Positions 1 to 64,000 of a DNA stretch of 64,000 nt are shown here, piece by piece. Numbering within the stretch: the stretch's first letter is position 1; every line of letters begins with the position of its first letter. This DNA is from an uncultured Actinomycetes bacterium. Its GTDB lineage: Bacteria > Actinomycetota > Thermoleophilia > UBA2241. The notes under the pieces were generated by a model. The model was not told the DNA's origin and did no database searches. It worked only from the letters and a program-made list of their open reading frames with translations. Location of the stretch: assembly GCA_963767005.1 (NCBI GenBank), contig CAVYCN010000008.1, forward strand, positions 96,001 through 160,000. The letters are read 5' to 3'. The position numbers and the translations under genes were made by a program.

Positions 1-2
1 AA

Positions 3-1850
3 CGTCTGCGCGCGGTCATCCCCGACCTCGGGGCGAGCGCCACGATCTTCTTCGCCGACCCCGCCGCGGCGAACGAGGCCTGGGAGCTGCGCCGGGCCTC
101 TCTGCCGCTCCTCATGGGGGCGCCGGGCGTCGAGCGGCCGGCCTCGTTCGTCGAGGACACGGCGGTGCCGCCCGAGCACCTGCCCGACTTCGTCGACGAG
201 TTCCAGCGGATCGTGGCGGCCCACGGCGTGCGCGCCTCGTTCACCGGCCACGCCTCGGCCGGCTGCCTGCACGTGCGTCCGCTGCTCGACTTGAAGACGG
301 CCGCCGGCGTGGCCGGCCTCGACGCGATCGCCCACGAGGTCGGCCGCCTCGTGGCGAGCTTCGGCGGCGCGCTGTCGGGCGAGCACGGCGACGGCTTCTC
401 GCGCTCGTGGTTCAACCCCGAGCTGTTCGGCCTCGAGCTCTACGGCGAGCTCGTCGCCCTCAAGGACCTCTTCGATCCGCGCCGCCTGCTCAGCCCCGGT
501 CGCAAGGTCGAGGGCCCGCCGCTCACCGAGCACCTGCGCTTCGGCGCCGGGTATCGCGACCGCTCGGGCTGGCCGCCGCGGCTCTCGTACGAGCGCGAGG
601 GCGGCTTCGACCTGGCCGTCGAGCGCTGCTTCGGCGCCGGCCTCTGCAAGAAGCAGGTGGGCACGATGTGCCCGCCGGCGGCCGCCTCGCGCGACGAGTC
701 CCTGACGACGCGGGCCCGCGCCAACCTGCTGCAGGCGATCGTCGCCGGCGCCGTGCCGCTGGGCGATCTGGCAGGCGCCGAGTTCGAGGAGGTGCTCGGC
801 ACCTGCGTGGCCTGCAAGGCCTGCGCCGCCGAGTGCCCGGCGGCCGTCGACGTGGCCACCCTCAAGGTCGAGTGGCTCGCCGAGGTCAACGAGCGCGAGG
901 GTGCGCCGCCGCTGGCGCACGCCGTCGCCCGCCTGCGCACGCTGTCGCGCCTGGCGGCGCCGCTCGCGCCGCTCGTGAACGCGCTCGGTCGCAGCCCGCT
1001 GGCCCACGCGCTCGCGCCGCTCGCCGGCGTCGACGGCCGCCGCGGCCTGCCCACGATCGTGCGCCGCCCGCTGTCGCGCCGGGCCGGCGCGGCGCCCGAC
1101 GGCGCCGACGTGGTCGTCTTTGCCGACTGTTTCATCGAGCACCAGGAGCCTCACGTCGGCGAGGCCCTGCTGCGCCTGCTGCGCGCCGCCGGCCACACGC
1201 CGCGCGTCGTCTCCGCCGGGTGCTGCGGCCGCGTGATGCTGTCGGTCGGCATGATCGACAGGGCGCGCCGGGCGGCGCGAGCGACCGCCCGGTCGCTCGC
1301 GCCACACGCCCGCGCCGGCCTGCCGATCGTGTTCGTCGAGCCGTCTTGCCAGGCGATGGTGCTCGACGACTGGCAGCGCCTGCTGCCCGGCGACCGCGAC
1401 GCGGCCGCCGTGGCGGCCGCGTCGCGGTCGAGCCTCGCCCTCGTGGCCGACGCCGCGGCCGCCGGCCGGCTGCGCTTCGCGCCCGGCGGCCGCGCCCTGG
1501 TCCACCCGCACTGCCACGAGAAGGCGGTGTTCGGCGCCGACGACACGCTGCGCGCGCTGGCGGCCGTGCCCGATCTCGACCTCACGGTGCTCGACGCCGG
1601 CTGCTGCGGCATGTCGGGCGTGTTCGGCTACCGCAAGGAGCGCTACGAGCTCAGCCGGGCGATCGCCGAACGCGCCCTGCTGCCCGCTGTCCGCGCCGCG
1701 GGCGACGCGATGGTGCTCGCCACCGGCACTTCGTGCCGCGCCCAGATCGGCGACCTCGCCGGGCGGCCCGCGCGCCACCCTGCCGAGCTGCTCGCCGAAC
1801 GGCTCGTCGAGGCCGGGCAAGGGGTGGCGCCGGTCTCGCCGAATGCATAG
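3..1850 (+). CDS. FAD-linked oxidase / Fe-S and CCG-domain oxidoreductase (GlcD-GlcF/YdiJ-like), 5' truncated by window
   Basis: Frame open from base 3. FVEDTAV, GHASAGCLHVRP and SGEHGDG (FAD-oxidase C-domain), CVACKACAAECP, and two CCG motifs (GCCGR, GCCGMSG). Confidence 0.85.
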   Translation, partial: RLRAVIPDLGASATIFFADPAAANEAWELRRASLPLLMGAPGVERPASFVEDTAVPPEHLPDFVDEFQRIVAAHGVRASFTGHASAGCLHVRPLLDLKTAAGVAGLDAIAHEVGRLVASFGGALSGEHGDGFSRSWFNPELFGLELYGELVALKDLFDPRRLLSPGRKVEGPPLTEHLRFGAGYRDRSGWPPRLSYEREGGFDLAVERCFGAGLCKKQVGTMCPPAAASRDESLTTRARANLLQAIVAGAVPLGDLAGAEFEEVLGTCVACKACAAECPAAVDVATLKVEWLAEVNEREGAPPLAHAVARLRTLSRLAAPLAPLVNALGRSPLAHALAPLAGVDGRRGLPTIVRRPLSRRAGAAPDGADVVVFADCFIEHQEPHVGEALLRLLRAAGHTPRVVSAGCCGRVMLSVGMIDRARRAARATARSLAPHARAGLPIVFVEPSCQAMVLDDWQRLLPGDRDAAAVAAASRSSLALVADAAAAGRLRFAPGGRALVHPHCHEKAVFGADDTLRALAAVPDLDLTVLDAGCCGMSGVFGYRKERYELSRAIAERALLPAVRAAGDAMVLATGTSCRAQIGDLAGRPARHPAELLAERLVEAGQGVAPVSPNA

Positions 1851-1912
1851 ACTGTAAACAGACGACGTCCTTCCGCCAGACGCGGCCGGGCCGTCGTCGT
1901 GCGACGTACCCG

Positions 1913-2146
1913 ATGACCGATGCGGCACAAGCGACGACGCGCGCCCCCGAGGCGGTCGTCGTCGACCTCGCTCTCTGCAAGGCCTGCGGCATCTGCGTCG
2001 AGCTCTGTCCCAAGGACGTCTTCGACACAGACGACCTCGGCCACCCGGTCGTCGCCCGCCTCGCCGACTGCACGAGCTGCACGTTCTGCGAGCGCCACTG
2101 CCCCGACTTCGCGATCGACGTCGTGCCGGCCAAGGGCAGGTCCTGA
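1913..2146 (+). CDS. korD: 2x[4Fe-4S] ferredoxin, delta subunit of 2-oxoacid:ferredoxin oxidoreductase
   Basis: ATG at 1913, inside the longer 407..2146 ORF. CKACGICVELCP and CTSCTFCERHCPD; stop overlaps the korA start. Confidence 0.85.
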   Translation: MTDAAQATTRAPEAVVVDLALCKACGICVELCPKDVFDTDDLGHPVVARLADCTSCTFCERHCPDFAIDVVPAKGRS

Positions 2147-3315
2147 TGCCGCAGCCGCGCCGTCTGGTCGAGGGCAACGAAGCGGTCGCCGAGGGCGCGA
2201 TCGCCGCCGGCGCGCGCTTCTTCGCCGGCTATCCGATCACGCCCTCGACCGAGATCGCCGAGGTGCTGTCGCGCCGCCTGCCCCAGGTCGGCGGCCACTT
2301 CATCCAGATGGAGGACGAGATCGCTTCGATCGCCGCCGTGATCGGCGCCTCGCTGGCCGGCACCAAGGCGCTCACCGCCACCTCGGGCCCGGGCTTCTCC
2401 CTCATGCAGGAGAGCATCGGCTACGCGAGCATGGCGCAGGTGCCCTGCGTCATCGTCGACGTGATGCGCGGCGGGCCCTCGACCGGACTGCCGACCGAGC
2501 CCAGCCAGGGCGACGTCATGCAGGCGCGCTGGGGCACACACGGCGAGCACTCGATCATCGCCCTCGTGCCGAGCACCGTGGCCGAATGCTTCGAGCTCAC
2601 GGTCGAAGCTTTCAACCTGGCCGAGGCCTACCGCACGCCGGTGATCCTGCTGTCCGACGCGACCGTGGGCCACATGCGCGAAGCCGTCGCGCTGCCCACG
2701 TCCGACGAGATCCGGGTCGCCGAGCGCGGCGAGCCGGCCGTGCCGCCCGAGGACTACGACGAGGTCATCTCGACCGTCGACAACATCATGCCGCGCCCGG
2801 CGCTCGGCTCGCGCTACGCGGTGCACGTCACCGGCCTCGTCTACGACCGCAGCCGCGGTGGCGTGCCGGCGACCGGCGCACCCGCCGTGGCCGAGGGCCT
2901 CGGCCGCTACCTGCGCGAGAAGATCTATCACCACCGCGACGCCATCTGCCGTGTCGAGGAGCTCTGGATGGCCGACGCCGAGGTCGCGATCTTCGCCTAC
3001 GGCTCGGTGGCGCGCTCGGCCAAGGCGGCCATGAAGTGGGCCCGCCGGCAGGGCGTCAAGGTCGGCCTCGTGCGGCCCATCACGCTCTGGCCGTTCCCGA
3101 CCGAGGCGGTCGACCACATGGCCGAGCAGGTGCGCACCATCATCGTGCCCGAGATGAACTTAAAGCAGATGAGCTGGGAGGTGCTGGCCGCCACCTCCGG
3201 CCGCGCCAAGGTTGTCGACCACGGCCGCATCGACGGCAAGCTGATCCGCCCCGAGGAGATCCAGGATCTCATCCGGGCCGAGTTCTACTATCACCACTTC
3301 GAGGAGACGTTCTGA
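2146..3315 (+). CDS. korA: 2-oxoacid:ferredoxin oxidoreductase alpha subunit
   Basis: GNEAVAEGA, FFAGYPITPSTEI, QMEDEIAS, TATSGPGFSLM, RGGPSTGLPT motifs. Confidence 0.93.
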   Translation: MPQPRRLVEGNEAVAEGAIAAGARFFAGYPITPSTEIAEVLSRRLPQVGGHFIQMEDEIASIAAVIGASLAGTKALTATSGPGFSLMQESIGYASMAQVPCVIVDVMRGGPSTGLPTEPSQGDVMQARWGTHGEHSIIALVPSTVAECFELTVEAFNLAEAYRTPVILLSDATVGHMREAVALPTSDEIRVAERGEPAVPPEDYDEVISTVDNIMPRPALGSRYAVHVTGLVYDRSRGGVPATGAPAVAEGLGRYLREKIYHHRDAICRVEELWMADAEVAIFAYGSVARSAKAAMKWARRQGVKVGLVRPITLWPFPTEAVDHMAEQVRTIIVPEMNLKQMSWEVLAATSGRAKVVDHGRIDGKLIRPEEIQDLIRAEFYYHHFEETF

Positions 3316-4202
3316 TGGCCCTGGTCGACGAAGAGCTGCTCGAACGGGCGCCCGACGATCGCCGCCTGCCGCGCGTCACGCCGCACCGCACCGCCGAGAT
3401 CGCCAGCCACCTGCGCTCGCCCAAGACGCTCTGGTGCCCCGGCTGCTCCAACGGCATCGTGACACGGGCGCTGATCGACGCCGTGCTCGCGCTCGAGCTC
3501 GACCCCGACCGCACCTGCGTCATCGCCGGCATCGGCTGCGCCGGTCGTATCACCGCCTACCTCAACTGGTCGACCGTCCACACCGCCCACGGACGCGCCC
3601 TGGCCGTGGCGACCGGCGCCAAGGCGGCCGACCCGGGCCTCAAGGTCATCGTCATCATGGGCGACGGCGACTGCGTGGCGATCGGCGGCAACCACCTGAT
3701 CCACGCGGCGCGGCGCAACATCGACCTCACCGCGATCGTCTTCAACAACTCGATCTACGGCATGACCGGCGGCCAGATGAGCCCCACCACCTTCGAGGGC
3801 GACCGCTCCACGACGAGCGTCTACGGCAACGTCGAGCAGGCCTTCGACATCTGCGAGCTGGCGCGCGCCGCCGGCGCCACCTACGTGGCGCGCGGCACGC
3901 CGTACTCGTACAACCGGCTCGCGCAGCTGATCGCCGGCGGCATCGCCCACAAGGGCTTCTCGTTCGTCGAGGCGATGGTCTCGTGTCCCACCTACTACGG
4001 CCGCCAGAACGGTATCCCCAAGGCGTCCGACATGATGAAGCGCCAGCACGAGCGCTCGGTGCCGGTCGAGAAGTTCGACCTGCAGGGACCCCGCCTGCAC
4101 GACCGCTATCCGGTCGGCGTGCTGCACCACGCCGAGCGCGAGGAGTACACGACCGCCTACGCCGGCGTCATCGCGCGTGCCCAGGAGGGGTCGCGTGGCT
4201 GA
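3315..4202 (+). CDS. korB: 2-oxoacid:ferredoxin oxidoreductase beta subunit (TPP-binding)
   Basis: ATG 3315 overlaps the korA TGA. WCPGC, GIGC, HGRA, GDGD..IGGNH, NNSIYGMTGGQMSPT motifs. Confidence 0.93.
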   Translation: MALVDEELLERAPDDRRLPRVTPHRTAEIASHLRSPKTLWCPGCSNGIVTRALIDAVLALELDPDRTCVIAGIGCAGRITAYLNWSTVHTAHGRALAVATGAKAADPGLKVIVIMGDGDCVAIGGNHLIHAARRNIDLTAIVFNNSIYGMTGGQMSPTTFEGDRSTTSVYGNVEQAFDICELARAAGATYVARGTPYSYNRLAQLIAGGIAHKGFSFVEAMVSCPTYYGRQNGIPKASDMMKRQHERSVPVEKFDLQGPRLHDRYPVGVLHHAEREEYTTAYAGVIARAQEGSRG

Positions 4203-4800
4203 GCCGGCCCTCGAAGCGCAGCGCCACGAGATCCGTCTGTCGGGCTCCGGCGGCCAGGGGATCATCCTCGCCGCCACGCTGCTCGCCGACGCGGCGGTCG
4301 CCACCGGCCGCGAGGTGATCGCCACGCAGAGCTACGGCCCCGAGGCCCGCGGCGGCGCCTCGAAGGCCGAGGTCATCGTCTCCGCCGACGAGATCGACTA
4401 CCCCGAGGTCACGGCGCCGGGCATCACCGTGTGTCTCTCGCAAGAGGCCTTCGACGCCTACGCCGCCCGTACGGTGCCCGGCGGTCTCATCGTCTACGAC
4501 GAACGCCTGGTGAAGGCCGCCGAGCTGCCCGGGAGGCGCGCGGTCGGCCTGCCGTTCACCCACATCGCCGAGCAGGAGCTCGGTCGCGCGATCGCCGCCA
4601 ACATCGTCATGCTCGGCGCCCTGCAGGAGCTCACCGGTGTCGTCACCGCCGACCAGCTCGCCGACGCCGTCCGCCGCCGGCTGCCGGCCAAGATCGTCGA
4701 GCTCAACCTGCGCGCCCTCGAGCTCGGCCGCGAGCGTGCCGCCGCCGGCGGACGCCGCCAGCGCGCCGCGCCCCGCGCCCGCTCGCACGCCAAGGCGTGA
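4195..4800 (+). CDS. korC: 2-oxoacid:ferredoxin oxidoreductase gamma subunit
   Basis: GTG 4195 after GGAGGGG. IRLSGSGGQGII, QSYGPEARGG, NIVMLGA motifs. Confidence 0.9.
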   Translation: MAEPALEAQRHEIRLSGSGGQGIILAATLLADAAVATGREVIATQSYGPEARGGASKAEVIVSADEIDYPEVTAPGITVCLSQEAFDAYAARTVPGGLIVYDERLVKAAELPGRRAVGLPFTHIAEQELGRAIAANIVMLGALQELTGVVTADQLADAVRRRLPAKIVELNLRALELGRERAAAGGRRQRAAPRARSHAKA

Positions 4801-4976
4801 ACGTCGTCATCGCCGTGGCCGGCCTCGCCGGCCTTGCGGTCGCCGTCTACTTCCTCGCCGAGCTCGTGGTCGACGCCGTCCGCCGCCGCCAGTTCCTCGA
4901 CATCGGCATCGCCGCCGGCGTCGTCGCGCTCACGGTCTGGCTGCTGCTCGCCTACGGTGACGCGCTGCTCCAGTAG
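4797..4976 (+). CDS. small hypothetical membrane protein (59 aa, two hydrophobic segments)
   Basis: GTGA overlap with the korC stop; high-GC3 codon usage; two hydrophobic stretches separated by RRRQ. Confidence 0.65.
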   Translation: MNVVIAVAGLAGLAVAVYFLAELVVDAVRRRQFLDIGIAAGVVALTVWLLLAYGDALLQ

Positions 4977-5018
4977 GCGCCGCCGGCCTCGCACGAGGCT
5001 GGCTCGGGGGGCGTCCGC

Positions 5019-5046
5019 CTAAGGTTTGGGCCCCGTGTGCCGATAA
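5019..5046 (+). promoter_or_regulatory. sigma28 (FliA/WhiG/SigD)-type promoter
   Basis: CTAA-N16-GCCGATAA (equivalently TAAG-N15-GCCGATAA) upstream of the response regulator. Confidence 0.7.
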
Positions 5047-5161
5047 CCAGGACGCATCCTGCCGGGGACATGCGCCCCGGCGCGGCAGGCGAAGCAAGGC
5101 AGGGTATCACGGTGCGACGAGCGGGCTGCGACCACCTTTCGGCGAGTCTGGAGACCTGGCG

Positions 5162-5749
5162 ATGAGCGCTAAGCGGATCCTGGTCGTCGACGACAACACC
5201 GACGTGCTGCGCCTCGTGAGCGAGGCCCTCACGGCAGCCGGCTACGAAGTGACGACCTCGCCCGACGGCCGTTCGGCCCTGCGCGACGCCGCCCTGTCGC
5301 TGCCCGACCTCATCCTGCTCGACATCGGCCTGCCCGATCACGACGGCTTCACCGTCTACTCGCGGCTGCGCGAGAAGCCGGTGGCGCTCGACTGTCCGAT
5401 CATCTTCCTGACGGCCGCCGCCGACATCGACAGCCGTCTGCACGGCTTCGAGAAGGGCGCGGTCGACTACGTGGTCAAGCCCTTCCACATGAAGGAGCTG
5501 ATCGCCCGGGTCAAGGTGCACCTGCACGATGCGGAGCCGCTCAAGGGCGACGTGCCGAGCCCGCTCACCGAGCGTGAGCGCGAAGTCGTCAAGCTGCTGG
5601 GCAGCGGCAAGACCTACAAGCAGGTCGCGCGCGCCCTGCGCGTGTCGCAGAGCACGATCCGCAACCATCTGCACAACGTCTACCACAAGCTCGAGGTCGT
5701 CGATCGCGCCCAGGCTGTGATCGTGAGCCGCGAGCACGGCTGGATCTGA
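5162..5749 (+). CDS. orphan response regulator (receiver + LuxR-type HTH)
   Basis: ILVVDD, LLDIGLP, FLTA and VKPF receiver motifs; PLTERERE...TIRNHLHNVYHKL LuxR HTH. Confidence 0.9.
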   Translation: MSAKRILVVDDNTDVLRLVSEALTAAGYEVTTSPDGRSALRDAALSLPDLILLDIGLPDHDGFTVYSRLREKPVALDCPIIFLTAAADIDSRLHGFEKGAVDYVVKPFHMKELIARVKVHLHDAEPLKGDVPSPLTEREREVVKLLGSGKTYKQVARALRVSQSTIRNHLHNVYHKLEVVDRAQAVIVSREHGWI

Positions 5750-5805
5750 CCGTACGCCGCCGGGGGGCGGCAGGTCGGCAACGGCGCCCGTGGCGGCGCC
5801 GGACG

Positions 5806-5851
5806 CGCGTGGGGGCGGGGCGCCTGCAAGGCGCCCCGCCCCCACGCGTTT
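5806..5851. terminator. 20-bp perfect hairpin between convergent genes
   Basis: CGCGTGGGGGCGGGGCGCCT-gca-AGGCGCCCCGCCCCCACGCG followed by TTT. Confidence 0.7.
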
Positions 5852-5918
5852 CACCGTTCGTCGCGCCTGGCCGTCGGAGGAGTTCGTCGCCGACGCTCAG
5901 GCCGGCGTGACTGCCTCG

Positions 5919-6167
5919 CTAGTTCGTGTCGAAGGGCATGTCGGGCAGCGACCACCAGCCGGCCAGCACGCGGCGCTCGGTGACGCGGCGGTCGGGTCGG
6001 GGGTGGGGGCCGTCGGACACGCGGCGCTCGGTGTGCCGCCGATCGACGATGATGCGGACGTCGCCGCGCTCGGCATACCGTGTCTCGAGCCGGCGGGCGA
6101 AGAACCCCTCGAGCGCCCTCGGGACGACGATGGTCTTCGGCTCGACGCTCGTCTGCTGGTCGGTCAT
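5919..6167 (-). CDS. small hypothetical protein (82 aa) with tandem DRRxxERR motifs
   Basis: ATG at 6167 preceded by GAGGAGGA; sequence includes DRRHTERR and DRRVTERR. Confidence 0.7.
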   Translation of the reverse strand: MTDQQTSVEPKTIVVPRALEGFFARRLETRYAERGDVRIIVDRRHTERRVSDGPHPRPDRRVTERRVLAGWWSLPDMPFDTN

Positions 6168-6453
6168 GCGGTTCCTCCTCGGCTGCGGGGGGCGCAGGGC
6201 TTGGGATTCGGCCCTCGTGCGGCGAGTCCTGCTGGCCGCGACGCCCTCACTTCTGGAGTCTACGGCTCCCGGTCTCCCGCGAAACGCCGCGGCCGGCTCA
6301 TTTGCGTTGTCCGTCCTGTCAACACCGGGACGGCCGCCCGGTCGGTTCACGGCCGGACGCGAGCTGGCGTATCATCGTGACCATGCCGACCGTGGCGGGC
6401 CATCGTGTTCGAGTGCGGCCCGACCTGCGTGCGGGCGGGGGGGCGCCGCGGCC

Positions 6454-7341
6454 GTGACCGCCCGCCGCCTGTGCGCCATCTACAACCCCACCTCGGGCGG
6501 CGGTCACTTCCGCCGCGACGTGCCGCTGATCGTCGAGTCGCTGCGCGGCCTGGGCTTCACCGTGGAGGAGGCGCCGACCGCCCGCGCCGGGCACGCCACC
6601 GAGCTCGCGGCGGCGGCCGTCGCGGCCGGCGTCGACGTGGTCTGCGCGATCGGCGGCGACGGCACCGTCAACGAGGTCGTGAACGGCATGGCCGGCAGCG
6701 AGGCGCCCCTCGCGATCATCCCGACCGGCACGGTCAACGTGCTCGCCCTCGAGCTCGGCATCCCGCTCGACCCGCCCGACGCCTGCCGCCTGGCGGCCAT
6801 GGGCCACGTCATCGAGATCGACCTGGGCCTCGCCGGCGACCGCTACTTCGCGCTCATGGCCGGCGCCGGGGTCGACGCGGCCGTCGTCTCGTCGCTGAAC
6901 CCCACGCTCAAGCGGGCGCTGCGCGAGGCCGCCTTCGCCATCCAGGGTTTCGCCAAGTACCTGACGAGCGAATCGCCGCTGATCCGTATCGAGACCGAGG
7001 AGGAGTGCGTCGACGGCTACTTCGTGGTGCTCGGCAACGCCGCCAACTACGGCGGCAACTTCGGCGTGACACCGCTCGCCGACATGCGCGACGGGCTGCT
7101 CGACGTCTGCGTGCTCACCGACAAGTCGTTCTTCGAGTTCGCCGGTTACTGGCTGGCGGCGCTGCTGTCGGCGCCCATGCAGCACTCTAAGGTGCGCTAC
7201 TTCCGCACCAGAGAGGCGCGCCTCGCGATCGCGCCCGGCGAGCGCGGCGAGGTCCTCGTGCAGACCGACGGCGAGCCGGCCGGCCGGCTGCCGATCGACT
7301 GCCGGATCGTGCCGCGCGCGCTGCGCGTGGTCGTGCCGTAG
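6454..7341 (+). CDS. diacylglycerol/lipid kinase family protein (YegS/DagK/BmrU)
   Basis: NPTSG, GGDGTVNEV, IPTGTVN and QTDGE motifs; GTG at 6454. Confidence 0.9.
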   Translation: MTARRLCAIYNPTSGGGHFRRDVPLIVESLRGLGFTVEEAPTARAGHATELAAAAVAAGVDVVCAIGGDGTVNEVVNGMAGSEAPLAIIPTGTVNVLALELGIPLDPPDACRLAAMGHVIEIDLGLAGDRYFALMAGAGVDAAVVSSLNPTLKRALREAAFAIQGFAKYLTSESPLIRIETEEECVDGYFVVLGNAANYGGNFGVTPLADMRDGLLDVCVLTDKSFFEFAGYWLAALLSAPMQHSKVRYFRTREARLAIAPGERGEVLVQTDGEPAGRLPIDCRIVPRALRVVVP

Positions 7342-7344
7342 GCG

Positions 7345-7941
7345 CTACAGGCCCATCACGGCGGCGACGGCGCGCAGGCGCTTGACGTAGGCCGCGCGCT
7401 CGGCCGATGCGCGTACGGCGATCTCACCGGGCGCGGCGATCGGCACCACCTTGAACGAGGGGCTGTCGTAGACGCGCAGCTCGAGCGGGTCGTGGTCGTC
7501 GGCGTCGGCCTGGCCGAAGAGCTTGGCCAGCAGAAAGCGCGAGGCGTCGTCGCCGATCGGCACGACGTAGTGCGGCGTGGTGATCGAGATCTCACGGGAC
7601 AGGAACGAGTAGCAGTTGTCCTGCTCGGCGAGGTGGGGCCGGCGCAGGTGGCAGTCGCTGCGCGGCACGCATTTGACGACGGTCGTGAAGAAGGCTTTGG
7701 AGCGGCCGCCGTTCGACAGCGAGGGGATCAGCTCCGCGAGCTCGCGAAGCACGGCGGTGCCGGCCGGCAGGTCGTCGGCCTCTTCTTCGGGCGACGGGTG
7801 CAGGGAGACGAACATGACCTGGGCGTGCGGATGCCCGGCTCCAGAGAGGGCGCGGCGCCGACAGGGCACGAGGTCGTCGCACTTCGTGCACTGTTTCTCG
7901 GCCCGCGCCAGCTCGTCCAGCTTCTCGGCGGCGTCTTCCAT
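7345..7941 (-). CDS. uracil-DNA glycosylase family-4-like Fe-S protein with degenerate catalytic motifs
   Basis: CTKC, VVKCVP and NCYSFL cysteine pattern of family-4 UDG; motif A reads SLHPS; AGGAG RBS before ATG 7941. Confidence 0.7.
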   Translation of the reverse strand: MEDAAEKLDELARAEKQCTKCDDLVPCRRRALSGAGHPHAQVMFVSLHPSPEEEADDLPAGTAVLRELAELIPSLSNGGRSKAFFTTVVKCVPRSDCHLRRPHLAEQDNCYSFLSREISITTPHYVVPIGDDASRFLLAKLFGQADADDHDPLELRVYDSPSFKVVPIAAPGEIAVRASAERAAYVKRLRAVAAVMGL

Positions 7942-8035
7942 GGGGACCACACTCCTTTGCCTCGAGGGTCCGCGACGAAGCGCCCCACCACGGGGGCGCA
8001 GGGGATGAGGAGAGGGGCGGGCGCGGCGCTCGCGC

Positions 8036-8374
8036 TCACGCGCGACCGCCGCGCAGGCGGTACTCGAGCGTGATGGCGTCGCGCGAGCCGATCAGGCAGA
8101 GCAGCAGCTCGTCGCTGAAGGGGGCGAGCACGACGTTCAGGTCGTCGAGCTCGACCGTGATCAGGCGCGTCTCGCGCTGGGCGAGCTCGTCGGCCAGGCG
8201 GGCGGCGATGTCGATCGCGCCGCCGAGGTGGGCGGCCACCGCTTCGGCGTCGAGGCCGGGGTCGGCCGACGCGGCGACCAGGAAGCCGTCGTGCGAGATC
8301 AGCAGGGCGGCCTTGACGCCCGGCCGCTCACGGTAGGGCGCGAGCTTGCTGGCGAGCGCGTCGCTTGCGTTCAT
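8036..8374 (-). CDS. Roadblock/LC7 (MglB-like) domain protein
   Basis: PGVKAALLISHDGFLVAAS...AEAVAA pattern; ATGA overlap with the upstream gene; GGAGG RBS. Confidence 0.85.
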   Translation of the reverse strand: MNASDALASKLAPYRERPGVKAALLISHDGFLVAASADPGLDAEAVAAHLGGAIDIAARLADELAQRETRLITVELDDLNVVLAPFSDELLLCLIGSRDAITLEYRLRGGRA

Positions 8375-8670
8375 GAAGCCTCCAGGGCGGTCGAGATCTG
8401 CGCGCGGACGGCGGCCGCGAAACGGTCGGCGCTGGCGGCGTCGACGAAGGTCCGCGTGAAGCCGTCGGAGCTGCCGGCGATCTCGGAGAGGAAGATGCTG
8501 GTGCGCGGCAGGGGAGCGGCGGCGGCCTCGTCGACGAACCCGTCGAGCGGCAGCTGGATGAGGGTGTCGCCCGACAGGAACAGGCGGTTGAGCTCGCGGG
8601 ACGACAGGCGGACGCGGACGTGCACGGCGATCGCCTGCCCGACCTGCTCGCTGCCGATGTCGATCTCCAC
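8371..8670 (-). CDS. hypothetical protein (99 aa), probably leaderless, co-transcribed with the Roadblock gene
   Basis: High-GC3 codon usage; stop overlaps the Roadblock ATG; promoter ends 6 nt before the GTG. Confidence 0.7.
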   Translation of the reverse strand: MEIDIGSEQVGQAIAVHVRVRLSSRELNRLFLSGDTLIQLPLDGFVDEAAAAPLPRTSIFLSEIAGSSDGFTRTFVDAASADRFAAAVRAQISTALEAS

Positions 8671-8676
8671 GAGCCA

Positions 8677-8706
8677 ATACTAGGTCCACGCTTCGGGCCG
8701 TTTCAA
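8677..8706 (-). promoter_or_regulatory. sigma70-type promoter
   Basis: TTGAAA-N18-TAGTAT on the minus strand, 6 nt upstream of GTG 8670. Confidence 0.6.
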
Positions 8707-8791
8707 GCGGGACGCCGGTGGAAGCCGGCCGGGTGTGACGGTGGAGGGTCGGGACGCTCGACCGCGCGGCGAGCCCGCGGCGAGCGCCGCG

Positions 8792-9805
8792 CTAGGTGGC
8801 GACGGCGAGCGGCAGCTCGTCGCCGCCGGCCGGGGCCGCGGCGGCGATCACGAGCTCGGTCGCGGCCGGCGCGGCCAGGGCGGCCACGGCGTCGTCGACC
8901 AGGGCGCGGGCGTCGTGCAGCGGCGGGTAGGCGGCGCAGCCGAACGACAGGGTCTGGCGATGGCGGTCGATGAGCTGCCCGGTCACCTCGTGGGCGGCGT
9001 CCTGCGTCCAGGCGCGAGCGCTGCGCGCGTCGTGGCCGCGCAGGGTGACGGCCAGCAGGTCGGGCGCCAGGCGGAAGGCCAGGTCGTCGGGGCCGGCCGT
9101 GCGCTTGAGGCGGCGGGCCACGGTGCGTACCACGGCCTCGCTGCCCTCGGCGCCGCGGAAGTCGCGCAGGTCGCGGTAGTGGTCGAGCCGCACGCAGACC
9201 AGGGCGAGGGGCTCGTGGCCGGCCTCGGCGGCGGCGAGCTCGGCCGTCACGAGTGCTGCGAGGCGCGCGCGGGTGTAGTAGCCGGTGGTCGCGTCGATGG
9301 CCGGCGCGGCGGCGGTCCGCTTGCGGCGCGGCACACGCCGCAAGCGGACCGCCGCCGCCAGACCGGCGAGCACGAGGGCGGCGAGCACGCCCAGGGTGAG
9401 GGCACGGTGACCGGCGAGCGTCGGGTCGGCGATCGCCAGCACGATGGGGACGACCAGGCTGGGGCCGATCAGGTAGGGCCACTCGGCCTTGTCGCTCGGC
9501 AGGAGCTGACAGACGAGGAGCAGCGGCACGGCGGCGAGCAGCGGACTGTGACCGCCGCCGGCGAGGGCGAGCGTGAGGCCGAGCAGCAGCCAGTCGCCGA
9601 CGACGAAGGAGTGTGACAGGGAGCGGCCCCGGCCGCTTGCCACGGCGATCGACCAGAGTCCCATGCCGAGCGCGACGGCCGCCACGACGGCCGCCGGCCC
9701 GAGGCGCAGCGCGCCGGCGGCGGCGAGCAGGAGGGCGAAGAAAAGGGTCCGCGAACGGCCTCGCGAGAGCTCGGCTGCGGGCCGTCTGCGGAGGTGCCTC
9801 GGCAC
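8792..9805 (-). CDS. membrane protein with degenerate GGDEF-like domain (start uncertain)
   Basis: Several hydrophobic helices, then DATTGYYTR (cf. DxLTGLxNR), RLDHYRDLRD, FRLAPDLLAV at the GGDEF position, and TLSFGCAAYP. Confidence 0.7.
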   Translation of the reverse strand: MPRHLRRRPAAELSRGRSRTLFFALLLAAAGALRLGPAAVVAAVALGMGLWSIAVASGRGRSLSHSFVVGDWLLLGLTLALAGGGHSPLLAAVPLLLVCQLLPSDKAEWPYLIGPSLVVPIVLAIADPTLAGHRALTLGVLAALVLAGLAAAVRLRRVPRRKRTAAAPAIDATTGYYTRARLAALVTAELAAAEAGHEPLALVCVRLDHYRDLRDFRGAEGSEAVVRTVARRLKRTAGPDDLAFRLAPDLLAVTLRGHDARSARAWTQDAAHEVTGQLIDRHRQTLSFGCAAYPPLHDARALVDDAVAALAAPAATELVIAAAAPAGGDELPLAVAT

Positions 9806-10004
9806 GGGTGCTACGCGGCTCTGGGGACGCCGGTGACATGTGCAGCGTGCTGCATGCTGCTTGGGTTCGGCGTCCGTGCGCGGTTTCCTTTCTGCCACAT
9901 GCGCATGGGGCGCGTCCGGGCGCGGCGGCCGGGGCGCCCGCGGGATGCGGGCGCCGGCGACGATGGGGAGCCCAACGAGAGGTGGCCGAACCGGCACGTG
10001 TCGC

Positions 10005-10038
10005 TATAATCAGCGGGTCAATTCTGATCAGCGGGTCA
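10005..10038 (+). promoter_or_regulatory. -10 box TATAAT plus tandem 12-bp direct repeat upstream of iorA
   Basis: TATAAT at 10005-10010; ATCAGCGGGTCA at 10009-10020 and 10027-10038. Confidence 0.55.
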
Positions 10039-10040
10039 TC

Positions 10041-11834
10041 GTGGAACGGATCCCCTTCCTTTCAGGTAACGAGGCGATCGCGCGCGGCGCGGTGCGGGCC
10101 GGCCTGGGCTTTGCCTGCGGCTACCCGGGCACCCCGTCGACCGAGATCGTCGAGGAGCTCGCGCGCCTCGAAGGCCCCGTCGTCGAGTGGTGCGTGAACG
10201 AGAAGGTCGCCCTCGAGACGGGCGCGGGCGCGGCGCTCGCCGGCGCCCGCGCCATGGTCACCATGAAGCACGTCGGCCTGAATGTGGCGGCCGACCCGTT
10301 CATGACGCTCTCGCTCACCGGCGTGAACGGCGGCCTCGTCGTGGTGTCGGCCGACGACCCCGGCATGCACTCGTCGCAGAACGAGCAGGACAACCGCCAC
10401 TTCGCCGCCTTCGCCAAGGTGCCGATGCTCGAGCCGTCCGACAGCCAGGAGGCCTACGACTTCGTGGCCTGGGCGTTCGAGCTGTCCGAGGAGTTCGACA
10501 CGCCGGTGCTGCTGCGCTCGACGACGCGCGTGTCGCACGGCCGCGGCCGGGTGGTGCCGCGCGCGCCGCTCGCGGCCGAGCGGCCCGGCTACGTGAAGGA
10601 CATCGCGAAGTACGTGATGGTCCCCGAGTACGCGCGCGAGCGCAACCGCCTGGTGCTCGCGCGGCTCGAGCGCCTGCGCCGGCGCGCCGAGGAATCGCCG
10701 CTCAACGTGCTCGAGGCCGGCACGACCGATATCGGCATCATCGCCTCGGGCGCCGCCTACACCTACGCCCGCGAGGCGTTCCCCAAGGCCTGGTTCCTCA
10801 AGCTCGGCATGTCGCACCCGCTGCCCTACGCCAAAGTCGCCAAGCTCTACCAGTCGGTCTCGCGCGTGTTCGTGGTCGAGGAGCTCGACCCGTTCATCGA
10901 GAGCCAGGTGCGCGCCCTCGGCCTTCCGGTCGTGGGCAAAGAGGTCATCCCGAGCAACGGCGAGCTCGACCAGCAGATCGTCTTCGACGCCCTCGAGCCG
11001 GTGCTCAAGCGCAAGCCGCCGCGCCGCCGGCGTCCCGTCATGCCGCCGGAGCCGGTGATCGCGCCGGCCCCGCGGCCGGCCGACGACCTGCCCGTGCGCC
11101 CACCGGTGCTCTGCCCCGGCTGCCCGCACCGCGCCGTCTACGCCATGCTGCGCCGCGAGAAGGTCGCGGTGATGGGCGACATCGGCTGCTACACGCTGGG
11201 CGCGCTGCCGCCGCTGCTGTCGCTCGAGAGCTGCGTGTGCATGGGCGCGAGCATCGGCCTGATGAGCGGCATCAACCGTATGATGGGCCGCACCGCCGCG
11301 GTGGCCGTGATCGGCGACTCGACCTTCTTCCATTCGGGGGTCACGCCGCTGATCGACGCCCGCTACAACGAGACGCCCGGCCTCGTCATCGTGCTCGACA
11401 ACCGTACGACGGCGATGACCGGCCACCAGGGGCACCCCGGCACCGGCCTCCACCCCGACCGCTCGAGCGGCCCGGCGCTCGACATCGAGCAGCTCTGCCG
11501 CGGCATCGGTGTGCCGGCGGCGACCGTCGATGCCTTCGACGAGGCGGCGGTGCGGGCCGCCATCCGCGACGCGGTGGCGGCGAGCGACCTGCGCGTGCTG
11601 GTCGCCCTGGCGCCCTGCATCCTCATGGACAAGAGTCCGCACGAGCGCGTGCTGGTCGACGACGACCGCTGCAACCTCTGCGGCCTCTGCATCGAGCTCG
11701 GCTGCCCCGCACTCGTGGCCGGCGAGGACACCATCGAGATCCTCTCCGACTGCACCGGCTGCGGCGTCTGTCTGGCCGTCTGCGCGCGCGGCGCGCTGAG
11801 CCTGCCCGAAAGCGCCGGCGGGGACCCGTCGTGA
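10041..11834 (+). CDS. iorA: indolepyruvate:ferredoxin oxidoreductase alpha subunit
   Basis: LSGNEAIARG, GYPGTPSTEI, NEKVALE, MKHVGLNVAADP, RPPVLCPGCPHR, GDIGCYTL, IGDSTFFHSG; C-terminal ferredoxin motifs. Confidence 0.95.
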   Translation: MERIPFLSGNEAIARGAVRAGLGFACGYPGTPSTEIVEELARLEGPVVEWCVNEKVALETGAGAALAGARAMVTMKHVGLNVAADPFMTLSLTGVNGGLVVVSADDPGMHSSQNEQDNRHFAAFAKVPMLEPSDSQEAYDFVAWAFELSEEFDTPVLLRSTTRVSHGRGRVVPRAPLAAERPGYVKDIAKYVMVPEYARERNRLVLARLERLRRRAEESPLNVLEAGTTDIGIIASGAAYTYAREAFPKAWFLKLGMSHPLPYAKVAKLYQSVSRVFVVEELDPFIESQVRALGLPVVGKEVIPSNGELDQQIVFDALEPVLKRKPPRRRRPVMPPEPVIAPAPRPADDLPVRPPVLCPGCPHRAVYAMLRREKVAVMGDIGCYTLGALPPLLSLESCVCMGASIGLMSGINRMMGRTAAVAVIGDSTFFHSGVTPLIDARYNETPGLVIVLDNRTTAMTGHQGHPGTGLHPDRSSGPALDIEQLCRGIGVPAATVDAFDEAAVRAAIRDAVAASDLRVLVALAPCILMDKSPHERVLVDDDRCNLCGLCIELGCPALVAGEDTIEILSDCTGCGVCLAVCARGALSLPESAGGDPS

Positions 11835-12424
11835 ACGGCACGACGACCGTCTCGCTGGCCGGCGTCGGCGGCCAGGGCATCATCCTGGCGGCCGCCATCC
11901 TCGCTCAGGCGGCCATGGCGGCCGGCTACGACGTCAAGGCGAGCGAGGTCAAGGGCATGGCGCAACGCGGCGGCAGCGTCGTCTCGACGGTGCGCTTCGG
12001 CAAAGAGGTGTGGTCGCCGGTCTCGTCGCGCGCCGACGTCGTGATCGCCACCGAGACGCTCGAGGGCCGGCGCGCCCTCGCCCTGCTGGCCGACAAGGGC
12101 ACGCTGGTCTACGCGACCACCGTGATCGCCCCCGGCAGCGTGCTGCGCCGCGAGCGCGAGTACCCCGCCGACCTCGTCGCGGCCGCTCGGGCGCGCCTCG
12201 TACAGCTCATCCCGGTCGACGCCGAGGACCTCGCGCGCGAGGCCGGCTCGGTGCGCGCCGCCAACGTCGCCCTGCTGGGCGCGGCGACCCACGTGCTGCC
12301 GTTCACGGCCGGCGCCTGGGACGACGCCCTCGAGCTTGCGGTCCCGGCCAAGATCCTCGAGCTCAATCGCCGGGCCTTTGCCCTCGGCCGCGCGGCGGCC
12401 GCACCAACCGAGGAGGGGCTGTGA
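11831..12424 (+). CDS. iorB: indolepyruvate:ferredoxin oxidoreductase beta subunit
   Basis: GTGA overlap with iorA; GVGGQGIILA, SEVKGMAQRGGSVVSTVR and NVALLGA motifs. Confidence 0.93.
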   Translation: MNGTTTVSLAGVGGQGIILAAAILAQAAMAAGYDVKASEVKGMAQRGGSVVSTVRFGKEVWSPVSSRADVVIATETLEGRRALALLADKGTLVYATTVIAPGSVLRREREYPADLVAAARARLVQLIPVDAEDLAREAGSVRAANVALLGAATHVLPFTAGAWDDALELAVPAKILELNRRAFALGRAAAAPTEEGL

Positions 12425-12425
12425 A

Positions 12426-12839
12426 GTGAAAGTGACCCAAGTGACGGTCTTTCTCGAGAACCGCAGCGGCCGCCTGGCGGAGATCGCCGATATCCTGGGC
12501 CGCCACGGCGTGAACATCCGCGGCTTCTCGACGACCGAGGCGGCCGAGTACGGCATCGTGCGCCTGATCGTGCCCGACCCGGTCGCCACGCGCGACATCC
12601 TGCACGAGGCCGGCTTCACGACGCACCTCGCGCAGGTGATCTGCGTGGCCGTGCCCGACGAGCCGGGCGGCCTCGCCCGCGTGCTCGACGCCCTCGCCGA
12701 GCAGCAGGTCTCGGTCGACTACCTCTACAGCATCTCGTTCGACTATGTGTGCTTCGCCGTGCACGACGTCGACCGCGCGGTCGAGCTGCTCAAGGACAAG
12801 GTCACGCTGCTCTCGGACGAGCAGGTGATGGCGCTGTGA
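12426..12839 (+). CDS. tandem ACT-domain amino-acid-binding protein
   Basis: QVTVFLENRSGRLAEI...YGIVRLIV...VPDEPGGLA; GAGGAGG RBS; typical paaK partner. Confidence 0.9.
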   Translation: MKVTQVTVFLENRSGRLAEIADILGRHGVNIRGFSTTEAAEYGIVRLIVPDPVATRDILHEAGFTTHLAQVICVAVPDEPGGLARVLDALAEQQVSVDYLYSISFDYVCFAVHDVDRAVELLKDKVTLLSDEQVMAL

Positions 12840-14188
12840 GCGCGTCCCCCGCGGTCGCCGGCGTCGTGACCCCCGATCGCGCCGGCGGCAACCACTGGCA
12901 GCGGGCCGCCGAGACCATGCCGCTCGAGGAGCTGCGCGACACGCAGATGGAGCGGTTGCGCGCCACCCTGCGCAACGCCTACGACAACGTGCCGTTCTAC
13001 CGCAAGAGGCTCGACGAGGCCGGCCTCGCCCCCGACGACGTGCGCTGCCACGGCGACGTCTGCGACCTGCCGTTCACGACCAAGGTCGACCTGCGCGACC
13101 ACTACCCGTTCGGCATGTTCGCCGTGCCGCGCGACGAGCTCGTGCGGGTGCACGCCTCGTCGGGCACGACCGGCAACCCGACGACCGTCGGCTACACCGC
13201 CGGCGACGTGTCGCTGTGGGCCGACCTCATCGCCCGCACCCTGGCGGCCGGCGGCCTGCAGCCGGGCGACATGCTGCAAAACGCCTACGGCTACGGCCTG
13301 TTCACCGGCGGCCTCGGCCTGCACTACGGCTGCGAGCGCCTGGGGGCCACGATCCTGCCAATCTCGGGCGGCAACACCGACCGTCAGCTCAAGCTCATGC
13401 GCGACTTCGGCGTGACGGCGCTGTGCTGCACGCCGTCGTACGCCCTCTACCTGGCCGAAGCGGCGCGCGACCGCGGCCTGCGCCCGGCCGACCTGCCGAT
13501 CCGGGTGGGCTTCCACGGTGCCGAGCCCTGGACCAACGAGATGCGCCGCCAGATCGAGGAGGGCCTCGGCGTCGACGCGCTCGACATCTACGGCCTGTCC
13601 GAGATGGGCGGCCCCGGCGTGTCGTTCGAGTGCCGCTGCAAGAGCGGCATGCATGTGAACGAAGACCACTATATGGTCGAGATCGTCGACCCCGAGTCGC
13701 TGCTGCCGGTGCCCGAGGGCACGGTCGGCGAGCTCGTCGTCACCACCCTGAGCCGGGTCGCCCAGCCGCTGCTGCGCTACCGCACGCGCGACCTGTGCAG
13801 CCTCGTGTCTGAGCCCTGCGAGTGCGGCCGCACCTTCGCCCGCATGACCAAGCCGGTGGGGCGCAGCGACGACATGCTGATCATCCGCGGCGTCAACGTC
13901 TTCCCGAGTCAGATCGAGGAAGTCCTGATGACGATCCCGCAGATCGAGCCGCACTACCAGATCGTGGTCGACCGCAAGGGCCACCTCGACATGGTCGAGG
14001 TCTGGATCGAGGTCGGCGAGGACATCTTCGGCGAGACCATGGGCCAGCTCGAGACCTTCGAACGTTCCGTCCAGCAGCGCCTCTACAGCGTGCTGAACAT
14101 CCAGGTCAAGGTGAAGCTCAAGGAGCCCAAGACGATCGCCCGCAGCGAAGGCAAGGCCGTGCGCGTGATCGACAAGCGTCCGAAGTAG
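12836..14188 (+). CDS. paaK: phenylacetate--CoA ligase family protein
   Basis: LPFTTKVDLR, HASSGTTGNP, YGYGLFTGGLG, YGLSE, RYRTRD, GRSDDMLIIRGVNVFPSQIE. Confidence 0.95.
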   Translation: MSASPAVAGVVTPDRAGGNHWQRAAETMPLEELRDTQMERLRATLRNAYDNVPFYRKRLDEAGLAPDDVRCHGDVCDLPFTTKVDLRDHYPFGMFAVPRDELVRVHASSGTTGNPTTVGYTAGDVSLWADLIARTLAAGGLQPGDMLQNAYGYGLFTGGLGLHYGCERLGATILPISGGNTDRQLKLMRDFGVTALCCTPSYALYLAEAARDRGLRPADLPIRVGFHGAEPWTNEMRRQIEEGLGVDALDIYGLSEMGGPGVSFECRCKSGMHVNEDHYMVEIVDPESLLPVPEGTVGELVVTTLSRVAQPLLRYRTRDLCSLVSEPCECGRTFARMTKPVGRSDDMLIIRGVNVFPSQIEEVLMTIPQIEPHYQIVVDRKGHLDMVEVWIEVGEDIFGETMGQLETFERSVQQRLYSVLNIQVKVKLKEPKTIARSEGKAVRVIDKRPK

Positions 14189-14222
14189 AGCCCGGGGGGC
14201 GGCCGCCGCGCGGCGGCCGGCA

Positions 14223-14271
14223 ACGACGGAGGGGGCGGCGCCGGTAGGCGCCGCCCCCTCCGTCGTCGTTT
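14223..14271. terminator. 20-bp perfect hairpin, probable bidirectional terminator
   Basis: ACGACGGAGGGGGCGGCGCC-ggta-GGCGCCGCCCCCTCCGTCGT between convergent paaK and PBP genes. Confidence 0.75.
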
Positions 14272-16352
14272 CAGGTCGTGGCCTTGGGCGACGCCGAGTT
14301 CGTCGGCGTCGGCGTGTGCGACGGCGTCGGCGTGGAGGTGTGGGTGGGCTTGGTCGTCGGCTGGCCGGTCGGCTTGCCCTTGCCCGACTTGCTGGGCGAC
14401 GGCGAGGGCGACGGCGAGGGCGCCATCTTCGAGTACTTGCCGTTCCAGGCCTTCCACATCGGCATGATGGCCGGCGTGGCGAAGTCGGGGATGTAGGTCG
14501 AGCCGAAGACCGCGTTGTAGAACGTGCCCCAGATCGGCAGCGAGTACGTGGCGCCGAACACCCCGGGCATCTCGATCTCGCCCTGCGGGTAGCCCATCCA
14601 GACGGCCGTCGCGAGCTTCGGGTTGAAGCCGCAGAACCAGGCGTCTTCGTAGTTGTCGGTCGTGCCGGTCTTACCGGCCGAGCGGCCGGTGTAGTAGTCG
14701 GGCATCGACGCGGCGGTGCCGCCGGCGTAGCTCGTGTTGATCTCGAGGATCTTGTCGACGACGTAGCAGGCGCCGGCCGGCGCGACGCGTATGCCGCGCA
14801 CGTGCGCCTTGCGCACCTTGCCGTTGGGGAACACGATCCTGGCGATCGCCTGCGGCGCATGGCGCACGCCCTCGGCCGCGAAGGTCGCGTAGGCGCTCGC
14901 CATCTCGAGCACGTCGACGTCCTCGCTGCCGAGCACGATCGAAGGCAGCGCTTGGAGCGACGTCGTGATGCCCATCGCCTTGGCGACGCGCACGACCTGG
15001 TCGGGGCCGAGATCGAGACAGAGCTGGGCGAAGACGGTGTTGTCGGACGCGAGGGTGGCCTGCACGAGGTCCATGCGGCCGCCCGAGCTCCTCTCGGCGG
15101 TGTTCACGATCCAGGGGATGCCGTTGGGCATGGGGATGTCGAGCGGGTGCGAGTTGTAGTAGGTCGTCGCCGGGTTGGCGCCCTCTTCGACGGCGGCGAG
15201 CAGGGCGAACGGCTTCATCGTCGAGCCGGGCTGGCGCATGGCCTGCGAGGTGAGGTTCCACTGGTAGGTCTTGTAGTCGGTGCTCGCCGCCATGGCGCGC
15301 ACGAACCCGTTGGTCGGGTCGACCGCCGCGAGGGCGCCGGCGTACTGGCTCGGCAGCCTGGCCTTGAGAGCGGCGATCGCGGCGTGCTGCATGCGCATAT
15401 CGATCGTGGTGTACACCTTGAGGCCGCCCTCGAAGACCTCGCGCGCGCCGTAGCGGCTCACGAGCTGGCCCTCGACGTAGCTGACGAAGTAGGCGGCCGG
15501 GTCGCTGGTCGTCGAGAGCGGTTTGGAGAAGACCTTGATCGGCGTACTCTCGGCGGTCGCCGCCTGGGCCGCGGTGATGTAGCCCTGCTGCGCCATGTCG
15601 TACAGCACGAGGTCGCGTCGCGCCTTGATGACGGCGGGGTCGGTGATCGGCGAGTACTGGCTCGGGAACTTCGGCAGCGCGGCGAGCAACGCCGCCTGGG
15701 CGAGGGAGACCTGCGAGATCGGCTTGTGGAAGTAGGTGAGCGAGGCGGCCTGCACGCCGTAGGCGCCGGCGCCGTAGTAGACCGTGTTCAGGTACTCGGT
15801 GAGGATCTTGTCCTTCGACCAGCGGTCCTCGAGCTCCCAGGCGAGCACGGCCTCCTGCACCTTGCGGTTGATCGTGACGTCGTCGCTCAGGTAGGCGTTC
15901 TTGACGTACTGCTCGGTCAGGGTGCTCGCGCCCGAGACGATGTGGCCGGCGCGCACGTCGTCGACGAAGGCGCGCGCGATGCCGGTGAAGTCGACGCCGT
16001 GGTGCTGGTAGAAGCGCTTGTCCTCGATCGCTACAGTGGCGTTCTTCATGACCTCGGGGATCTGGCTGCTGGGCACGATGAGGCGGTTGACGGCGCCGTA
16101 GAGCTCGGCGATACGGTGGCCGCTCGAGTCGTAGATGACGGTGTCCTGGCCGAGCTGCACGGGCTTCATGGCGTCGATGTTCGGCAGGTTGTGCGACACC
16201 GCCACGATCGTGCCGGCGGTGAGCCCGACGACCGCGACCACGGCGAAGAACACGACGGCGATCACGAGCCGGCCCCAGCGTACCCGCGGACGCCTGGCCG
16301 CCCGCTTGCGGCGGCTGCGTTTGGTGAGGGGGGTGTCTGCGATGTCCTTCAC
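14271..16352 (-). CDS. class A penicillin-binding protein (transglycosylase/transpeptidase, PBP1A family)
   Basis: N-terminal TM; EDKRFYQHHGVD, GASTLTEQYVKN, RKVQE; STMK, SDN and KTG motifs; Pro/Thr/Ser-rich tail; TACAAT -10 just upstream. Confidence 0.93.
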   Translation of the reverse strand: MKDIADTPLTKRSRRKRAARRPRVRWGRLVIAVVFFAVVAVVGLTAGTIVAVSHNLPNIDAMKPVQLGQDTVIYDSSGHRIAELYGAVNRLIVPSSQIPEVMKNATVAIEDKRFYQHHGVDFTGIARAFVDDVRAGHIVSGASTLTEQYVKNAYLSDDVTINRKVQEAVLAWELEDRWSKDKILTEYLNTVYYGAGAYGVQAASLTYFHKPISQVSLAQAALLAALPKFPSQYSPITDPAVIKARRDLVLYDMAQQGYITAAQAATAESTPIKVFSKPLSTTSDPAAYFVSYVEGQLVSRYGAREVFEGGLKVYTTIDMRMQHAAIAALKARLPSQYAGALAAVDPTNGFVRAMAASTDYKTYQWNLTSQAMRQPGSTMKPFALLAAVEEGANPATTYYNSHPLDIPMPNGIPWIVNTAERSSGGRMDLVQATLASDNTVFAQLCLDLGPDQVVRVAKAMGITTSLQALPSIVLGSEDVDVLEMASAYATFAAEGVRHAPQAIARIVFPNGKVRKAHVRGIRVAPAGACYVVDKILEINTSYAGGTAASMPDYYTGRSAGKTGTTDNYEDAWFCGFNPKLATAVWMGYPQGEIEMPGVFGATYSLPIWGTFYNAVFGSTYIPDFATPAIMPMWKAWNGKYSKMAPSPSPSPSPSKSGKGKPTGQPTTKPTHTSTPTPSHTPTPTNSASPKATT

Positions 16353-16527
16353 AGGATGAGGCTATTGTAGCGGCTCGACGCGCTCCCGTCTCGTGAGCCG
16401 CCGGGCCTCGAGCGGCCCGCGCGGCCGTGCACTGCGATCCCTTGGACTCGCGCCGTCGCCGGTTCTTTCACCCGGCGTCGGGGCCGTGTCCGGCTAGAGA
16501 CCGCCGCCGGCGCCGTCACTGGTCGTC

Positions 16528-17316
16528 TCAGGCCGGCGCCGCCGTTGGGCCGGTGTCGTCGTCGGCGGCGTGCCGCCGCTCGACCGCGCGGCGGCGCTCC
16601 ATCAGGCGCGCGATCACGACCGACAGCTCGTAGAGGATCTCGAGCGGGATGAACATGGCGATGAACGAGAAGGCATCCTGGCTGGGCGTCGCGACCATCG
16701 CGATGATGGCGTTGATCACGATGGCGTAGCGCCAGTGCTTGCGCAGGAACGAGGTCTTGACCACGCCGATGCGCACCGCCGCGATGATTGCGACGGGCAT
16801 CTCGAACACCGCCCCGAACGCGACCAGGAACCAGGCGATGAACGAGAAGTAGTCGTTCGCTCGCAGCTGCGTGTTGAAGAACTGGCCGTTGAAGCCGAGC
16901 AGCCAGCCCAGGCCCTTCGGCAGCACGATCAGGTAGCCGAACACGACGCCGAACATGAACAGGCCGAAGCAGACGGCCGCGACGAGGATGAGCACGCGCC
17001 GGCTCGCCGGGGTGAAGGCGGGTCCGATGAAGGCCCAGAACTCGTAGATCACGATCGGCGACGCCAGGATCACGCCGACGTACGCCCACACCTTGAGGCT
17101 GACCATGAAGGGCTCGGCCGGGCTGAACGTGGTGATCTTGTGGGGCACGTTCCCGGGGAGCCCCGCGAGCGGGTGGCGCATGAGGGCGAAGACCTGGTCG
17201 TTCAGCACGGCGGCGATGACGATGCCGACGCCGAGCGCGATGGCCGCGATGATGATGCGGCGGCGCAGCTCGTCGAGGTGATCGACGAGGGTGACGCGTT
17301 CGTCGAACCCGACCAT
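16528..17316 (-). CDS. tatC: twin-arginine translocase subunit TatC
   Basis: TLVDHLDELRRRI, SPAEPF, YEFWAFIGPAF, FEMPV, ATPSQD and LYELSV motifs. Confidence 0.93.
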   Translation of the reverse strand: MVGFDERVTLVDHLDELRRRIIIAAIALGVGIVIAAVLNDQVFALMRHPLAGLPGNVPHKITTFSPAEPFMVSLKVWAYVGVILASPIVIYEFWAFIGPAFTPASRRVLILVAAVCFGLFMFGVVFGYLIVLPKGLGWLLGFNGQFFNTQLRANDYFSFIAWFLVAFGAVFEMPVAIIAAVRIGVVKTSFLRKHWRYAIVINAIIAMVATPSQDAFSFIAMFIPLEILYELSVVIARLMERRRAVERRHAADDDTGPTAAPA

Positions 17317-17324
17317 GCCGAGCG

Positions 17325-17963
17325 TCAGTCGGGGGTCGTCGAGGCCGCTGCCGGGGCGCTGCTGCGGCGCAGCTTGCCGAACGTCTCGACGCCCGCCGGG
17401 TCGCCCTGGGCGGCGTCGGGGCCGGCCGCCAGGGCGGCGGACGGCGCGGGAGCGTCGGGTGCGCTCGGCGCCTGCGGGGCGCTGGGCGCGGCGATTGCGG
17501 CGTTGTCGACCCCGCTCTCGTCGGCGACCGCGGCGGGCCCGGTCGCCGCGGCGTCGACCGGCACCTCGGGTGCGGCGGGAGCGGCCTCGTCGGTCGGGAC
17601 CTGGGGTGTGTCCGGAGCGTCCTCGTCGGCCATGCCGGCCGGCTCGGTGAGGGCGGCGCCGGTCACGGCACCGGTCACGGCGGCCGTCACCGCGGCGGGC
17701 GCGATGCTGTCGGGCGCCGTGGGGGTGGCGGCGGGCGCGGCGGGCTGGGTGTCGCCGGTGAGGCTGAAGCTCGATTTGAGGTCGTTGACGGAGCCGGCGA
17801 TGTCGTCGACGCCGATCTGCGAGCGGATCTCGCTCGTGGCCGTCCTGAACTCGCGGATCGCCTGACCAAGCTGCTTGCCCATCTGAGGCAGGCGCTTGGG
17901 GCCGAACACCACGAGGGCGATGACCAGCACCATGAGGAGCTCGGGGAGACCGATGTTGGGCAT
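17325..17963 (-). CDS. twin-arginine translocase TatA/TatB-family subunit with long acidic Ala/Pro tail
   Basis: MPNIGLPELLMVLVIALVVFGPKRLPQMGKQLGQAIREFR; GAGGTGG RBS; directly upstream of tatC. Confidence 0.88.
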   Translation of the reverse strand: MPNIGLPELLMVLVIALVVFGPKRLPQMGKQLGQAIREFRTATSEIRSQIGVDDIAGSVNDLKSSFSLTGDTQPAAPAATPTAPDSIAPAAVTAAVTGAVTGAALTEPAGMADEDAPDTPQVPTDEAAPAAPEVPVDAAATGPAAVADESGVDNAAIAAPSAPQAPSAPDAPAPSAALAAGPDAAQGDPAGVETFGKLRRSSAPAAASTTPD

Positions 17964-18192
17964 GCGAGGACCACCTCTGTGGAATGACAGGCCCGCTTGG
18001 ACCTCGTACAAAGAGTACGCACACCACATCGGAGCGTCAATCGTGGCCCCGGCGCGTCGGCGACGGGGGACGCCGGTAGCCGGGGGCGCCTTGTCCAGCA
18101 TGTCCAACAGGGCCCCGCCAGGCGGGCCGAGTCGTCAGAGAATCACCTGCAAATCGGGGAGAACACGGTCCGACGGAAAGGCCGTCGGCCGG

Positions 18193-18222
18193 TTGCGCCA
18201 CTTCGCGGCGCTTTGCTATAGT
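18193..18222 (+). promoter_or_regulatory. sigma70-type promoter of the nuo operon
   Basis: TTGCGC-N18-TATAGT with extended -10 TG. Confidence 0.6.
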
Positions 18223-18282
18223 CGCCTCGGCCACCGGCCCGGAAGCCGGGCCCTCCCGTCCACCGAGCGTCGACACCGGGGT

Positions 18283-18651
18283 ATGACGAGCGCATTCCTC
18301 ACGAGCTGGGCTTACGTCGCCGTGTTCATCGTGGCCGGCGCGGTCATGGTCGTCGGCATCCTGCTGATGTCGCGGCTCGTGTACCCGATCCACCCGTCGC
18401 CCGAGAAGTACTCCACGTACGAGTGCGGCATCGAGCCGGTCGGCGACTCGTGGCACCCCTTCGCCGTGCGCTACTACATCTTCGCCCTGCTGTTCCTGGT
18501 CTTCGACGTCGAGGCCATCTTCCTCTTCCCGTGGACGCTCTCGTTCCGGCGCTTCGGCACGACGGGCTTCGTCGAGGTCCTGCTGTTCATCGGCGTGCTC
18601 GCGGTCGGCCTGCTCTACGCCTGGCGCAAGGGAGCGCTCGAATGGGCGTGA
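18283..18651 (+). CDS. nuoA: NADH-quinone oxidoreductase subunit A
   Basis: [40 protein letters not shown]. Confidence 0.95.
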
Positions 18652-19352
18652 TCGACGACGCCGGCCTGCGCGGCTTCGTCGACCGGTTCCAGTACCCGAA
18701 CATCAGCCAGTTCGAGCGGCCCAACGTCATCACGACGACCGTCGACTTCATCTTCAGCTGGGCGCGCTCGCACTCGGTGTTCCCGTTCACCTACGGCCTC
18801 GCCTGCTGCGCGATCGAGATGCTCTCCTCGGGCTTCGCCCGCTTCGACGTCGCGCGGTACGGCATGGAGGTCTTCCGGCCCACGCCGCGCCAGTGCGACC
18901 TGATGATCGTGGCCGGCACCGTCAACGAGAAGATGGCGCCGGTGCTCAAGCGCCTCTACGAGCAGATGTCCGAGCCCAAGTGGGTGATCGCCATGGGCGC
19001 CTGCGCGACCAGCGGCGGCCCGTTCTACGACGGCTACAACGTCGTGAACGGCGTCGACAAGGTCGTGCCGGTCGACGTCTACATCCCGGGCTGCCCGCCG
19101 CGCCCCGAGGCGCTCTTCCAGGGTCTGCTCGAGCTGCAGAAGAAGATCCAGGCGATGCGCATCGTGCCGCCGGTGACCGGCGACGTCGCGGCGAGCGAGC
19201 GCGACGAGCGCGCCGCCGCGCAGCAGGCGGTCGCCGACCTCGACGGCAGCGCCGCCGAGGTCGGCGCGGCGCAGGTCGCCGCGCCCGACACCGAGCCGGC
19301 CGTGGCGTCCGCCGCGACCGCCCGAGCCGCCCGCGACGGGGACGAGGGCTAA
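18642..19352 (+). CDS. nuoB: NADH-quinone oxidoreductase subunit B
   Basis: [44 protein letters not shown]; acidic Ala-rich tail. Confidence 0.95.
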
Positions 19353-19354
19353 CC

Positions 19355-19849
19355 GTGCTGCCCGCCATCGGTGCGGCCGGCCTGTCCGTCGCCGACGTCG
19401 CCGCGCGTCTGACCGAGGCCTTCGGCGACGACCTCGCCGGGCCGCGCGTCCAGGGCGCCGGCACGGTCGTCGCCGGCGTCGACCGCGCCCGCCTGCACGA
19501 CGTCGCCGAGCGGCTGCGCGCGCTCGAGGGTCTCGCCTACGAGTCGTGCAACTTCATCGCCGCGGTCGACCACGGCGACCGCTACGAGACGGTCTACCAC
19601 CTCTACTCCTACGCCTCGAACACGTACCTCGAGCTGCACGTCGACGTGCCGCGCGGCAAGCCGGCGGTGGCCACCGTGTCCGACGTCTGGCCGGCGGCCG
19701 ACTGGCACGAGCGCGAGGCCTGGGACATGATGGGCATCCGCTTCGAGGGTCACCCCGACCTGCGCCGCATCCTGCTGGCCGACGGCTGGGTCGGCCACCC
19801 GCTGCGCAAGGACTACGTCGACTCGGTCGAGAACCACCCCCATGTCTGA
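19355..19849 (+). CDS. nuoC: NADH-quinone oxidoreductase subunit C
   Basis: ADWHEREAWDMMGIRFEGHPDLRRILL..WVGHPLRKDY; start GTG 19355 approximate. Confidence 0.93.
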   Translation: MLPAIGAAGLSVADVAARLTEAFGDDLAGPRVQGAGTVVAGVDRARLHDVAERLRALEGLAYESCNFIAAVDHGDRYETVYHLYSYASNTYLELHVDVPRGKPAVATVSDVWPAADWHEREAWDMMGIRFEGHPDLRRILLADGWVGHPLRKDYVDSVENHPHV

Positions 19850-21056
19850 CCAGTTCGCGACAGCCGTGCCCGACGAGGCCATGGCCCTGGCGCTGCGCCG
19901 TATCGCCGAGTCCGAGGCCGAGGGCCAGGGCAGCGACATGGCCGGCCTGGGCTTCAACCAGGTGGTCGTCAACATGGGGCCGCAGCACCCCTCGACCCAC
20001 GGTGTGCTGCGCCTGGTCGTCACGCTCGACGGCGAGCTCGTCAAGGACGTCATCCCCGTCGTCGGCTACCTGCACCGCAGCTTCGAGAAGATCGCCGAGA
20101 AGCGCACGTACTACCAGTACATCCCCTACCCGGCTCGCACCGAGTACCTGGCCGGCATCAACTGCGAGTGGGCCTACCTGCTCGCCGTCGAGCAGCTCGC
20201 CGGCATCACGCCCACGCGCCGCGCCGAGTTCGTCCGCGTGATCATGGCCGAGCTCAACCGCATCGCGAGCCACCAGGTGGGCGTCGGCACGTTCGTGGCC
20301 GACCTCGCGCCGCTCGGCACGGCGATGGTCTTCTACGCCTTCCGTCACCGCGAGCAGATCCTCGACCTGCTCGAGGCCGCGACCGGAGCGCGCATGATGT
20401 TCAACTACCTGCGCTTCGGCGGCGTGCGCGACGACCTGCCCGACGGCTGGATCGAGTCGTGCCGGGCGGCGATGCAGAAGGTGCCGGCCTGGTGCGACGA
20501 GTACGAGCGGCTCGTCAACGACAATGCCGTCTTCCTGCAGCGCTGCGTCGGCAAGGGCGTGATCACCCAGGACGACGTGGCCGACTACGCCATCACCGGC
20601 CCCAACGCGCGCGCCTCGGGCGTGGCCCACGACCTGCGCCGCACCCGGCCCTACTCGGTCTACCCCGAGCTCGACTTCGCGGTCTGCACGGCCGAGCACG
20701 GTGACGTGTACGACCGCTACCTGGTGCGGATCGACGAGATCCGCGAGTCGGCGAAGATCGTGCTGCAGTGCCTCGACATGCTGCCGGCCGGTCCCGTACG
20801 TCTGGGCACCCTCAGGCCGCCCTACGTCATCGCCCCGCCGCCGGGCGCCTGCTACGTCGGGCAAGAGAACCCGCGCGGCGAGTTCGGCACCTACGTCGTG
20901 AGCGACGGCTCGCGCTACCCGTACCGGCTCAAGTACCGCGACCCCTGTTTTGTGAACCTGCAGATCTTTCCCAAGCTGCTGCGCGGCAACAAGATCGCCG
21001 ACGCCGTCGCCATCTCGGGGAGCATGGACATGGTGCTCGGAGGGATCGACCGCTGA
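19842..21056 (+). CDS. nuoD: NADH-quinone oxidoreductase subunit D
   Basis: NMGPQHPSTHGVLRL, GYLHRSFEK, ENPRGEFG, DMVLGGIDR; no Ni-binding CxxC pairs. Confidence 0.95.
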   Translation: MSDQFATAVPDEAMALALRRIAESEAEGQGSDMAGLGFNQVVVNMGPQHPSTHGVLRLVVTLDGELVKDVIPVVGYLHRSFEKIAEKRTYYQYIPYPARTEYLAGINCEWAYLLAVEQLAGITPTRRAEFVRVIMAELNRIASHQVGVGTFVADLAPLGTAMVFYAFRHREQILDLLEAATGARMMFNYLRFGGVRDDLPDGWIESCRAAMQKVPAWCDEYERLVNDNAVFLQRCVGKGVITQDDVADYAITGPNARASGVAHDLRRTRPYSVYPELDFAVCTAEHGDVYDRYLVRIDEIRESAKIVLQCLDMLPAGPVRLGTLRPPYVIAPPPGACYVGQENPRGEFGTYVVSDGSRYPYRLKYRDPCFVNLQIFPKLLRGNKIADAVAISGSMDMVLGGIDR

Positions 21057-22171
21057 TGGACATCTTCCTCGCCATCGTGCGGTGCGTCGTCGCGGTGCTG
21101 ATCGCCTACGGCATCGTGTTCGCCGCGGCGCTCGTCAACATCCTCTTCGAGCGCCGCGCGCTCGCCTTTCTGCAGGACCGCCTGGGCCCCAACCGGACCG
21201 GCTGGCAGGGCAGCCTGCAGAGCGTCGCCGACGCCTTCAAGATGATGGGCAAAGAGGACTTCGCCCCGAGCGCCGCCGACAAGGCGATGTTCACGCTGGC
21301 GCCGATCATGGTCATGATCGGCGCCGTCGCGATCCAGGTCGTCGTGCCCTACACGAGCGGCTGGACCGACCAGAACCTGAACGTCGGCCTCATCTACATC
21401 GTCGCCATCACGAGCTTCACCGTGCTTGCGATCCTGCTCGGCGGCTGGGCCTCCCACAACAAGTACTCGCTGGTCGGCGCGCTGCGCTCGGGCGCCCAGA
21501 TGATCTCGTACGAGGTGCCGATGATCCTCGCGCTGCTCGTCGTCGCCATGGGCGCGGGCTCGCTCAGCCTGAACACGGTGGTCGCGGTCCAGCGCCACTA
21601 CGAGTGGTTCGCGTTCACCATGCCGTTCACGTTCCTGCTCTTCTTCATCGCCTCGATCGCCGAGCTCAACCGCGGCCCCTTCGACCTGCCCGAGTCCGAG
21701 TCCGAGCTCGTCGCCGGCTACGGCACCGAGTACTCCGGCATGCGCTTCGGCATGTTCTTCCTGAACGAGTATGCCGGCATGACGATCATGTCGATGGTCA
21801 CGGTCACGCTGTTCCTGGGCGGCTGGCAGGGGCCGCTGGCCGGCGCGCTCGTCGTGCACGGGGTGGCGATCGTGCCGATCCTCTGGTTCCTGATCAAGGT
21901 GTACGCGCTCGTGTTCGCGCTCATCTGGATCCGCCTGTCGGTGCCCCGCCTGCAGGTCGACCAGCTCATGGGCTTCGCCTGGAAGGTCCTCATCCCACTC
22001 GGCCTGGTCAACGTGCTCGCCACGGCGGCCGTCGCGCTCTGGGCGCCCCACTGGAAGCTCGCCATGGCGGCCTATAGCTGGATCGCCTTGATCGCCTTCG
22101 TCGGCCTGTTCGACGCGGTGCTGCGCTGGCGCCTGCGGCGCCAGCGTCGGCGCGTTACGGTGACCGCCTGA
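21056..22171 (+). CDS. nuoH: NADH-quinone oxidoreductase subunit H
   Basis: ERRALAFLQDRLGPNR, AQMISYEVP, AELNRGPFDLPESESELVAGYGTEYSG. Confidence 0.95.
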   Translation: MDIFLAIVRCVVAVLIAYGIVFAAALVNILFERRALAFLQDRLGPNRTGWQGSLQSVADAFKMMGKEDFAPSAADKAMFTLAPIMVMIGAVAIQVVVPYTSGWTDQNLNVGLIYIVAITSFTVLAILLGGWASHNKYSLVGALRSGAQMISYEVPMILALLVVAMGAGSLSLNTVVAVQRHYEWFAFTMPFTFLLFFIASIAELNRGPFDLPESESELVAGYGTEYSGMRFGMFFLNEYAGMTIMSMVTVTLFLGGWQGPLAGALVVHGVAIVPILWFLIKVYALVFALIWIRLSVPRLQVDQLMGFAWKVLIPLGLVNVLATAAVALWAPHWKLAMAAYSWIALIAFVGLFDAVLRWRLRRQRRRVTVTA

Positions 22172-22932
22172 TGCTCGGCATCCTCAAGGCCATGGGCACC
22201 ACGCTGGCGCACCTGCCGCAGCGCAAGATCACGGTGCAGTACCCCGAGGAGCGCGAGCAGCTGCCGGAGCGCAGCCGTGGCCTGTTCCAGGTGGTGACCG
22301 ACCCCGCCACCGGCGAGCCTGCCTGCCGCGCCTGCACGCTGTGCGAGACCAACTGCCCGGTGCAGGTCATCCGCGTGAACTACACCTCGACCCACGCCCT
22401 GCCGGCGGTCGACGACGCGCGCATCACGCGCGTGCGGGCAGCGGCGCAGCCCGTGCCCGACACGACGCTGATCGCGCCGGTGATCGACCAGTACCGCAAG
22501 ACCGGCCAGGGCCTCATGGGCGTCCTGCAGCACACCCAGGAGATCTACGGCTACCTGCCGCGCCTCGCCCTGCAGGAGATCGCGGTCGAGACCGGCGTCT
22601 CGCTGTCGCAGCTCTACGGCGTGGCGAGCTTCTACGACCAGTTCCGCCTGAACCCCGTGGGCCGCTTCGTCGTGACCGTCTGTCACGGCACCGCCTGCCA
22701 CGTCGCCGGCGCGCCGCTCATCACCGAGGCCTTCTCCGAGGAACTCGGCCTCGAGGTCGGCAAGACCAGCAAGGACCGCCTCTTCACCCTGCAGACCGTG
22801 AGCTGCGTCGGCGCCTGCGCCCTGGCCCCGGTAGTGCGCATCGGCGACGATGAGACTCACGGCCGCATGACGCCCGACAAGGCGCGCAGCCTGGTCGGCG
22901 AGCTGCGCCACCGCGCCGAGGTCGACCGATGA
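22171..22932 (+). CDS. fusion: N-terminal half of NuoI (one CxxCxxCxxxCP) + NuoE/HydC-like [2Fe-2S] subunit
   Basis: Residues 1-~70: ITVQYPEEREQLPERSRG...CRACTLCETNCP (NuoI N-half). Then QEIYGYLP, GVASFYDQF, CHGTACH and CVGACALAP (NuoE). Confidence 0.88.
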   Translation: MLGILKAMGTTLAHLPQRKITVQYPEEREQLPERSRGLFQVVTDPATGEPACRACTLCETNCPVQVIRVNYTSTHALPAVDDARITRVRAAAQPVPDTTLIAPVIDQYRKTGQGLMGVLQHTQEIYGYLPRLALQEIAVETGVSLSQLYGVASFYDQFRLNPVGRFVVTVCHGTACHVAGAPLITEAFSEELGLEVGKTSKDRLFTLQTVSCVGACALAPVVRIGDDETHGRMTPDKARSLVGELRHRAEVDR

Positions 22933-24845
22933 GCGTGGCGATCGATCGCGGCAGCCTGATCGAAGCCGCCCTCGCCCGCGCGCTGCACCCCGAGAGCATC
23001 ATCGCCCACGAGGGCGCCCGCGAGGTGCGCATCTGCGCCGGCACGGCCTGCCACGCGTCCGGCCGTCCGGCCGTCACCGCCGCCTTCCGCGAGCAGCTCG
23101 CCGACAAGGGCCTGGCCGACACGGTGCGGGTCGTCGAGACCGGCTGCCACGGCTTCTGCGAGCAGGGCCCGATCGTGCTGCTGCAGCCCCAGGGCCTGTT
23201 CTACTCGCGGGTGCGGGCGACCGATGTGGCCGGCATCATCACGGCCAGCATCGAGGCCGACGGCGTCTACGAGAAGCGCCTCTACAAGCACCCGGCGACC
23301 GGCGAGCCGGTGCCCCACGAGGAGGACATCCCGTTCTACGCCGGGCAGCGCCGTCTCGTGCTCAACTTGAACGGCCGCATCGACCCCTACTCGATCGACG
23401 ACTACCTCGCCCAGGACGGCTATCGCGCGCTGGCCGACGTGCTCGTGCGCGACGACCCGGTCGGCGTGATCGACGACATCGAGAACTCGGGGTTGCGCGG
23501 CCGCGGCGGCGCCGGCTTTCCGGCCGGCCGCAAGTGGCGCTCCTGCCGGGCCAACCCCGGCGACTGCAAGTACGTCATCTGCAACGGTGACGAGGGCGAC
23601 CCCGGCGCCTTCATGGACCGCTCGGTGCTCGAGGGCAACCCGCACTCGGTGGTCGAGGGCATGATCATCGCCGCCTATGCGATCGGCTCGGGCGTGGCGC
23701 CGGTGCACGGCTTCGTGTACGTGCGCGCCGAGTATCCGTTCGCCGTGCAGCGCCTCGACGCCGCCCTCGCCCAGGCGCGCGAGCGCGGCCTGCTCGGCGC
23801 GAACATCCTCGACTCGGGCTTCGACTTCGACATCCGCATCAACCAGGGCGCCGGCGCCTTCGTCTGCGGCGAGTCCACGGCGCTCACCGCGAGCATCGAG
23901 GGCCAGCGCGGCATGCCGCGCGGCAAGCACATCCGCACCGTCGCCCACGGCCTCTACGGCCAGCCGACCAACCTGAACAACGTCGAGACGTTCGCCAACG
24001 TGCCCTGGATCGTGTCGCACGGCGTCGACGCCTACCGCGCGATGGGCACCGAGACCTCGAAGGGCACCAAGATCTTCTCGCTCACCGGCAAGCTCCAGAA
24101 CGGCGGCCTCGTCGAGGTGCCGATGGGCGCCACGCTGCGCGAGGTCATCTTCGACGTGGGCGGCGGCATGCTGCCCGGCCGCGAGTTCAAGGCCGTGCAG
24201 CTCGGCGGCCCCTCGGGCGGCTGCCTGCCGGCCGACCTGCTCGACTCGCCCGTCGACTTCGAGAGCCTGCTGGCCGCCGGCTCGATGATGGGCTCGGGCG
24301 GCATGGTCGTGGTCGACGACTCGACCTGCATGGTCGACTTCGCCAAGTTCTTCCTGCAGTTCACCCAGGACGAGAGCTGCGGCAAGTGCGTGCCCTGCCG
24401 CCTGGGCACCAAGCGCATGCTCGAGACGCTCGTGCGCATCACCGAGGGCGAGGGCCGGCCCGACGACATCGAGCTCCTCGAGGAGCTGTCCGAGTACATC
24501 ATCGACGGCTCGCTGTGCGCCCTCGGCGGCAGCGCCCCCAACCCGGTGCTCAGCACGCTGCGCTACTTCCGCGACGAGTACGTCGCCCACGTCGAGGACC
24601 GGTGCTGCCCCGCCGGTCGCTGCAAGGCGCTCATCACCTACTACATCAGCGGCGACTGCACCGGCTGCGGGCTCTGCGCCAAGAAGTGCCCGACCCAGGC
24701 GATCACCGGCGAGCGCAAGCAGATGCACGTGATCGACACCGACCTCTGCATCAAGTGCGACACCTGCCGCCAGGTTTGCAACTTCAACGCCGTCCGGGTG
24801 CACTCGGGCTCGCAGGCCGGCGCGGCCGACGGAGGTGCGGCGTGA
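22929..24845 (+). CDS. nuoF: NuoF/HydB (BfuB)-type FMN/NADH-binding subunit with N-terminal [2Fe-2S] and C-terminal 2x[4Fe-4S] domains
   Basis: CAGTAC..TGCHGFCEQGP; SGLRGRGGAGFP; NGDEGDPGAFMDRS; GAGAFVCGE; GGPSGG; ESCGKCVPCR; HVEDRCCPAGRC; CTGCGLCAKKCP and CIKCDTCRQVC. Confidence 0.92.
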   Translation: MSVAIDRGSLIEAALARALHPESIIAHEGAREVRICAGTACHASGRPAVTAAFREQLADKGLADTVRVVETGCHGFCEQGPIVLLQPQGLFYSRVRATDVAGIITASIEADGVYEKRLYKHPATGEPVPHEEDIPFYAGQRRLVLNLNGRIDPYSIDDYLAQDGYRALADVLVRDDPVGVIDDIENSGLRGRGGAGFPAGRKWRSCRANPGDCKYVICNGDEGDPGAFMDRSVLEGNPHSVVEGMIIAAYAIGSGVAPVHGFVYVRAEYPFAVQRLDAALAQARERGLLGANILDSGFDFDIRINQGAGAFVCGESTALTASIEGQRGMPRGKHIRTVAHGLYGQPTNLNNVETFANVPWIVSHGVDAYRAMGTETSKGTKIFSLTGKLQNGGLVEVPMGATLREVIFDVGGGMLPGREFKAVQLGGPSGGCLPADLLDSPVDFESLLAAGSMMGSGGMVVVDDSTCMVDFAKFFLQFTQDESCGKCVPCRLGTKRMLETLVRITEGEGRPDDIELLEELSEYIIDGSLCALGGSAPNPVLSTLRYFRDEYVAHVEDRCCPAGRCKALITYYISGDCTGCGLCAKKCPTQAITGERKQMHVIDTDLCIKCDTCRQVCNFNAVRVHSGSQAGAADGGAA

Positions 24846-27286
24846 GCGCGCAGCCTCGCGACGCCGCTAAGGCGGCCGCGCCGGCCTCCCGCCCGGTGGC
24901 CGCCGTGCCGCAGATGACGCTCACGGTCGACGGGCACGAGGTGACGTGCGACCGCGGCGAGACCATCCTGCAGGCCGCCGAGCGGGCCGGGGTGCGCATC
25001 CCGACGCTGTGCTACGAGTCGCGTCTGCCGGCCTCGGCCGCCTGCCGCCTGTGCATGGTCGAGGTCGAGGGCTGGGGCAAGCCGGTGTCGAGCTGCTCGA
25101 CCTACGCCGCCGACGGCATCGTCGTGCACACCGACACCGAGAAGGTGCGCAAGATGCGGCGGCTCTATCTCGAGCTGCTGCTGTCCGACCACAGCTCGTT
25201 CTGCACGCCGCCCTGCGCCGACGCCTGCCCGACGGGGATCAAGATCCCGCAGTTCCTCGACGCCGTCGCACGGGGCGACTACGCCGCCGGCGTGCGCAAG
25301 CTGCGCGAGGACCTGCCGTTCCCGGCGATCCTCGGGCGCGTCTGCCCGCGGCCCTGCGAGGAGCCCTGCCGACGCCGTCTCGTCGACGAGCCCATCACGA
25401 TCTGCTCGCTGCACCGCTTCATGGCCGACCAGTGCCTCGACGACGAGCAGACCGGCGAGCTGCTCCTGCCCTACGAGCCGCGGCCCGACAGCGGCAAGCG
25501 TGTCGCCGTCGTTGGCGCCGGGCCGGCCGGCCTGGCCTGCGCGTTCTACGCCCGCCTCGACGGCCACCAGGTGACGATCTTCGAGGCCGAGTCGCGGCCC
25601 GGCGGCATGCTGCGCTACGGCATCCCCAGCTTCCGCCTGCCGCGCGAGGTGCTCGACAAGGAGCTCAACGTGCTCTGGCGCCTGGGCGTCGAGCTCGAGT
25701 GCGGCAAGCGCCTCGGCGCCGACCTGCGGCTCGACGACCTGACGGCGTCCTACGACGCCGTGTTCCTCGGCTTGGGCGCGCTGCACACCCCGGCGCTCGC
25801 CGTCGCCGGCGCCGAAGCGGCCGGCGTGACCGACGCGCTCGAGCTGCTGGCCGGCCTCGAGCGCGGCGACGACGTGACGGTCGGCGGCACGGTGGCCGTC
25901 GTCGGCGACGGCTTCGCCGCCGCCGAGGCCTGCCGCGTGGCGCGCCGCAAGGGCGCGACCGACGTCACCTGGCTCGCGCCGGGCGCGCGGGCCGACATGG
26001 CGACGCCGGCGGCCGAGATCGCCGCGGCACTCGACGAGGGCGTGCGGCTCGAAGAGGCCGTGGCGCCGATCGCCCTGCAGACCGGCGCCGGCGGCGCGCC
26101 GACCGGCATCGAGCTGCGTCGCGACGGCGGCGCCACGTTCGTGCTGGCCTGCGACCAGGTCGTGAACGCCGGCGCCCACGTGCCGCAACTCGACGGCACA
26201 AGCGAAGCGCAAGGCGTGGGCCGCACGGCGGCCGGCACCGTCCGCGTGAACGACGACACCCTGCAGACCGACGATCCGCGCATCTTCGCCGGCGGCGACG
26301 CCGTGCTGGGCGCGCGCACGGCGGTCGAGGCGGTCGCCCAGGGCAAGCGCGCCGCCTGGAGCATCGACGCGTTCCTGCGCGGCCACGACATGGCGGCCGT
26401 CGCGCGCGAGCTCGCCGAGGTGCGGGCGACGGCCTTCCCGGCCGCGCTCGCGGCGCGCAAGCGGCTCGACCCGGCCGTCGCCCGCCTGGCGGACGTCAAG
26501 CCGGTGTTCATCGACATGACGGTCGACGTCTCGCACCCGGCGCCGCGGCCGCGCATGCCCGAGCTGCCGGCGGCCGAGCGCGTGACCGGCTTCGCCGAGG
26601 TCGAGCTCGGCCTGACCGAGGAGCAGGCGCGCGAGGGCGCGGCCCTGTGCCTCGACTGCCACTGCCCGGCCAACGGCGAGTGCGAGCTGCAGAGCCTCGG
26701 CATCGAGTACGAAGTCTTCGAGAACCGCTTCCACGGGCAGGCGACCCACGACTACCCGGCCGACCTGCGCCACGACTTCATCATGCGCGAGCCCAACCGC
26801 TGCATCATGTGCCTGCGCTGCGTGCGCGTCTGCCGCATGGAGGTCGGGGCGAGCTGCTACGATGCCATGGGGCGCGGCTGGGACACGATCGTCTCGACGC
26901 CCGACAACCTGCCGCTGCAGACGGTCGGCTGCATCTCGTGCGGCAAGTGCGCCGAGACCTGCCCGACCGGCTCCATCGAGATCGACCGGCGCGTGCTGCG
27001 CAGCTACGATTTAGACGAGAGCCGCTGCATCTTCTGCGGCGAGTGCGTCGAGGTGTGTCCCTACGACGCGCTCGAGCAGACCGCCTTCTTCGAGCTCGCC
27101 GGCTACAGCCGCACGAAGCTCGCCGGCGAGTCGCTGTTCGTGCGCGTCCCGCAGAAGACCGACGGGCCGCGCCCCATCGTGGCCGACGTCGAGCCCCATG
27201 TGCGCGACGCGGTCGAGGGCAGAGGCTGGCAGTGGGCGCCGCTCAAGGGCGACGGCGACCTCGACGAGATCGAGCGTGACCTCTGA
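24842..27286 (+). CDS. fusion: NuoG-like Fe-S domains with inserted GltD/NfnB-like FAD oxidoreductase + C-terminal half of NuoI
   Basis: IPTLC..ACRLCMVE..SC ([2Fe-2S]); DH..CTPPCADACP, GRVCPRPCEEPCRR, GAGPAG, GGMLRYGIP, FAGGD (GltD); CLDCHC..CELQ; CIMCLRCVRVC; CISCGKCAETCP; then YDLDESRCIFCGECVEVCPYDALEQTAFFELAGYSR (NuoI C-half). Confidence 0.88.
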   Translation: MSAQPRDAAKAAAPASRPVAAVPQMTLTVDGHEVTCDRGETILQAAERAGVRIPTLCYESRLPASAACRLCMVEVEGWGKPVSSCSTYAADGIVVHTDTEKVRKMRRLYLELLLSDHSSFCTPPCADACPTGIKIPQFLDAVARGDYAAGVRKLREDLPFPAILGRVCPRPCEEPCRRRLVDEPITICSLHRFMADQCLDDEQTGELLLPYEPRPDSGKRVAVVGAGPAGLACAFYARLDGHQVTIFEAESRPGGMLRYGIPSFRLPREVLDKELNVLWRLGVELECGKRLGADLRLDDLTASYDAVFLGLGALHTPALAVAGAEAAGVTDALELLAGLERGDDVTVGGTVAVVGDGFAAAEACRVARRKGATDVTWLAPGARADMATPAAEIAAALDEGVRLEEAVAPIALQTGAGGAPTGIELRRDGGATFVLACDQVVNAGAHVPQLDGTSEAQGVGRTAAGTVRVNDDTLQTDDPRIFAGGDAVLGARTAVEAVAQGKRAAWSIDAFLRGHDMAAVARELAEVRATAFPAALAARKRLDPAVARLADVKPVFIDMTVDVSHPAPRPRMPELPAAERVTGFAEVELGLTEEQAREGAALCLDCHCPANGECELQSLGIEYEVFENRFHGQATHDYPADLRHDFIMREPNRCIMCLRCVRVCRMEVGASCYDAMGRGWDTIVSTPDNLPLQTVGCISCGKCAETCPTGSIEIDRRVLRSYDLDESRCIFCGECVEVCPYDALEQTAFFELAGYSRTKLAGESLFVRVPQKTDGPRPIVADVEPHVRDAVEGRGWQWAPLKGDGDLDEIERDL

Positions 27287-27789
27287 TGCCGCAGGGCGAC
27301 TTCCATCCCATCCTGTTCGTGATCGTCGCCGTCTGGGTGCTGGGCTGCGGCATCGCCGTGGTCGCCCTGCGCAACATCGTGCACTCGGCGATGGCGATGG
27401 TGGCCTGCTTCCTGGGCGTGGCGGCGGCCTACGTGCTGCTCGACGCCGGCCTGCTCGCCGTCATCCAGATCCTGATCTACGTGGGCGCCATCTCGGTCGT
27501 CGTGCTGTTCGCCATCATGCTGACCGAGCAGCAGCGCACCGGTCGCGGCTTCTACTTCAACCGCCAGTCGATCGTCGCCCTGCCGCTTGCCGTCGCGACC
27601 TTCGTCGTGCTCACCGTCGTGCTCGTGACCTCGAAGATGCCGCTCAGCGGCAGCCACGCGCACAATGTCTCGCTGACCGGCATCGCAAACGGCCTCTTCA
27701 GCGCCTACGTCTTTCCGTTCGAGCTCGTCTCGATCGTCCTGCTGTCGGCCATGGTCGGCGCCATCGTGCTGGCCCGCAAGGAGGACTAG
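27286..27789 (+). CDS. nuoJ: NADH-quinone oxidoreductase subunit J
   Basis: NIVHSA, QILIYVGAISVVVLFAIML, PFELVSIVLLSAMVGAIVL. Confidence 0.93.
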   Translation: MPQGDFHPILFVIVAVWVLGCGIAVVALRNIVHSAMAMVACFLGVAAAYVLLDAGLLAVIQILIYVGAISVVVLFAIMLTEQQRTGRGFYFNRQSIVALPLAVATFVVLTVVLVTSKMPLSGSHAHNVSLTGIANGLFSAYVFPFELVSIVLLSAMVGAIVLARKED

Positions 27790-27854
27790 CCGTGCCACGC
27801 AGTCACACCTGGCTGAGCCACAACAACGCAAGCCCATTGGGGGACTAGCAGGCC

Positions 27855-28163
27855 GTGAGCCCCGTCGACTGGTATCTGACCCTCGCCTCCGGCCTCTTCT
27901 GCATCGGCGCCTACGGCGTGCTCGCGCGGCGCAACGTCGTGCTCATCGTGATGAGCCTCGAGCTCATGCTGAACGCCGTGAACCTCGCCCTCGCCGCCTT
28001 CGCCGACTTCATGCCGGGGGCCGCCGGTCGCGGCACCTTCTTCGTGCTGTTCATCATCACCCTGGCGGCCGCCGAAGTGACGGTCGGCCTGGCGATCATC
28101 GTCGCCAACTACCGCAACCGCCGGTCGGTGCAGGCCGACGAGTTCAGCGAGATGAAGGGCTAG
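27855..28163 (+). CDS. nuoK: NADH-quinone oxidoreductase subunit K
   Basis: RRNVVLIVMSLELMLNAVNL, AAAEVTVGLAII. Confidence 0.95.
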   Translation: MSPVDWYLTLASGLFCIGAYGVLARRNVVLIVMSLELMLNAVNLALAAFADFMPGAAGRGTFFVLFIITLAAAEVTVGLAIIVANYRNRRSVQADEFSEMKG

Positions 28164-28173
28164 GGGGCCCGCC

Positions 28174-30069
28174 GTGCACGTCGCCATCGCCCTGATCCCG
28201 GCCCTGCCGCTCGCCGGCTTCGTGATCACGCTGCTGCTCGGCCGCAACGCGCTGGCCCGGCGGCCCGAGGTCGCGTCGCTCGCCGCCGTCACCGGCTCGT
28301 GGGTGCTCAGCATGGTCGTCGTGGCGCACGTCTTCGGCCACCACACGCAGACGATCGACGTGCACCTGTTCAGCTGGGTCTCGGCCGGCTCGTTTCAGGT
28401 GCAGTGGGGCTACTACGTCGATGCGCTCGCCGCCGTCATGCTCATCGTGGTCAGCACGATCGGCATGCTCGTGCACTACTACTCGATCGGCTACATGCGC
28501 GGCGACGGTGGCTACTACCGATTCTTCGCCTACCTCAACCTCTTCATGTTCGCCATGTTCACCCTCGTGCTGGCCGACAACTACCTGCTCATGTTCCTGG
28601 GCTGGGAGGGCGTGGGCCTCTGCTCGTACCTGCTGATCTCGTTCTGGTTCCACAAGAAGAGCGCCTCGCAGGCCGGCAAGAAGGCCTTCCTCGTCAACCG
28701 CGTGGGCGACTGGGGCTTCACCCTGGGCGTGTTCCTCATGTTCGTGACGTTCGGCACCCTGCAGTTCTCGCAGGTCTTCGCCCACGCGGCCCACGTGAGC
28801 CCGGGTCTCGTCACCTGGATCAGCCTGCTGCTCTTCGTCGGCGCGGTCGGCAAGAGCGCCCAGTTCCCGCTGCACGTCTGGCTGCCCGACGCGATGGAGG
28901 GCCCGACCCCGGTCAGCGCCCTGATCCACGCCGCCACGATGGTGAACGCCGGCGTCTACATGATCGCCCGCAGCTACCCGCTCGTGAGCCACTCGCACAC
29001 CGCCATGCTCGTCGTCATGGGGGTGGGCTGCTTCACGGCGATCTACGCCGCCTGTATCGCGCTCACCCAGAACGACATCAAGAAGGTGATCGCCTACTCC
29101 ACGATCTCGTCGCTCGGCTTCATGTTCATGGCGCTCGGCGCGGGCGCCTGGGTGGCAGGCATCTTCTACCTGTTCGCCCACGGCTTCTTCAAGGGCCTGC
29201 TCTTCCTGGGCTCGGGCTCGGTGATCCACGCCATGTCGGGCGAGCAGGACATGCGTCACATGGGCGGCCTGCGCAAGAAGCTGCCGCTCACCTTCTGGAC
29301 GATGATGGTCGGCGCCCTCGCCAACGTCGGTCTGTTCCCGTTCGCCGGCTTCTGGGCCAAGGACGAGATCCTGGGCGGCGCCTTCTCGGGCCACTACTAC
29401 GTGGTCTGGCTGGTGGGTCTGGTCACCGCCTTCGTGACGGCGGTGTTCATGTTCCGCCTCATGTTCCTGACCTTCTGGGGCGAGAACCGCGCCGACGCCG
29501 AGGTGCAGCATCACATCCACGAGTCGTCGGCCGTGATGACCGTGCCGCTCGTCATCCTTGCCGTGCCGGCCGCGGTGCTCGGCCTGGTGATCGGCCTGCC
29601 GCCCGGCGGCGGCTGGCTGCACACCTTCCTGCACCCGGTCTTCTTCAGAGTCGAGAGCGAGCACTTCGCCTGGGCCGGCACCGGTGGCGCCCTCATGCTC
29701 CTGTCGCTCGTCGTGGTCGTGCTCGGCATCGGCACGTCGTGGCAGGCCTACCTGCGGCGCCCCGAGCTGCCCGCGCGAGTCGCCGCTCGCGTGCCCTGGG
29801 CCTACCAGGCGTCGCTGCACAAGTTCTATATGGACGAGATCTACGACGCCGGTGTGGTGCGTCCGGTCATGGGCTTCGCCTCGTGGCTGTGGACGTTCGT
29901 CGACGTCAAGGTGGTCGACGGCGCCGTCAACGGCATCGCCGCCGTCTGGGCCGCCTTCGGGCGCGCCCTGCGGCCGCTGCAGACCGGCCGCGCCCAGAGC
30001 TACGCGTTCGGCGTCTTCGGCGGCCTGTTCGTGCTCGTCATCATCGTCCGCTACGTCTGGAGGGCCTGA
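28174..30069 (+). CDS. nuoL: NADH-quinone oxidoreductase subunit L
   Basis: GWEGVGLCSYLLI, KAFLVNRVGD, GKSAQFPLHVWLPDAMEGPTPVSALIHAATMV, DIKKVIAYST. Confidence 0.96.
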   Translation: MHVAIALIPALPLAGFVITLLLGRNALARRPEVASLAAVTGSWVLSMVVVAHVFGHHTQTIDVHLFSWVSAGSFQVQWGYYVDALAAVMLIVVSTIGMLVHYYSIGYMRGDGGYYRFFAYLNLFMFAMFTLVLADNYLLMFLGWEGVGLCSYLLISFWFHKKSASQAGKKAFLVNRVGDWGFTLGVFLMFVTFGTLQFSQVFAHAAHVSPGLVTWISLLLFVGAVGKSAQFPLHVWLPDAMEGPTPVSALIHAATMVNAGVYMIARSYPLVSHSHTAMLVVMGVGCFTAIYAACIALTQNDIKKVIAYSTISSLGFMFMALGAGAWVAGIFYLFAHGFFKGLLFLGSGSVIHAMSGEQDMRHMGGLRKKLPLTFWTMMVGALANVGLFPFAGFWAKDEILGGAFSGHYYVVWLVGLVTAFVTAVFMFRLMFLTFWGENRADAEVQHHIHESSAVMTVPLVILAVPAAVLGLVIGLPPGGGWLHTFLHPVFFRVESEHFAWAGTGGALMLLSLVVVVLGIGTSWQAYLRRPELPARVAARVPWAYQASLHKFYMDEIYDAGVVRPVMGFASWLWTFVDVKVVDGAVNGIAAVWAAFGRALRPLQTGRAQSYAFGVFGGLFVLVIIVRYVWRA

Positions 30070-30071
30070 CC

Positions 30072-31661
30072 GTGGGCTGGCATCAGCAGGCGGGCTTTCC
30101 CATCCTCTCGGTCATCACGTACCTGCCGCTCGTCGGCGTCGTGATCATCGCCCTGTTCGGCAGGGGCCGGCCGACCTTCTACAAGGTCGTCAGCCTGGTC
30201 GTCACGCTGGCCGCCTTCGCGCTGTCGATCGTGCTGCTGCTCCGCCTCCACGCGAACCGGCCCGGCATGCAGTTCGTCGAGAACGTCGTCTGGATCAAGC
30301 GCTTCAACATCCACTACGGCTTCGGCATCGACGGCATCTCGGCGCTGTTCATCTTCCTGACCACGCTGCTCGGCTTCATCGTGATCATCGCGAGCTGGCA
30401 CTACGTCAAGGACCGCGAGCGCGGCTTCTTCGCGACGCTGCTGCTCCTCCAGGTCGGCATGACCGGCGTGTTCTGCGCGACCGACATCTTCCTGTTCTAC
30501 GTGTTCTGGGAGGCCATGCTGATCCCGATGTTCTTCATCATCGGGATCTGGGGCGGTCCCCGGAAGATCTACGCCGCCGTCAAGTTCTTCCTGTTCACGC
30601 TGGTCGGCAGCGTGCTCATGCTGGTCGCCATCATCGCCCTGGTCTGGTACGCGCGCGGCAACTCGCCGGTCGGGCTGACGTTCGACATCCAGCAGCTCTC
30701 GCACCTGATCCTGCCCTACGACCTGCAGCTCTGGGCCTTCGCCGCCTTCTTCGTCGCCTTCGCCATCAAGGTGCCGATGTGGCCGCTCCACACCTGGCTG
30801 CCCGACGCCCACGTCGAGGCCCCGACGGCGGGCTCCGTGATCCTCGCCGGCGTCCTGCTGAAGATGGGCGGCTACGGCATGCTGCGCTTCTGCCTGCCGA
30901 TCTTCCCCGACGCCGCGGTCGCCTTCATCCCGCTCGTCGTCGCCCTGTCGATCGTGGCCATCATCTACGGCGCCCTGGTGTCGATGCAGCAGAAGGACTT
31001 GAAGAAGCTCGTCGCCTACTCGAGCGTCAGCCACATGGGCTTCGTCACGCTCGGCATCTTCGTGTCGGTGGCCGTGCTCGGCAACGCCCAGGGCATGGTG
31101 GGCGCGATCCTCGTCATGTTCAGCCACGGCCTGCTCACGGGCGCCCTGTTCCTGCTGGTCGGCTTCCTCTACGAGCGCACGCACACGCGTGAGATCGCCG
31201 CGATGGCCCGTCTGGCCACGCCGCTGCCGGTGCTGGCCGGCTTCTTCCTGTTCTTCACGCTCGGCTCGCTCGGCCTGCCCGGCCTGTCGGGCTTCGTGGG
31301 CGAGTTCCTGAGCCTGCTCGGCCTGTTCCACTACTCGCACTGGATGGCGGCCGTCGCCGCCCTCGGCGTGATCCTGGCGGCCTGCTACCTGCTCTGGATG
31401 TTCCAGCGCGTCATGTTCAACGACCGCGGCGACGAGGCGGTCAAGCCGGCCTTCGCCCTGTCCGACTTCGGTGCGCGCGAGATCGCGTCGCTGCTGCCGC
31501 TCGTCGTGCTCGCCGTGTGGGTGGGCGTCTACCCCAACACCTTCATCAATCTCGTCCACCTGCCGGTCCAGCAGATCGTCGATCGCGTCGTGCCGTCCCT
31601 CGCCCAGGCCCACGGCGGGACACTCGCCGACCTCGGTCGTTTCGCACGGGGGCTGCTCTAG
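30072..31661 (+). CDS. nuoM: NADH-quinone oxidoreductase subunit M
   Basis: FYVFWEAMLIPM, AIKVPMWPLHTWLPDAHVEAPT, KKLVAYSSVSHMG, LPGLSGFVGEF. Confidence 0.96.
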   Translation: MGWHQQAGFPILSVITYLPLVGVVIIALFGRGRPTFYKVVSLVVTLAAFALSIVLLLRLHANRPGMQFVENVVWIKRFNIHYGFGIDGISALFIFLTTLLGFIVIIASWHYVKDRERGFFATLLLLQVGMTGVFCATDIFLFYVFWEAMLIPMFFIIGIWGGPRKIYAAVKFFLFTLVGSVLMLVAIIALVWYARGNSPVGLTFDIQQLSHLILPYDLQLWAFAAFFVAFAIKVPMWPLHTWLPDAHVEAPTAGSVILAGVLLKMGGYGMLRFCLPIFPDAAVAFIPLVVALSIVAIIYGALVSMQQKDLKKLVAYSSVSHMGFVTLGIFVSVAVLGNAQGMVGAILVMFSHGLLTGALFLLVGFLYERTHTREIAAMARLATPLPVLAGFFLFFTLGSLGLPGLSGFVGEFLSLLGLFHYSHWMAAVAALGVILAACYLLWMFQRVMFNDRGDEAVKPAFALSDFGAREIASLLPLVVLAVWVGVYPNTFINLVHLPVQQIVDRVVPSLAQAHGGTLADLGRFARGLL

Positions 31662-33185
31662 ATGAACAACTCGGTCTTCATCGTGCTGCCCACCGTCGTC
31701 ATCCTCGCGACCGCGGTGGTCGTGCTGCTCGCCGACCTCGTCTTCGAGCGGCGCCCCAAGGTCCTCGGCTGGCTGTCCGCCGGCGGCCTCGTCGTGGCCG
31801 CCTCGGTGGCGATCGGCCAGTGGGCGACCTGGTCGGGTGGCGACGCGCTCTGGCGCGTCTTCACCGGCGGCCTCGGGTTCGGCGCCCGGCAGGGCAGATA
31901 CGGCTTCAACGGCATGGTCCGGCTCGACCAGTACGGGCTCTTCTTCACGGTGCTGTTCTGCGCGATCGGCGTGCTCACCGTCCTGCTGTCCGACGGCTAC
32001 CTTGCCCAGCATCGCATCAAGGCGGGCGAGTTCTACCTGCTGCTGCTGCTCGCCTTGAGCGGCATGGTCTGCATGGCGATCTCGACCGACCTCATCGCCC
32101 TGCTCGTGTCGTTCGAGCTCATGTCGTTGCCGAGCTACGTGCTGGCCGGCGTGCTGCGCCGCGACCGCAAGTCGGGCGAGGCGGCCATCAAGTACTTCGT
32201 GAACGGCGCCTTCGCGTCGGCCGTCCTCGCCTTCGGCCTCGCCCTCGTCTACGGCGCGACCGGGGCCACGGGCTACGGCTCCATCCAGCGCTCACTCGCC
32301 GCCGGCGACCCGCGCAACGCGATGCTGCTCGTCGCCCTCGTGCTGGTGGCGACCGGCTTCGGCTTCAAGATCGCAGCGGTGCCGTTCCACGGCTGGGCGC
32401 CCGACGTCTACGAAGGCGCCCCGACGCCGGTCACCGCCTTCATGTCGGTCGGCATCAAGGCCGGCGCCTTCGCCGGCTTCCTGCGTATCGTCGCTCTGGC
32501 GCTCATCCCGGCCTCGCAGGGCTGGTCCGACGTGCTGATCATCCTGGCCGTGCTGACCATGGTCGTCGGCAACGTGCTCGCCCTGCCGCAGCGCAACCTC
32601 AAGCGGCTGCTCGCCTACTCGAGCATCGCGCACGCCGGCTACCTGCTCCTCGGCCTGGTCGCCCTGGGCCGCAGCCACGACACGACCGGCGCCGGCGCGG
32701 TCCTGTTCTACCTGGCCGCCTACACGTTCATGAACCTCGGCGCGTTCGGCGTGCTCGTGCTCATCCGCAACCGCCGGGCCTTTGCCTACACGCTCGACGA
32801 GCTCGCCGGCATGGGTCGCAGCATGCCGCTCACCGCCTTCGCCATGACGCTCTTCATGCTGTCGCTGACCGGCATCCCGCCGCTCGCCGGCTTCTGGGGC
32901 AAGTTCTACCTGTTCACGGCCGTGATCGACGCGCACCTCACCTGGCTCGCGGTCGTCGCCGTCGTGATGAGCGCGGTGTCGGCGTTCTACTACCTGCGGA
33001 TCGTCTGGTACCTGTACTTCCGCGAGGCCGAGCCGGCCGCCGAGGAGCCCGAGCTGCTGGCCGCCGACGGCGGCATCGCCAGCGCGACGGCCGTCGCGGT
33101 GCTCGGCGTGCTCGCGGTGGGCGTGTACCCGTCGCCGGTCATCGCCGCGGCGCAGGGAGCCGTGCGCCTCATCTTCAAGGCCTGA
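31662..33185 (+). CDS. nuoN: NADH-quinone oxidoreductase subunit N
   Basis: EAAIKYF, FKIAAVPFHGWAPDVYEGAPTP, KRLLAYSSIAHAGY, GIPPLAGFWGK. Confidence 0.96.
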   Translation: MNNSVFIVLPTVVILATAVVVLLADLVFERRPKVLGWLSAGGLVVAASVAIGQWATWSGGDALWRVFTGGLGFGARQGRYGFNGMVRLDQYGLFFTVLFCAIGVLTVLLSDGYLAQHRIKAGEFYLLLLLALSGMVCMAISTDLIALLVSFELMSLPSYVLAGVLRRDRKSGEAAIKYFVNGAFASAVLAFGLALVYGATGATGYGSIQRSLAAGDPRNAMLLVALVLVATGFGFKIAAVPFHGWAPDVYEGAPTPVTAFMSVGIKAGAFAGFLRIVALALIPASQGWSDVLIILAVLTMVVGNVLALPQRNLKRLLAYSSIAHAGYLLLGLVALGRSHDTTGAGAVLFYLAAYTFMNLGAFGVLVLIRNRRAFAYTLDELAGMGRSMPLTAFAMTLFMLSLTGIPPLAGFWGKFYLFTAVIDAHLTWLAVVAVVMSAVSAFYYLRIVWYLYFREAEPAAEEPELLAADGGIASATAVAVLGVLAVGVYPSPVIAAAQGAVRLIFKA

Positions 33186-33313
33186 GGGCCGCGCGCAAGC
33201 GGCGGCCTGCCGGTCGCGTCGCCGCCGTTTCTGGCCGGGCAGCCGCGCTGCCGGCGCTGGGGGGGATCTCGTGATCGTGCGCACCGCGACCGCGTGCGCC
33301 TGTCCCGCCACGA

Positions 33314-33337
33314 CCTGTTGCCAGCGCTGGCAACAGG
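33314..33337. promoter_or_regulatory. perfect 24-bp palindrome upstream of ymdB (possible operator)
   Basis: CCTGTTGCCAGC|GCTGGCAACAGG with no loop; TAGACT -10-like box at 33376-33381. Confidence 0.45.
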
Positions 33338-33421
33338 CGCGCTGTCGGGTACGGCTGGCATCGTCGCCCGCAGGGTAGACTAGCGGTCTCCGGCCGGGCT
33401 GGTACGAAGGGAGAAACGCGG

Positions 33422-34195
33422 GTGAGGATCCTGTTCCTGGGCGACGTGTTCGGGCAGCCCGGGCGCGACGCCGTCGTGCGCGAGCTGCCCGGTCTCGTCG
33501 ACGAGTTCGAGACCGACTTCGTCGTGGCCAACGGCGAGAACGTGGCCAACGGCGCCGGCATCACGTCGAAGCTCGCCCAGAAGCTGCTGACCGCCGGGGT
33601 CGACGTGATCACCACCGGCAACCATGTCTGGCGTCAGCGCGAGATCTTTCCGTTCCTCGACTCCAGCGACCGCATCGTGCGCCCGGCGAACTTCCCGCCG
33701 TCGAGCCCGGGCCGCGGCCTCACCGTGCGCACGGCGGCAAGCGGCGACGAGGTGGTCGTCATCAACCTCATGGGTCAGGTCTTCATGGGCACGAGCATCT
33801 CGCCCTTCCGTATCGTCGACGCGCTCGTCGACGAGGCTCAGACGATGGCCGAGACGATCGTCGTCGACCTGCACGCCGAGGCGACGAGCGAGAAGGTCGC
33901 CATGACCAGGTACCTCGACGGCCGCGTCACCGCCGTGATCGGCACGCACACCCACATCCAGACGGCCGACGAGCACGTCACGGCGCAGGGCACCGCGGCC
34001 ATCACCGACGTCGGCATGTGCGGCCCGCGCGACTCGGTGATCGGCGTGCGCAGCGACATCATCCTGCGACGCTTTCTGACCGAGCTGCCGGCGCAGTTCG
34101 AGGTGGCCGACGGCGACGTGCGCATCGACGCGCTCGTCGTCACCGCCGCGGGCGGCCGGGCGACCGCGGTCGAACGCCTGGAGCGACGGTGCTAG
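33422..34195 (+). CDS. ymdB: YmdB/TIGR00282-family metallophosphoesterase
   Basis: ILFLGDVFG, ANGEN, TTGNH, RPAN, DLHAEATSEK, GTHTH, TDVGMCG. Confidence 0.93.
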   Translation: MRILFLGDVFGQPGRDAVVRELPGLVDEFETDFVVANGENVANGAGITSKLAQKLLTAGVDVITTGNHVWRQREIFPFLDSSDRIVRPANFPPSSPGRGLTVRTAASGDEVVVINLMGQVFMGTSISPFRIVDALVDEAQTMAETIVVDLHAEATSEKVAMTRYLDGRVTAVIGTHTHIQTADEHVTAQGTAAITDVGMCGPRDSVIGVRSDIILRRFLTELPAQFEVADGDVRIDALVVTAAGGRATAVERLERRC

Positions 34196-34269
34196 GCGGC
34201 CGCCGCCGGCCATCCAGGGCACGCCGGGACCCGGTCCCGGCGCAGGCGCGAGCGCGGCGTCGCGGGGCG

Positions 34270-34298
34270 CTCAAGTGATGGCGGGGACCCACCGATGA
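34270..34298 (+). promoter_or_regulatory. sigma28-type promoter
   Basis: cTCAA-N16-ACCGATGA upstream of the priming sugar transferase. Confidence 0.6.
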
Positions 34299-34408
34299 AC
34301 GGGGCAGGCGGGCAGCCCGGGACGGCGACGAGCGACCTGGTCAAACAGTCGTCGCCCACCGAAGCCATGGGTAGCCTTGCTCGAGACGGCCGCATCAGGG
34401 GCAGCTCG

Positions 34409-35956
34409 ATGGAAGAGGCAGCAGAGCCGGTGAGCGACGGCATCGTCAAGGAGAACACGTACGCGGCTGCTCCCAACGGCGCGAACCTCGACGCCGGCCT
34501 TGCGCTCGGCGAGGTCGCGGTCGGCAGCCCGCGCGGGGTGGGGGGTCGGCGCGCGCTCGTCACGCTCGCCGGCGACTGCGTCGCACTGGCCCTCGCGTCG
34601 GCCCTCGCCTACGTGCTGCTGCCGCTCATGGCGCACATGCCGCTCGTCGAGCGCTCCCTCGGCGACTACGCCAGCCTCAGGCCGCCGCTCGCCGCCATCT
34701 TCTTCATGGTGCCCTGGACGATCTTCGTGCTGTACGGTTACGGCCTGTACCGCAGCTCGGCGCGCAGCATCAACGGCTGGGTGTTCTCCGAGGGCCTGCG
34801 CGGTCTGACCGCGATCTCGGTGGCGGCCTGGAGCGCCCTCGTCCTCACCCTGGTGCTCGACGGCACGACCGACGCGCTCGGCTACATCGCCGTGCTCTGG
34901 GGCTGCGAGGTCGCCGCCGTGCCGCTCTGCCGGGCCGTGGCGCGGGCCGCGGTGTGGCGCTCGCCGCGCCTGTCGGAACGCACCCTGATCGTCGGCGCCG
35001 GCGCGGTCGGGCATCTGCTGGGCGAGAAGATCGGCAAGCACCCCGAGTACAACCTGCGCCTCGTCGGCTACCTCGACGACGGCGAGCCGTTCGGGCCGAG
35101 CAAGCTGCCCGTGCCGGTGATCGGCCGGCTCGAGGACCTGAACGACGTGCTCGACAGCCAGCGCGTGACGCGCGTGATCATCGCGTTCTCACGGGCTCGC
35201 CACCAGCAGATCCTCGACGTGGTGCGTACCTGCGCCGACCGCGGCGTGCGGGTGAACATCGTGCCGCGGCTGTTCGAGATCCTGAGCTCGCAGACCGAGA
35301 TGGACGACGTCGAGGGCATCCCCCTGCTCGACGTCGCCCACGTCGAGATGTCGCGCTTCAACATGGTGGTCAAGCGCGCCTTCGACCTCGTGGCCGGCGG
35401 CGCGCTGACCCTGCTGGTGCTACCGCTGATCGGCGTGCTCGCCGTGGCCATCAAGCTCGACTCGCGCGGCCCCGTGTTCTTCAGGCAGGAGCGCATGGGG
35501 CGCGGTGGCCACGTGTTCCGCATGATCAAGCTGCGCTCGATGCACGTGAACGCCGAGGAGCTGCGCCATGACCTCGCCGACCTGAACGAGTACTCGGGGC
35601 CGATGTTCAAGATGAAGAGCGATCCGCGGGTCACACGCGTGGGGCGTTTCATCCGCAAGTGGAGCCTCGACGAGGTGCCCCAGATCCTCAACGTGGTGCG
35701 TGGCGAGATGAGCCTGGTGGGCCCCCGACCGCTCTGGGTCGACGAGGCTGCCCGCTGCCGGGGCTGGACCAAGAAGCGTCTCGACATCACGCCCGGCATG
35801 ACCGGCCTGTGGCAGGTGACCGGCCGCAACGACGTGCCCTTCGACGAGATGGTCAAGCTCGACTACATGTACGTCACCGGCTGGACGCTGTCCTGGGACA
35901 TCAAGATCCTGCTCGAGACCATCCCCGCCGTGCTGGGCAAGCGCGGCGCCTACTGA
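34409..35956 (+). CDS. polyprenyl-phosphate glycosylphosphotransferase (WcaJ/WbaP-type priming sugar transferase); start uncertain
   Basis: N-terminal TMs, LIVGAG, KRAFDL, GPVFFRQERMG, DPRVTRVGRFIRKWSLDEVPQ, GEMSLVGPRP, PGMTGLWQV. Confidence 0.93.
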   Translation: MEEAAEPVSDGIVKENTYAAAPNGANLDAGLALGEVAVGSPRGVGGRRALVTLAGDCVALALASALAYVLLPLMAHMPLVERSLGDYASLRPPLAAIFFMVPWTIFVLYGYGLYRSSARSINGWVFSEGLRGLTAISVAAWSALVLTLVLDGTTDALGYIAVLWGCEVAAVPLCRAVARAAVWRSPRLSERTLIVGAGAVGHLLGEKIGKHPEYNLRLVGYLDDGEPFGPSKLPVPVIGRLEDLNDVLDSQRVTRVIIAFSRARHQQILDVVRTCADRGVRVNIVPRLFEILSSQTEMDDVEGIPLLDVAHVEMSRFNMVVKRAFDLVAGGALTLLVLPLIGVLAVAIKLDSRGPVFFRQERMGRGGHVFRMIKLRSMHVNAEELRHDLADLNEYSGPMFKMKSDPRVTRVGRFIRKWSLDEVPQILNVVRGEMSLVGPRPLWVDEAARCRGWTKKRLDITPGMTGLWQVTGRNDVPFDEMVKLDYMYVTGWTLSWDIKILLETIPAVLGKRGAY

Positions 35957-36087
35957 CGCGGAGAGACCCCCTTCCCCAGCTCCTCCGCCTCGTATAGGCT
36001 TGGCGTCGTCGGCGCGGCCGTCGACGACCCGGGCTCGTCCTTTTGCGGACGCGAAGCCGCGGGCCGGGCGGCCGGACGCGCGAGTGG

Positions 36088-36161
36088 GGCGGCATGGCCA
36101 AGTGGTAAGGCGGGGGTGCGCAACACCTCGATCCCAGGTTCGACTCCTGGTGCCGCCTCCA
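36088..36161 (+). tRNA. tRNA-Cys(GCA) with atypical anticodon loop
   Basis: Cloverleaf: GGCGGCA/TGCCGCC acceptor, AGTGGTA D-loop, GGGGT/ACCTC anticodon stem with loop GC-GCA-AC, CCAGG-TTCGACT-CCTGG T-arm, discriminator U and encoded CCA. Confidence 0.88.
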
Positions 36162-36271
36162 GTCGTCCCGACGGCATCGTCCGCCGGCCGTCGCCCGGTG
36201 CCGCACCCCCTCGCGACCGCGCTTGGCCACCCTCCCGGCGTCCTTTCGGCGTCGCTTCGGGCGCCGAGGGG

Positions 36272-36299
36272 TAAGCACGGGCACGGATCCGGCCGATAA
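36272..36299 (+). promoter_or_regulatory. sigma28-type promoter
   Basis: TAAG-N16-GCCGATAA about 50 nt upstream of the epimerase start. Confidence 0.7.
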
Positions 36300-36349
36300 G
36301 AGCCCGTGAGCGCCGGCGGGTGCGCGGGCGCAACGACAGAGGAGGAGCG

Positions 36350-37309
36350 GTGGCACAGGAGCGAGTACTCGTGACCGGCGGGGCCGGCTTCATCGGCTCG
36401 AACATCGTCGACGCCCTGCTGGCCGACGGCTCCTGGGCCGTACGCGTCCTCGACAGCTTCGCCACCGGTCGGCGCGGCAACCTGGCCCACTGCCTCGACG
36501 ACATCGAGCTCGTCGAGGGCGACATCCGCGACCTCGAGACCGTCGAGGAGGCCGTCGACGGCGTACAGCTCATCCTGCACCAGGCCGCGCTGCCGTCGGT
36601 CAGCCGTTCCGTGAAGGCGCCGGTCACGACCAACGCGGTCAACGTCGAGGGTACCCTCAAGCTGCTCTCGGCCGCGCGGCGGGCGGGCGTGCGCAGGGTC
36701 GTGCTGGCCTCGTCGTCGTCGGTCTACGGCGACGGGCACGAGCTGCCCAAGACCGAGCAGATGCCGCCGCGGCCGATGTCGCCGTACGCCGTGACCAAGC
36801 TGGCCGCCGAGAGCTTCTGCCGGGTGTTCTCCGAGATCTACGGCCTCGAGACCCTGGCGTTGCGCTACTTCAACGTCTTCGGGCCACGCCAGGACCCCAC
36901 GTCGCAGTACTCGGGCGTGATCGCCCGCTTCGCCCTGTCGGCGCTGCACAACGTGCCCTACCGCGTGTACGGCGACGGTCTGCAGTCGCGCGACTTCTCC
37001 TACATCGACAACGTCGTGCACGCCAACCTGCTCGCGCTGCGGGCGCCGCGTGTGAGCGGCGAGGTGGTCAACATCGCCTGCGGCGAGCGCATCACCCTGC
37101 TCGACATGGTCACCGTCTTGAACGAGCTGGTCGGGCGCGAGGTGCCGGTCGAGTTCGTCGACCCGCGGCCCGGCGAGGTACGCCACTCCCAGGCGGGCAT
37201 CCAGCGGGCCGCCGAGCTGCTCGACTACCATCCGGTGGTCGACTTCCGCGCCGGTATGGCACGCACGTTCGCCTGGTACGAGGAGCAGGAGTCGGCGCCG
37301 GTCGTCTAG
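36350..37309 (+). CDS. NAD-dependent nucleotide-sugar 4-epimerase/dehydratase (WbpP/GalE-like SDR)
   Basis: GGAGGAG RBS; VTGGAGFIGS, HQAALPSV, SPYAVTK (YxxxK), RYFNVFGPRQDP. Confidence 0.92.
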   Translation: MAQERVLVTGGAGFIGSNIVDALLADGSWAVRVLDSFATGRRGNLAHCLDDIELVEGDIRDLETVEEAVDGVQLILHQAALPSVSRSVKAPVTTNAVNVEGTLKLLSAARRAGVRRVVLASSSSVYGDGHELPKTEQMPPRPMSPYAVTKLAAESFCRVFSEIYGLETLALRYFNVFGPRQDPTSQYSGVIARFALSALHNVPYRVYGDGLQSRDFSYIDNVVHANLLALRAPRVSGEVVNIACGERITLLDMVTVLNELVGREVPVEFVDPRPGEVRHSQAGIQRAAELLDYHPVVDFRAGMARTFAWYEEQESAPVV

Positions 37310-37322
37310 CGGCCGGCGCGGG

Positions 37323-37370
37323 GTCGAGCGGGGCGGGGCGCCGCGTCAGCGGCGCCCCGCCCCGCTCGAC
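37323..37370. terminator. 22-bp perfect hairpin between convergent genes
   Basis: GTCGAGCGGGGCGGGGCGCCGC-gtca-GCGGCGCCCCGCCCCGCTCGAC. Confidence 0.72.
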
Positions 37371-37394
37371 TGCCTTTGCGTCTCGGATGTGGTC

Positions 37395-38321
37395 CTAGGC
37401 GCGCTTCGGCAGGCGATTGCTACCGCAGCCGCCGTCGAGCGACCACAGGCTGCGCCCGGACGGGGTCGAGCCCTTGATGGTGCTCGTCGAGAGGTTGTTG
37501 TGGGAGCTGCTCGTCCAGTAGCCGGCGTTCCAAGCGTGGCCGAGGATGAACTTGCAGTGCGAGAACACCGCGTCGTTGACGTCCTGCAGCTCGGTCAGAC
37601 GAGCCGTCGAGCTGTCGGTCGGGGTGGTCTCCTTGCGCACGCCGTAGTTGATCGTCACCTTCTTGAAGACGAGGTGGCAGTTCTTGCCGGCCGGCCCCTC
37701 GAGGTTGAGGGCGTTCTTGCGGCAGGCGTAGATCGTCGTGTTCTGGACGGTGAAGTACGTGGGCCCGTTGATCTCGATCGCGCCCGAGTACTGCGGGTCC
37801 TGCTGGTCGTCGGAGCCCTTGATCGTGACGCCGCTGATCAGCGAGTGTGCGGGGAAGTACCCGCCGTCGAACGACATGGCCTCCTCGCCGGAGGCCTCGA
37901 TCACGGTGCTGATCACCCTGATGTTGCGATACCCGCGCGTGTTGGACGTGGGCCGCTGGGTGCACTCGATGCCCATGCGACCGGCCCGCAGGATGTGGCA
38001 GTGCGTGAACGTGATGTTGTACACGTTGCCGTTGGTCGCGTTGATCGTGACGCCGTTCCAGGGGCCCGAGCCGATCGTGCAGTGGCTGAACGTGATGTTG
38101 TGGGCACCGCGACTGATCGTGAGCACGGCCGTGCTCGAGTCGCCGCCCTTGAAGGTCACATTGCTGTAGACCAGGTTGTGGGCGCCGGCCGGCACGCTGT
38201 AGGTGGTGAGTGTCTTGTTCTTGATGGTCGCGGCCCGCGCCGTGGCGGGGCCGGCCACGGCGACGAGCACGCCGCTCGCGAGCAGCGTGAGGGCTGCGAC
38301 GGTGAGCAGGGTACGTCTCAT
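37395..38321 (-). CDS. secreted right-handed parallel beta-helix (pectin-lyase-fold-like) protein
   Basis: Signal peptide MRRTLLTVAALTLLASG...ARA; repeated NITFxxCxI / GIE / GVTI strands; Asn/Thr-rich. Confidence 0.75.
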   Translation of the reverse strand: MRRTLLTVAALTLLASGVLVAVAGPATARAATIKNKTLTTYSVPAGAHNLVYSNVTFKGGDSSTAVLTISRGAHNITFSHCTIGSGPWNGVTINATNGNVYNITFTHCHILRAGRMGIECTQRPTSNTRGYRNIRVISTVIEASGEEAMSFDGGYFPAHSLISGVTIKGSDDQQDPQYSGAIEINGPTYFTVQNTTIYACRKNALNLEGPAGKNCHLVFKKVTINYGVRKETTPTDSSTARLTELQDVNDAVFSHCKFILGHAWNAGYWTSSSHNNLSTSTIKGSTPSGRSLWSLDGGCGSNRLPKRA

Positions 38322-38585
38322 TTCCACGGCTCCGTTTCGGTTGGCGGTTGCGGGGTGCGGTCCGGCCCATGCCGGCCGTCCCTCCATGCCGTGCCGCGCC
38401 TTTCCGATCGCGGCGTTCGGTGCTCGCCGAAGCGGGGGATGGAGACCCCGCCCCAGCCCGACTCGAGACGGCGACGAGCCGTCGCCGTCGGTCAGAGGGA
38501 AGCTGCCGTCCGGCCGAACCGCGAACGCGGCGCGACGGCCGCGAGATCCGCACGGATCACGCGGTCGGCCGGACGGGGGTGGGGT

Positions 38586-38678
38586 CTAACGCTGGATCGT
38601 CTTCAGGACGAGTGAGATCGGGCAGAAGGGGGAATAGCGGCTTTGCAAGTGGGCCGGGGCCAATCGTCTACGGTGCAT
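38586..38678 (-). CDS. putative 30-aa small peptide (not in ORF track)
   Basis: AAAGGAGG 6 nt before ATG; MHRRRLAPAHLQSRYSPFCPISLVLKTIQR*; upstream promoter present; codon usage atypical for the genome. Confidence 0.4.
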   Translation of the reverse strand: MHRRRLAPAHLQSRYSPFCPISLVLKTIQR

Positions 38679-38790
38679 GACCTGCCTCCTTTCAGAGGTC
38701 GGCAGACCTCTTTGGGGTGGGCGCCGTCATGGAGCGCGCCGTGTGCTTTTGGTCGGTCGTGGAGCGTTGCCTGGCAAGTAAACGTCCGGG

Positions 38791-38819
38791 ACCTTACCGG
38801 CCCTTTTCGCGTGCGTCAA
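38791..38819 (-). promoter_or_regulatory. sigma70-type promoter
   Basis: TTGACG-N17-TAAGGT on the minus strand. Confidence 0.6.
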
Positions 38820-39085
38820 CCCGCGCCCAACTTCGTACGTGAAAGTGGGAAATTGCTCGGAGTTTCATCGTTTGTGCCGCTCGACACGAATGAGCGCAGG
38901 CGCACGACGGCGACGCGCGCCGGCCGCGACGAATGTGCAGTACGGGTCACACGTACGAAGAGCGCTGCTCCTCCCGAGCCGCGCAGGGCGGGCTGGGTGG
39001 ACCGTCGCGGAAGCGGTGAGATAGGGTGACGGCACGTGTCGTCAAGCGGGGGACAGACGGCAACGATCGCCGACAAGGGGGACAC

Positions 39086-40180
39086 ATGCCCGGGCCGCTC
39101 GTGAGCGTCGTCGTGCCCACGTACAATCGTGCGGCGCTCGTCGTCGCGGCCGTCCGCTCGGCGCTCGCCCAGACCTGGACCAGGCTCGAGGTCGTCGTCG
39201 TCGACGACGGCTCGACCGACGACACCGCCGCGGTCCTGGCGAGCCTCGCCGACGATCGGGTCCGCTGCATCCGGCAGGACAACGCGGGCGTGTCCGCGGC
39301 CCGCAACCGTGCCCTGGCCGAGGCCCGGGGCGATCTCGTCGCGTTCCTCGACAGCGACGACTCGTGGCTGCCCTGGAAGCTCGAGGCCGAGGTCGCCGTG
39401 CTGGCGCGGCACCCCGACGTCGGCCTCGTCTGGACCGACATGAGCGCGGTAGACGACGCCGGTCGCGTCGTCTACGAGCGCTACCTCACACGCATGTACA
39501 CGGCCTACCGCTACTTCGGGCGCGAGCGCTTCGCCCAGAGCACCCGGCTCGACGAGTTGTGGTCGGAGTGCCCCGTCGAGCTCGCGGGCACGCGCTGCTC
39601 CGTCGGCGACGTCTATCCGTGGATCGTCATGGGCAACCTGCTGCACACCTCCACCGTGATGCTGCGGCGCGAGTGGCAGGAGCGGGTCGGCGGGTTCGGC
39701 GAGGACCTCCTGCCGGGGGCCGGCGAGGACTACGACTTCTACGTGCGGGTGACCCGGCTCGGCCCCGTCGCCTTCATCGACGCCGCCTCGACCCGCTATC
39801 GGGTAGGCGCGGCCGACCAGATGACGGAGCCGGGTGGCTTGCTCGTGGCGGCCCGCAACAACCTGCTTACCGTCGAGAAAGCGCTCGCCGCCGACGGCGC
39901 CGCCGGCCTCCCGCCGGCGCTCGTGCGCGAACGCCTCGCGTTCTGTCACGGCTGGATCGGTGTCGAGGAGTCGGCGAGCGACCGCCGCGCCGCACGCGCT
40001 CACCTGGCGCGGGCCGTGCGCACGGCGCCGGCGCCCCGCTCGCGCGACTGGTGGCGCTTCCTGGCCTACGACGGCCTCTCGTATCTGCCGCCCGAGGCCC
40101 TCGTCGCCGCGCGGCGCGCGGCGCACGCGGCCAAGGCCGGCGCCGAGCGCGCGCGATCGGGGCGCGGGCGAGGCTCATGA
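39086..40180 (+). CDS. glycosyltransferase family 2
   Basis: VSVVVPTYNR, VVDDGSTD, NAGVSAARN, FLDSDD, EDYDF. Confidence 0.92.
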   Translation: MPGPLVSVVVPTYNRAALVVAAVRSALAQTWTRLEVVVVDDGSTDDTAAVLASLADDRVRCIRQDNAGVSAARNRALAEARGDLVAFLDSDDSWLPWKLEAEVAVLARHPDVGLVWTDMSAVDDAGRVVYERYLTRMYTAYRYFGRERFAQSTRLDELWSECPVELAGTRCSVGDVYPWIVMGNLLHTSTVMLRREWQERVGGFGEDLLPGAGEDYDFYVRVTRLGPVAFIDAASTRYRVGAADQMTEPGGLLVAARNNLLTVEKALAADGAAGLPPALVRERLAFCHGWIGVEESASDRRAARAHLARAVRTAPAPRSRDWWRFLAYDGLSYLPPEALVAARRAAHAAKAGAERARSGRGRGS

Positions 40181-40192
40181 TAGCCGGGCGCC

Positions 40193-41371
40193 GTGTCGAA
40201 AGAACCTGACATGGAGACCTTCGACACAGCCGGCGCCGCCGACGCGACGCACGCCCCGACGCCGTCCGCCCCGGCGCGGTCCGAGCCGCCCGCCGGGGTC
40301 GTGGCCTCCACCGCCGCGCAGCTCACCGCGTCGCAGCGCGAGGCCTGGCGCGACTTCGCGGCGGCGACTCCGCACGCGAGCTACGCGCAAGATCCCGACT
40401 GGGCCGACGTCGAGCGCGACCCGGGCCACGGTCAGGCGCGCGAGCCGCGCTTCTTCTGGGCGGAGCGCGGCGGTCGCGTGTGCCTGACGGCGCTCGGTGT
40501 TCGGCGCCGCCTGCCCGTACCCGGCCGCGTGTTCTGGGAGTTCGAGGGCGGTCCCGTCGTCCTTGAGCCCGCCGTGCTCGACGAGTGGCTGACCTGGCTG
40601 ACCGCGACGCTGGGCCACGAGGCCGGGCGGCTGCGCGTCCAGCCAGCCTGGGCCCTCGACGAGGCCGGCGACCAGATGGAGAGCATCCTCGACGCCCACG
40701 GCTTCGTGCGTCGCCGCGGCCTCGGCATCTGGACCACCCTGATGGTCGGGCTCGAGCGGCCCGACGACGAGCTCCTCGCCTCGTTCCGGCGCCAGACCAG
40801 GCAGAAGATCAAGCAGTCCGGCGCGTTGGGCCTGCAGGTGTCGGCCGAGGACGACGAGCGCGGCCGCGCGGCTCTCGTCGCGCTCGACGCCGAGATGGCC
40901 GCCCGCACGCCGGTCCGCCCCATCGAGCAGGGCATCGTCGCGGCCATCAGCCGCCACTGGTTCAGGGACGGGGCCGGCGGCACGGTGCTCGTGGCGCGTC
41001 GCGACGGCGAGCCGCTCGCCGCCGCCCTGCTGATCGTCTCTCGTGCTACCGCCCACCTGCATACGCTGCCCTCGTCTCGCCGGAGCAATGACCTGCCGGC
41101 CACACACCTGCTGGTCTGGGAGGCGATGCGCTGGGCGCGCGATCACGGTTGCACCCTGTTCGACCTCGACGGCTACTGCGTGACCGCGCATCAGGGCGAG
41201 CCGCTCTGGGGCGTGAACCAGTTCAAGCGCGGCTTTGCGCCGAAGCTCGATATTGTGCGGACGGTGGCCGTTCACGAGCGGGTCTTCTCGCCCGCCCTCG
41301 TGAGCTCGGCCGCCTTGGTCAGGGAGCTGCAGGGCAGGTACCGGCGTTTCCGCGGCGCCGCGGAGTCATGA
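40193..41371 (+). CDS. FemAB/FemX-like GNAT (peptidoglycan-bridge / aminoacyl-transferase family) protein; alternative start 40211
   Basis: SYAQDPDWA, GGPV, LLASFRRQTRQKIK, LLVWEAMRWARDHGCTLFDLDG, GVNQFKRGF. Confidence 0.82.
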   Translation: MSKEPDMETFDTAGAADATHAPTPSAPARSEPPAGVVASTAAQLTASQREAWRDFAAATPHASYAQDPDWADVERDPGHGQAREPRFFWAERGGRVCLTALGVRRRLPVPGRVFWEFEGGPVVLEPAVLDEWLTWLTATLGHEAGRLRVQPAWALDEAGDQMESILDAHGFVRRRGLGIWTTLMVGLERPDDELLASFRRQTRQKIKQSGALGLQVSAEDDERGRAALVALDAEMAARTPVRPIEQGIVAAISRHWFRDGAGGTVLVARRDGEPLAAALLIVSRATAHLHTLPSSRRSNDLPATHLLVWEAMRWARDHGCTLFDLDGYCVTAHQGEPLWGVNQFKRGFAPKLDIVRTVAVHERVFSPALVSSAALVRELQGRYRRFRGAAES

Positions 41372-42651
41372 GCTCGCCCCAGGCCGTCGTGGCACGCGCC
41401 GGCCCGGCGCTCGCCGGCCTGCCGCCGCTCCTCGTGCGCAAGGGGCGCGGTCTGCCGGCCGCGCTGCGTCACGAGCTGCGCGCGATCGAGGGACTGCGTT
41501 CCGACCGGCCGCGGGCTGCCTATATCGGCTTCGTGGGGTATGGCAACCTCGGCGACGAGGCGCTGCTCGAGGCCCACCGGCGGCTGTTCCCCGACGTCGA
41601 CCTCGTCGTCTACCGCAAGAGCCGCGCCCTCGCCCTGCGGCACCGTGCCACCGGGCGGTCACCCTACGACTTCGGCATCCTGGGCGGCGGCACACTGATC
41701 GCGCAGCACCACAGCTGGCTCGAGTCGGTGCGACAGCTTCAGTCGCAGGGCGTGCCGATGATCTGCGTGGGCACGGGCGTCGCCGCGCCGGCCTTCTGGC
41801 GGCGCGGCGGGCTCGACCGCAGCTACCTGCTGCACGAGCCCGGCGAGCTCGCCGCCTGGCGTGAGGCGCTGGAACGGTTCGTCTACGTCGGCGTGCGCGG
41901 CCCCGAGTCGGCGCGTGAGCTCGCCGCCTGGGGGATCGCCGACGCCGACGTCGTGGGCGACGCCGTGCTATCCCTTGCGACGGCGCCGGCGCCCGTCGTC
42001 GGCCAAGCCCGCGAGCGGCTCGTGGGGGTCAACGTCGGGTGCACTCCGGGCGACCCGATGTGGGGCGACCCCGACACCTTCCTGGCGGAGATGACCCGCT
42101 TCGTGGCGCGGCTCTGCGACGCCGGCCGGCGCGTGCGGCTGCTGCCCATCCGCGAGGGCGACGTCGCGAGCGCCGAGCTCGTGCGGGCCGGCGTGGGGAG
42201 CGCGCGCTGCGAGATCGTGCGCGCCTTCGACGGCTATGCCAGCTACGCCGCTCAGGCGCGCGACTGTGAGGTCTTCGTGGGGCAGAAGCTGCACGCCACG
42301 GTGATCGCCTGCCTGCAGCGGGTGCCGGCCCTCATGATCGAGTACCGGCCCAAGTGCCGCGACTTCATGGCGAGCCTCGGTCTCGAGGACCTGACGGTGC
42401 GCACCGACGCCTTCACGGCCGAGGTCGGCGTGACCATGCTCGACGACCTGCTCGGCCGGCGCGACCTCGTCGCCGCCCGTCTCGACGAGCACATCGCGCG
42501 GTACCGGCGCCGTCAGGTGGCCGCCGCGACCGTGCTCACCCGGCACCTGCTGACGGGGGGCGCCGCGGCCGCGGCGCCGGCCGGCCCCGCGGCCGCGGCG
42601 CCCGAGCCGGTGGCCGCCGGCGACGTCGGCCGCCAAGGCGCCGGCCGTTGA
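41368..42651 (+). CDS. polysaccharide pyruvyl transferase family protein
   Basis: GYGNLGDEA, ILGGGTLI, VGVRGPES, VGQKLHATVIA, Y..K motifs; ATGA overlap. Confidence 0.8.
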   Translation: MSSPQAVVARAGPALAGLPPLLVRKGRGLPAALRHELRAIEGLRSDRPRAAYIGFVGYGNLGDEALLEAHRRLFPDVDLVVYRKSRALALRHRATGRSPYDFGILGGGTLIAQHHSWLESVRQLQSQGVPMICVGTGVAAPAFWRRGGLDRSYLLHEPGELAAWREALERFVYVGVRGPESARELAAWGIADADVVGDAVLSLATAPAPVVGQARERLVGVNVGCTPGDPMWGDPDTFLAEMTRFVARLCDAGRRVRLLPIREGDVASAELVRAGVGSARCEIVRAFDGYASYAAQARDCEVFVGQKLHATVIACLQRVPALMIEYRPKCRDFMASLGLEDLTVRTDAFTAEVGVTMLDDLLGRRDLVAARLDEHIARYRRRQVAAATVLTRHLLTGGAAAAAPAGPAAAAPEPVAAGDVGRQGAGR

Positions 42652-43646
42652 AGCTCGCCGTCACCATCGACACCGAGGCCGACGGCCAGTGGGACCACGG
42701 CGCCCCGCTCACCACCCGCAACGTGGCCTTCTGGGAGCCGTTCCAGGAGCTCTGCGAGCGCCACGGCGCCGCCCCCACCTACGTGGTCACGACCGAGATC
42801 GCCGCCGACGAGCGGGCCCGTGAGCTGCTCACCGGCTGGGCGCGGCGCGGCGCCTGTGAGGTGGGCTCCCACCTGCACCCCTGGACGACGCCGCCGTTCG
42901 CCGACCGGCCGGGCCTGCGCTTCAACGACGCCGTGCACGCGTTCCCCTGTCAGCTACCCGACGAGCTGCTCCACGAGAAGCTCGTCACCCTGACCGAGCA
43001 GGTGACCGCCGCCTTCGGCGCACCGCCCACCTCGTATCGCGCCGGACGGTTCGGCTTCGACGCGCGCAGCGCCGCCGTGCTCGCCGCGACGGGCTACGTG
43101 GTCGATTCGTCGGTGTCGCCCCTCTGGTCGTGGCGCGCCCACCCCGGCCTCGAGGGCCGCGGCGGCCCCGACTTTCGCCGGCACCGGCCCTGGCCGTTCC
43201 TGATCGGCGATGGCGACTCGAGCCTGGTAGAGATCCCCGTGACCATCCTGCCGACCTACACCGCGCTGCGCCGCTCGCCGGCCCTGCTCGCCGCCTACCA
43301 GCTTCTGCCGGTGCGCGCTGTGCGCAAGCTGTTCCTGTCGCGCTGGCTGCGACCTCAGCCCATGTGGCTGCAGCCCGACCCGCGTCTCGGGGCCGACGAC
43401 CTCGCGAGCCTCTGGCGCTGTGCCGAGCGGCTCGGGCTCGAGGCGCTCGTCATGATGTTCCACAGCAGCGAGCTCATGCCGGGCGGCAGCCCGTTCCGGC
43501 CCGACGTCGACGCGGTGCGCGAGCTCCTGACGTGCCTCGACCGCTTCTTCGGTTTCGTGCGGGCGAGCGGCGGCGAGTTCGCCATGCTCACCCCGCTCGC
43601 CGCGTGGCTGCGGTGTGAACGGTCGCTCCCGCTGGGGCTGCCGTGA
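42648..43646 (+). CDS. polysaccharide deacetylase family protein (WalW-like)
   Basis: TTGA overlap; VTIDTEAD, EVGSHLHPW, SYRAGRFG, VDSSV, EIPVT, MFHSSELMPG. Confidence 0.82.
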   Translation: MKLAVTIDTEADGQWDHGAPLTTRNVAFWEPFQELCERHGAAPTYVVTTEIAADERARELLTGWARRGACEVGSHLHPWTTPPFADRPGLRFNDAVHAFPCQLPDELLHEKLVTLTEQVTAAFGAPPTSYRAGRFGFDARSAAVLAATGYVVDSSVSPLWSWRAHPGLEGRGGPDFRRHRPWPFLIGDGDSSLVEIPVTILPTYTALRRSPALLAAYQLLPVRAVRKLFLSRWLRPQPMWLQPDPRLGADDLASLWRCAERLGLEALVMMFHSSELMPGGSPFRPDVDAVRELLTCLDRFFGFVRASGGEFAMLTPLAAWLRCERSLPLGLP

Positions 43647-44827
43647 GGCTGCTGCTGCTCGCCGACGTGCTCGACAACGGCGGTCAGGAGCGCCAGATGT
43701 CGCTCCTCGCCGCTAGCCTGCCGGCCTCCTGGGAGGTGCGTCTGTGGAGCATGGGCGGGGGGCCGTTCGAGGCCTATCTGCGCGAGCGCGGCGTGCCGGT
43801 GATGATCGCCCGGCGGCACTCGCGTTTCGACCCGCTCCCGGCGGTCGCGCTGCTGCCCGTCCTGCGCGAGTACCGGCCCGACGTCGTGCACGCCTGGAGC
43901 TGGATGGCGGGGCTCGCCGCGGCGCCGCTGTGCCGGGCGCTCGGCGTGCCGATCGTGAACGGCATGATCCGCAGCGGCGCGGTCGACCCCGACTTTCCCC
44001 GGCTCAAGCGCCTCGGCCTTACCCTCGCCACGCTGGTGGTCGCCAACACGCGCGCCGGTCTGGCGGCGTGGGGGGTGAGCCCGGCCAAGGGCAGGGTCGT
44101 CTACAACGGCTTCGACGAGTCGCGCCTGGCGGCGCTCGAAGCGCCCGGCGGGGCCGGGCCGCGGCCCGGCCCCGCCGGGCGCTTCACCGTCGTCATGACC
44201 GGCCGCATGACCAGGGTGAAACACTACGACGTCGTGATCGAGGCGGCGCGCCGGCTGCGCGAGGCGGCGGGCGGCTGGCGCTTCGTGCTGGTGGGCGACG
44301 GCCCCGACCGCGAGCGTCTGCTGGGCGAGGCGCGCGACCTGGTCGCGACCGGTGTCGTCGAGTTCCCCGAGCCCGGCACCGAGGTCCTCGGCCTGGTGCG
44401 CCGGGCCGACGTCGGCGTCCTCATGACCAATCCGCTGCACGCCAACGAAGGCTTCAGCAACTCGATCATGGAGTACATGGCGCTCGGTCTGCCGGTGGTG
44501 TGCGGCGACGGCGGCGGCAACCCGGAGCTCGTGCGCGACGGCGTCACCGGCTTCGTCGTGCCGCAGGGCGACGTCGCCCGCCTCGTCGAGCGGCTGGTCT
44601 GGCTGCGCGAGCACGACGCCGAGCGCCACGCCATGGGCGCCGCCGGTCGCGACTACGTGCTCACCGAGCTCTCGGTCGACGCGATGGTCGACGGCATGCT
44701 CGAGGTCTACGACGAGGCGGCCTTCAGGGTCGGCCGTCTGCTCTGGCCAGCCGGGGCCGGGCGGCATCCGCAGGCTGGGGCGCGATCCTCGCGTGCGCCG
44801 TCGCCTGACGGCGACACCGTCGCCTGA
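43643..44827 (+). CDS. glycosyltransferase family 4
   Basis: GGQERQ, PDVVHAW, VYNG, EGFSNSIMEYMALGLPVV, GGNPELV. Confidence 0.92.
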   Translation: MRLLLLADVLDNGGQERQMSLLAASLPASWEVRLWSMGGGPFEAYLRERGVPVMIARRHSRFDPLPAVALLPVLREYRPDVVHAWSWMAGLAAAPLCRALGVPIVNGMIRSGAVDPDFPRLKRLGLTLATLVVANTRAGLAAWGVSPAKGRVVYNGFDESRLAALEAPGGAGPRPGPAGRFTVVMTGRMTRVKHYDVVIEAARRLREAAGGWRFVLVGDGPDRERLLGEARDLVATGVVEFPEPGTEVLGLVRRADVGVLMTNPLHANEGFSNSIMEYMALGLPVVCGDGGGNPELVRDGVTGFVVPQGDVARLVERLVWLREHDAERHAMGAAGRDYVLTELSVDAMVDGMLEVYDEAAFRVGRLLWPAGAGRHPQAGARSSRAPSPDGDTVA

Positions 44828-44854
44828 CGGCGGCCGCCCGGAGCGGTCGTCCCC

Positions 44855-46741
44855 TTACCAGGGCCGGCCCGCGGTGGCCGCCTCGGCCCAGGTCGCCAGC
44901 CCGAGGAGGGTCCACACGCGCGGACTCAGATCGCGCGCGCTGCGGCGCTGCAGGTCGAGCAGGGCGCGCACGCCGGCCGGCGCGAACAGGTCGAGCTGGT
45001 CGCCGGTCAGGCGCTCGTCGACGAACTCGCGCAGCGGGCCGTCGAGCCAGCGCCGCAGGGGCGGGTCGAAGCCCTGCTTGGGGCGGTCGAACAGGCCGTC
45101 CGGCAGGTACGGCTGGCCGATCGCCCGCAGGAGGACCTTCTGCTGCCCGTCGCGCAGCTTGTACGAGAGGGGCAGCGTGTTGACGTACTCGGCGAAGACG
45201 TGGTCGAGCAGCGGCACGCGCGCCTCGAGCGAGACGGCCATGCTGCTGCGGTCGACCTTGGCGAGGATGTCGTCGACGAGGTAGGTCTCCTGGTCGACGC
45301 GCTGGGCGTCGCTCACGCTGCCGTCGGTCGCGAAGTCGTCGCGCCAGCTCGCGTCGCCGCCGTCGCTGTGCAGGAAGGCGGCGAGGCGCGGGCTCAGGGC
45401 CTCCACGACCGGCCCTGCGGTGGGGGTGAGGCCGTAGCGCAGCGAGAAGTAGCGCAGCGGGGCCGGCTCGGCGAGGCGCCGCACGAAGCCACCGCCGCGG
45501 GCGCCCTCGGCCACCACGGCGCCCGCGACGACGGCGGCCCGGCGGCGTAGCGGGAGCGGCACGCGGTCGATCGGCCGGTACAGACCGAGGTCGGCGTACA
45601 CGGTGTAGCCGGCGAAGAGCTCGTCGCCGCCGTCGCCCGACAGCGACACCGTCACCTGCCGGCGCGCCAGGCGGCTGACGAGGTACGTGGGGATCGCCGA
45701 CACGTCGGCGAACGGCTCGTCGAAGCGGGCGAGCAACTCGGGCAGCAGGCGCGCCTCGCTCGCCCCCACGATCTCGGTGTGGTGGTCGACGCCCAGATGG
45801 CGGGCGACGCGCTCCGCGTGGGGCAGCTCGCTCGCCGGATCGTCCTCGAAGCCGATCGAGAACGTCTTGAGGTCGCGGGGCCCGACGGCGTGCGTGAGCG
45901 CCACGACCGTGCTGGAATCGACGCCGCCCGACAGGAATGCGCCGAGCGGCACGTCGCTGCGCAGATGGAGCCGGATGCTCTCCTCGAGCAGCTCGGTGGC
46001 GCGCTCACGGGCCTCGTCGAACGAGGGGGTCGCCGCGCGCTCGCCGACCCACGGGCGCCAGTACCGCACCGTCCGCGCGCGGCCGCCCGCCCGGCCGTCG
46101 CCGCCGAGGCGCCAGAGCTCGGCGGTGCCGGGTGGCATCTTGCGCACGCCGCGGTAGGCGGTGAGGGGGCAGGGCACGTAGCCGATGCGCAGGTAGGCGC
46201 GCAGCGCGGCGGCGTCCCAGTCGCGGTCGAGCCAGGGCAGGTGCAGCAGCGACTTGATCTCCGAGGCGAAGGCCATGCGCCCGGCCGCCTCGGCCACGAA
46301 GAGTGGCTTGATGCCGAACCGGTCGCGGGCCACTATGAGCTCCCCGCGGCGCGCGTCCCACACGGCGAAGGCGAACATGCCGCGGAAGCGGCGCACGCAG
46401 CCGATGCCGTCCTGCTCGTACTGGTGCGCGATGACCTCGGTGTCGCAGCCGGTACGGAAGCGATGGCCCTGCGCGATGAGCTCCTCGCGCAGCTCGACGA
46501 AGTTGTAGATCTCGCCGTTCAGGATGGCCCAGACCGTGCCGTCCTCGTTGCCGATCGGCTGGTCGCCGGTCTCGAGGTCGATGATGCGCAGGCGCCGCGC
46601 GCCGAGCCCGACGCGGGGCTCGATGTGAAAGCCGTCGGCGTCGGGGCCGCGGTGGGCGAGCTCGCCGGTCATGGCGCGGACGAGCGCCTCGTCGACGGCT
46701 TGGTCGATCCCGTGGTGAAGGAGTCCGGCTATGCCGCACAC
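44855..46741 (-). CDS. asnB: asparagine synthase (glutamine-hydrolysing)-family amidotransferase
   Basis: GTG-CGIAG (N-terminal Cys), HRGPD, NGEIYN, RDRFGIKPL, FLSGGVDSS, SGDGGDELFAGY, SLEARVPLLD; GGAGG RBS. Confidence 0.93.
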   Translation of the reverse strand: MCGIAGLLHHGIDQAVDEALVRAMTGELAHRGPDADGFHIEPRVGLGARRLRIIDLETGDQPIGNEDGTVWAILNGEIYNFVELREELIAQGHRFRTGCDTEVIAHQYEQDGIGCVRRFRGMFAFAVWDARRGELIVARDRFGIKPLFVAEAAGRMAFASEIKSLLHLPWLDRDWDAAALRAYLRIGYVPCPLTAYRGVRKMPPGTAELWRLGGDGRAGGRARTVRYWRPWVGERAATPSFDEARERATELLEESIRLHLRSDVPLGAFLSGGVDSSTVVALTHAVGPRDLKTFSIGFEDDPASELPHAERVARHLGVDHHTEIVGASEARLLPELLARFDEPFADVSAIPTYLVSRLARRQVTVSLSGDGGDELFAGYTVYADLGLYRPIDRVPLPLRRRAAVVAGAVVAEGARGGGFVRRLAEPAPLRYFSLRYGLTPTAGPVVEALSPRLAAFLHSDGGDASWRDDFATDGSVSDAQRVDQETYLVDDILAKVDRSSMAVSLEARVPLLDHVFAEYVNTLPLSYKLRDGQQKVLLRAIGQPYLPDGLFDRPKQGFDPPLRRWLDGPLREFVDERLTGDQLDLFAPAGVRALLDLQRRSARDLSPRVWTLLGLATWAEAATAGRPW

Positions 46742-46805
46742 GTCGATGTCCTCCGGCTGGCCACGGCTTCGTCGCCGCCGGCCGTCGCCCTCGGGCGCGG
46801 CGCGC

Positions 46806-48116
46806 TCACGGCGCGGCCTCGCGGCCGCAGACTGCGGCGAACAGGCCGGCCAGGGGCTCAGCGTACAGCGCGTAATGGAACCGGCGCTCGGCAAGCTCGC
46901 GGCCGCGCCGCCCGATCAGGGCGGCGCGAGCCGGGTCGTCGAGCAGCTCGACCACGGAGCGGCCGAAGGCGACCGGCTCACCGGCCGGGCGCACCAGGGC
47001 GTCCAGGCCGTCGGTGAAGAAGCGCGGGATCTCGCCGACGTCGCTCGTGACGACGGGCCGGGCAGCCGCCAGATACTCGCCGATCTTGGTCGGGAAGCGC
47101 GCCTGCGAACGCTGGTCGTAGAAGAGCGGGATGAGCAGCGCGTGGGCGCGCGCGTAGAGGCCGAGCAGCTCCTCGCGCGACAGGTAGCCGACGAGGTCGA
47201 CGCGATCGCCGAGGCCGGCTTCGCGCACCGCGGCGCGCAGCCAGTCGCTCTTGGGGTCGCCGGGCTCGGCGCCGGTGACCGCGAGACGGCACTCGGGGTG
47301 CGTGCGCCACACCTCGGCCATGGCGGCGAAGATGAAACGGATGGTCGGCTTGTAGTCGGGCGAGCCGGCGAACACGACGAGCGGATCGCCGGTCGGGTAG
47401 GGCGCCGGCTGCCGCTCGTCGACGTCGACCAGGATGGGCACCTCGACGACTCGCAGCCGGCGCCGGCGGCCGTGCGCCTGGCGCGCCGCCCAGCCGCGCA
47501 GCTCGGCGGAGATCGCGATCACCCCGGCCATGCCGTCGACCGGCGACCAGAGCCGCGCCAGCAGGCTCTTCTGACGGGCGTAGGCCCAGGGGGTCTCGTC
47601 GATCTCGCGCACGACCGGCACCCCGAGGCGGTGTAGCAGGGCGAGGAAGAAGGCGAGGCGGACCGCCGGTCGCGGCGTCCACAGCCACAGGCAGACGGCG
47701 TCGAGGCGCCCCTCGCGGCGCAGCCGCACGAGGCGCGCGGCGCCGTGGGCCCAGCCCCAGGTGGCGATCAGGCGACGGACGAGGAACGAGTCGTGGCGCA
47801 CGGTCGTGCCGCAGGTGTACTCGAAGGGCACCCCCTGGTGCTCGCCGCGTACGACCGTGTTCTCGACGTGCGTCGGGTGATCGGCGGCCTGCAGCGTGAT
47901 GACGCGGGTGTTGACGCCGCCCTCGCGTAGCGCCCGGGCGACGAGGCGCGCGCGGCTGGTCGCCGCCATGCCGTGGGGGAAGGGCAGCCAGTCGCCGAGC
48001 ACGACGACCTCGAGCGGGCCGGTCGCCGCGCCGCCTGGCGCGGCGCCGGCTCCGGGTGCGGCCGCCTTTGCCCGCGTCGCTTCGACCTGCTCTTGTGCGC
48101 TGTCGGTCAGACCCAT
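46806..48116 (-). CDS. glycosyltransferase family 4 (start uncertain)
   Basis: IAISAEL, VFAGS, RFPTKIGEYLAAARPVVTSDVGEI. Confidence 0.85.
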   Translation of the reverse strand: MGLTDSAQEQVEATRAKAAAPGAGAAPGGAATGPLEVVVLGDWLPFPHGMAATSRARLVARALREGGVNTRVITLQAADHPTHVENTVVRGEHQGVPFEYTCGTTVRHDSFLVRRLIATWGWAHGAARLVRLRREGRLDAVCLWLWTPRPAVRLAFFLALLHRLGVPVVREIDETPWAYARQKSLLARLWSPVDGMAGVIAISAELRGWAARQAHGRRRRLRVVEVPILVDVDERQPAPYPTGDPLVVFAGSPDYKPTIRFIFAAMAEVWRTHPECRLAVTGAEPGDPKSDWLRAAVREAGLGDRVDLVGYLSREELLGLYARAHALLIPLFYDQRSQARFPTKIGEYLAAARPVVTSDVGEIPRFFTDGLDALVRPAGEPVAFGRSVVELLDDPARAALIGRRGRELAERRFHYALYAEPLAGLFAAVCGREAAP

Positions 48117-48334
48117 GCTCCCTTGCGACCGGCACGCCGGTCGCGGATCCGTCGTCTTCGTCGTGGTCCCATCGGCAGGCTGCGCGCCCAAGTTGACCCC
48201 GGCCGTCGCATGGGTCCCGCGTGAGTCCTCGCCCCTCCCGCCGCGCCAGTGGCCGCGGCGCATCGTCTTGCCTACTGTGCCCCTCCGATGGAAATCGTCT
48301 TCCGTTGACTGGCGTGGGACCAGAGCGAAGGCTA

Positions 48335-48363
48335 GCATCGGCCTCGCCCGAAGTCTCTACGAG
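48335..48363 (-). promoter_or_regulatory. possible sigma28-type promoter (weaker)
   Basis: cTCGT-N16-GCCGATGC on the minus strand. Confidence 0.4.
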
Positions 48364-48393
48364 GGTTCGCCGGCGGGCGTCACGGACGCGCGC

Positions 48394-49278
48394 CTAGGAG
48401 CGCAGCGTCCAGATCCCGCGGTCGAAGTCGAAAACGGCCCGCGGGTGGCGATACCAGGGCAGCACGCCGACCTTGTGCAGGGCGTCGCCGACGAGGCGCC
48501 GCCGGCCGGGCCCGATCAGGCGCACGACGTTCGCGCGGCGCCGCGCCGCGGCGTCGTACCCGGCGACGAAGGCCGCGTGCAGGCCGCGGGCCTCGCGTTC
48601 GTAGAGGCCGTCGCCGGCGTCGCCGAGGCGGTCCTCGTGCACGCGAAAGCCGCCCAGCAGGGTCTGCACGTGGACGAGCGGCGCGAGGCGAAAGAAGCGC
48701 AGCCAGAGGTCGAAGTCGGCGGCGCAGGTGAGCGCGTCGTCGAGGCGCCCACCGGCGCGCTCCCACAGCCGCCGGCGCCAGAACACCGACTCCTGCTGGA
48801 GCCAGCGAAAGTCGCCGGCCAGGACGTCGTAGGCGTTGAAGGTGCCATACGAGGTCGACACGGCGCGCGGCCCGCCCTGCCGGTCGAACATCGAGGCCAC
48901 GCCCATGACCCAGTCGACCTCGGGAAGCTGCGTGAAAACCTGGGCCACCGTCTCGAAGGTCCAGGGGTAGTACAGGTCGGAGCTGTTCAGCCAGCACATG
49001 ATCTCGCCGCTCGTGCCGGCGAAGCCCTTGTTGAGGGCGTCGGCGTGGCCGCGGTCGGGCTCGCTCCCCCAGCGCGAGAGCTCGCCTTCGTGGCGCCGGA
49101 TGATGTCGACGCTGCCGTCGGTCGAGCCGCCGTCGACGACGACGTACTCGAGATCGGGGTAACCCTGCGACACGACCGATCGCAGCGTGGCCTCGAGGTA
49201 GTCGGCTTGGTTGAACGACGGCGTGACCACGCTGATGCGTGGGAGCGCCGCCGTGCGCGCTGTCGCGTTCGTAGTCAT
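48394..49278 (-). CDS. glycosyltransferase family 2 (WcaE/WfgS-like)
   Basis: ISVVTPSFNQ, VVDGGSTDGS, SEPDRG, WLNSSD, ADFDLWLRF. Confidence 0.9.
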   Translation of the reverse strand: MTTNATARTAALPRISVVTPSFNQADYLEATLRSVVSQGYPDLEYVVVDGGSTDGSVDIIRRHEGELSRWGSEPDRGHADALNKGFAGTSGEIMCWLNSSDLYYPWTFETVAQVFTQLPEVDWVMGVASMFDRQGGPRAVSTSYGTFNAYDVLAGDFRWLQQESVFWRRRLWERAGGRLDDALTCAADFDLWLRFFRLAPLVHVQTLLGGFRVHEDRLGDAGDGLYEREARGLHAAFVAGYDAAARRRANVVRLIGPGRRRLVGDALHKVGVLPWYRHPRAVFDFDRGIWTLRS

Positions 49279-49768
49279 GGCCTGCTCCGCCGCCCGCGAC
49301 CTGCCGGCCCGGACGGTCTCGCTTGCGGTCGAGGGCAGTCTAGCAGGCAGCGACGGCGGCGGTCGCCCGACGACGCGCTGGCTCGCGTCTGCCCGGCCCC
49401 TCGACCGGCGGCGCCCTCGTGCACCCGGTCGCGGTCCCGGGGCGCCGGCGCCTGTCCGGTCGGGAAACAGGATGGTGATACGCGGCCGGTCCGAGTGGGT
49501 AGTGTTCGCGCGTGCGGCGACGGACGACTGCGGGCGGCCGGGGCCGCCCCGGCGTCAGGACGACAGCGACGACGAGGCCGGTCGGGTATCGCCGCGCCGG
49601 CGCACATGAGATGCTTGGTCAGGTCAAAGGTGCCTCGCCCGGCCGCGAGCGGCGCCTCTCGAGCGTCGGTCGAGGGCCCAGGGCCTCGGCGGCAGGCCGC
49701 TGCGCGGGCCTGACGGGCTCGGGCGATCGTCTCCGCACACCCCGCGGTGCGGCGCGGCTCCGCCGCCC

Positions 49769-49797
49769 CTCAATGATTGAGGGTATGGCGTCGATAA
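49769..49797 (+). promoter_or_regulatory. sigma28-type promoter
   Basis: cTCAA-N16-GTCGATAA upstream of wzm. Confidence 0.62.
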
Positions 49798-49901
49798 GCG
49801 TCACCAGGGCTGTGTACAGTCGGCGGCCGTGCCGCGGTTAGGCGGACCGGCCGCTGTCGCCGCGAGCGAGGGCCGCATCGGTCGGCGTCGAACGGAGGGG
49901 T

Positions 49902-50768
49902 GTGGAGAGCGCGACAGTCGAGCAGACGGTCGAACAGATCGCCAGGACCAAGCGGGTCATCAGGCCGCCCAAAGGGCGTGCGGCCCTGCACCTCCGTGAG
50001 CTGTGGGAGTATCGCGAGCTGCTCTACTTCCTGACGTGGCGCGACATCAAGGTGCGCTACAAGCAGGCGGTGCTGGGCGTGGCCTGGGCGGTGCTCAACC
50101 CGCTGATCACGGTCGTCGTGTTCAGCGTCGTCTTCCAGAAGATCCTGCACGTGCAGGTGCCGAAAGGCCTGGATGTGCCCTACGTGCTCTTCAGCTACGC
50201 CGCCCTGCTACCCTGGAACCTCTTCTCGGGCGCTCTCGGCCGGGTCGGCATGAGCCTCGTCGGGAACTCCAATCTGCTCACCAAGATCTACTTCCCGCGT
50301 CTCGTCATACCGATCTCGGCGATCCTCGGCGGCGTCGTCGACTTCGTCATCGCGCTCATCGTCTACTTCGTGCTTATGGCCGCCTACGGCGTGCCGCCGC
50401 ACTGGCAGATCGTGCTGCTGCCGGCCTTTACGCTGCTCGCCATGCTGGCCTCGCTCGCCTTGGGCTTGTGGTTCGCCGCCCTGAACGTGCTGTACCGCGA
50501 CGTCCAGTACGTCATCCCGTTCCTCGTGCAGCTCTGGATGTTCCTGTCGCCCGTCGCCTACCCGATTCAGATCCACACCAGGTGGAAGGCCATCGTGTAC
50601 GGTCTCAACCCGATGGTCGGCGTCATCGCGGGTTTTCGCTGGTCGCTCCTCGGCGAGGCGCCGCCCGGTGGACTGCTGTTCGTGTCGAGCGCCGTCATGG
50701 TGGTGCTGCTCTTGACCGGCCTCGCCTACTTCAAGCGCATGGAGCGCACGTTCGCCGACCTGATCTAG
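49902..50768 (+). CDS. wzm: polysaccharide ABC transporter permease (Wzm/RfbA/TagG family)
   Basis: ELWEYRELL..RDIKVRYKQAVLGVAW, KIYFPR, YRDVQY, SPVAYP, LNPM; GGAGG RBS. Confidence 0.93.
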   Translation: MESATVEQTVEQIARTKRVIRPPKGRAALHLRELWEYRELLYFLTWRDIKVRYKQAVLGVAWAVLNPLITVVVFSVVFQKILHVQVPKGLDVPYVLFSYAALLPWNLFSGALGRVGMSLVGNSNLLTKIYFPRLVIPISAILGGVVDFVIALIVYFVLMAAYGVPPHWQIVLLPAFTLLAMLASLALGLWFAALNVLYRDVQYVIPFLVQLWMFLSPVAYPIQIHTRWKAIVYGLNPMVGVIAGFRWSLLGEAPPGGLLFVSSAVMVVLLLTGLAYFKRMERTFADLI

Positions 50769-50794
50769 GGTCGAGCGAGCGCAAAGGCATGGGC

Positions 50795-52060
50795 ATGGAC
50801 GACATCAGCATCAGGGTCGATGGGCTCGGCAAGATGTACCACATCGGCGGGGCGCTGCAGCGCCACACCACGCTGCGCGATGCCATCGTGGCGGCCGCCT
50901 CCAGACCGATCGAGCGCATCCGGCACCCCGGCTCCGTCACCAACCGCAGCGAGGAGCTCTGGGCGCTACGCGGCCTTTCGCTCGAGGTGCGCGAGGGCGA
51001 GGTGCTCGGCGTGGTCGGCGGCAACGGCGCCGGCAAGAGCACGTTCCTCAAGCTGCTGTCGCGCATCACCGAGCCGACCGAGGGCGAGATCTCGCTCACC
51101 GGTCGCGTCGGCAGCCTGCTCGAGGTCGGCACGGGCTTTCACCCCGAGCTCACCGGCCGCGAGAACATCTACCTGAACGGCGCCATCCTGGGCATGACCC
51201 GGGTCGAGATCAACCAGCGCTTCGACGACATCGTCGAGTTCTCCGAGATCGGGCGGTTCCTCGACACGCCGGTCAAGCGCTACTCGAGCGGCATGTACGT
51301 GCGCCTGGCCTTCGCCGTGGCGGCCCACCTCGAGCCCGAGATCCTGCTCATCGACGAGGTCCTATCCGTCGGCGACGCGGCCTTCCAGCGCAAGTGCCTG
51401 GGCCGCATGGAGAACGTCGCCGAGTCGGGTCGCACTGTGCTGCTTGTGAGCCACAACATGCAGACCATCCGCAGCCTGTGCACGCGGGTCGTGCAGTTCG
51501 AGGCCGGCCGCATCGTCAAAGAAGGGGAGCCCTCGCAGGTGGTCGACTCGTACCTCAAGCTGCTCGGCGGCAGCGACGGCGAGGCCCTGTGGTCGGGCGA
51601 CGACCGGCCCGGCGACGACGATGTGCGGCTCTCCGCCCTGCGCGTGCTCGACGCGGACGGCCGCCGCACGCCGTTCGTGATGAGCAGCGAGCCGTTCGTC
51701 GTGCAGATGGACGTCGACATCGAGCGCCTCGTGCCCAACCTGACGATCGGCTTTGACCTCGCCCTGGCCGACGGCACGCTCGTGTTCCGCACCTATCAGA
51801 CCGACGACGATCCCACGCTGTGGCCTGAGCTGCGCGTCGGGCGCAACAGGCTCGAGTGCGTGGTGAGCGCCCGCCTGTTGAACGACGGCCGCTACACGGT
51901 GTTCCCGCGCATCAGCATCGATCGCTCGCGCTGGATCGTCGACCGCGGCGCCGTGTCGTTCGACTGCCAGCGCGACCCCGGCAGGTCGCCGCACGCCCTG
52001 GCCCAGAAGCCGGGCGCCCTGGCGCCGCTGCTGCCCTGGCGGAGCGCCGACCCGTCGTGA
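50795..52060 (+). CDS. wzt: polysaccharide ABC transporter ATPase with C-terminal Wzt_C domain
   Basis: GGNGAGKST, GFHPELTGRENI, YSSGMYVRLAF, ILLIDEVL; about 150-aa C-terminal beta-rich extension. Confidence 0.93.
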   Translation: MDDISIRVDGLGKMYHIGGALQRHTTLRDAIVAAASRPIERIRHPGSVTNRSEELWALRGLSLEVREGEVLGVVGGNGAGKSTFLKLLSRITEPTEGEISLTGRVGSLLEVGTGFHPELTGRENIYLNGAILGMTRVEINQRFDDIVEFSEIGRFLDTPVKRYSSGMYVRLAFAVAAHLEPEILLIDEVLSVGDAAFQRKCLGRMENVAESGRTVLLVSHNMQTIRSLCTRVVQFEAGRIVKEGEPSQVVDSYLKLLGGSDGEALWSGDDRPGDDDVRLSALRVLDADGRRTPFVMSSEPFVVQMDVDIERLVPNLTIGFDLALADGTLVFRTYQTDDDPTLWPELRVGRNRLECVVSARLLNDGRYTVFPRISIDRSRWIVDRGAVSFDCQRDPGRSPHALAQKPGALAPLLPWRSADPS

Positions 52061-53373
52061 GCGGAGCGCCGCCTCCCGTCGGCGAGCGACGCCCGGCCCT
52101 GCTGTACTCGCCGAACCTGCAGGGCCACCGGATCACCTACTGCCGTGTGCTCGCCGACGTGCTCACCGAGCTCGGCTTTCGTGTCGTGGTCGCCGCCCGC
52201 CTGCGCGGCCCTGCCGTGGCCGGCGACCCGCTGCTGCTCGACCTCGCCGGGCGTCGCGGGGTGACCGTGCACGACATCGGCGACGCCGACGCGACCGCGA
52301 CCCTCGACACGCTGGCGGCGACCATCCGCCGCGCCGGCGCTGCGGTCACGCTGCTCACCGAGGCCGACACGCTGCTGCCGGCCCTGGCCGAGCGCCGGCG
52401 CCGTGCGGCACCGGCGCTCGGCGGCCGCGTGGTGGGCCTGTTCATCCGCAGCACCAACTACGAGTACCGGCCACGCGTCTCGGCGCTGCGGCGGGCGCGC
52501 ACGCGCCTCGCCGAGGCCCGCGACCGGCGCGTCGGCGAGGCGGGTTTTCACGAAGGCCTCGTGCCGCGCCGGATCCCGCTCGACGCCGCGCTCGTGCTCG
52601 ACGAGCGCTTCGCCCTGGCCCATGCTCGCAGCCACCAGTGGATGCCCGACATCTTCCGCGAGCTCGCCGAGCCGTCACCGGCCGGTGCAGCCGAGACCCG
52701 CGACTGGGCGCCCCGCCTGCGCGGGTTTCTGGACGCGGACCGGAGGCGCCCGCTCGTCGTCTACACGGGACCGAGCGATCGGCGCCGGGGCTACGACACG
52801 CTGCTGCGCCTGTGCCTGGCCGAGCACGGCCGGTTCCTGCACTGCGGCGAGCGCGACGCCGAGCTCGAGCGCGACGGCGCCGACGTGCGCGCGGCGCGCG
52901 AGACGCTCGCCGCGCGCGGCGACCTGCTCGAGACCGGGGCGCCCTACCTGAGCGCCGCCACCGCCGACCTCTTCCTCGACGCGGCGCGCTGCGTCGCGCT
53001 GCCCTACCGCGGCCACGACGGCTCGAGCGGCTCCATGCTGCAGGCGGTCGCCGCTGGCCGGCCGGTGCTCGTGCCCGACCGCGGCCTGTCGGCCTGGCGC
53101 GTGCGCTCGTTTGGCCTGGGCGTCGTGTATCGCGACGGCGATGACGCCGACCTGGCGCGGCGCTTCCGCGAGCTCTGCCGGGTGGGGCCCGAGCCGTATC
53201 ACGCGGCCACCGGGCGCTACACGGCGCTGTTCAGCCGCGACCAGGTGAGGGCCGCGATCGCGCGCGCCGTCGCCGTGCGCGGCGAGGGCGCGCGCCTGCC
53301 CCAGCAGGTGCTGGGTATCGGAGCGCCGGGCTCCGCCGGCAGCTCGGCCACGACCGAGGCGGTGGCGCGGTGA
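52057..53373 (+). CDS. putative GT-B-fold glycosyltransferase
   Basis: GTGA overlap; GH near the N-terminus, RRGYD, ALPYRGHDGSSGSMLQAVAAGRPVL. Confidence 0.72.
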   Translation: MSGAPPPVGERRPALLYSPNLQGHRITYCRVLADVLTELGFRVVVAARLRGPAVAGDPLLLDLAGRRGVTVHDIGDADATATLDTLAATIRRAGAAVTLLTEADTLLPALAERRRRAAPALGGRVVGLFIRSTNYEYRPRVSALRRARTRLAEARDRRVGEAGFHEGLVPRRIPLDAALVLDERFALAHARSHQWMPDIFRELAEPSPAGAAETRDWAPRLRGFLDADRRRPLVVYTGPSDRRRGYDTLLRLCLAEHGRFLHCGERDAELERDGADVRAARETLAARGDLLETGAPYLSAATADLFLDAARCVALPYRGHDGSSGSMLQAVAAGRPVLVPDRGLSAWRVRSFGLGVVYRDGDDADLARRFRELCRVGPEPYHAATGRYTALFSRDQVRAAIARAVAVRGEGARLPQQVLGIGAPGSAGSSATTEAVAR

Positions 53374-54794
53374 GCATGGTGCGCTACGCGCTGCCGACCC
53401 TGCTGCTGCTCTACTTCTTGTGGCGGTCGCTGCGCCAGCGCGTCTTCCTGCTCGGCATCCCCTTCCTCATGTTCATGAGCTACTCGGTGTTCTTCGACAA
53501 GATGAAGCCGTTCTGGGTGCCGCAGCGTATCGACCCCGTCGACCACCTCATGGTCTGGCTCGTCATCACCTGGTTGCTCTACTTCGACTTCCTGCTGCCG
53601 CGGTACGCCCGCCGGGTGCGCGAGCGGCGGCCCTTCGGGCCGCCGCTCGCCTCCGCCGAAGAAGCCGTCCTGGCTGCGCTCGCGGCCTTCGTCGTCCTCG
53701 AGATCGTGCTCACGGCGCTGCACTACTCGGGCTTCGGCTCCGCGGTGACCGAGGCCAAGTCGTTCATCTACCTGCTCATCGGCTACGCCCTGCTGCGCGG
53801 CATCTTCTGTCACGCCACGCGTGAGGACACGCTCGACTTCCTCGCGGCGATCGTCGTGGTCGACGCGATCGCCGGCGTCCTCTACGTGCTGCACCAGGGT
53901 CTCCACATGTCGATCTACATCGCCACCGAGAACCAGTCGATCGTCTTCATGGGGCAGCACCTCACGCGCAGCTTCTACTTCATGCCGCAGTTCCTGCTGC
54001 TCGCCATCCCGTACTGCGTCGCCCGGCGCCGGCTCGGGGTCTTCTGGCTCGGCGTGCTGATCGTCACGCTCGCGGCCGTGTGGGTCTCGTACACACGCTC
54101 GCTGCTCGTGATCGCGTTCGTCGAGATCGTCGTGGTGCTGGGGCTGCGCCTCGTCAAGAAGCGTGAGGCCTGGCCGGCGGTCAAGCGCGCCGGCCAGATC
54201 GTGGGCGTCGTCGTCGTCTTCGGTGCCCTCGCCTTCGCCCTGCTGCCCACACAGTCCGACTACCTGCTGACCAGGCTGCACCAGGCCGTGTCGGGCGGCG
54301 GTCCCACCCGTACCACCAATGTGGTCAGCCGCATCGACTCCGAGCGCACGACGTACCGCTTCATCAGCAGCGAGGACGTCTGGCTCGGCGCCGGCTTCAC
54401 GTCGACATCACAGGACCCGCGCCTGAGCCAGGTCGACGAGATGGCCTCCGACCTGGTCTGGGTGCCGACGACCTACCGGCTCGGTATGCTCGGGGTGATC
54501 GCAGTGGCCTGCCTGTTCGTCGCGGCGGCCTGGCGCGCCGGCCGTCTCTCGCTGTCGGTCGGTGGCGAGGCGGAGATGCTCTCGATCGTGCTGTGCGCCG
54601 TGATCGTCGGCGTGTTCCTGCAGGGCTTCGTGTCGTGGACGCTGCTCGACCCCGAGCGCACGCCGGTCGCCCTGTGGTTCCTCGCGCTGCTCGCCGGCGA
54701 GACCTGGCGGCGCCGCCACGAGGTGGCCGCCGCGCCGGCGGCGACGCAGACCGGCGACGACTTCGCCGCGCTCGAGAGGGCGGTCAATGACTGA
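53370..54794 (+). CDS. polytopic membrane protein, Wzy polymerase / O-antigen ligase-like
   Basis: About 11-12 hydrophobic segments; SYTRS motif; extracytoplasmic loop with R..(W)LGAGF followed by a G..G helix. Confidence 0.65.
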   Translation: MSMVRYALPTLLLLYFLWRSLRQRVFLLGIPFLMFMSYSVFFDKMKPFWVPQRIDPVDHLMVWLVITWLLYFDFLLPRYARRVRERRPFGPPLASAEEAVLAALAAFVVLEIVLTALHYSGFGSAVTEAKSFIYLLIGYALLRGIFCHATREDTLDFLAAIVVVDAIAGVLYVLHQGLHMSIYIATENQSIVFMGQHLTRSFYFMPQFLLLAIPYCVARRRLGVFWLGVLIVTLAAVWVSYTRSLLVIAFVEIVVVLGLRLVKKREAWPAVKRAGQIVGVVVVFGALAFALLPTQSDYLLTRLHQAVSGGGPTRTTNVVSRIDSERTTYRFISSEDVWLGAGFTSTSQDPRLSQVDEMASDLVWVPTTYRLGMLGVIAVACLFVAAAWRAGRLSLSVGGEAEMLSIVLCAVIVGVFLQGFVSWTLLDPERTPVALWFLALLAGETWRRRHEVAAAPAATQTGDDFAALERAVND

Positions 54795-56298
54795 GGCCGG
54801 ACACAGCGCGGCCGGCGCGCCTCGCGAGGCGGCCGGGTCGACGGCGCCGGGCGCCGTCGGCGCCGATCCGGCGCCGCCCGGCGCCGTCGGCGAGACCGTC
54901 GTCTACGAGTCGGACTGGCTCGGCTCGGTCCCCTGCTTCTACGACCTGCGCAGCGGACGCGCCGGGCACGACATCAACGCGGTGATCGACCCGGCCGAGG
55001 TCGAGTTCGACCCCGAGGGCTTGAACGACTACCTCGACTTCGGCTACAGCGTCTTCGAGCGCACGCCCGTGCGCGACGTCCGGGTGCTGCGCCACTCGTC
55101 GCGGCTGATCAGGGGGCCGGACGGCCTGCGTGTCGAGCAGCTCGACGACCCCACCCTCGGCTGGTTCGACCGCGAGAGCACGGTCGACGAGGTGCTCGAG
55201 GCGGCCGGCGCCGTGGTCAACGCGGCGGCCGCGGCGAGTCGTGGCGACGTGGTCGTGCCGACGAGCGGCGGCTACGATTCGCGCTTCATCGAGCTGCTGA
55301 TCGCCGACCGCTCGCGTGTGCGTGCGTTCACGTACGGCACGTCCGACCGGCCCGAGCTGTCGCCCGACGTCGTCAAGGGGGCCGAGCTCGCCCGGCGCCT
55401 GGGGTTCGGCTGGCGGCAGATCGCGATCGGCGACTTCCACCGCCTGTTCGACGACTGGGACGCCCTGTTCGGCCCGGCCGTGCACGCCCACGGCATGTAC
55501 CAGCTCGAGTTCTACCGCGCGCTGGCGCCGCTCGTCGCGCCCGGTAGCCTGGTCGTCTCGGGCGCCTTCGGCGATTCGATGGCCGGGGTCGACGACGACA
55601 TGGTCATGAAGGTGCCGGTCCTCGACGACCCCGACGACCTGCTCACCGTGTTCCGGTACGGGGCGATGTGCGGCGACTCGGCGCAGAGCGTGTTCCCACG
55701 GCGCCGCGACGGCTGGCGCCGGCTGCTCGACGAGGACCCGCGCCTGCGCACCGAGATGCTGCCGCGGGTCGTCGCGATGCTGCGCCAGCAGGCGACGTTC
55801 TTCTCGTACATGTACCGGCTGCCGGCGGCCGTCGGCCTCGAGAGCCGGGCGCCGTTCGTCGACGCCGGCCTCGCCAGGCTCATGCTCACGCTGCCGACCG
55901 ACCAGCGCCACAAGCGGGCCTGGCAGCGCGAGCTGTTCGCGGCGCGCGGCGTCGACCTCGAGCAGGCCGGCCTGTCGTTCGACTGGCGCAACACCCTGAA
56001 CTTCCGCGCGCTGCGGCGGGTGCCGCTGGAGCCGCTCGACCCCGTGCTGCTGCGCGAGGTCGTCAAGCCCGACTATGTGCGCTGGGCCAACCGTCACGCG
56101 GGCCGGTACGGCCTGCCCTGGGAGGTCTTCGTGCGGCTCGGCTGGCAGCGCGGCTTTCGCCGCCTCGTCAAGACGCTGCAGGCGGCCGGCATCGACGACC
56201 GACGGCTGCCGGCCTACTTCGCCTACCTCACGCTGCGGCCGCTGCAGACACTCATCGAGCGGCGCGACCGGGCCCGGCGCGGCGAGGCGGCCTCATGA
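54787..56298 (+). CDS. asparagine-synthase C-terminal (PP-loop) domain protein lacking an intact glutaminase domain
   Basis: DWLGSVPCFY, YLDFGY, VPTSGGYDSR, FTYG, SGAFGD, RAPFVD; no N-terminal CG motif. Confidence 0.72.
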   Translation: MTEAGHSAAGAPREAAGSTAPGAVGADPAPPGAVGETVVYESDWLGSVPCFYDLRSGRAGHDINAVIDPAEVEFDPEGLNDYLDFGYSVFERTPVRDVRVLRHSSRLIRGPDGLRVEQLDDPTLGWFDRESTVDEVLEAAGAVVNAAAAASRGDVVVPTSGGYDSRFIELLIADRSRVRAFTYGTSDRPELSPDVVKGAELARRLGFGWRQIAIGDFHRLFDDWDALFGPAVHAHGMYQLEFYRALAPLVAPGSLVVSGAFGDSMAGVDDDMVMKVPVLDDPDDLLTVFRYGAMCGDSAQSVFPRRRDGWRRLLDEDPRLRTEMLPRVVAMLRQQATFFSYMYRLPAAVGLESRAPFVDAGLARLMLTLPTDQRHKRAWQRELFAARGVDLEQAGLSFDWRNTLNFRALRRVPLEPLDPVLLREVVKPDYVRWANRHAGRYGLPWEVFVRLGWQRGFRRLVKTLQAAGIDDRRLPAYFAYLTLRPLQTLIERRDRARRGEAAS

Positions 56299-57347
56299 GC
56301 GCTGGACCCCGTCTGACCTTCGGCATGATCGTCCTGAACGGCCTGCCGTTTCTGCCCTACAACCTGCGGTCGCTGTACCCGTTCGCCCACCAGATCGTGG
56401 TCGTCGAGGGCGCCGCGCCGGGGGCGGCCGGCATCGCCGCGCCCGACGGCCATTCGCGCGACGGCACGCTCGACGCGCTGCGACGCTTCGCGGCCGACGA
56501 GGACCCCGGCGGCAAGCTCACGATCGTGACGGCCGAGGACGAGGGTCACGCCGACGGCTTCTGGCCGGGCGAGAAGGACGAGCAGAGCCGCGCCTACGCG
56601 ACGCGCGCCACCGGCGACTACCTGTGGCAGGTCGACGTCGACGAGTTCTACCTCCCCGACGACATCGCGGCCGTGGCCGAGCTGCTCCGCACGGAGCCGC
56701 CGGTCAGCGCGATGACGTTCCCCACCGTGACGATCTGGGGAGCGCCGTGGTGCGCCGTCGACGGCTGGTTCCTGCGGCGCGGCGCGGCCGACTACCACCG
56801 CCTGTTCCGCTGGGGCCCGGGCTACACCTACGCGACGCATCGCCCGCCCACCGTGCTCGACGACCGCGGCCGCGACACGCGCGAGGGTCGCTGGCTGCGC
56901 GCCGCCGACCTGCGGGAACGCAACATCGCCATGCGCCACTACTCGCTGCTGCTGCCGCGCCAGGTGCGCGAGAAGGTCGAGTACTACGCGCACTGGGGTG
57001 TGGCGGCCCGCCGCCTGCGCGGCCGGGAGTGGCTGGCCGACTCGTACCTCACACTGCGGCGCCCGTACCGCGTCCACAACGTCTATCAGTACCCGAGCTG
57101 GCTGCTGCGCTACGACGGCCAGCATCCGCCCGAGGTCGAGCGCATGCTCGCCGATCTCGCCGCGGCCGACGCCCACGAGCTGCGCCCCATGGCCGACGCC
57201 GAACGGCTGCTCGCCTCGCAGAGCTACGCGACCGGCCGCGAGCTGCTCCGCCTGGCCGAGCCGGTCGACCGCTGGGCGCGCCGGCTGCGCTGGTCGGTCG
57301 GGCCGCGGGCACGCCGGCTGCTGGGGCGGACGGAGGCCGCGCGATGA
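56295..57347 (+). CDS. glycosyltransferase family 2-like protein
   Basis: ATGA overlap; IVVVEGA, SRDGT, WQVDVDEFY (DxD). Confidence 0.78.
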   Translation: MSAGPRLTFGMIVLNGLPFLPYNLRSLYPFAHQIVVVEGAAPGAAGIAAPDGHSRDGTLDALRRFAADEDPGGKLTIVTAEDEGHADGFWPGEKDEQSRAYATRATGDYLWQVDVDEFYLPDDIAAVAELLRTEPPVSAMTFPTVTIWGAPWCAVDGWFLRRGAADYHRLFRWGPGYTYATHRPPTVLDDRGRDTREGRWLRAADLRERNIAMRHYSLLLPRQVREKVEYYAHWGVAARRLRGREWLADSYLTLRRPYRVHNVYQYPSWLLRYDGQHPPEVERMLADLAAADAHELRPMADAERLLASQSYATGRELLRLAEPVDRWARRLRWSVGPRARRLLGRTEAAR

Positions 57348-58693
57348 GCGCGCCGCCCGCCATCAAGGCGCTCTGGTTCACCGACTGGCCGACGCGCGCC
57401 GTGCGCGAACACTTCGGCGAGCCCGGCGACGAGGGCGCCCAGGCCTGGGTCGATGCCCTGCGCGACGCGCTCGAACCGCTGCCCGGTCTGCGTCTGACCA
57501 TCGCCGTGTCCGACGCGCGCGGCTTTGCGCCCTTCGTGGAGCGCGGCACGCGTTACGTGGCCGTGCCCCAACCCGCACCCGGGTCGGGCGCATCCGGCGT
57601 GGCTCGGCGCTGGCTGCGCGCCGGCGGGCCCGACACCGTGCTCGCCGCCGCCCGCGCCGTGGTGCGCGACGAGCACCCCGACATCGTGCACGTGCACGGC
57701 ACCGAGAACCCGTACGGCCTGCTCGCCGCCGAGGTGGCGCCGCTGCCGGTCGTCGTCTCGCTGCAGGGCCTGCTGCTCGCCTATCACCGCGTCTTCTTCG
57801 CCGGCCGGCCGGCCGGCGACATCGCCCGCCTGGCCGCCACCGCCGAGTTCCTCAAGGGGCGCGGCCCCCTTCACGGCTACCGCTTCATGGGAGCCGCAGC
57901 GCGCCGCGAGGAGCGCATCATGCGCGCGGGCCGCTGGTTCATCGGCCGCACCGACTGGGACCGCAGCATCCTCGCGGCCGTGAACCCCGCCGCCGCGTAC
58001 CTGCACTGCGACGAGATCATGCGTCCGCCCTTCTACCGCACGTCGTGGGCCGACGCGCCGCATCGCGGCACCACGGTGTACTCGACCTCGAGCGTCATGA
58101 TCTGGAAGGGCGCCGAGACTCTCATGGAGGCGGCCGGCATCGTCGTGCGCCGCGGGGTGAACGACCTGCGCGTGCGCATCGCCGGCGTGCGCCCGGGCTC
58201 CGAGCTCGACGCCTACTACCGGCGCGTCGCGCGGCGCTTCGGCGTCGAGGCCCACGTCGAGTGGCTGGGGCGGCTGGACGCCGTCGCGATGGCCGCCGAG
58301 CTGCAGGGAGCCGATGTCTTCGCCTACCCGTCGCACGCCGACAACAGCCCCAACAGCGTGGTCGAGGCGATGCTGGTCGGCGTGCCGCTCGCGGCCGCCG
58401 GCGTGGGCGGCGTCCCGAGCCTCGTCGCCGACGGCGTCGAGGGCCTGCTCTACCCGCGTGGCGACGCCTGGCTGCTGGCCGACGCCATCATGCGGCTGCT
58501 CCGCGACCCCGCCCGGGCGGCGCTTCTGGGGGCGGCGGCGCGCGAGCACGCGCTGCGGCGCAACGACCCCGCGGCCATCGCGCGGCGCACGCTCGAGATC
58601 TACGAGCAGGTGCTCGGCGAGGCGCGCGGCGGCGCGGGCGCGGGCGCCCCTGGGCCGGCCGCGCCCGCCTACCAAACGAGTGAGGGGCCGTGA
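57344..58693 (+). CDS. glycosyltransferase family 4
   Basis: PDIVHVHGTE, KGAETL, PSHADNSPNSVVEAMLVGVP, GGVPSLV. Confidence 0.9.
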   Translation: MSAPPAIKALWFTDWPTRAVREHFGEPGDEGAQAWVDALRDALEPLPGLRLTIAVSDARGFAPFVERGTRYVAVPQPAPGSGASGVARRWLRAGGPDTVLAAARAVVRDEHPDIVHVHGTENPYGLLAAEVAPLPVVVSLQGLLLAYHRVFFAGRPAGDIARLAATAEFLKGRGPLHGYRFMGAAARREERIMRAGRWFIGRTDWDRSILAAVNPAAAYLHCDEIMRPPFYRTSWADAPHRGTTVYSTSSVMIWKGAETLMEAAGIVVRRGVNDLRVRIAGVRPGSELDAYYRRVARRFGVEAHVEWLGRLDAVAMAAELQGADVFAYPSHADNSPNSVVEAMLVGVPLAAAGVGGVPSLVADGVEGLLYPRGDAWLLADAIMRLLRDPARAALLGAAAREHALRRNDPAAIARRTLEIYEQVLGEARGGAGAGAPGPAAPAYQTSEGP

Positions 58694-58847
58694 CACCGGG
58701 TAGAAGAGCGTCTTGCGGCGCGCCGGTGGCCCAGGGGCGGTGGCGAGCCGCTCGTGCAGGTGCCGGTCTCGGCGGCCGCCGGCCGGCGGCCGTGGCCAGG
58801 CAGGACTCCGCGCCGCCGGAGCAGAAGTGGAAGGCTGGTGCGGGCCC

Positions 58848-58876
58848 CTCAACAGGCGCAGGCGGCGTGCCGATAA
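58848..58876 (+). promoter_or_regulatory. sigma28-type promoter
   Basis: cTCAA-N16-GCCGATAA upstream of the wzc-like gene. Confidence 0.7.
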
Positions 58877-58948
58877 CACGACAGGCCGGACGGCTTGCGG
58901 CGGTGGGTCGCCGCCGACCGGCCGACAGACGACCACCCGGGTGATGCG

Positions 58949-60649
58949 ATGACGTTGCAGCAGGACGAGGGCCTGTCCCTCCACAGCTACTTCAGGGTGA
59001 TCAGCCGCTGGAAGTGGCTGATCATCGGCGCGACCGTGGTGGTCGGGTTCCTCGGGGCGGCCTACGCCTGGACCCGCACGCCGCTGTACCAGGCCGGGGC
59101 CCAGATGCTCTACCAGCAGCAGCCCACCGACACCCTCGGCTCGACCGGCATCGACCCCAACCAGCAGCAGGCCGACATCGGCAGCGTGCCGGCGGTCGTC
59201 GCGAGCGGCCAGGTGGGCAGCGTGGCGGGTCAGAAGCTGTCGGCCCGTGACCGGGCGGCCGGCTACTCGACCGGTGTCGGCCTGCAGACCGACCCCAACA
59301 CGAGCGGCTATACCAGCGTCGTCACGATCTCGGGAGTGTCACAGGACCCGCAGACCGCGGCCGACGTCGCCAACGCGTACGCGAACGCCTTCGTGTCGTG
59401 GCGGCAGAACAACGCCCGGGCGCGGCTGAATCAGATGATCCTCGCCCTCGAAGGTCAGCAGAAGGGCCTGGCGACGACGAGCGCGTCGTATCAGCAGCTC
59501 GCCAGCCAGCTCCTGACCTACCAGCTTCTCGAGAAGAGCGTCACCGGCGACTTCAGCGTGATCTCGCCGGCCTACCCGCCCTCGGCGCCGTTCTCGCCGC
59601 GCAAGACACGCACGCTGGTGATCGCCGCCATCCTCGGCCTCGTGCTGGGTGTCGCCGCCGCGTTTCTGCTCGAGCAGCTCGACACGCGGGTGCGCGACGA
59701 AGACCAGGCGACCGACATCCTCGGCCTGTCCGTCCTCGGTCACCTGCCGCCGCTCGCGCGCAAGGCCGGTCAGACCGGCGTGGTGCAGATGCTGGTCAAC
59801 CCGTTCGGCCTCATGGCCGAGGCCGTCCGCGTGCTGCGCGGCAACCTCGACTTCATGGGGGTCGACGGCGAGGTGCGCACCCTGCTCGTGTCGAGCTCGG
59901 TCCAGGGTGAGGGCAAGAGCATGACGGCCTGCAACCTGGCGGTCTCGATGGCGCTCGCCGGCAAGCGCGTGGTGCTGGTCGACGCCGACCTGCGCCGGCC
60001 CCGCATCCACACCTACCTGGGCGTGCAGAACAGCGTCGGCCTGTCGTCGGTGGTGGCGCGCCGCGCCGAGCTTTCCGACGCGCTCGTGTCGATCACGCTC
60101 GACAAGGCCGTGGGCACCGGCGACGGTCTCGCGGCGCCCGACGTGCGGGTGCGCGAGGGCGCGCTGCGCGTCTTCTCGGTGGGCGGCCGCGACGGCGGCG
60201 ACGAGCGCACGGCCGACGCCGTGAGCGGTCGCGACGCAGGCACGGCCGGCTGGTCGACCGGCGCCGACGACAACCCCGTCCTGCGCGTGCTGCCGAGCGG
60301 CCCGCTGCCGCCGAACCCCGGCGAGATGGTCGCCTCGCGGCGCTTCAGCGAGCTCATCGACGAGCTCGCCGACGACGCCGACCTCGTCCTCGTCGACACG
60401 CCGGCGCTGCTGTCGGTCGGCGACACGGCGGCCATGGCCGCCCACGTCGACGGCCTCGTGTTCGTGGTCAACACCGCGCAGGTGCGCCGGCCCATGCTCG
60501 AGCGGTCGCACGCCCAGCTCGCCAAGCTGCCCTGCCGCAAGCTCGGTCTCGTCCTCATCTCGAGCAAACGTGCGCACGGGCCGTACTACGGGTATCACTA
60601 TCACCGCGCCTCCGTTCCCAAGGCGGGGCGCACCACTACGTCGGTCTGA
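58949..60649 (+). CDS. polysaccharide co-polymerase / BY-kinase fusion (Wzc, CpsC-CpsD type)
   Basis: Two TMs flanking an extracellular domain; Walker A SSVQGEGKS, DADLRRP, VDTP; C-terminal Tyr cluster PYYGYHY. Confidence 0.9.
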   Translation: MTLQQDEGLSLHSYFRVISRWKWLIIGATVVVGFLGAAYAWTRTPLYQAGAQMLYQQQPTDTLGSTGIDPNQQQADIGSVPAVVASGQVGSVAGQKLSARDRAAGYSTGVGLQTDPNTSGYTSVVTISGVSQDPQTAADVANAYANAFVSWRQNNARARLNQMILALEGQQKGLATTSASYQQLASQLLTYQLLEKSVTGDFSVISPAYPPSAPFSPRKTRTLVIAAILGLVLGVAAAFLLEQLDTRVRDEDQATDILGLSVLGHLPPLARKAGQTGVVQMLVNPFGLMAEAVRVLRGNLDFMGVDGEVRTLLVSSSVQGEGKSMTACNLAVSMALAGKRVVLVDADLRRPRIHTYLGVQNSVGLSSVVARRAELSDALVSITLDKAVGTGDGLAAPDVRVREGALRVFSVGGRDGGDERTADAVSGRDAGTAGWSTGADDNPVLRVLPSGPLPPNPGEMVASRRFSELIDELADDADLVLVDTPALLSVGDTAAMAAHVDGLVFVVNTAQVRRPMLERSHAQLAKLPCRKLGLVLISSKRAHGPYYGYHYHRASVPKAGRTTTSV

Positions 60650-60741
60650 AGCGGCGCGGCGAGCCGATGCAGCGACGGCGGGGTCGCGCGGCGCCGGACA
60701 CGCCGCCTTGCGCCGCTGAGGAGCTTGGAGAGGGGGCCAGG

Positions 60742-61749
60742 ATGAGCGCGACAAAGCCCAAGCCCGACCTGCCGTCGATCAGCCTGGTCGTGCCGTGGTT
60801 CGGGCCGCTGCCGGTCTGGTTCGACATCTGGCTCGTGACCTGCGGGGCCAACCCCACGATCGACTGGCTGCTGTTCACCGACGAGCCGCTCGAGGGGCGT
60901 CCCGTGCCGGCCAACGTGCACGTGCACGAGATCTCCCTGGCCGGACTGCGCCGGCGCTTCAACGAGATGCTCGGGATGGAGGTCAACCTCTCCCACCCCT
61001 ATCTGCTCTGCAACCTCAAGCTCGCCTACGGCTTTCTGTTCGCGAAGGAGCTGGCCGGCTACGAGCTCTGGGGCTACTGCGACGCCGACGTCGTCTGGGG
61101 CGACCTGCGGCGCTTCTTCCCGGCCGAGCTGCTGCGCGCCTACCCCAAGCTCCAGCAGAACGCGCATCTGACCCTGTACCAGAACACGCCCGAGACGGTC
61201 GAGCTGTTCCGCCAGCCGCATCCCGACCCGCACAAGGACTACAGGGTCGTGTTCCGCGAGGATCACGTCGTCAATTTCTGTGAGTGGTACGGAGCGCACG
61301 AGCTCGCCTATCTGGCCGGCCTCGACCAGTACCTGGTGGAGCGCTTCGTCGATGTCGACCAGAGTTCGGCCGGCCTGCGCGGCATCGGCTTGCGCAACTA
61401 CGAGCACCAGCTCTTCTACTGGGAGGACGGACGCCTGTTTCGCGAGTACATCGACGATCCCGGCGTCGATCCCGAAGACGCCGCCTGGCCGCGGACGCAA
61501 CGCGACGAGTTCGCCTATCTGCACCTGCAGAAGCGTCGCATGAGCGCGCCCGGCTTCGACCCGTCCGCCGTGCGCGGTTTCTACATCACCCCCCACGGCT
61601 TCGTGCAGAAGGTCAAGGCGGCCCACTGCCTCGACGACTTCCGCCTGTTCAACCCGCGCGGCCCGCAGCCGGCCGCCGATGGCGGCACGGTCGCCGTGCG
61701 GCGCCGTGTGCGTCGCCTCGCGCGCAGCCTCCGGCAGCGGCGACGGTAG
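60742..61749 (+). CDS. DUF6625-like polysaccharide-locus protein (putative glycosyltransferase)
   Basis: VVPWFGPLP, WLLFTD, YLLCNLKLAYGFLF, WGYCDADVVWG, YLHLQKR. Confidence 0.7.
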   Translation: MSATKPKPDLPSISLVVPWFGPLPVWFDIWLVTCGANPTIDWLLFTDEPLEGRPVPANVHVHEISLAGLRRRFNEMLGMEVNLSHPYLLCNLKLAYGFLFAKELAGYELWGYCDADVVWGDLRRFFPAELLRAYPKLQQNAHLTLYQNTPETVELFRQPHPDPHKDYRVVFREDHVVNFCEWYGAHELAYLAGLDQYLVERFVDVDQSSAGLRGIGLRNYEHQLFYWEDGRLFREYIDDPGVDPEDAAWPRTQRDEFAYLHLQKRRMSAPGFDPSAVRGFYITPHGFVQKVKAAHCLDDFRLFNPRGPQPAADGGTVAVRRRVRRLARSLRQRRR

Positions 61750-61753
61750 CGCG

Positions 61754-62911
61754 ATGACCGACGAGCTCACGGGCACGGTCCCGCGCCTGCGGGTCCTGAT
61801 GCTGACCGCCTATCCGGCGATCGGCGGCCCGCTGCCCAAGCTCGCGCCGCTCGTCGCCGACGGCCTGCGCGCCTGCGGCTGCGAGGTCGAGACGCTGGGC
61901 TGGAGCGCCCATCGCGCCGGCTACGAGTCGTTTGCCGCGAAGCTCCTCGGGCGCGGCGTCGACCTGGCCCGCGTCCACCGTCGCCTGCGGTCGTTTCGGC
62001 CCGACGTGGTCTACGTCGCCACCGCCCACAACCGCACCGGCCTGCTGCGCGACCTGCCGCTGGTCCTGTCGGTCCGGCGCCGGCGCCCGCCGCTCGTGCT
62101 GCACCTGCACGGCAGCGAGGCCGACCGGCTCGGCGCGCCGGGGCAGGGGATCTACACGGCCCTGTCGCTGCTGATGGTGCGGCGCGCGGCCGCGGTCATG
62201 CTGCTGTCAGGCGAGGAGCTCGCGATCTGGCGGCGGCACTGCCCGGGGGTCGCCTTCGACGTGGTGCTGAACCCGTTCGTCGCGCCGCGGGCGGCCGCGG
62301 CGCCGGCGCGAGACGGCGGCGCCGGCCGGCGCCCCGCCCGCCTGCTCACCGTCGCCCGCCTCATCCCCGAGAAGGGCGTGTTCGACCTGGTCGACGCGCT
62401 CGCTCTGGTCGACCACGGCCGGCCCTGCCGGCTGGTCGTCGCCGGCAACGGACCGGCGCGCGACGCGCTCGTGAGCCGGGCCGCCGCGCTCGGGCTCGGC
62501 GACCGCGTCGAGGTGCGCGGCTACCTGGGCACGCCCGACCTGGAGCGCGCCTACCGCGAGGCCGATGCCTTCGTCCTGCCGACCTACTTCGCCGAGGGCT
62601 TCCCGCTCTCGGTCATGGAGGCGATGGGCCACGGGCTGCCGATCATCACCACGCCCATCCGGGGGTGCGCCGACTACCTGAGCGACGGCGAGCACGCCCT
62701 GTTCGTGCCGGCGCGCGACCCGGCGGCGCTCGCCCGCGCCGTCGAGCGCCTGCTCGGCGACGACGCCCTGCGGGCGCGCATGAGCGCCGCCAACCTGGCG
62801 CGCGTCGCCGACTTCGCGCCGGCCCGCGTCATGCCGCACTACGCCGACATCCTGCGCGCGGCCGCCGCGGCGGCCGCGCGCAGCCCGGTGCTAGAATCCA
62901 CGACAGCGTAA
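61754..62911 (+). CDS. glycosyltransferase family 4
   Basis: HLHGS, ARLIPEKG, FVLPTYFAEGFPLSVMEAMGHGLPII. Confidence 0.92.
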   Translation: MTDELTGTVPRLRVLMLTAYPAIGGPLPKLAPLVADGLRACGCEVETLGWSAHRAGYESFAAKLLGRGVDLARVHRRLRSFRPDVVYVATAHNRTGLLRDLPLVLSVRRRRPPLVLHLHGSEADRLGAPGQGIYTALSLLMVRRAAAVMLLSGEELAIWRRHCPGVAFDVVLNPFVAPRAAAAPARDGGAGRRPARLLTVARLIPEKGVFDLVDALALVDHGRPCRLVVAGNGPARDALVSRAAALGLGDRVEVRGYLGTPDLERAYREADAFVLPTYFAEGFPLSVMEAMGHGLPIITTPIRGCADYLSDGEHALFVPARDPAALARAVERLLGDDALRARMSAANLARVADFAPARVMPHYADILRAAAAAAARSPVLESTTA

Positions 62912-62923
62912 GGGGGGATCACG

Positions 62924-63940
62924 ATCGACGCCCACTCCCGAATCCTGATCGCCGGCCATCGCGGCCTGGTGGGCAGCGCCATCACGCGCGCCCTCGAGGC
63001 TCACGGCTACGACCACCTGATCAAAGCCGACGTGGACGAGGTCGATCTCACCGACCGGGTCGCCACCCACGCGTTCTTCGAGCGCGAGCGGCCCCAGGCC
63101 GTGATCCTCGCCGCCGCCAAGGTCGGCGGCATCGTGGCGAACTGGGAGCAGCCCTGGGAGTTCGTCGCCGTGAACCTGGCCATCGAGCTCAGCGTCGTCG
63201 GCGAGGCGTTCCGCGGCGGGGTCGAGAAGCTCGTCTTTCTGGGCAGCTCCTGCATCTACCCGCGTGAGGCGCCCCAGCCGCTCAAAGAGGAGTACCTCCT
63301 GACCGGACCGCTCGAGGAGACCAACCGCGCCTACGCCGTCGCCAAGATCGCCGGCATCGAGCTCTGTCGCAGCCTCAACCGCCAGTACGGCACCGACTAC
63401 ATCTCGCTGATGCCGACCAACCTGTTCGGCCCCGGCGACAACTTCGACCTGCGCACCAGCCACGTGCTGCCGGCCATGATCCGCAAGTTCCACGAAGCCA
63501 AGCTCGGACTGCCCGACGCCGACGGACGGGCGCGCGAGCCGATGGCGCCGGTCGTCTTGTGGGGCACGGGCAGCCCGCGGCGCGAGCTGCTGCACGTCGA
63601 CGACCTCGCCGCGGCGGTCCTGTTCCTGCTCGAGCGGGTCACCGCGGCCGAGCTGCCCGACGGCATGGTCAACATCGGCACCGGACACGACCAGACCATC
63701 CGCGAGCTCGCCGAGCTCACCCAGCGCGTCGTGGGTCACACCGGCGCGATCGAGTGGGACACGAGCAAACCCGACGGCACGCCCCAGAAGCAGCTCGACG
63801 TGGGGCGCATCACCGCCCTGGGCTGGCGCCCGCGACGCACGCTCGAGGAGGGCATCCGCTCCACCTACGAGTGGTACGTCGCCCACGCGGGCGCCGAGCG
63901 GGGCCGGGGAGCCGACGTCACGAGGACCGGCGCGGCCTGA
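62924..63940 (+). CDS. fcl: GDP-L-fucose synthase; apparent non-canonical ATC start
   Basis: IDAHSRILIAGHRGLVGSA, AAAKVGGI, FLGSSCIYP, YAVAK, MPTNLFGPGDNF, SHVLPA, WGTGSPRRE, KPDG. The GxxGxxG motif begins upstream of the track's GTG (62969). Confidence 0.9.
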   Translation: MDAHSRILIAGHRGLVGSAITRALEAHGYDHLIKADVDEVDLTDRVATHAFFERERPQAVILAAAKVGGIVANWEQPWEFVAVNLAIELSVVGEAFRGGVEKLVFLGSSCIYPREAPQPLKEEYLLTGPLEETNRAYAVAKIAGIELCRSLNRQYGTDYISLMPTNLFGPGDNFDLRTSHVLPAMIRKFHEAKLGLPDADGRAREPMAPVVLWGTGSPRRELLHVDDLAAAVLFLLERVTAAELPDGMVNIGTGHDQTIRELAELTQRVVGHTGAIEWDTSKPDGTPQKQLDVGRITALGWRPRRTLEEGIRSTYEWYVAHAGAERGRGADVTRTGAA

Positions 63941-63972
63941 CGGCCGGTCCGGCGAGCCCGAGGAGAGAGCCG

Positions 63973-64000
63973 GTGGCAAAGACGGCACTGATCACAGGCG
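63973..64000 (+). CDS. gmd: probable GDP-mannose 4,6-dehydratase, N-terminus only (truncated by window)
   Basis: AGGAG RBS, GTG-AKTALITG; adjacent to fcl. Confidence 0.6.

Follow-up and report, generated by a model that had tools for sequence, protein, structure and literature searches.

The window, a 64,000-nucleotide stretch of a Thermoleophilia contig, carries on its forward strand a 13-gene operon in the order nuoABCDH-X-Y-Z-JKLMN, where nuoI is split by a three-gene electron-input module. Upstream of the module are nuoA (18283..18651; PF00507, NF005839), nuoB with the tandem Cys motif GLACCAIEM of the N2 cluster (18642..19352; TIGR01957 above cut-off), nuoC (19355 to 19849, the GTG start being inferred and approximate), nuoD (19842..21056; NF004739 above cut-off) and nuoH (21056..22171; PF00146, NF004741). 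Downstream are nuoJ (27286..27789; PF00499), nuoK (27855..28163; PF00420), nuoL (28174..30069; TIGR01974), nuoM (30072..31661; TIGR01972) and nuoN (31662..33185; TIGR01770), the last three all above cut-off. All the complex I core subunits A, B, C, D, H, J, K, L, M and N are in this one operon, nuoC being identified by its position and by tblastn, which placed its matches between nuoB and nuoD in intact operons, because the HMM scans took it out of frame and gave no match.

Gene X (22171..22932, 253 aa) joins an N-terminal NuoI half to a NuoE/BfuC part (TIGR01971 at residues 8-74, PF01257 at 104-245). Gene Y (22929..24845) is a BfuB/HydB-type NuoF by its motifs and its top PDB matches 7t2r_B, 8a6t_B and 9bov_B. 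Gene Z (24842..27286, 814 aa) is of the NfnA/StnC type by profile, alignment and PDB matches up to the ferredoxin motif M2, after which it continues as the C-terminal NuoI half. The three frames are open and translationally coupled, and re-reading the sequence confirmed the gene order and coordinates as well as the four junctions listed in the original prediction, TGATG at 22169, ATGA at 22929, GTGA at 24842 and TGATG at 27284. No sigma-70 promoter match was found, and terminator-like matches were near the chance level.

To our knowledge, NuoI is universally a single-chain core subunit that carries the wire to the quinone site. Such a single polypeptide with two [4Fe-4S] motifs is absent from the split operon. 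A six-frame search with TIGR01971 (NuoI) gave complementary matches, as the original prediction had expected of a profile scan: the X N-terminus covers profile positions 2-66 (22192..22392, with a YP..RSRG loop and motif 1) and the C-terminal region of Z covers 68-115 (26981..27124, with motif M3 and a FELA tail). As also predicted, X has one CxxCxxCxxxCP motif (C52-C62) before its NuoE domain, and Z has three ferredoxin motifs, at 654, 697 and 729. All eight N6a/N6b cysteines are encoded within the operon in NuoI context, as C52/55/58/62 of X and C729/732/735/739 of Z.

Matches in the PDB agree with this assignment. All 33 matches to X 1-75 are NuoI/TYKY/NdhI, and the two halves cover 17-82 and 91-134 of the Paracoccus-type 8qby_I and 6-70 and 86-130 of 2fug_9. 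The C-half matches NuoI/NdhI and also polyferredoxins, which rank first by summed repeats. With PSSMs built from 22 intact NuoI and 20 BfuA sequences, and with duplicate genomes included among the scored rows, the X motif is assigned to NuoI motif 1 in 100/100 rows, M2 of Z to BfuA in 78/78 and M3 to NuoI motif 2 in 75/78. An Atlas database search with the Z C-terminus returned only generic ferredoxins, under 0.9. The halves as generic ferredoxins were considered and rejected; they are complementary and NuoI-specific by profile, PSSM and PDB matches.

The cut point lies in the inter-motif loop, which is variable in intact NuoI (motif spacing 39-49 among 22 sequences). Exactly one ferredoxin motif plus a [2Fe-2S] motif is found in 119 of 120 X homologue clusters, and the junction spacing is identical in 239/239 Z clusters. 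In family f1 the halves rank with the better-conserved parts, with mean pairwise identities of 0.81 for NuoI-N versus 0.70 for NuoE and of 0.84 for NuoI-C versus 0.69-0.89 for the remaining Z. In genome G011, whose head is heavily decayed (NuoF 34% identical to the window), the halves are intact and 85-86% identical. Structure prediction gave low values: a score of 0.24 and a mark of 0.32 for the complex of Z 600-790 with X 1-80, pLDDT under 50 for the C-terminal ferredoxin region in AlphaFold2 of the full Z, and a mean pLDDT of 39 for Z 600-778 with 70 sequences.

The split layout is not an assembly artefact. Fusions of the same kind, which the original prediction proposed to seek in other genomes, occur in the window's family (50 of 55 genomes), a second Thermoleophilia family and one Chloroflexota class (81 of 121 genomes); the contig scan used patterns biased to Thermoleophilia, with membership taken among the matches listed. 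Their junctions are identical in 20/20 f1 loci, 7 f6 loci and 15 of the 16 fetched Chloroflexota loci. A chimera at the junctions could draw on the fact that no public sequencing run contains at least half of the words sampled from the stretch (best share 0.22, with no RNA run among those listed), but the recurrence of the junctions in independent genomes had already refuted it and leaves it a negligible chance. Assembled read contigs are mostly short pieces of relatives, none spanning the whole region, and single pieces cross the internal junction of X, Y/Z, M2/M3 and Z/J.

The P0123 fusion search found no full-length fusion outside the class among 250 other Actinomycetota genomes at 1e-30, and only G613 among 300 Chloroflexota at 1e-32. 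The latter cut-off missed many members found later, so absence from other groups is not established by it. Intact NuoI was not found in 18 of 40 f1 genomes, all 18 of which have the X half, nor in the 5/5 Chloroflexota and 5/5 f6 genomes tested.

The sequence places X-Y-Z among transhydrogenase operons of the NfnABC/StnABC (Bfu) type, with Z containing a GltD flavin domain. The Z domains are a [2Fe-2S] part, a GltD-like FAD domain inserted in BfuA, M1, M2 and the NuoI C-half. As far as M2, Z aligns collinearly with NfnA/StnC and keeps the M1-M2 loop of NfnA. A free donor-type operon occurs in Ca. Aquicultor and likewise matches Z up to M2. The soluble NfnABC/StnABC (PDB 9bov, 8oh5, 9n5u), as presented in the available parts of PMC10482914 and PMC12018979, share the X-Y-Z order and domains but are stand-alone trimers, whereas Z has no C-terminal FdhF-like domain, ends in NuoI and resides inside a nuo operon. 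A plain HydCBA or FeFe-hydrogenase origin was rejected, as there is no H-cluster domain and the top matches are NfnA/StnC.

Y carries the B1-B5 cluster motifs with B2 His554, and the BfuC part carries C1. Compared against the available parts of PMC7311640 and PMC9304861, all bifurcation marks of Y are intact, namely AFM in PGAFMD, F in GAGAFVCGE and GGPSG; the bifurcating-type residues are A/E232-x-M234, F367 and GGPSG (Losey 2020). The NADPH-binding Rossmann motifs of Z (25904..25999) are decayed, with GDGFAA for GGGFTA and WLAPG for LYRR, and the GRRRP loop further along Z is also missing. This loss is seen in the window and three close genomes; among unique f1 loci 23 of 30 have intact motifs, as do 4/4 f6 and 16/16 Chloroflexota loci and none of 21 Por-type loci. 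NuoE/F are vestigial in f6 and Chloroflexota, where the NADPH site is kept and the NuoI halves, as in G011, remain intact. Another difference from NfnABC/StnABC is His191 of Z, invariant in 113 aligned Z, at the position of the StnC Lys that is a ligand of the FAD-proximal cluster (K170 / K165), Lys170 being said in the available part of PMC12018979 to be conserved in all NfnABC.

Headless complexes of 11 subunits have the order ABCDHIJKLMN. The flank gene order and the NuoD grouping are like theirs (e.g. loci L276-L278 and L282-L285), although those have a one-chain NuoI and take electrons from an external donor. NuoD sits among the intact 11-subunit complexes, with a single clade not rejected (p-AU 0.25), and the Z proteins of the split type all fall together in a single clade (97 SH-aLRT), both in quick SH-aLRT runs with few outgroups. 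These data support an insertion into nuoI of an 11-subunit-type complex, probably as the original prediction had it; the soluble donor it named, a HydCBA-like operon, does not hold.

In a 2x[4Fe-4S] ferredoxin fold, each cluster (N6a/N6b) takes three Cys from one motif and one from the other. By this fold, X motif 1 would pair in trans with M3 of Z, and M1 and M2 would keep their BfuA pairing. Since the NuoI C-half directly follows M2 in the fusion, electrons would exit the module along the A2-A4 branch, which in soluble StnC is a dead end, and pass directly to N6a, N6b, N2 and quinone. The available part of PMC10482914 reports this side branch of StnC as non-functional for electron transfer. 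Our main reading, to which we give a probability of about 0.7, is a complex I with NuoI split across two proteins of an inserted Nfn/Stn-type (Bfu) module, whose halves likely rejoin on the quinone module, rebuild N6a/N6b and feed electrons to menaquinone and the proton pump. As judged from motifs, the substrates and direction would here most likely be NADH plus reduced ferredoxin to menaquinone. His191 in place of the StnC ligand Lys counts against this reading.

The wiring might differ: M2 and M3 could pair in cis as a NuoI-like ferredoxin, leaving the X motif either to pair with M1 or simply to dock the head. In favour of this, the distance from M2 to M3 is invariably 32, as is typical of cis 2x[4Fe-4S] ferredoxins (B3-B4 in Y is 30), and TIGR01971 can also align over M2+M3 (profile 44-115). 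We consider this improbable, for M2 with its flanks scores as BfuA in every row, the NfnA loop persists, and the X motif still has its four Cys and its NuoI-specific YP..RG loop in cases where NuoE lost its Cys; by the fold, moreover, the M1 cluster would be left without its fourth ligand.

The same genome bears on two other alternatives. On the same contig, outside the window, there is a second, intact 14-gene nuo operon of the NADH type beside cytochrome oxidase genes. It includes an intact nuoI, which the original prediction had held would count against a split if it served this complex; this nuoI is part of a complete operon of its own, and many split-form genomes lack it. MqnA (menaquinone) and many Bfu modules and ferredoxin-type enzymes are present, and RnfD and CdhC/acetyl-CoA synthase were not found in this genome. 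The presence of MqnA and the missing RnfD fit the main reading. The missing RnfD, the Bfu modules and ferredoxin-type enzymes and the separate NADH-type complex would also suit a mainly reverse operation, in which menaquinol and the proton gradient would serve to reduce ferredoxin and NAD(P)+, replacing Rnf in an anaerobe. This too seems unlikely, as menaquinol to ferredoxin is far uphill (about -74 versus -500 mV by Table 1 in the available part of PMC9304861) and many genomes yielded no complex I other than the split form.

With a second intact operon and a decayed NADPH site, the window copy could be relaxing. The module would then be an ordinary non-bifurcating NADH inlet or decaying, like the head of G011, and the second complex I would do the respiratory work. 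We hold this slightly less probable still, since X, Y and Z are open and coupled, the BfuB/C bifurcation marks are all intact, and the window Y groups with Por-linked BfuB, which also works without the NADPH site.

Under the main reading of a split NuoI rebuilt in trans, the lineages would have specialised following one insertion. The Chloroflexota class and f6, with NuoE/F decayed and the NADPH site kept, would run NADPH:quinone; most of family f1 would have kept both inlets, and the window genome the NADH/ferredoxin confurcating core. A copy of the module with its NuoI halves is present on contig C16 of the window genome, joined to porCDAB with Z' fused to PorB. We lean modestly toward the wider view that the split NuoI acts as a portable plug, hard-wiring a bifurcating module with three inlets (NADH, ferredoxin, NADPH) to various partners. 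It would have been created once, in complex I, and many genomes across two phyla yielded no complex I but the split one. The pump may have come to run on NADPH in one lineage and to confurcate NADH and ferredoxin in another, and the plug may then have been copied to link the module to pyruvate oxidoreductase.

The closest known system is Nuo-Bfu (Schut et al. 2022, PMC9304861), predicted to be a complex I of 14 subunits headed by BfuABC, for which the available part of the paper gives a type-3 BfuA, BfuB in clades 38/39 and occurrence in Deferribacteres, Proteobacteria, Planctomycetes and Nitrospirae. As given there, both have a BfuB/C core that replaces NuoEFG on the Q module and membrane arm, the BfuABC genes in the middle of the nuo cluster and predicted NADH plus ferredoxin to menaquinone confurcation. 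Unlike Nuo-Bfu with its separate NuoI, the head here is inside nuoI, NuoI is two fusion halves among 13 genes, and BfuA is Nfn-type with a GltD domain and a likely exit via A4. The word NuoI occurs 0 times in the main text of that paper. The predicted Por-Bfu of the same source likewise joins a Bfu module to Por, while the link on C16 is the NuoI-derived split ferredoxin with Z' fused to PorB. NuoI-GltD single-chain fusions in mbx-like operons, as far as the available part of PMC4758237 goes, also bring a GltD flavoprotein to complex I via the nuoI slot; these 512-647 aa proteins (L274, L275, L281, L286, L288) differ in that a single chain carries the two NuoI motifs together at its C-terminus and lacks NuoE/F/G parts, and they branch separately from Z in the GltD tree.

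A literature search, with figures and most subscription papers outside its reach, found no published description of the split-NuoI layout, in line with the original prediction that it was not recognised as described. This conserved natural split suggests that two polypeptides can together build the wire to the quinone site, and that electrons can enter it by a new route. With donor operon, insertion site and derived states all extant, it may be a near-direct record of an 11-subunit complex I gaining a head. It also supplies candidates, open to testing, for an NADPH-driven complex I and for an electron-confurcating one, the latter predicted in 2022 and uncharacterised in the available part of PMC9304861. 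Annotation pipelines name these genes NuoE and formate dehydrogenase, so genomes with only the split form would be misread.

Complex I with a split NuoI is a real and conserved variant, and apparently an undescribed one. In the window, here G000:C8:96001-160000, 13 genes on one strand (18283 to 33185) run in the order nuoA-B-C-D-H-X-Y-Z-J-K-L-M-N, nuoC being identified by its position and by tblastn. Both this gene order and the coupled junctions were already claimed in the original prediction and are present in the sequence. In X (253 aa), a single ferredoxin motif is joined to a NuoE domain. Y (638 aa) is a NuoF of the HydB/BfuB type, and Z (814 aa) contains three ferredoxin motifs, M1–M3, besides a [2Fe-2S] domain and a flavin domain of the GltD type. 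Divergent from nuoA, tatA- and tatC-like genes are recognised by eye on the minus strand at 16528-18107.

The two NuoI halves are divided between X and Z as predicted. When the genome was searched in six frames, the NuoI profile TIGR01971 matched X at profile positions 2-66 and Z at 68-115. Among PDB chains, X residues 1-75 matched NuoI, TYKY or NdhI in 33/33 cases, and the Z tail matched the second half of the same NuoI-type chains, ranked below polyferredoxins that score by their repeats. We also scored the motifs against position-specific matrices, built with Cys and Pro masked from motif windows of 22 intact NuoI and 20 of BfuA/HydA type. The top score was NuoI motif 1 for the X motif (100/100 rows), BfuA for M2 (78/78) and NuoI motif 2 for M3 (75/78), the rows including duplicate genomes and kin. 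The NuoI-type scores and PDB matches rule out that the halves are generic ferredoxins. NuoI is broken in the loop between its two motifs, which varies in length in intact NuoI (spacing 39-49).

In a 2x[4Fe-4S] ferredoxin fold, the clusters are cross-ligated between the two motifs, so motif 1 of X and M3 of Z would rebuild the NuoI clusters N6a and N6b in trans. Electrons would then pass from FMN through B1, A1, A2, A4, N6a, N6b and N2 to menaquinone. The main structural rival to pairing in trans is that M2 and M3 of Z pair in cis; their spacing is 32 in 239/239 Z clusters. The firm part of the mechanism is the layout, the motifs and their conservation.

The same fusions are present in other genomes of the host family, in a second Thermoleophilia family (f6) and in one Chloroflexota class. 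X and Z have their closest homologues in sequences whose sources label them Thermoleophilia. The X N-half is matched in 50 of the 55 other host-family genomes (E under 1e-30), and the gene order is the same in 20/20 loci fetched, as far as the contigs reach, with frameshifts in two. In f6, the N-half match lies inside an open frame of 458-797 codons in 23/24 genomes, and the seven loci read have NuoI-N joined via a NuoE remnant to NuoF, then Z where the contig extends so far. In the Chloroflexota class, X is matched in 81/121 genomes (1e-25; the unpublished G896 and G932 are among the 81 and enter no other result), and 15 of the 16 loci fetched have the full order, the remaining one being a lone X copy; source names there include Chloroflexota and Ca. 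Limnocylindrales. This shared layout in independent genomes of all three groups rules out an assembly artefact. Public sequencing runs contained only small shares of the stretch and contributed little.

Some loci deviate from the common layout. Genome G898 has a lone X copy outside any nuo operon (L227:4730-5500) and also a full operon (L237). In one Chloroflexota subgroup (L208:11990-14980, L223-L225, L238), 1.7-3.6 kb of unrelated DNA separates Z from nuoJ. A 3.8 kb contig (L104) from a bin titled Deltaproteobacteria, possibly misbinned, reads D-H-X-Y with 59-80% identity to the window. The 251-aa X-type fusion P0123, on an unassigned contig, is ~40% identical to X with its [2Fe-2S] cysteines intact and may mark a further lineage.

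An intact nuoI elsewhere was foreseen as an objection. This genome does have one, but within a complete 14-gene operon of its own (L002/L003; G000:C8:38287-60704, minus strand), which has its own nuoEFG with a short non-Bfu NuoF and adjoins cytochrome oxidase genes. Its nuoA and nuoB are separated by a gene that by eye resembles cytochrome c oxidase subunit I. In the NuoD tree, its NuoD is in a clade distant from the split-complex NuoD. The intact nuoI is a point against the need for the split form in this genome. Among 40 host-family genomes of at least 90% completeness, only 22 have intact NuoI and all the other 18 have the X half. Intact NuoI was found in 0/5 Chloroflexota and 0/5 f6 genomes tested.

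The NuoI halves persist while the head decays. In f6 and Chloroflexota, the cluster cysteines are gone from NuoE and NuoF is without B3-B5. In the split complex of G011 (L043:7855-12127), the halves are 85-86% identical to the window versus 34% for NuoF. The G011 NuoF has lost its flavin motifs, and a ferredoxin pair replaces the GltD NADPH domain.

Y in the window has retained its cluster motifs B1, B3/B4 and B5, its B2 histidine and all three bifurcating-beta-subunit marks, as defined in the accessible parts of PMC7311640 and PMC9304861, and X keeps C1. Z has an intact FAD motif and altered NADPH motifs. From these motifs, the donors in this genome are most likely NADH plus reduced ferredoxin, and NADPH is the likely donor in relatives whose GltD site is intact. 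The NADPH motifs of Z are intact in 23/30 unique host-family loci (the seven misses include one rearranged and one unreadable locus), 91/107 full-length clusters, 4/4 f6 and 16/16 Chloroflexota. At the position of StnC Lys170, each of the 113 aligned Z has a histidine (His191), counter to the conservation of Lys in all NfnABC stated in the accessible part of PMC12018979. MqnA and two NiFe hydrogenase large-subunit loci are present in this genome; RnfD and CdhC were looked for there and not found.

The best match of Z by sequence and fold is NfnA/StnC (9bov, 8oh5, 9n5u). Ca. Aquicultor has a free E-F-NfnA operon that runs collinear with Z as far as M2, beyond which an FdhF-like domain follows. 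A quick 49-row tree of the region that Z and NfnA share places the 35 split-type Z together in a single clade (SH-aLRT 97), with the Ca. Aquicultor NfnA as its sister. In a 40-row NuoD tree, the 19 split complexes share a broad clade with cis-GltD complexes and intact 11-subunit ones, and their monophyly is neither supported nor rejected (p-AU 0.25). The simplest reading is a single insertion of an operon into nuoI and later spread between two phyla. The insertion proposed for a headless complex is retained, but the donor would be NfnABC-type rather than HydCBA-like by sequence, fold and tree.

No description of a split NuoI was found in the literature searched. Schut et al. 2022 (PMC9304861) predicted, in its accessible part, a 14-subunit Nuo-Bfu and a Por-Bfu, and 'NuoI' occurs 0 times in its main text. 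The split complex would work alike, yet its NuoI and BfuA features place it outside Nuo-Bfu. The accessible part of Degli Esposti 2015 describes mbx-like operons with a gltD-related protein in place of NuoI, and that of Spero 2015 makes no mention of NuoI. Single-chain NuoI-GltD proteins occur in 5/20 other loci, all from other Actinomycetota (L274:8935-10854, L275:8000-9943, L281:11975-13513, L286:4181-6103, L288:8042-9964). In these proteins, a GltD domain sits as an insert after the N-terminal YP..RG loop and before the two ferredoxin motifs, so that both NuoI motifs stay in cis, whereas the split complex has them on X and Z. Within one family their occurrence is uneven; L276 and L278 are without the GltD insert.

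In this genome, another copy of this Bfu module, likewise with split ferredoxin halves derived from NuoI, is linked to Por as porC-porD-porA-X'-Y'-Z'::porB (L001:11738-19864, contig C16) with Z' fused in frame to PorB. The NADPH site of this copy is decayed, and the NADPH motifs are intact in 0/21 Por-type Z'. The full order is found in 14/20 Por loci fetched, one of them of family f4, the rest being cut or unrelated. By the same matrices, NuoI-type motifs are kept in 29/29 X' and 20/23 Z' rows, and X' has lost the YP loop. Por Z' is sister to the host family's complex I Z (support 87), so the module was likely copied from complex I to Por. Y of the window (22929-24845) is placed with Por Y' (support 98) and separately from the Y of two genomes of the same genus; this suggests that the paralogous modules exchanged sequence later on. 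The BfuB cores of both copies are intermingled in the tree, and some family members group with a stand-alone module on contig C3.

G027 of family f4 (L056, L177, L282) has a Por-linked split module and also an intact 11-gene complex I, which suggests that the Por operon was transferred or the split complex lost. Several further NuoE/F(/G)-type Bfu modules occur in this genome, at L004:6656-9147 and L005:7175-9680 and on contigs C1 and C19. One of them adjoins formate-tetrahydrofolate ligase-like and folD-like genes, named by eye.

What the first reader, a model, noticed from the sequence alone, without database searches (positions are those of the whole stretch)
22929..24845. The NuoF subunit is of the electron-bifurcating HydB/BfuB type, not the respiratory type
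Seen: 638 aa with an extra N-terminal thioredoxin-like [2Fe-2S] domain, DEGDPGAFMDRS (respiratory NuoF typically has DExEPGTxKDR), GAGAFVCGE (Phe, not Tyr), GGPSGG, extra Cys/His ligands (CMVD..H..CCPAGRC) and a C-terminal 2x[4Fe-4S] domain. Established: these features characterise HydB/BfuB subunits of FMN-based bifurcating enzymes, which handle NAD(H) and ferredoxin together. Inference: this complex I may couple NADH, ferredoxin and quinone in one ion-pumping machine, for example NADH oxidation bifurcated to quinone and ferredoxin, or confurcation.
Basis: partly seen in the sequence, partly recalled or inferred. Interest (0 to 1): 0.8.

Follow-up and report, generated by a model that had tools for sequence, protein, structure and literature searches.

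The report
Bifurcating complex I with split NuoI
In this uncultured actinobacterium, a second respiratory complex I operon has a three-gene electron-bifurcating-type module inserted inside the gene for its iron-sulfur subunit NuoI, so the proton pump likely runs on NADH and ferredoxin together, an idea already proposed for other bacteria but here with wiring I could not find in print.

Summary
Confirmed. The 638-aa protein meets every published sequence criterion for a bifurcating BfuB/HydB subunit, and its nine best PDB hits are long-form HydB/NfnB/StnB-type chains (627-784 bits, against at most 390 for the rest). NADH bifurcated to quinone and ferredoxin does not fit Bfu wiring.

A BfuC-BfuB-NfnA/StnC-type cassette sits inside nuoI, and the two NuoI halves are fused to BfuC and BfuA. 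This layout is in 20 of 20 relatives' loci fetched (one cut short), and the scan has noted it before on other DNA.

New here:
- This copy keeps an intact bifurcating core, but its NADP-binding domain has decayed (40% identity to an intact relative, against 81-87% among intact ones).
- Relatives show the reciprocal loss.
- The same cassette is fused into a pyruvate:ferredoxin oxidoreductase-type operon.
- The BfuB copies of the nuo operons are not monophyletic.

Most likely a reversible NADH + ferredoxin:menaquinone proton pump, wired through the A4 branch. No activity was measured.

The parts
18283..18651 (+). nuoA
   Evidence: Pfam PF00507
18642..19352 (+). nuoB, with N2-type Cys 55, 56, 121, 151
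   Evidence: TIGR01957 over cut-off; Cys list; ligand assignment from established knowledge
19355..19849 (+). nuoC (start codon inferred)
   Evidence: PF00329
19842..21056 (+). nuoD; quinone-site His53 and Tyr102 kept
   Evidence: NF004739 over cut-off; alignment to cyanobacterial NdhH 6hum_H
21056..22171 (+). nuoH
   Evidence: NF004741 over cut-off
22171..22932 (+). Fusion gene: NuoI N-terminal half (aa 1-73, Cys 52/55/58/62), linker, BfuC/NuoE (aa about 98-250, C1 ligands Cys 171/176/212/216)
   Evidence: TIGR01971 positions 2-66; own NuoI profile positions 1-73, 71.5 bits; best PDB hits StnA/NfnC/HydC; start overlaps the nuoH stop
22171..22389 (+). NuoI N-terminal half (amphipathic start and first cysteine quartet)
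   Evidence: the four Cys are invariant in 15 of 15 aligned nuo and por copies
22929..24845 (+). BfuB/HydB-type FMN subunit (the finding)
24842..27286 (+). BfuA of the NfnA/StnC type: [2Fe-2S], GltD-like FAD domain with two [4Fe-4S] sites, A3/A2/A4 region, then the NuoI C-terminal half in place of the A5/FdhF-like domain
   Evidence: Pfam/NCBIfam; PDB best hits 9bov_A, 8oh5_C, 9n5u_A
25787..26191 (+). Decayed NADP-binding domain of BfuA (aa 316-450): G356D, Y379A, R380P, R381G and a conserved loop deleted near aa 429
26987..27124 (+). NuoI C-terminal half (aa 716-761, Cys 729/732/735/739)
   Evidence: Own NuoI profile positions 78-123, 48 bits; the four Cys are invariant in 65 of 65 aligned proteins
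27286..27789 (+). nuoJ
   Evidence: PF00499; start overlaps the bfuA stop
27855..28163 (+). nuoK
   Evidence: PF00420
28174..30069 (+). nuoL
   Evidence: TIGR01974 over cut-off
30072..31661 (+). nuoM (start codon inferred)
   Evidence: TIGR01972 over cut-off
31662..33185 (+). nuoN
   Evidence: TIGR01770 over cut-off

Best explanation
This is a 13-gene complex I operon in which a BfuC-BfuB-BfuA cassette sits inside nuoI, and the encoded enzyme likely confurcates electrons from NADH and reduced ferredoxin to menaquinone while pumping protons. Shown: the gene layout, the full BfuBC ligand set, the two NuoI halves fused to BfuC and BfuA, the decayed NADP-binding domain, and a menaquinone gene cluster, five 2-oxoacid:ferredoxin oxidoreductase alpha genes and a small ferredoxin in the same genome. 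Inferred: (1) NADH reduces the BfuB FMN, and ferredoxin enters through B4/B3 and C1, as in solved Bfu enzymes. (2) Mid-potential electrons leave by B1, A1, A2 and then the A4 side branch, which is a dead end in StnC/NfnA but here continues into the NuoI half. (3) The two NuoI halves rebuild N6a/N6b with cysteines from two polypeptides, stapling the cassette to the quinone module. (4) N2 reduces menaquinone and NuoL/M/N/H pump about 4 H+ per 2 e-. (5) The FAD branch of BfuA is a relic without its NADPH input in this lineage. At 150 mV, 4 H+/2e- puts the quinone arm at about -374 mV, next to the NADH/ferredoxin mean of about -390 mV, so the machine would run near equilibrium and be reversible. 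It is probably the low-oxygen partner of the canonical complex I encoded with an aa3-type oxidase elsewhere on this contig.
For: BfuB ligands and markers. Split point in the loop between NuoI's two cysteine quartets, with halves that abut at profile positions 73 and 78. No intact nuoI in the operon, and overlapping stop/start codons at all four cassette junctions. Layout in 20 of 20 family loci fetched, 19 of them reaching nuoJ, and in 4 of 4 genomes of a second family. Both cysteine quartets are kept even in the por-operon paralogs, which have lost the NuoI N-terminal helix. Complex prediction of the two halves: weak support, score 0.49 against best control 0.00; runs agree in at least 76% of contacts; partner pLDDT at least 54. 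The mark was reached by 116 of 157 solved complexes and 2 of 215 mismatches, but at 0.60 or under by only 18 solved ones and both passing mismatches, and likeness to solved NuoI may explain the pass. A4/A5 are a dead-end branch in StnC and NfnA (PMC10482914, PMC11829005 passages). NADP domain decay. Genome context: menaquinone cluster, five oxoacid oxidoreductase alpha hits, no Rnf hit, a 56-aa ferredoxin. Energetics (potentials from PMC9304861 Table 1). The same reaction is proposed for Nuo-Bfu in print.
Against: No Nuo-Bfu had been assayed in the papers I read, so bifurcation in a membrane complex is extrapolated. Intact BfuB is dispensable in close relatives: 2 of 20 family loci and 4 of 4 loci of family f6 have lost the FMN/NADH motifs yet keep the operon. 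The residue-356 Asp recurs in the por paralogs and in a separate nuo lineage, which could mean a changed specificity and not a dead site; the FAD-binding motifs and the glycine spacing of the second Rossmann loop remain. The A7 cluster's fourth ligand is His in 65 of 65 aligned proteins, where characterised NfnABC/StnC need Lys, so the FAD branch differs even in intact copies. The AlphaFold monomer of BfuA is unresolved from residue 632 to 788 (pLDDT under 50), so the A4-to-NuoI geometry is not modelled. The physiological direction is not fixed by any result here.
Confidence: 0.5

Rival explanations
1. Same machine, used mainly in reverse: proton-motive force and menaquinol drive bifurcation to NAD+ and oxidised ferredoxin, supplying low-potential electrons for carboxylations and hydrogen production in a cell without Rnf.
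For: The effective potential of the quinone arm (-314 to -434 mV at 120-180 mV) brackets the Bfu midpoint. No RnfD hit in a genome rated 100% complete. Several ferredoxin users are present, including oxoacid oxidoreductases and an FeFe-hydrogenase. A separate canonical complex I could serve forward NADH oxidation.
Against: The genome also holds menaquinol sinks (cytochrome bd, an NrfD-type molybdoenzyme, a bc/aa3 cluster) and many ferredoxin-reducing enzymes, which suit forward flow. No expression data.
Confidence: 0.17
2. The BfuB core is not tightly bifurcating here. The enzyme is an NADH (or separately ferredoxin):menaquinone oxidoreductase that inherited the extra clusters.
For: Losey et al. 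note that cluster number alone does not separate the two classes. Relatives keep the operon with a degenerate BfuB.
Against: All three diagnostic residue criteria and all BfuBC ligands are of the bifurcating type. This BfuB groups with BfuB copies of soluble Bfu paralogs. NADH alone supports only about 2.8-3.3 H+/2e- at 150 mV.
Confidence: 0.13
3. The FAD domain of BfuA still takes a nucleotide (NADPH weakly, or NADH after a specificity change), so the window's enzyme is a four-substrate Nfn/Nuo hybrid like most of its relatives.
For: FAD motifs, the A6/A7 cysteines and the arginine next to the flavin are kept. The residue-356 Asp recurs in independent lineages. 14 of 20 family loci keep both inputs.
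Against: The NADP domain alone has fallen to 40% identity with L022, against 81-87% among intact copies, while six of the seven other segments of the protein stay at 71-91% and a linker at 55% (60-74% among intact copies). Both 2'-phosphate arginine positions and a conserved loop are lost (the role of these arginines is recalled knowledge).
Confidence: 0.12
4. Structural rival: the last two cysteine quartets of BfuA (697-707 and 729-739) form a complete intramolecular NuoI-like domain, and the N-terminal NuoI piece on BfuC is only an anchor.
For: TIGR01971 and Pfam Fer4_7 align continuously over BfuA 697-761.
Against: Adding quartet 697-707 raises the NuoI profile score by only 3 bits (50.9 vs 48.0), while the BfuC-borne half scores 71.5. 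Quartets 654-664 and 697-707 align as the A2/A4 pair of StnC/NfnA. The N-half cysteines are invariant even where the anchor helix is lost.
Confidence: 0.07
5. One reading: NADH is the mid-potential donor, and its electrons are split to quinone (downhill) and ferredoxin (uphill).
For: Thermodynamically possible, and known for the unrelated EtfABCX/FixABCX (PMC9304861 introduction).
Against: In the Bfu mechanisms I read, NAD(H) is the high-potential partner and the BfuA arm the mid-potential one. Pumping protons would also spend the energy needed to reduce ferredoxin (inference).
Confidence: 0.04

Closest known systems
Nuo-Bfu (predicted, Type 3 Bfu; BfuB clades 38/39; Schut et al. 2022, PMC9304861)
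   Same: BfuABC in place of NuoEFG inside a nuo operon; predicted NADH + ferredoxin to menaquinone with proton pumping.
   Different: Described as 14 subunits, fed through A3, in Deferribacteres, Proteobacteria, Planctomycetes and Nitrospirae. Here: 13 genes, split and fused NuoI, a BfuA with a GltD flavin domain and no A5 motif, exit inferred through A4, in Thermoleophilia. Clade membership not tested.
NfnABC / StnABC (Nfn-Bfu; PDB 9bov, 8oh5, 9n5u)
   Same: Best sequence and fold hits for BfuA and BfuC, and among the best for BfuB; same [2Fe-2S]-GltD-A3/A2/A4 order.
   Different: Those enzymes are soluble, carry an FdhF-like C-terminal domain, have Lys at A7 and bind NADPH. Here the C-terminal domain is replaced by half of NuoI, A7 has His, the NADP domain has decayed, and the genes lie in a membrane complex operon.
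HydABC / NiFe-HydABCSL (7t2r, 8a6t, 7q4v, 7p5h)
   Same: Complete BfuBC core; 7t2r_B is the top hit (784 bits); Thr at the fifth B2 position, as in FeFe enzymes.
   Different: No H-cluster or NiFe subunit in the operon; the third substrate is inferred to be quinone.
Respiratory complex I (NuoA-N) and 11-subunit N-module-less forms such as cyanobacterial NDH-1
   Same: Quinone module and antiporter subunits; gene order ABCDH-I-JKLMN with nothing between D and H.
   Different: NuoI is intact in those; canonical NuoF lacks B2-B5; canonical NuoG docks through N5/A3 (recalled).
Por-Bfu (predicted; Schut 2022)
   Same: The genome's paralogous cassette lies in a porG-porD-porA operon.
   Different: That paralog carries both NuoI-like halves and has the TPP-binding PorB domain fused to BfuA (1063 aa); the published Por-Bfu has separate subunits A-G.

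Membership tests
Bfu family (BfuBC core) | BfuB with FMN/NADH site and ligands for B1, B2/Zn, B3, B4, B5 | tested here: met
Bfu family (BfuBC core) | BfuC with C1 [2Fe-2S] ligands, encoded next to BfuB and BfuA | tested here: met
   Cys 171/176/212/216; best PDB hits StnA/NfnC/HydC
Bfu family (BfuBC core) | Losey criteria: Ala/Glu and Met near the NADH site, Phe near the FMN, five-residue SLBB motif | tested here: met
   A227, M229, F311, 426-430
Bfu family (BfuBC core) | Tightly coupled reaction of NAD(H), ferredoxin and a third substrate | not testable with these tools
   Needs an enzyme assay
Nuo-Bfu (Schut 2022, Type 3) | BfuABC replaces NuoEFG within a full nuo operon | tested here: met
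Nuo-Bfu (Schut 2022, Type 3) | 14 subunits A-N | tested here: not met
   13 genes; NuoI is in two fused halves
Nuo-Bfu (Schut 2022, Type 3) | Type 3 BfuA with A3 and A5 clusters | tested here: not met
   His117/Cys121 and the 603-614 cysteines (A3 region) are present; at the place of the A5 motif of 9bov_A the protein continues as the NuoI half
Nuo-Bfu (Schut 2022, Type 3) | BfuB in clades 38/39 | not tested
   No named clade 38/39 sequence was fetched; my trees hold only Thermoleophilia/Actinomycetota rows
Nfn-Bfu / Stn | GltD-like FAD domain inserted in BfuA | tested here: met
Nfn-Bfu / Stn | Lys as fourth ligand of A7/C7 | tested here: not met
   His191, His in 65 of 65 aligned; the Lys requirement is in PMC10482914 and PMC12018979
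Nfn-Bfu / Stn | Intact NADPH-binding Rossmann domain | tested here: not met
Nfn-Bfu / Stn | C-terminal NuoG/FdhF-like domain | tested here: not met
   Alignment to 9bov_A/8oh5_C ends near residue 737; the protein ends at 814
Complex I superfamily | NuoB/C/D/H quinone module and NuoA/J/K/L/M/N membrane arm | tested here: met
   Pfam hits for all ten; B, D, H, K, L, M, N over an NCBIfam cut-off, A, C, J below; NuoD His53/Tyr102 kept
Complex I superfamily | Quinone reduction coupled to proton pumping | not testable with these tools
   Needs membranes or proteoliposomes

The most novel reading that the evidence does not exclude
A transposable 'split-NuoI staple' cassette lets anaerobic Thermoleophilia bolt a Bfu bifurcating core onto different catalytic partners (complex I, pyruvate:ferredoxin oxidoreductase) through inter-subunit [4Fe-4S] clusters on the A4 branch, which is a dead end in solved Nfn-Bfu enzymes. 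The ancestral complex I took four substrates (NADPH, NADH, ferredoxin, menaquinone). Descendants retuned it to NADH plus ferredoxin (this genome), NADPH only (family f6, L037) or possibly ferredoxin only (L036), swapping BfuB with paralogs along the way.
Probability: 0.35. Interest if true: 0.8.

Novelty: new variant of a known kind. Interest (0 to 1): 0.62.

Why it matters
A complex I fed by an FMN-based confurcating module has been predicted, but I found no assay of one. It would explain how menaquinone-using cells could pump four protons per electron pair, and would give cells without Rnf a reversible link between ferredoxin and the proton gradient. The split NuoI fixes the module to the pump by gene fusion, which is strong genetic evidence that they are one enzyme, and it points to a new electron route into N2. 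Close relatives form a natural series (both inputs, NADH/ferredoxin only, NADPH only) for testing which cofactors bifurcation needs. The hydrophilic subunits could be expressed without culturing the organism.

Tried and rejected
Expression: no RNA holder was listed for window 19800-28200; this is no evidence either way.

Promoter/terminator scan: 0 promoter-like sites and 6 terminator-like sites against 3.3 +/- 1.5 in shuffles; uninformative.

AlphaFold of BfuA: confident for most of residues 20-630, unresolved over 632-788, so it was not used for the cluster-pairing question.

'The 11-subunit operon of family f4 is the direct pre-insertion ancestor': only partly supported. It is sister to the split operons for NuoL and NuoM but not for NuoB, D or H (FastTree).

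Search of 1.84 billion representatives with the fusion profile: besides Thermoleophilia-like rows, one further NuoI(N)-NuoE fusion (P0127, unnamed) stood out among the 12 of 150 proteins I read; the other long hits I read had unrelated N-terminal extensions.

Frameshift or misassembly as the cause of the split: rejected by conservation of the fusion.

One NuoI row (L166) was mis-started in the profile and contributed one residue; nine rows carry the profile.

Literature searches for the split wiring listed no paper describing it; I read those results as listings only.

Full report
Observation. The ORF at 22929-24845 is a 638-aa protein with the domain order thioredoxin-like [2Fe-2S], FMN-binding, SLBB, [4Fe-4S], 2x[4Fe-4S]. 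Against the PDB its nine best distinct hits, of 102, are HydB/NfnB/StnB-type chains (7t2r_B 784 bits, 8a6t_B 727, 9bov_B 719, 7q4v_B 715, 8oh5_B 703), while formate dehydrogenase beta and respiratory NuoF/Nqo1 chains score 390 or less. All ligands of the BfuBC core are present: B5 C36/41/73/77, B1 C484/487/490/530, B2/Zn site C467, T505, H554, C560, C565, B3/B4 C577-C617, and C1 on the upstream gene. The diagnostic residues of Losey et al. (PMC7311640; passages and section 17 read) are of the bifurcating type: A227, M229, F311 and the SLBB motif at 426-430. The genome's other complex I has a short NuoF that fails each of these tests, a useful internal control.

What is already known. Schut et al. 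2022 (PMC9304861; opening part, section 5 parts 1-2, section 6 part 1, passages and a search of the one supplementary file held) define the Bfu family and predict a 14-subunit 'Nuo-Bfu' (51 sequences) that oxidises NADH and ferredoxin together to reduce menaquinone and pump four protons. They list it as uncharacterised, and they excluded metagenomic sequences. 'Thermoleophilia' and 'Actinobacteria' do not occur in the supplementary file I could search, and 'Actinobacteria' does not occur in the main text. Their Supplementary Table 1 and the figures were not visible to me and may bear on the novelty claim. Later structures (PMC12018979, PMC11829005, PMC10482914; passages only) show that B2 is usually zinc, that the minimal site is B1-FMN-C1, that NAD(H) is the high-potential partner, and that A4/A5 form a dead-end branch in NfnA/StnC. 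That wiring does not support 'NADH bifurcated to quinone and ferredoxin'.

What the surroundings show. The operon reads nuoA-B-C-D-H, three cassette genes, nuoJ-K-L-M-N, with overlapping stop and start codons at all four cassette junctions. The first cassette gene is the N-terminal half of NuoI (residues 1-73) fused to BfuC. The third is an NfnA/StnC-type BfuA that ends, where StnC continues into A5 and an FdhF-like domain, in the C-terminal half of NuoI (716-761). On a profile built from nine intact NuoI proteins of the same class, the halves cover positions 1-73 and 78-123. In a 2x[4Fe-4S] ferredoxin fold each cluster takes three cysteines from one quartet and one from the other (established knowledge), so both N6 clusters would be built from two polypeptides. 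A complex prediction gave weak support (0.49 against best control 0.00; at least 76% contact agreement; partner pLDDT at least 54). Passes at 0.60 or under were 18 of 157 solved complexes and both of the 2 passing mismatches among 215, and likeness to solved NuoI may explain the pass.

Distribution. Among 36 other genomes of the window's family, 27 have an unbroken full-length match to the fusion and 4 more a broken or partial one; the 5 without a listed match are 56-89% complete. None of 24 genomes from seven other families of the class has a full-length match. Relatives are labelled Thermoleophilia where named, so the host class is inferred. I fetched 20 of the 31 family loci: all 20 show the cassette after nuoH and 19 reach nuoJ, one being cut by a contig end. 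Family f6 has the split operon in 4 of 4 genomes, with BfuC reduced to a remnant and BfuB stripped. The two families' operons are sisters for NuoB, D, H, L and M (FastTree), which suggests a single insertion. Family f4 has an 11-gene operon with intact nuoI in 5 of 5 genomes. Proteins labelled Chloroflexota and Limnocylindrales have the same BfuA-NuoI(C) architecture, which partly confirms earlier notes of this scan. Those notes had already recorded the split nuoI on other DNA; I had reached that reading before opening them (note).

What is particular to this copy. In 65 aligned BfuA proteins (drawn from a search seeded with an f6 protein) positions 356, 379, 380 and 381 are G, Y, R, R in 63, 63, 64 and 64; the window has D, A, P, G, and it lacks a conserved loop near residue 429. 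Its NADP domain is 40% identical to that of L022, against 81-87% for four intact copies. Six of the seven other segments stay at 71-91%, and a linker is at 55% against 60-74% among intact copies. Across the 20 family loci, 14 keep both inputs, 4 share the window's state, L037 keeps the NADP site with a degenerate BfuB, and L036 has lost both and carries a 2x[4Fe-4S] domain in place of the NADP domain. Two of the 14 are frameshifted assemblies read in pieces. All split cassettes read have His where StnC/NfnA have the essential A7 Lys, a shared derived mark.

The paralog. The same cassette, with both NuoI-like cysteine quartets but without NuoI's N-terminal helix, lies after porG-porD-porA with a TPP-binding PorB domain fused to BfuA in this genome (L167) and, by reading ORFs, in L041, L048, L051, L054 and L060. 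Other loci were labelled 'por' by cassette similarity only. Their NADP domains are degenerate too (15 of 15 aligned). BfuA trees keep nuo and por copies apart, but BfuB trees do not. Monophyly of 13 nuo BfuB rows is rejected (p-AU 0.0002, LG+G4, 26 rows, a subset of those fetched). The NADP-degenerate nuo copies group with por BfuB (0.98 FastTree, 99 SH-aLRT, 90/99 in the careful tree), and in genome G027 the nuo and por BfuB are sisters (94/100). Exchange of the BfuBC core between paralogs is the simplest reading. I saw this grouping in the first tree before testing it, so the AU value is not from a pre-named hypothesis.

Physiology. The genome has a futalosine-type menaquinone cluster, five 2-oxoacid:ferredoxin oxidoreductase alpha matches (two in the window), an FeFe-hydrogenase with maturases, two NiFe-hydrogenases, Hdr/Mvh genes, formate dehydrogenase-like and NrfD-type molybdoenzymes, cytochrome bd, and a canonical complex I clustered with bc and aa3 genes. 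It has no RnfD or acetyl-CoA synthase hit. A 56-aa stand-alone ferredoxin lies on C7. With the potentials of Schut's Table 1, NADH alone gives 2.75 H+/2e- at 150 mV (3.3 with the standard potential), NADH plus ferredoxin 4.2, and NADPH 4.1; the pump-loaded quinone arm sits at -374 mV. Both inputs kept in this family therefore match four-proton pumping to menaquinone, while NADH alone does not.

Verdict. The subunit is a BfuB by every sequence test, and the complex works like the predicted Nuo-Bfu. It is not a member as defined (13 genes, split NuoI, no A5, NfnA-type BfuA), nor an Nfn-Bfu (His at A7, decayed NADP domain). Searches listed no description of this wiring; the library lacks most subscription journals. 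I rate it a new variant of a known, still untested kind: mechanism confidence 0.5, interest 0.62.

Noticed in passing
L167:8373-16463 (G000 C16): Por-type operon porG-porD-porA-[half-ferredoxin/BfuC]-BfuB-[BfuA/GltD/half-ferredoxin/PorB, 1063 aa]: the same stapled cassette fused into a pyruvate:ferredoxin oxidoreductase-type enzyme. A words look-up in the scan's notes found nothing on it.
   Followed up: partly
L036:9355-13627 (G011): Relative of the same genus with a degenerate BfuB and a 2x[4Fe-4S] domain in place of the NADP domain of BfuA; possibly a ferredoxin-only input.
   Followed up: partly
L061-L064, L138, L150-L152: Split-NuoI operons with a stripped BfuB and an intact NADP site; in L061 and L062 NuoI(N), a BfuC remnant and BfuB are one ORF. 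Candidate NADPH:quinone pumps.
   Followed up: partly
L166:187-16705 (G000 C8, upstream of the window): Canonical complex I operon with cytochrome c/b, a UbiA-family gene and a heme-copper oxidase inserted between nuoA and nuoB; fused NuoCD.
   Followed up: partly
L168:9182-17774 (G000 C3): A further intact BfuCB pair directly downstream of formate-tetrahydrofolate ligase, a cyclodeaminase-like gene and folD, with no BfuA match next to it; followed by unassigned ORFs. Type 4-like.
   Followed up: no
L169:5389-12536 (G000 C6): BfuC-BfuB-molybdopterin-family BfuA followed by a separate GltD-like gene: possibly a two-piece Nfn/Stn-type complex.
   Followed up: no
window 1913-4973 and 10092-14185: Two 2-oxoacid:ferredoxin oxidoreductase clusters (one four-gene; one IorAB-like with ACT and AMP-binding genes) within 17 kb upstream of the operon; likely ferredoxin sources.
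   Followed up: partly
L075 (G044 C26): Complex-I-like cluster with divergently arranged B-C-D-GltD-like-ferredoxin genes and A-H-J-K-L-N; a different GltD/NuoI association.
   Followed up: no
P0127: Unnamed 251-aa NuoI(N)-NuoE fusion, 39% identical to the window's, from a lineage not identified.
   Followed up: partly
L027-L035 and others, BfuB position 505: The fifth B2 ligand position (Cys/Thr in print) varies freely (I, V, R, K, M, S, A), in line with a four-ligand zinc site.
   Followed up: partly
window 16531-17963 (-): tatA/B-like and tatC genes, read from their translations, divergent from the nuo operon.
   Followed up: no

Follow-up and report, generated by a model that had tools for sequence, protein, structure and literature searches.

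A Complex I Operon with a Split NuoI, an Eroded NAD(P) Domain in Subunit G, and a Predicted NADP(H) Pocket in Subunit F

Introduction

Textbooks present complex I as an NADH enzyme. To our knowledge, NADPH-using forms of complex I are known only as mutants and as the ferredoxin-fed complexes of plastids and cyanobacteria.

That complex I can carry a bifurcation-type module is a prediction, made for Nuo-Bfu by Schut et al. (2022; PMC9304861). They describe BfuABC midway through a complex I operon, with predicted confurcation of electrons from a nucleotide and ferredoxin onto menaquinone, in a 14-subunit, NADH-using complex of Proteobacteria, Deferribacteres, Planctomycetes, and Nitrospirae; the terms NuoI and Actinobacteria have no match in the main text. 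Among soluble relatives, HydB of the T. kivui hydrogenase reduces NADP+ and not NAD+ (PMC8578170). For the GltD/NfnB-like domain of DsrL, the comparison of DsrL-1 with DsrL-2 in PMC7596348 indicates that absence of the YRR motif removes the preference for NADP(H).

The window, which is the whole 64,000-nucleotide stretch of DNA analyzed here, carries a complex I operon that combines features of these systems. The reading that we favor, as a probable one predicted from sequence, is that NADPH entry has moved from the FAD of subunit G to the FMN of subunit F, that the FAD port has become redundant or vestigial, and that the complex probably pumps protons as an NADPH plus ferredoxin:menaquinone oxidoreductase.

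Results

A three-gene module inside nuoI

The operon comprises 13 ORFs (Table 1) and contains the genes of the quinone module and of the membrane arm (NuoABCD, H, and J to N), with the BfuABC genes lying within nuoA-N. NuoI is not stand-alone, and the compact, NADH-specific NuoEFG is absent. A three-gene module of the Nfn-Bfu type is placed inside nuoI, and the NuoI halves are joined to E and G; together they cover the NuoI profile, hold eight cysteines, and may rebuild the N6a/N6b domain. The NuoI tail on G (about aa 716 to 771) was present in 119 of 119 homologues, and the N-terminal half had a single cluster motif in 119 of 120. Pfam also identified the BfuC [2Fe-2S] domain in E. Literature searches for this layout as "split nuoI" gave no paper among the matches listed, subscription journals and supplements lying outside them. 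A match to the MqnA family was present in the source genome, and none to RnfD. A search of sequencing runs listed no RNA data set that carries this DNA, the best share being 0.23.

Table 1. Features of the operon, in window coordinates
Feature	Position	Strand	Remarks
nuoA, B, C, D, H	18265..22171	+	nuoA start approximate
N-terminal half of NuoI, one CxxCxxCxxxCP, fused to E	22171..22386	+	TIGR01971 positions 2-62 of 121; TYKY matches
NuoE/BfuC/StnA domain of NuoI(N)-E fusion (ORF 22171-22932)	22456..22932	+	
Subunit F (BfuB/HydB type), 638 aa	22929..24845	+	N-terminal [2Fe-2S], FMN site, B1, C-terminal 2[4Fe-4S]
Nucleotide-binding segment of F (aa 190-345), por-operon type	23496..23963	+	Edges approximate, probably continues towards aa 460
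Subunit G (BfuA/StnC-like), 814 aa	24842..27286	+	NuoG+GltD type, StnC/NfnA kind
NuoG/HydA-type [2Fe-2S] domain (aa 25-99)	24914..25138	+	Pfam Fer2_4; Cys invariant in 12/12 GDG-type relatives
GltD-type two-cluster domain (A6/A7)	25202..25441	+	Pfam Fer4_20
FAD domain part one (GAGPAG, Glu248, Arg265 = StnC Arg239), intact	25484..25780	+	
Eroded NAD(P) Rossmann domain (aa 314-450)	25781..26191	+	
FAD domain part two (FAGGD, Thr493), intact	26195..26386	+	
His/Cys3 motif second half and 2[4Fe-4S] domain (A2/A4)	26648..26974	+	
C-terminal half of NuoI, one CxxCxxCxxxCP, fused to G	26987..27154	+	TIGR01971 positions 71-115 of 121; NuoI/TYKY chain matches
nuoJ, K, L, M, N	27286..33185	+	Read from translations; synteny

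Subunit G keeps its FAD and cluster sites

Subunit G consists of a [2Fe-2S] domain, a split His/Cys3 motif that holds the GltD insert, a 2[4Fe-4S] domain, and the C-terminal half of NuoI, in that order. The motifs that the initial annotation named in G were all confirmed in the sequence (LSDH at 25181-25192, GAGPAG at 25514-25531, FAGGD at 26285-26299, and CLDCHC..C at 26648-26683), as was its description of GAGPAG and FAGGD as an intact FAD Rossmann site. The FAD and Fe-S ligands are kept, and all 12 relatives of the GDG type described below share the same FAD residues and A6/A7 ligands. His191, which aligns with StnC Lys170, is a histidine in 160 of 161 aligned sequences. The annotation had further noted that no H-cluster, NiFe, or molybdopterin domain follows the NuoG-type domains; Pfam agreed, and what follows instead is the NuoI half, of which the annotation makes no mention. 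The single-chain model of G has pLDDT under 50 for aa 605-774 and is uninformative on this tail.

The best solved relative of G is C. saccharolyticus NfnA (9bov_A, E 1.6e-143), followed by S. ovata StnC (8oh5_C, 2.6e-129) and T. sibiricus NfnA (9n5u_A), and Foldseek concurs; these matches bear out the proposed descent from an Stn/Nfn-ABC-type module. The nearest kin found, within the same family, are GltD-containing formate dehydrogenase alpha subunits.

The NAD(P) domain of G is under strongly relaxed selection

Within the NAD(P) domain, Gly is replaced by Asp356 (GDG at 25904-25912) and Thr by Ala359, APG (25976-25984) stands in place of YRR within WLAPGAR (25970-25990), the 16-residue GEPD..GRRRP loop is missing at 26120-26125, and AIGQ reads AGAH at 26168-26179. 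The sequence VVGDGFAA had been taken as a sign of erosion, which holds for the Asp in place of Gly but not for the Phe, found in 107 of 108 YRR-bearing relatives. A sequencing error or pseudogene was ruled out, since the frame of G is open over its whole length and translationally coupled to both neighbors, and since three database proteins with 87 to 89% identity carry the same GDG, W-L-[AS]-P loop, and loop deletion. When these substitutions were sought in characterized NADPH users they were absent, 9bov, 8oh5, and 9n5u having both GGGNTA and YRR at the aligned sites. The positions fixed in 108 of 108 YRR sequences (N317, T359, Y379-S382, E385, P387, D394, the GRRRP loop, G445, and W464) are altered or variable in the 12 GDG sequences.

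The evolutionary rate of the NAD(P) domain relative to the rest of the protein was 3.39 among the 12 GDG nuo sequences and 1.13 among 31 YRR nuo sequences, with values of 2.08 for 12 por and 0.56 for 6 formate dehydrogenase (FDH) sequences; the relative rate of the FAD domain was 1.39 against 1.18. The median of NAD(P)-domain dN over gene-wide dS was 0.80 in 7 GDG pairs versus 0.20 in 12 YRR pairs, in a comparison where dS is compressed by high GC and pairs share sequences. The FAD domain is also partly relaxed (median, 0.37 against 0.175), while the Fe-S domains have low dN/dS (median, 0.18). The NAD(P) domain of G is under strongly relaxed selection and, as had been suspected, the NADP site is lost in the window copy, given the GDG, the absence of YRR and of IGQ, the loop deletion, and a dN/dS of about 0.8 versus 0.2.

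Pure decay does not account for all of this pattern, since all 12 GDG nuo sequences share Asp356, Ala359, and an acid at 362, and Asp356 occurs in 22 of 24 por sequences. The GDG type arose separately at least three times, a single origin being rejected by AU tests (p 0.025 and 0.030), and the 12 GDG sequences group as one clade with a support of only 39. Transfer of the eroded domain from the por paralogue was considered and is unsupported; the GDG nuo sequences retain the nuo-type F358, C364, and C437-D438-Q439.

The initial annotation had suggested that the flavin remains as a second entry point, for an unknown substrate. This is possible but disfavored, given the relaxed selection, the lack of a fixed replacement loop, and the congener G011, in which a ferredoxin replaces the NAD(P) domain of G. 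A rival reading has the FAD site re-specified to NAD(H) as in DsrL-1, with NADH at the FAD, NADPH at the FMN, and Asp356 excluding the 2'-phosphate or binding the ribose. YRR loss in DsrL-1 accompanies NAD(H) use with S/T-x-x type replacements, according to PMC7596348, and the GDG sequences match this pattern in part, the Tyr of YRR being replaced by Cys, Ser, or Ala. The repeated origin and subsequent conservation of Asp356, the invariant FAD residues and A6/A7 ligands, and a Rossmann fold still predicted with pLDDT 76-94, from an alignment dominated by intact relatives, point the same way. We nevertheless consider re-specification improbable, because contacts other than those to the 2'-phosphate are lost too (Thr359, Gly445-Gln446, the GRRRP loop, and Trp464), the loop varies from one sub-lineage to the next, dN/dS approaches 1, no acid stands at the end of strand beta-B, and the G011 domain was swapped. 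A Gly-to-Asp change takes one transition, and glycine loop positions and helix caps accept Asp readily, so convergence on Asp356 need not mean a new substrate.

A partner that is not a nucleotide, such as a small carrier, an F420-like cofactor, polysulfide, or oxygen, would fit the retention of FAD and cluster ligands while the lid domain opens, and the recurrence of erosion in the por paralogue. The 12 GDG sequences have no new conserved surface beyond the alpha-B helix, the operons examined have no conserved extra gene, and G of genome G051 loses even Arg265 and Cys188, all of which makes this reading very unlikely.

We give even less credence to loss of the whole input module, which would leave the membrane arm as an 11-subunit-like complex, ferredoxin-fed through the rebuilt NuoI. 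In G011 the motifs of F are gone (35% identity) and G lacks its NAD(P) domain, with nuo genes still 80 to 97% identical, and F is degenerate at other loci too. The window, by contrast, keeps every F signature and Fe-S ligand, F is 86 to 88% identical among GDG congeners, and the Fe-S domains remain constrained.

Erosion of G tracks the type of F and not docking on complex I

Docking on complex I had been put forward as the cause of the loss. Among the 119 homologues with the complex I tail (the window's own fragment, P0091, was dropped from motif counts), 109 had GGG and YRR, 9 had GDG without YRR, and 1 had GGG without YRR. Because these 109 and the congeneric operons L005 and L007 keep both motifs, we reject this cause.

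Erosion instead went with the type of the partner subunit F. Across 97 nuo loci (a count that leaves out the FDH locus L030, duplicates, and loci missing either site), Glu-type F stood beside an intact YRR in 80 cases and beside a lost one in none, Ser/Arg F in 1 and 9 cases, respectively, and degenerate F in 5 and 2. Exceptions were L012, with Ser/Arg F and intact YRR, and the por locus L061, with Glu F and eroded G; in L006 and L117, YRR is lost beside a degenerate F. Only three independent pairs were available for this co-occurrence, two changing the same way, none the opposite way, and one equal, so that the sign test was under-powered and not significant (p 0.5). A degenerate F in the YRR lineages was also considered and proved wrong, since F there has all its motifs and is just of the Glu type. 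Erosion of G tracks subunit F, and its explanation likely lies there.

The nucleotide pocket of F is of a Ser/Arg type

Subunit F has the AFM, Phe, and GGPSG signatures and the cysteines of B1, B3/B4, and the N-terminal [2Fe-2S] cluster, all intact. Where NAD enzymes have a ribose-binding Glu and an adenine-stacking Phe/Tyr, it has Ser316 (23874-23876) and Arg336 (23934-23936), which align with Ser320 and Arg340 of T. kivui HydB, the Ser being assigned from the alignment. Arg340 contacts NADP+ and is the only one of the two named in the structural description (PMC10021017). At the Ser316 position, T. sibiricus NfnB has Glu286, said to ensure NADH selectivity (PMC12018979), and C. saccharolyticus NfnB has Glu274 and Phe294 at the two positions (PMC11829005; numbering from our alignment). 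These comparisons lead us to infer that Ser316/Arg336 makes the FMN site of F prefer NADP(H).

A. mobile WorB (9mqx_B) carries Ser in place of the Glu and His in place of the Arg, yet its published account presents it as an NAD-reducing enzyme, with a structure determined with NADH (PMC12318220). The predicted NADP preference of F therefore draws on one characterized Ser/Arg enzyme. Around the pocket, the GKHIRT of F is closer to VKYIHA of WorB than to VRPPRT of T. kivui. Among the distant BfuB/NuoF representatives, 129 of 150 could be scored (21 had no readable motif and were left out); residue 336 was aromatic in 92 of 102 with an acid at 316 and in 0 of 27 without one, the commonest non-acid type being Ser/His (11/27). 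Family-wide covariation of the two positions came down to three independent starred pairs, which is under-powered and not significant. A plasmid search for Ser/Arg-type F gave distant matches only.

It follows from the WorB comparison that F might still be NAD(H)- or dual-specific, with the NADPH port of G simply lost and the complex acting as an NADH plus ferredoxin:menaquinone pump like the predicted Nuo-Bfu. The prevalence of Ser/His agrees with this, and the PntB and NfnAB-like pair carried by the source genome could serve NADPH balance. We regard it as unlikely, in that it leaves unexplained both the YRR loss in 0 of 80 Glu-type versus 9 of 10 Ser/Arg nuo loci and the repeated import of exactly the aa 190-345 type of segment, and in that window F has the Arg that contacts NADP+ in T. 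kivui HydB.

The F segment likely came from a por operon

In a tree of F aa 190-345, the window nests among por sequences (100/99), whereas for aa 461-625 it nests with Glu-type congeners (100/99); L166 forms a very long branch in both trees and is not interpretable. Over aa 350-630 the window grouped with por sequences (95), only the narrower 461-625 range giving congeners, in trees that omit the frameshifted or degenerate L014, L016, L032, L052, L053, L069, L085, and L086. Congener monophyly of the segment was rejected by the AU test (p 6e-26). Over aa 301-345, DNA identity is 91% to the genome's own por F versus 67% to congeneric nuo F, and the nuo and por F of G051 are 99 to 100% identical over aa 301-460 and 70 to 77% at the ends. 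Replacement of the F nucleotide segment by the por type is shown for at least two nuo lineages, and the window segment likely came by recombination from the paralogous por operon. This likely donor (G000:C16, about 54.3-62.5 kb) itself has NuoI-like halves, GDG, no YRR, and a Ser/Arg F. Por loci found via G, blind to F, had Ser/Arg in 21 of 23 and lacked YRR in 23 of 23.

Discussion

Judging by its pockets, the majority form would have two ports, with NADPH at the FAD (YRR) and NADH at the FMN (Glu, Phe/Tyr). After por-type replacement of the F nucleotide segment, Ser316/Arg336 would favor NADP(H) at the FMN as well. With both ports on NADP(H), a transhydrogenase reaction would have no driving force, so the FAD port would become redundant and its substrate domain would drift; the gain of this predicted pocket from the por paralogue is likely why the NADP site of G decayed. 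The FAD and cluster ligands of G were probably retained for folding. NADPH and reduced ferredoxin would then be confurcated onto menaquinone, electrons passing from the FMN/BfuBC core through A1-A2-A4, N6a/N6b, and N2 to the quinone, along a branch that leads nowhere in StnC. Because the GltD insert caps the N5-type cluster, the path to N6a would have to depart from a different cluster.

More broadly, and tentatively, the family may represent a natural NADPH/ferredoxin-confurcating, proton-pumping complex I wired through a split NuoI, in which repeated gene conversion with a pyruvate-oxidoreductase operon switched the cofactor. Its members would then form a series of input ports (NADH plus NADPH; NADPH at the FMN only; NADPH at the FAD, with a stripped F; and ferredoxin only), with an NADP-linked, not NAD-linked, Por-Bfu paralogue. 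It would offer a worked case of gene conversion between paralogues re-routing a respiratory enzyme. Three questions are opened, namely NAD/NADP choice in BfuB, confurcation by Nuo-Bfu, and port loss in a two-flavin module, and they can be tested with soluble subcomplexes because natural matched pairs differ in the two pockets. For many Bfu enzymes, Por-Bfu among them, a sequence rule of Glu/aromatic versus Ser/Arg-His could alter the cofactor prediction.

Relationship to known systems

Canonical complex I shares NuoABCD, H, and J to N with the window but differs in that here NuoI is split and F is large and of the BfuB type. Nuo-Bfu is set apart by the 13 ORFs of the window, its split NuoI, the GltD insert in BfuA, and the predicted NADP(H) pocket. 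The module resembles the Nfn-Bfu/StnABC transhydrogenases (8oh5, 9bov, and 9n5u) in its three-subunit E/F/G composition, its GltD domain within the His/Cys3 motif, its Arg239 equivalent, and its BfuB signatures. Those enzymes are soluble and without a membrane arm, keep YRR and a Glu/Phe-Tyr NAD pocket, have a Lys ligand at A7, and carry an FdhF-like domain at the C terminus, whereas the window module lies in a nuo operon, has lost YRR, has a Ser/Arg pocket and a His at A7, and carries a NuoI half where they have the FdhF-like domain. The NADP-specific bifurcating hydrogenase HydABC of T. kivui (8a6t) has the same Ser/Arg BfuB pocket but takes H2 as a third substrate at an H-cluster and differs in the flank of the pocket. 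DsrL-1, compared here by its description in PMC7596348, is an active NAD(H) enzyme, whereas in the window more contacts are lost and selection is relaxed. Por-Bfu, as predicted in PMC9304861, and the por operon here share the same cassette, but fused to PorB and without a membrane arm.

Erosion of the NAD(P) site in subunit G

Every motif that the initial annotation had read in subunit G, the StnC/NfnA-type NuoG+GltD protein, was recovered where it had been placed. The closest solved relatives by sequence and by fold are NfnA 9bov, StnC 8oh5, and NfnA 9n5u, all three of which keep GGGNTA and YRR. The erosion is wider than that annotation had seen, with Thr359, the 16-residue GEPD..GRRRP loop, and AIGQ also lost, and that it is real is beyond reasonable doubt. 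The FAD side remains complete and retains the residue equivalent to StnC Arg239, which is required for activity (excerpt of PMC10482914), and all Fe-S ligands are invariant across 12 GDG-type sequences (eroded site with Asp356 and no YRR). At the FAD-proximal cluster, StnC/NfnA use Lys as a ligand and NfnB uses Glu; the window's G has His there, as do 160 of 161 relatives, and carries a further conserved Cys three positions earlier.

The loss had been tentatively attributed to docking on complex I. This does not hold, as GGG and YRR are kept in 109 of 119 homologues; two congeners retain an intact NADP site. On a tree built without the NAD(P) domain, the G clade from complex I (nuo) operons is sister to GltD-containing formate dehydrogenase (FDH) alpha subunits, with YRR in 12 of 12 of the latter, and Asp356 requires at least three changes: in the window's sub-clade, in genome G051, and in the paralogues from pyruvate-oxidoreductase (por) operons. 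Forcing the window's group together with G051 or with por was rejected (p 0.025; p 0.030 in a second test). Among the formate dehydrogenase alpha subunits, the closest relatives of nuo G (L025, L071 to L080; same GltD insert, intact YRR), several reach a stop codon after DHCART and their reading frame continues downstream of it, the pattern that selenocysteine would give.

Operon layout and split NuoI

Features in the window and outside it
Feature	Location	Remarks
Diverging genes	window 12749-18027	diverge from nuo operon; AMP-binding, phenylacetate-CoA ligase-like (label read from sequence); class A penicillin-binding protein; tatC; long Ala/Pro-tailed TatA/B gene
Complex I operon	window about 18265 to 33185	nuoA-B-C-D-H-[NuoI(N)-E]-F-[G-GltD-NuoI(C)]-J-K-L-M-N
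His ligand of FAD-proximal cluster	window 25403-25414	
Start of polysaccharide cluster	window 33422-41371	YmdB phosphoesterase, sugar transferase, epimerase, beta-helix protein, FemAB-like protein
tRNA-Cys	window 36088-36161	
Canonical nuo operon	G000:C8 39700-56450	own genome, outside window
por operon	G000:C16 about 54300-62500	porC-porD-porA-[NuoI(N)-like-E]-F-[G-GltD-NuoI(C)-like-PorB]
L032	G011:C5 9355-13627	

Stop and start codons overlap at all four junctions around the window's E-F-G module, and matches to G at an E value of 1e-150 or better occur in 79 of 89 genomes of the window's family, paralogues counted. NuoI is split: residues 1 to 72 encoded by the E gene correspond to NuoI profile positions 2 to 62 and G residues 716 to 771 to positions 71 to 115, each half with one CxxCxxCxxxCP. 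All 119 homologues carry the C-half on G, and the motif occurs once in 119 of 120 E-fusion homologues; both halves occur in 24 of 25 mapped nuo loci, the remaining one being cut by a contig end. The split recurs in a second family of the same class, where NuoI(N) is joined to a reduced E-F, and in a phylum sample the N-half matched at 1e-12 in 8 of 301 genomes (two of the distant ones inspected). The StnC cluster branch corresponding to the one that ends in NuoI here is called non-functional (excerpt of PMC10482914); in the window's enzyme it would become the exit to quinone.

In L027 and L028 (family f6), NuoI(N), an E remnant, and a shortened F form a single 602-aa ORF that lacks the BfuB ferredoxin domains and has altered signatures, while G keeps YRR; these loci are a candidate non-bifurcating, NADPH-fed form.

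Nucleotide pocket of subunit F

The window's F, a BfuB/HydB-type partner, has the complete BfuB signature set, but with CGESTAL and KHIRT in place of the CGEETAL and RPP[YF]P of YRR-type operons (intact GGG and YRR). By alignment, the two pocket positions are Glu286 of Thermococcus sibiricus NfnB (first position), Glu274/Phe294 of Caldicellulosiruptor saccharolyticus NfnB, and Ser320/Arg340 of Thermoanaerobacter kivui HydB. Mutation of the same Glu in Escherichia coli NuoF reportedly raises NADPH use. Among 129 distant BfuB/NuoF representatives (from P0364 to P0513) the positions covary, an acid being paired with an aromatic in 92 of 102 and a non-acid residue in 0 of 27 (Arg/Lys in 11, His in 12). 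The non-acid subtype (27 of 129), Ser/Ala/Gly with Arg or His and never an aromatic, is widespread. Excerpts of the respective papers state that T. sibiricus Glu286 ensures NADH over NADPH (PMC12018979), that C. saccharolyticus NfnB has Glu274 and Phe294 (PMC11829005), and that T. kivui HydB reduces NADP+ and not NAD+ (PMC8578170), with Arg340 holding NADP+ (PMC10021017, figure legend). WorB, with Ser/His and solved with NADH (excerpt of PMC12318220), is a counterexample to an NADP reading of the Ser pocket. Judged by its pocket residues, the window's F probably prefers NADP(H).

The canonical nuo operon of the same genome lies directly downstream of cytochrome oxidase-like genes, with NuoI intact and NuoCD fused. 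In its NuoF, Ala (GEASAM) takes the place of the Glu that binds ribose, and this NuoF may likewise accept NADPH.

Both sites were readable in 168 distinct loci, 97 of them nuo and 70 por. In the nuo loci, Glu-type F (Glu with Phe/Tyr) occurred with YRR in 80 and without it in 0, Ser/Arg F in 1 and 9, and degenerate F in 5 and 2, respectively. YRR was found in 0 of 70 por loci, and 68 of 70 had Ser/Arg F, most having been retrieved by a pattern for that motif; among por loci retrieved through G, the count was 21 of 23. On the tree, this co-occurrence amounts to three independent pairs (two same, none opposite, one without difference), with significance out of reach.

Origin of the F segment

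Residues 190 to 345 of the window's F cluster with por sequences (support 100/99); residues 461 to 625 cluster with Glu-type congeners (100/99) and apart from por (100/100), and residues 25 to 180 likewise with congeners (93). Congener monophyly for residues 190 to 345 was rejected (p 6e-26). The tree of residues 350 to 630 still draws the window toward por, so the conversion tract likely extends beyond residue 345. DNA identity across residues 301 to 345 is 91% to the genome's own por F versus 67% to congeneric nuo F, and at the ends of F 70 to 72% versus 84 to 89%. The nuo and por F genes of G051 are 99 to 100% identical across residues 301 to 460. The segment was very probably derived from por. 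Another nuo group whose F is of the Ser/Arg type (L012, L145, L212, and L084; 99/98 in the C-terminal tree) has graded G states, from intact YRR through YWS and YWR to fully eroded, which fits a change in F first and decay of G afterward, although the G tree sets L012 apart.

The por cassette of the same genome is fused to PorB; it has GDG and lacks YRR, and its F is of the Ser/Arg type, which, read in the same way, would make its enzyme NADP-linked. Its NuoI-like halves suggest original capture from a nuo operon, on unrooted trees. Two por-type cassettes (L166, L230) occur in records titled Bryobacteraceae and Deltaproteobacteria, perhaps reflecting transfer or mis-binning.

Decay or new function

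The rate of the NAD(P) domain relative to the rest of the protein is 3.39 in GDG nuo, 1.13 in YRR, 2.08 in por, and 0.56 in FDH sequences. Median domain dN over gene dS, in ratios all inflated by high GC and from overlapping pairs, is 0.80 for the NAD(P) domain in 7 GDG pairs versus 0.20 in 12 YRR pairs, 0.37 versus 0.175 for the FAD domain, and 0.18 versus 0.10 for the Fe-S domains. The loop replacing YRR differs in each sub-lineage, and in G011 the domain has given way to a copy of the ferredoxin found at the C-terminus of F (55% identity). On this evidence, the NAD(P) domain of GDG-type G is very likely under relaxed selection. Against this stand the fixation of Asp356 once present (12 of 12 GDG nuo; 22 of 24 por) and DsrL-1, where loss of YRR can mean NAD(H) use (excerpt of PMC7596348).

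At L032, the G011 locus, a degenerate F goes with a G in which the 2[4Fe-4S] domain from the C-terminus of F occupies the place of the NAD(P) domain; the two halves of NuoI and the nuo genes show good conservation, making this a candidate ferredoxin-only complex I.

Proposed mechanism and known systems

The form carried by most loci probably works as a hub with four connections: FAD for NADPH, the BfuBC core for NADH and ferredoxin, and NuoI for the route to quinone. After a switch of the FMN pocket to NADP(H), the FAD port would be redundant and drift, because NADPH cannot usefully be both mid-potential donor and high-potential partner. The window's enzyme would confurcate NADPH (about -370 mV) and ferredoxin onto menaquinone (-74 mV); confurcation onto menaquinone has been proposed, with NADH, for Nuo-Bfu (excerpt of PMC9304861). 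The genome (100% complete by markers) has matches to the MqnA, PntB, and NiFe hydrogenase families and none to RnfD or CdhC, and it also carries an NfnAB-like pair. On balance, we favor a swap of the F pocket to NADP(H), with the FAD port of G redundant and decaying.

Neither a literature search covering the main texts of openly accessible papers nor a word look-up in PMC9304861 turned up an account of the split NuoI or of the pocket swap. Nfn-Bfu is already characterized, and Nuo-Bfu and Por-Bfu are already predicted. Unlike Nfn-Bfu, the window's module has no NADP site in its A (G) subunit and no NAD-selective Glu, and unlike Nuo-Bfu as described, its operon has no stand-alone NuoI.
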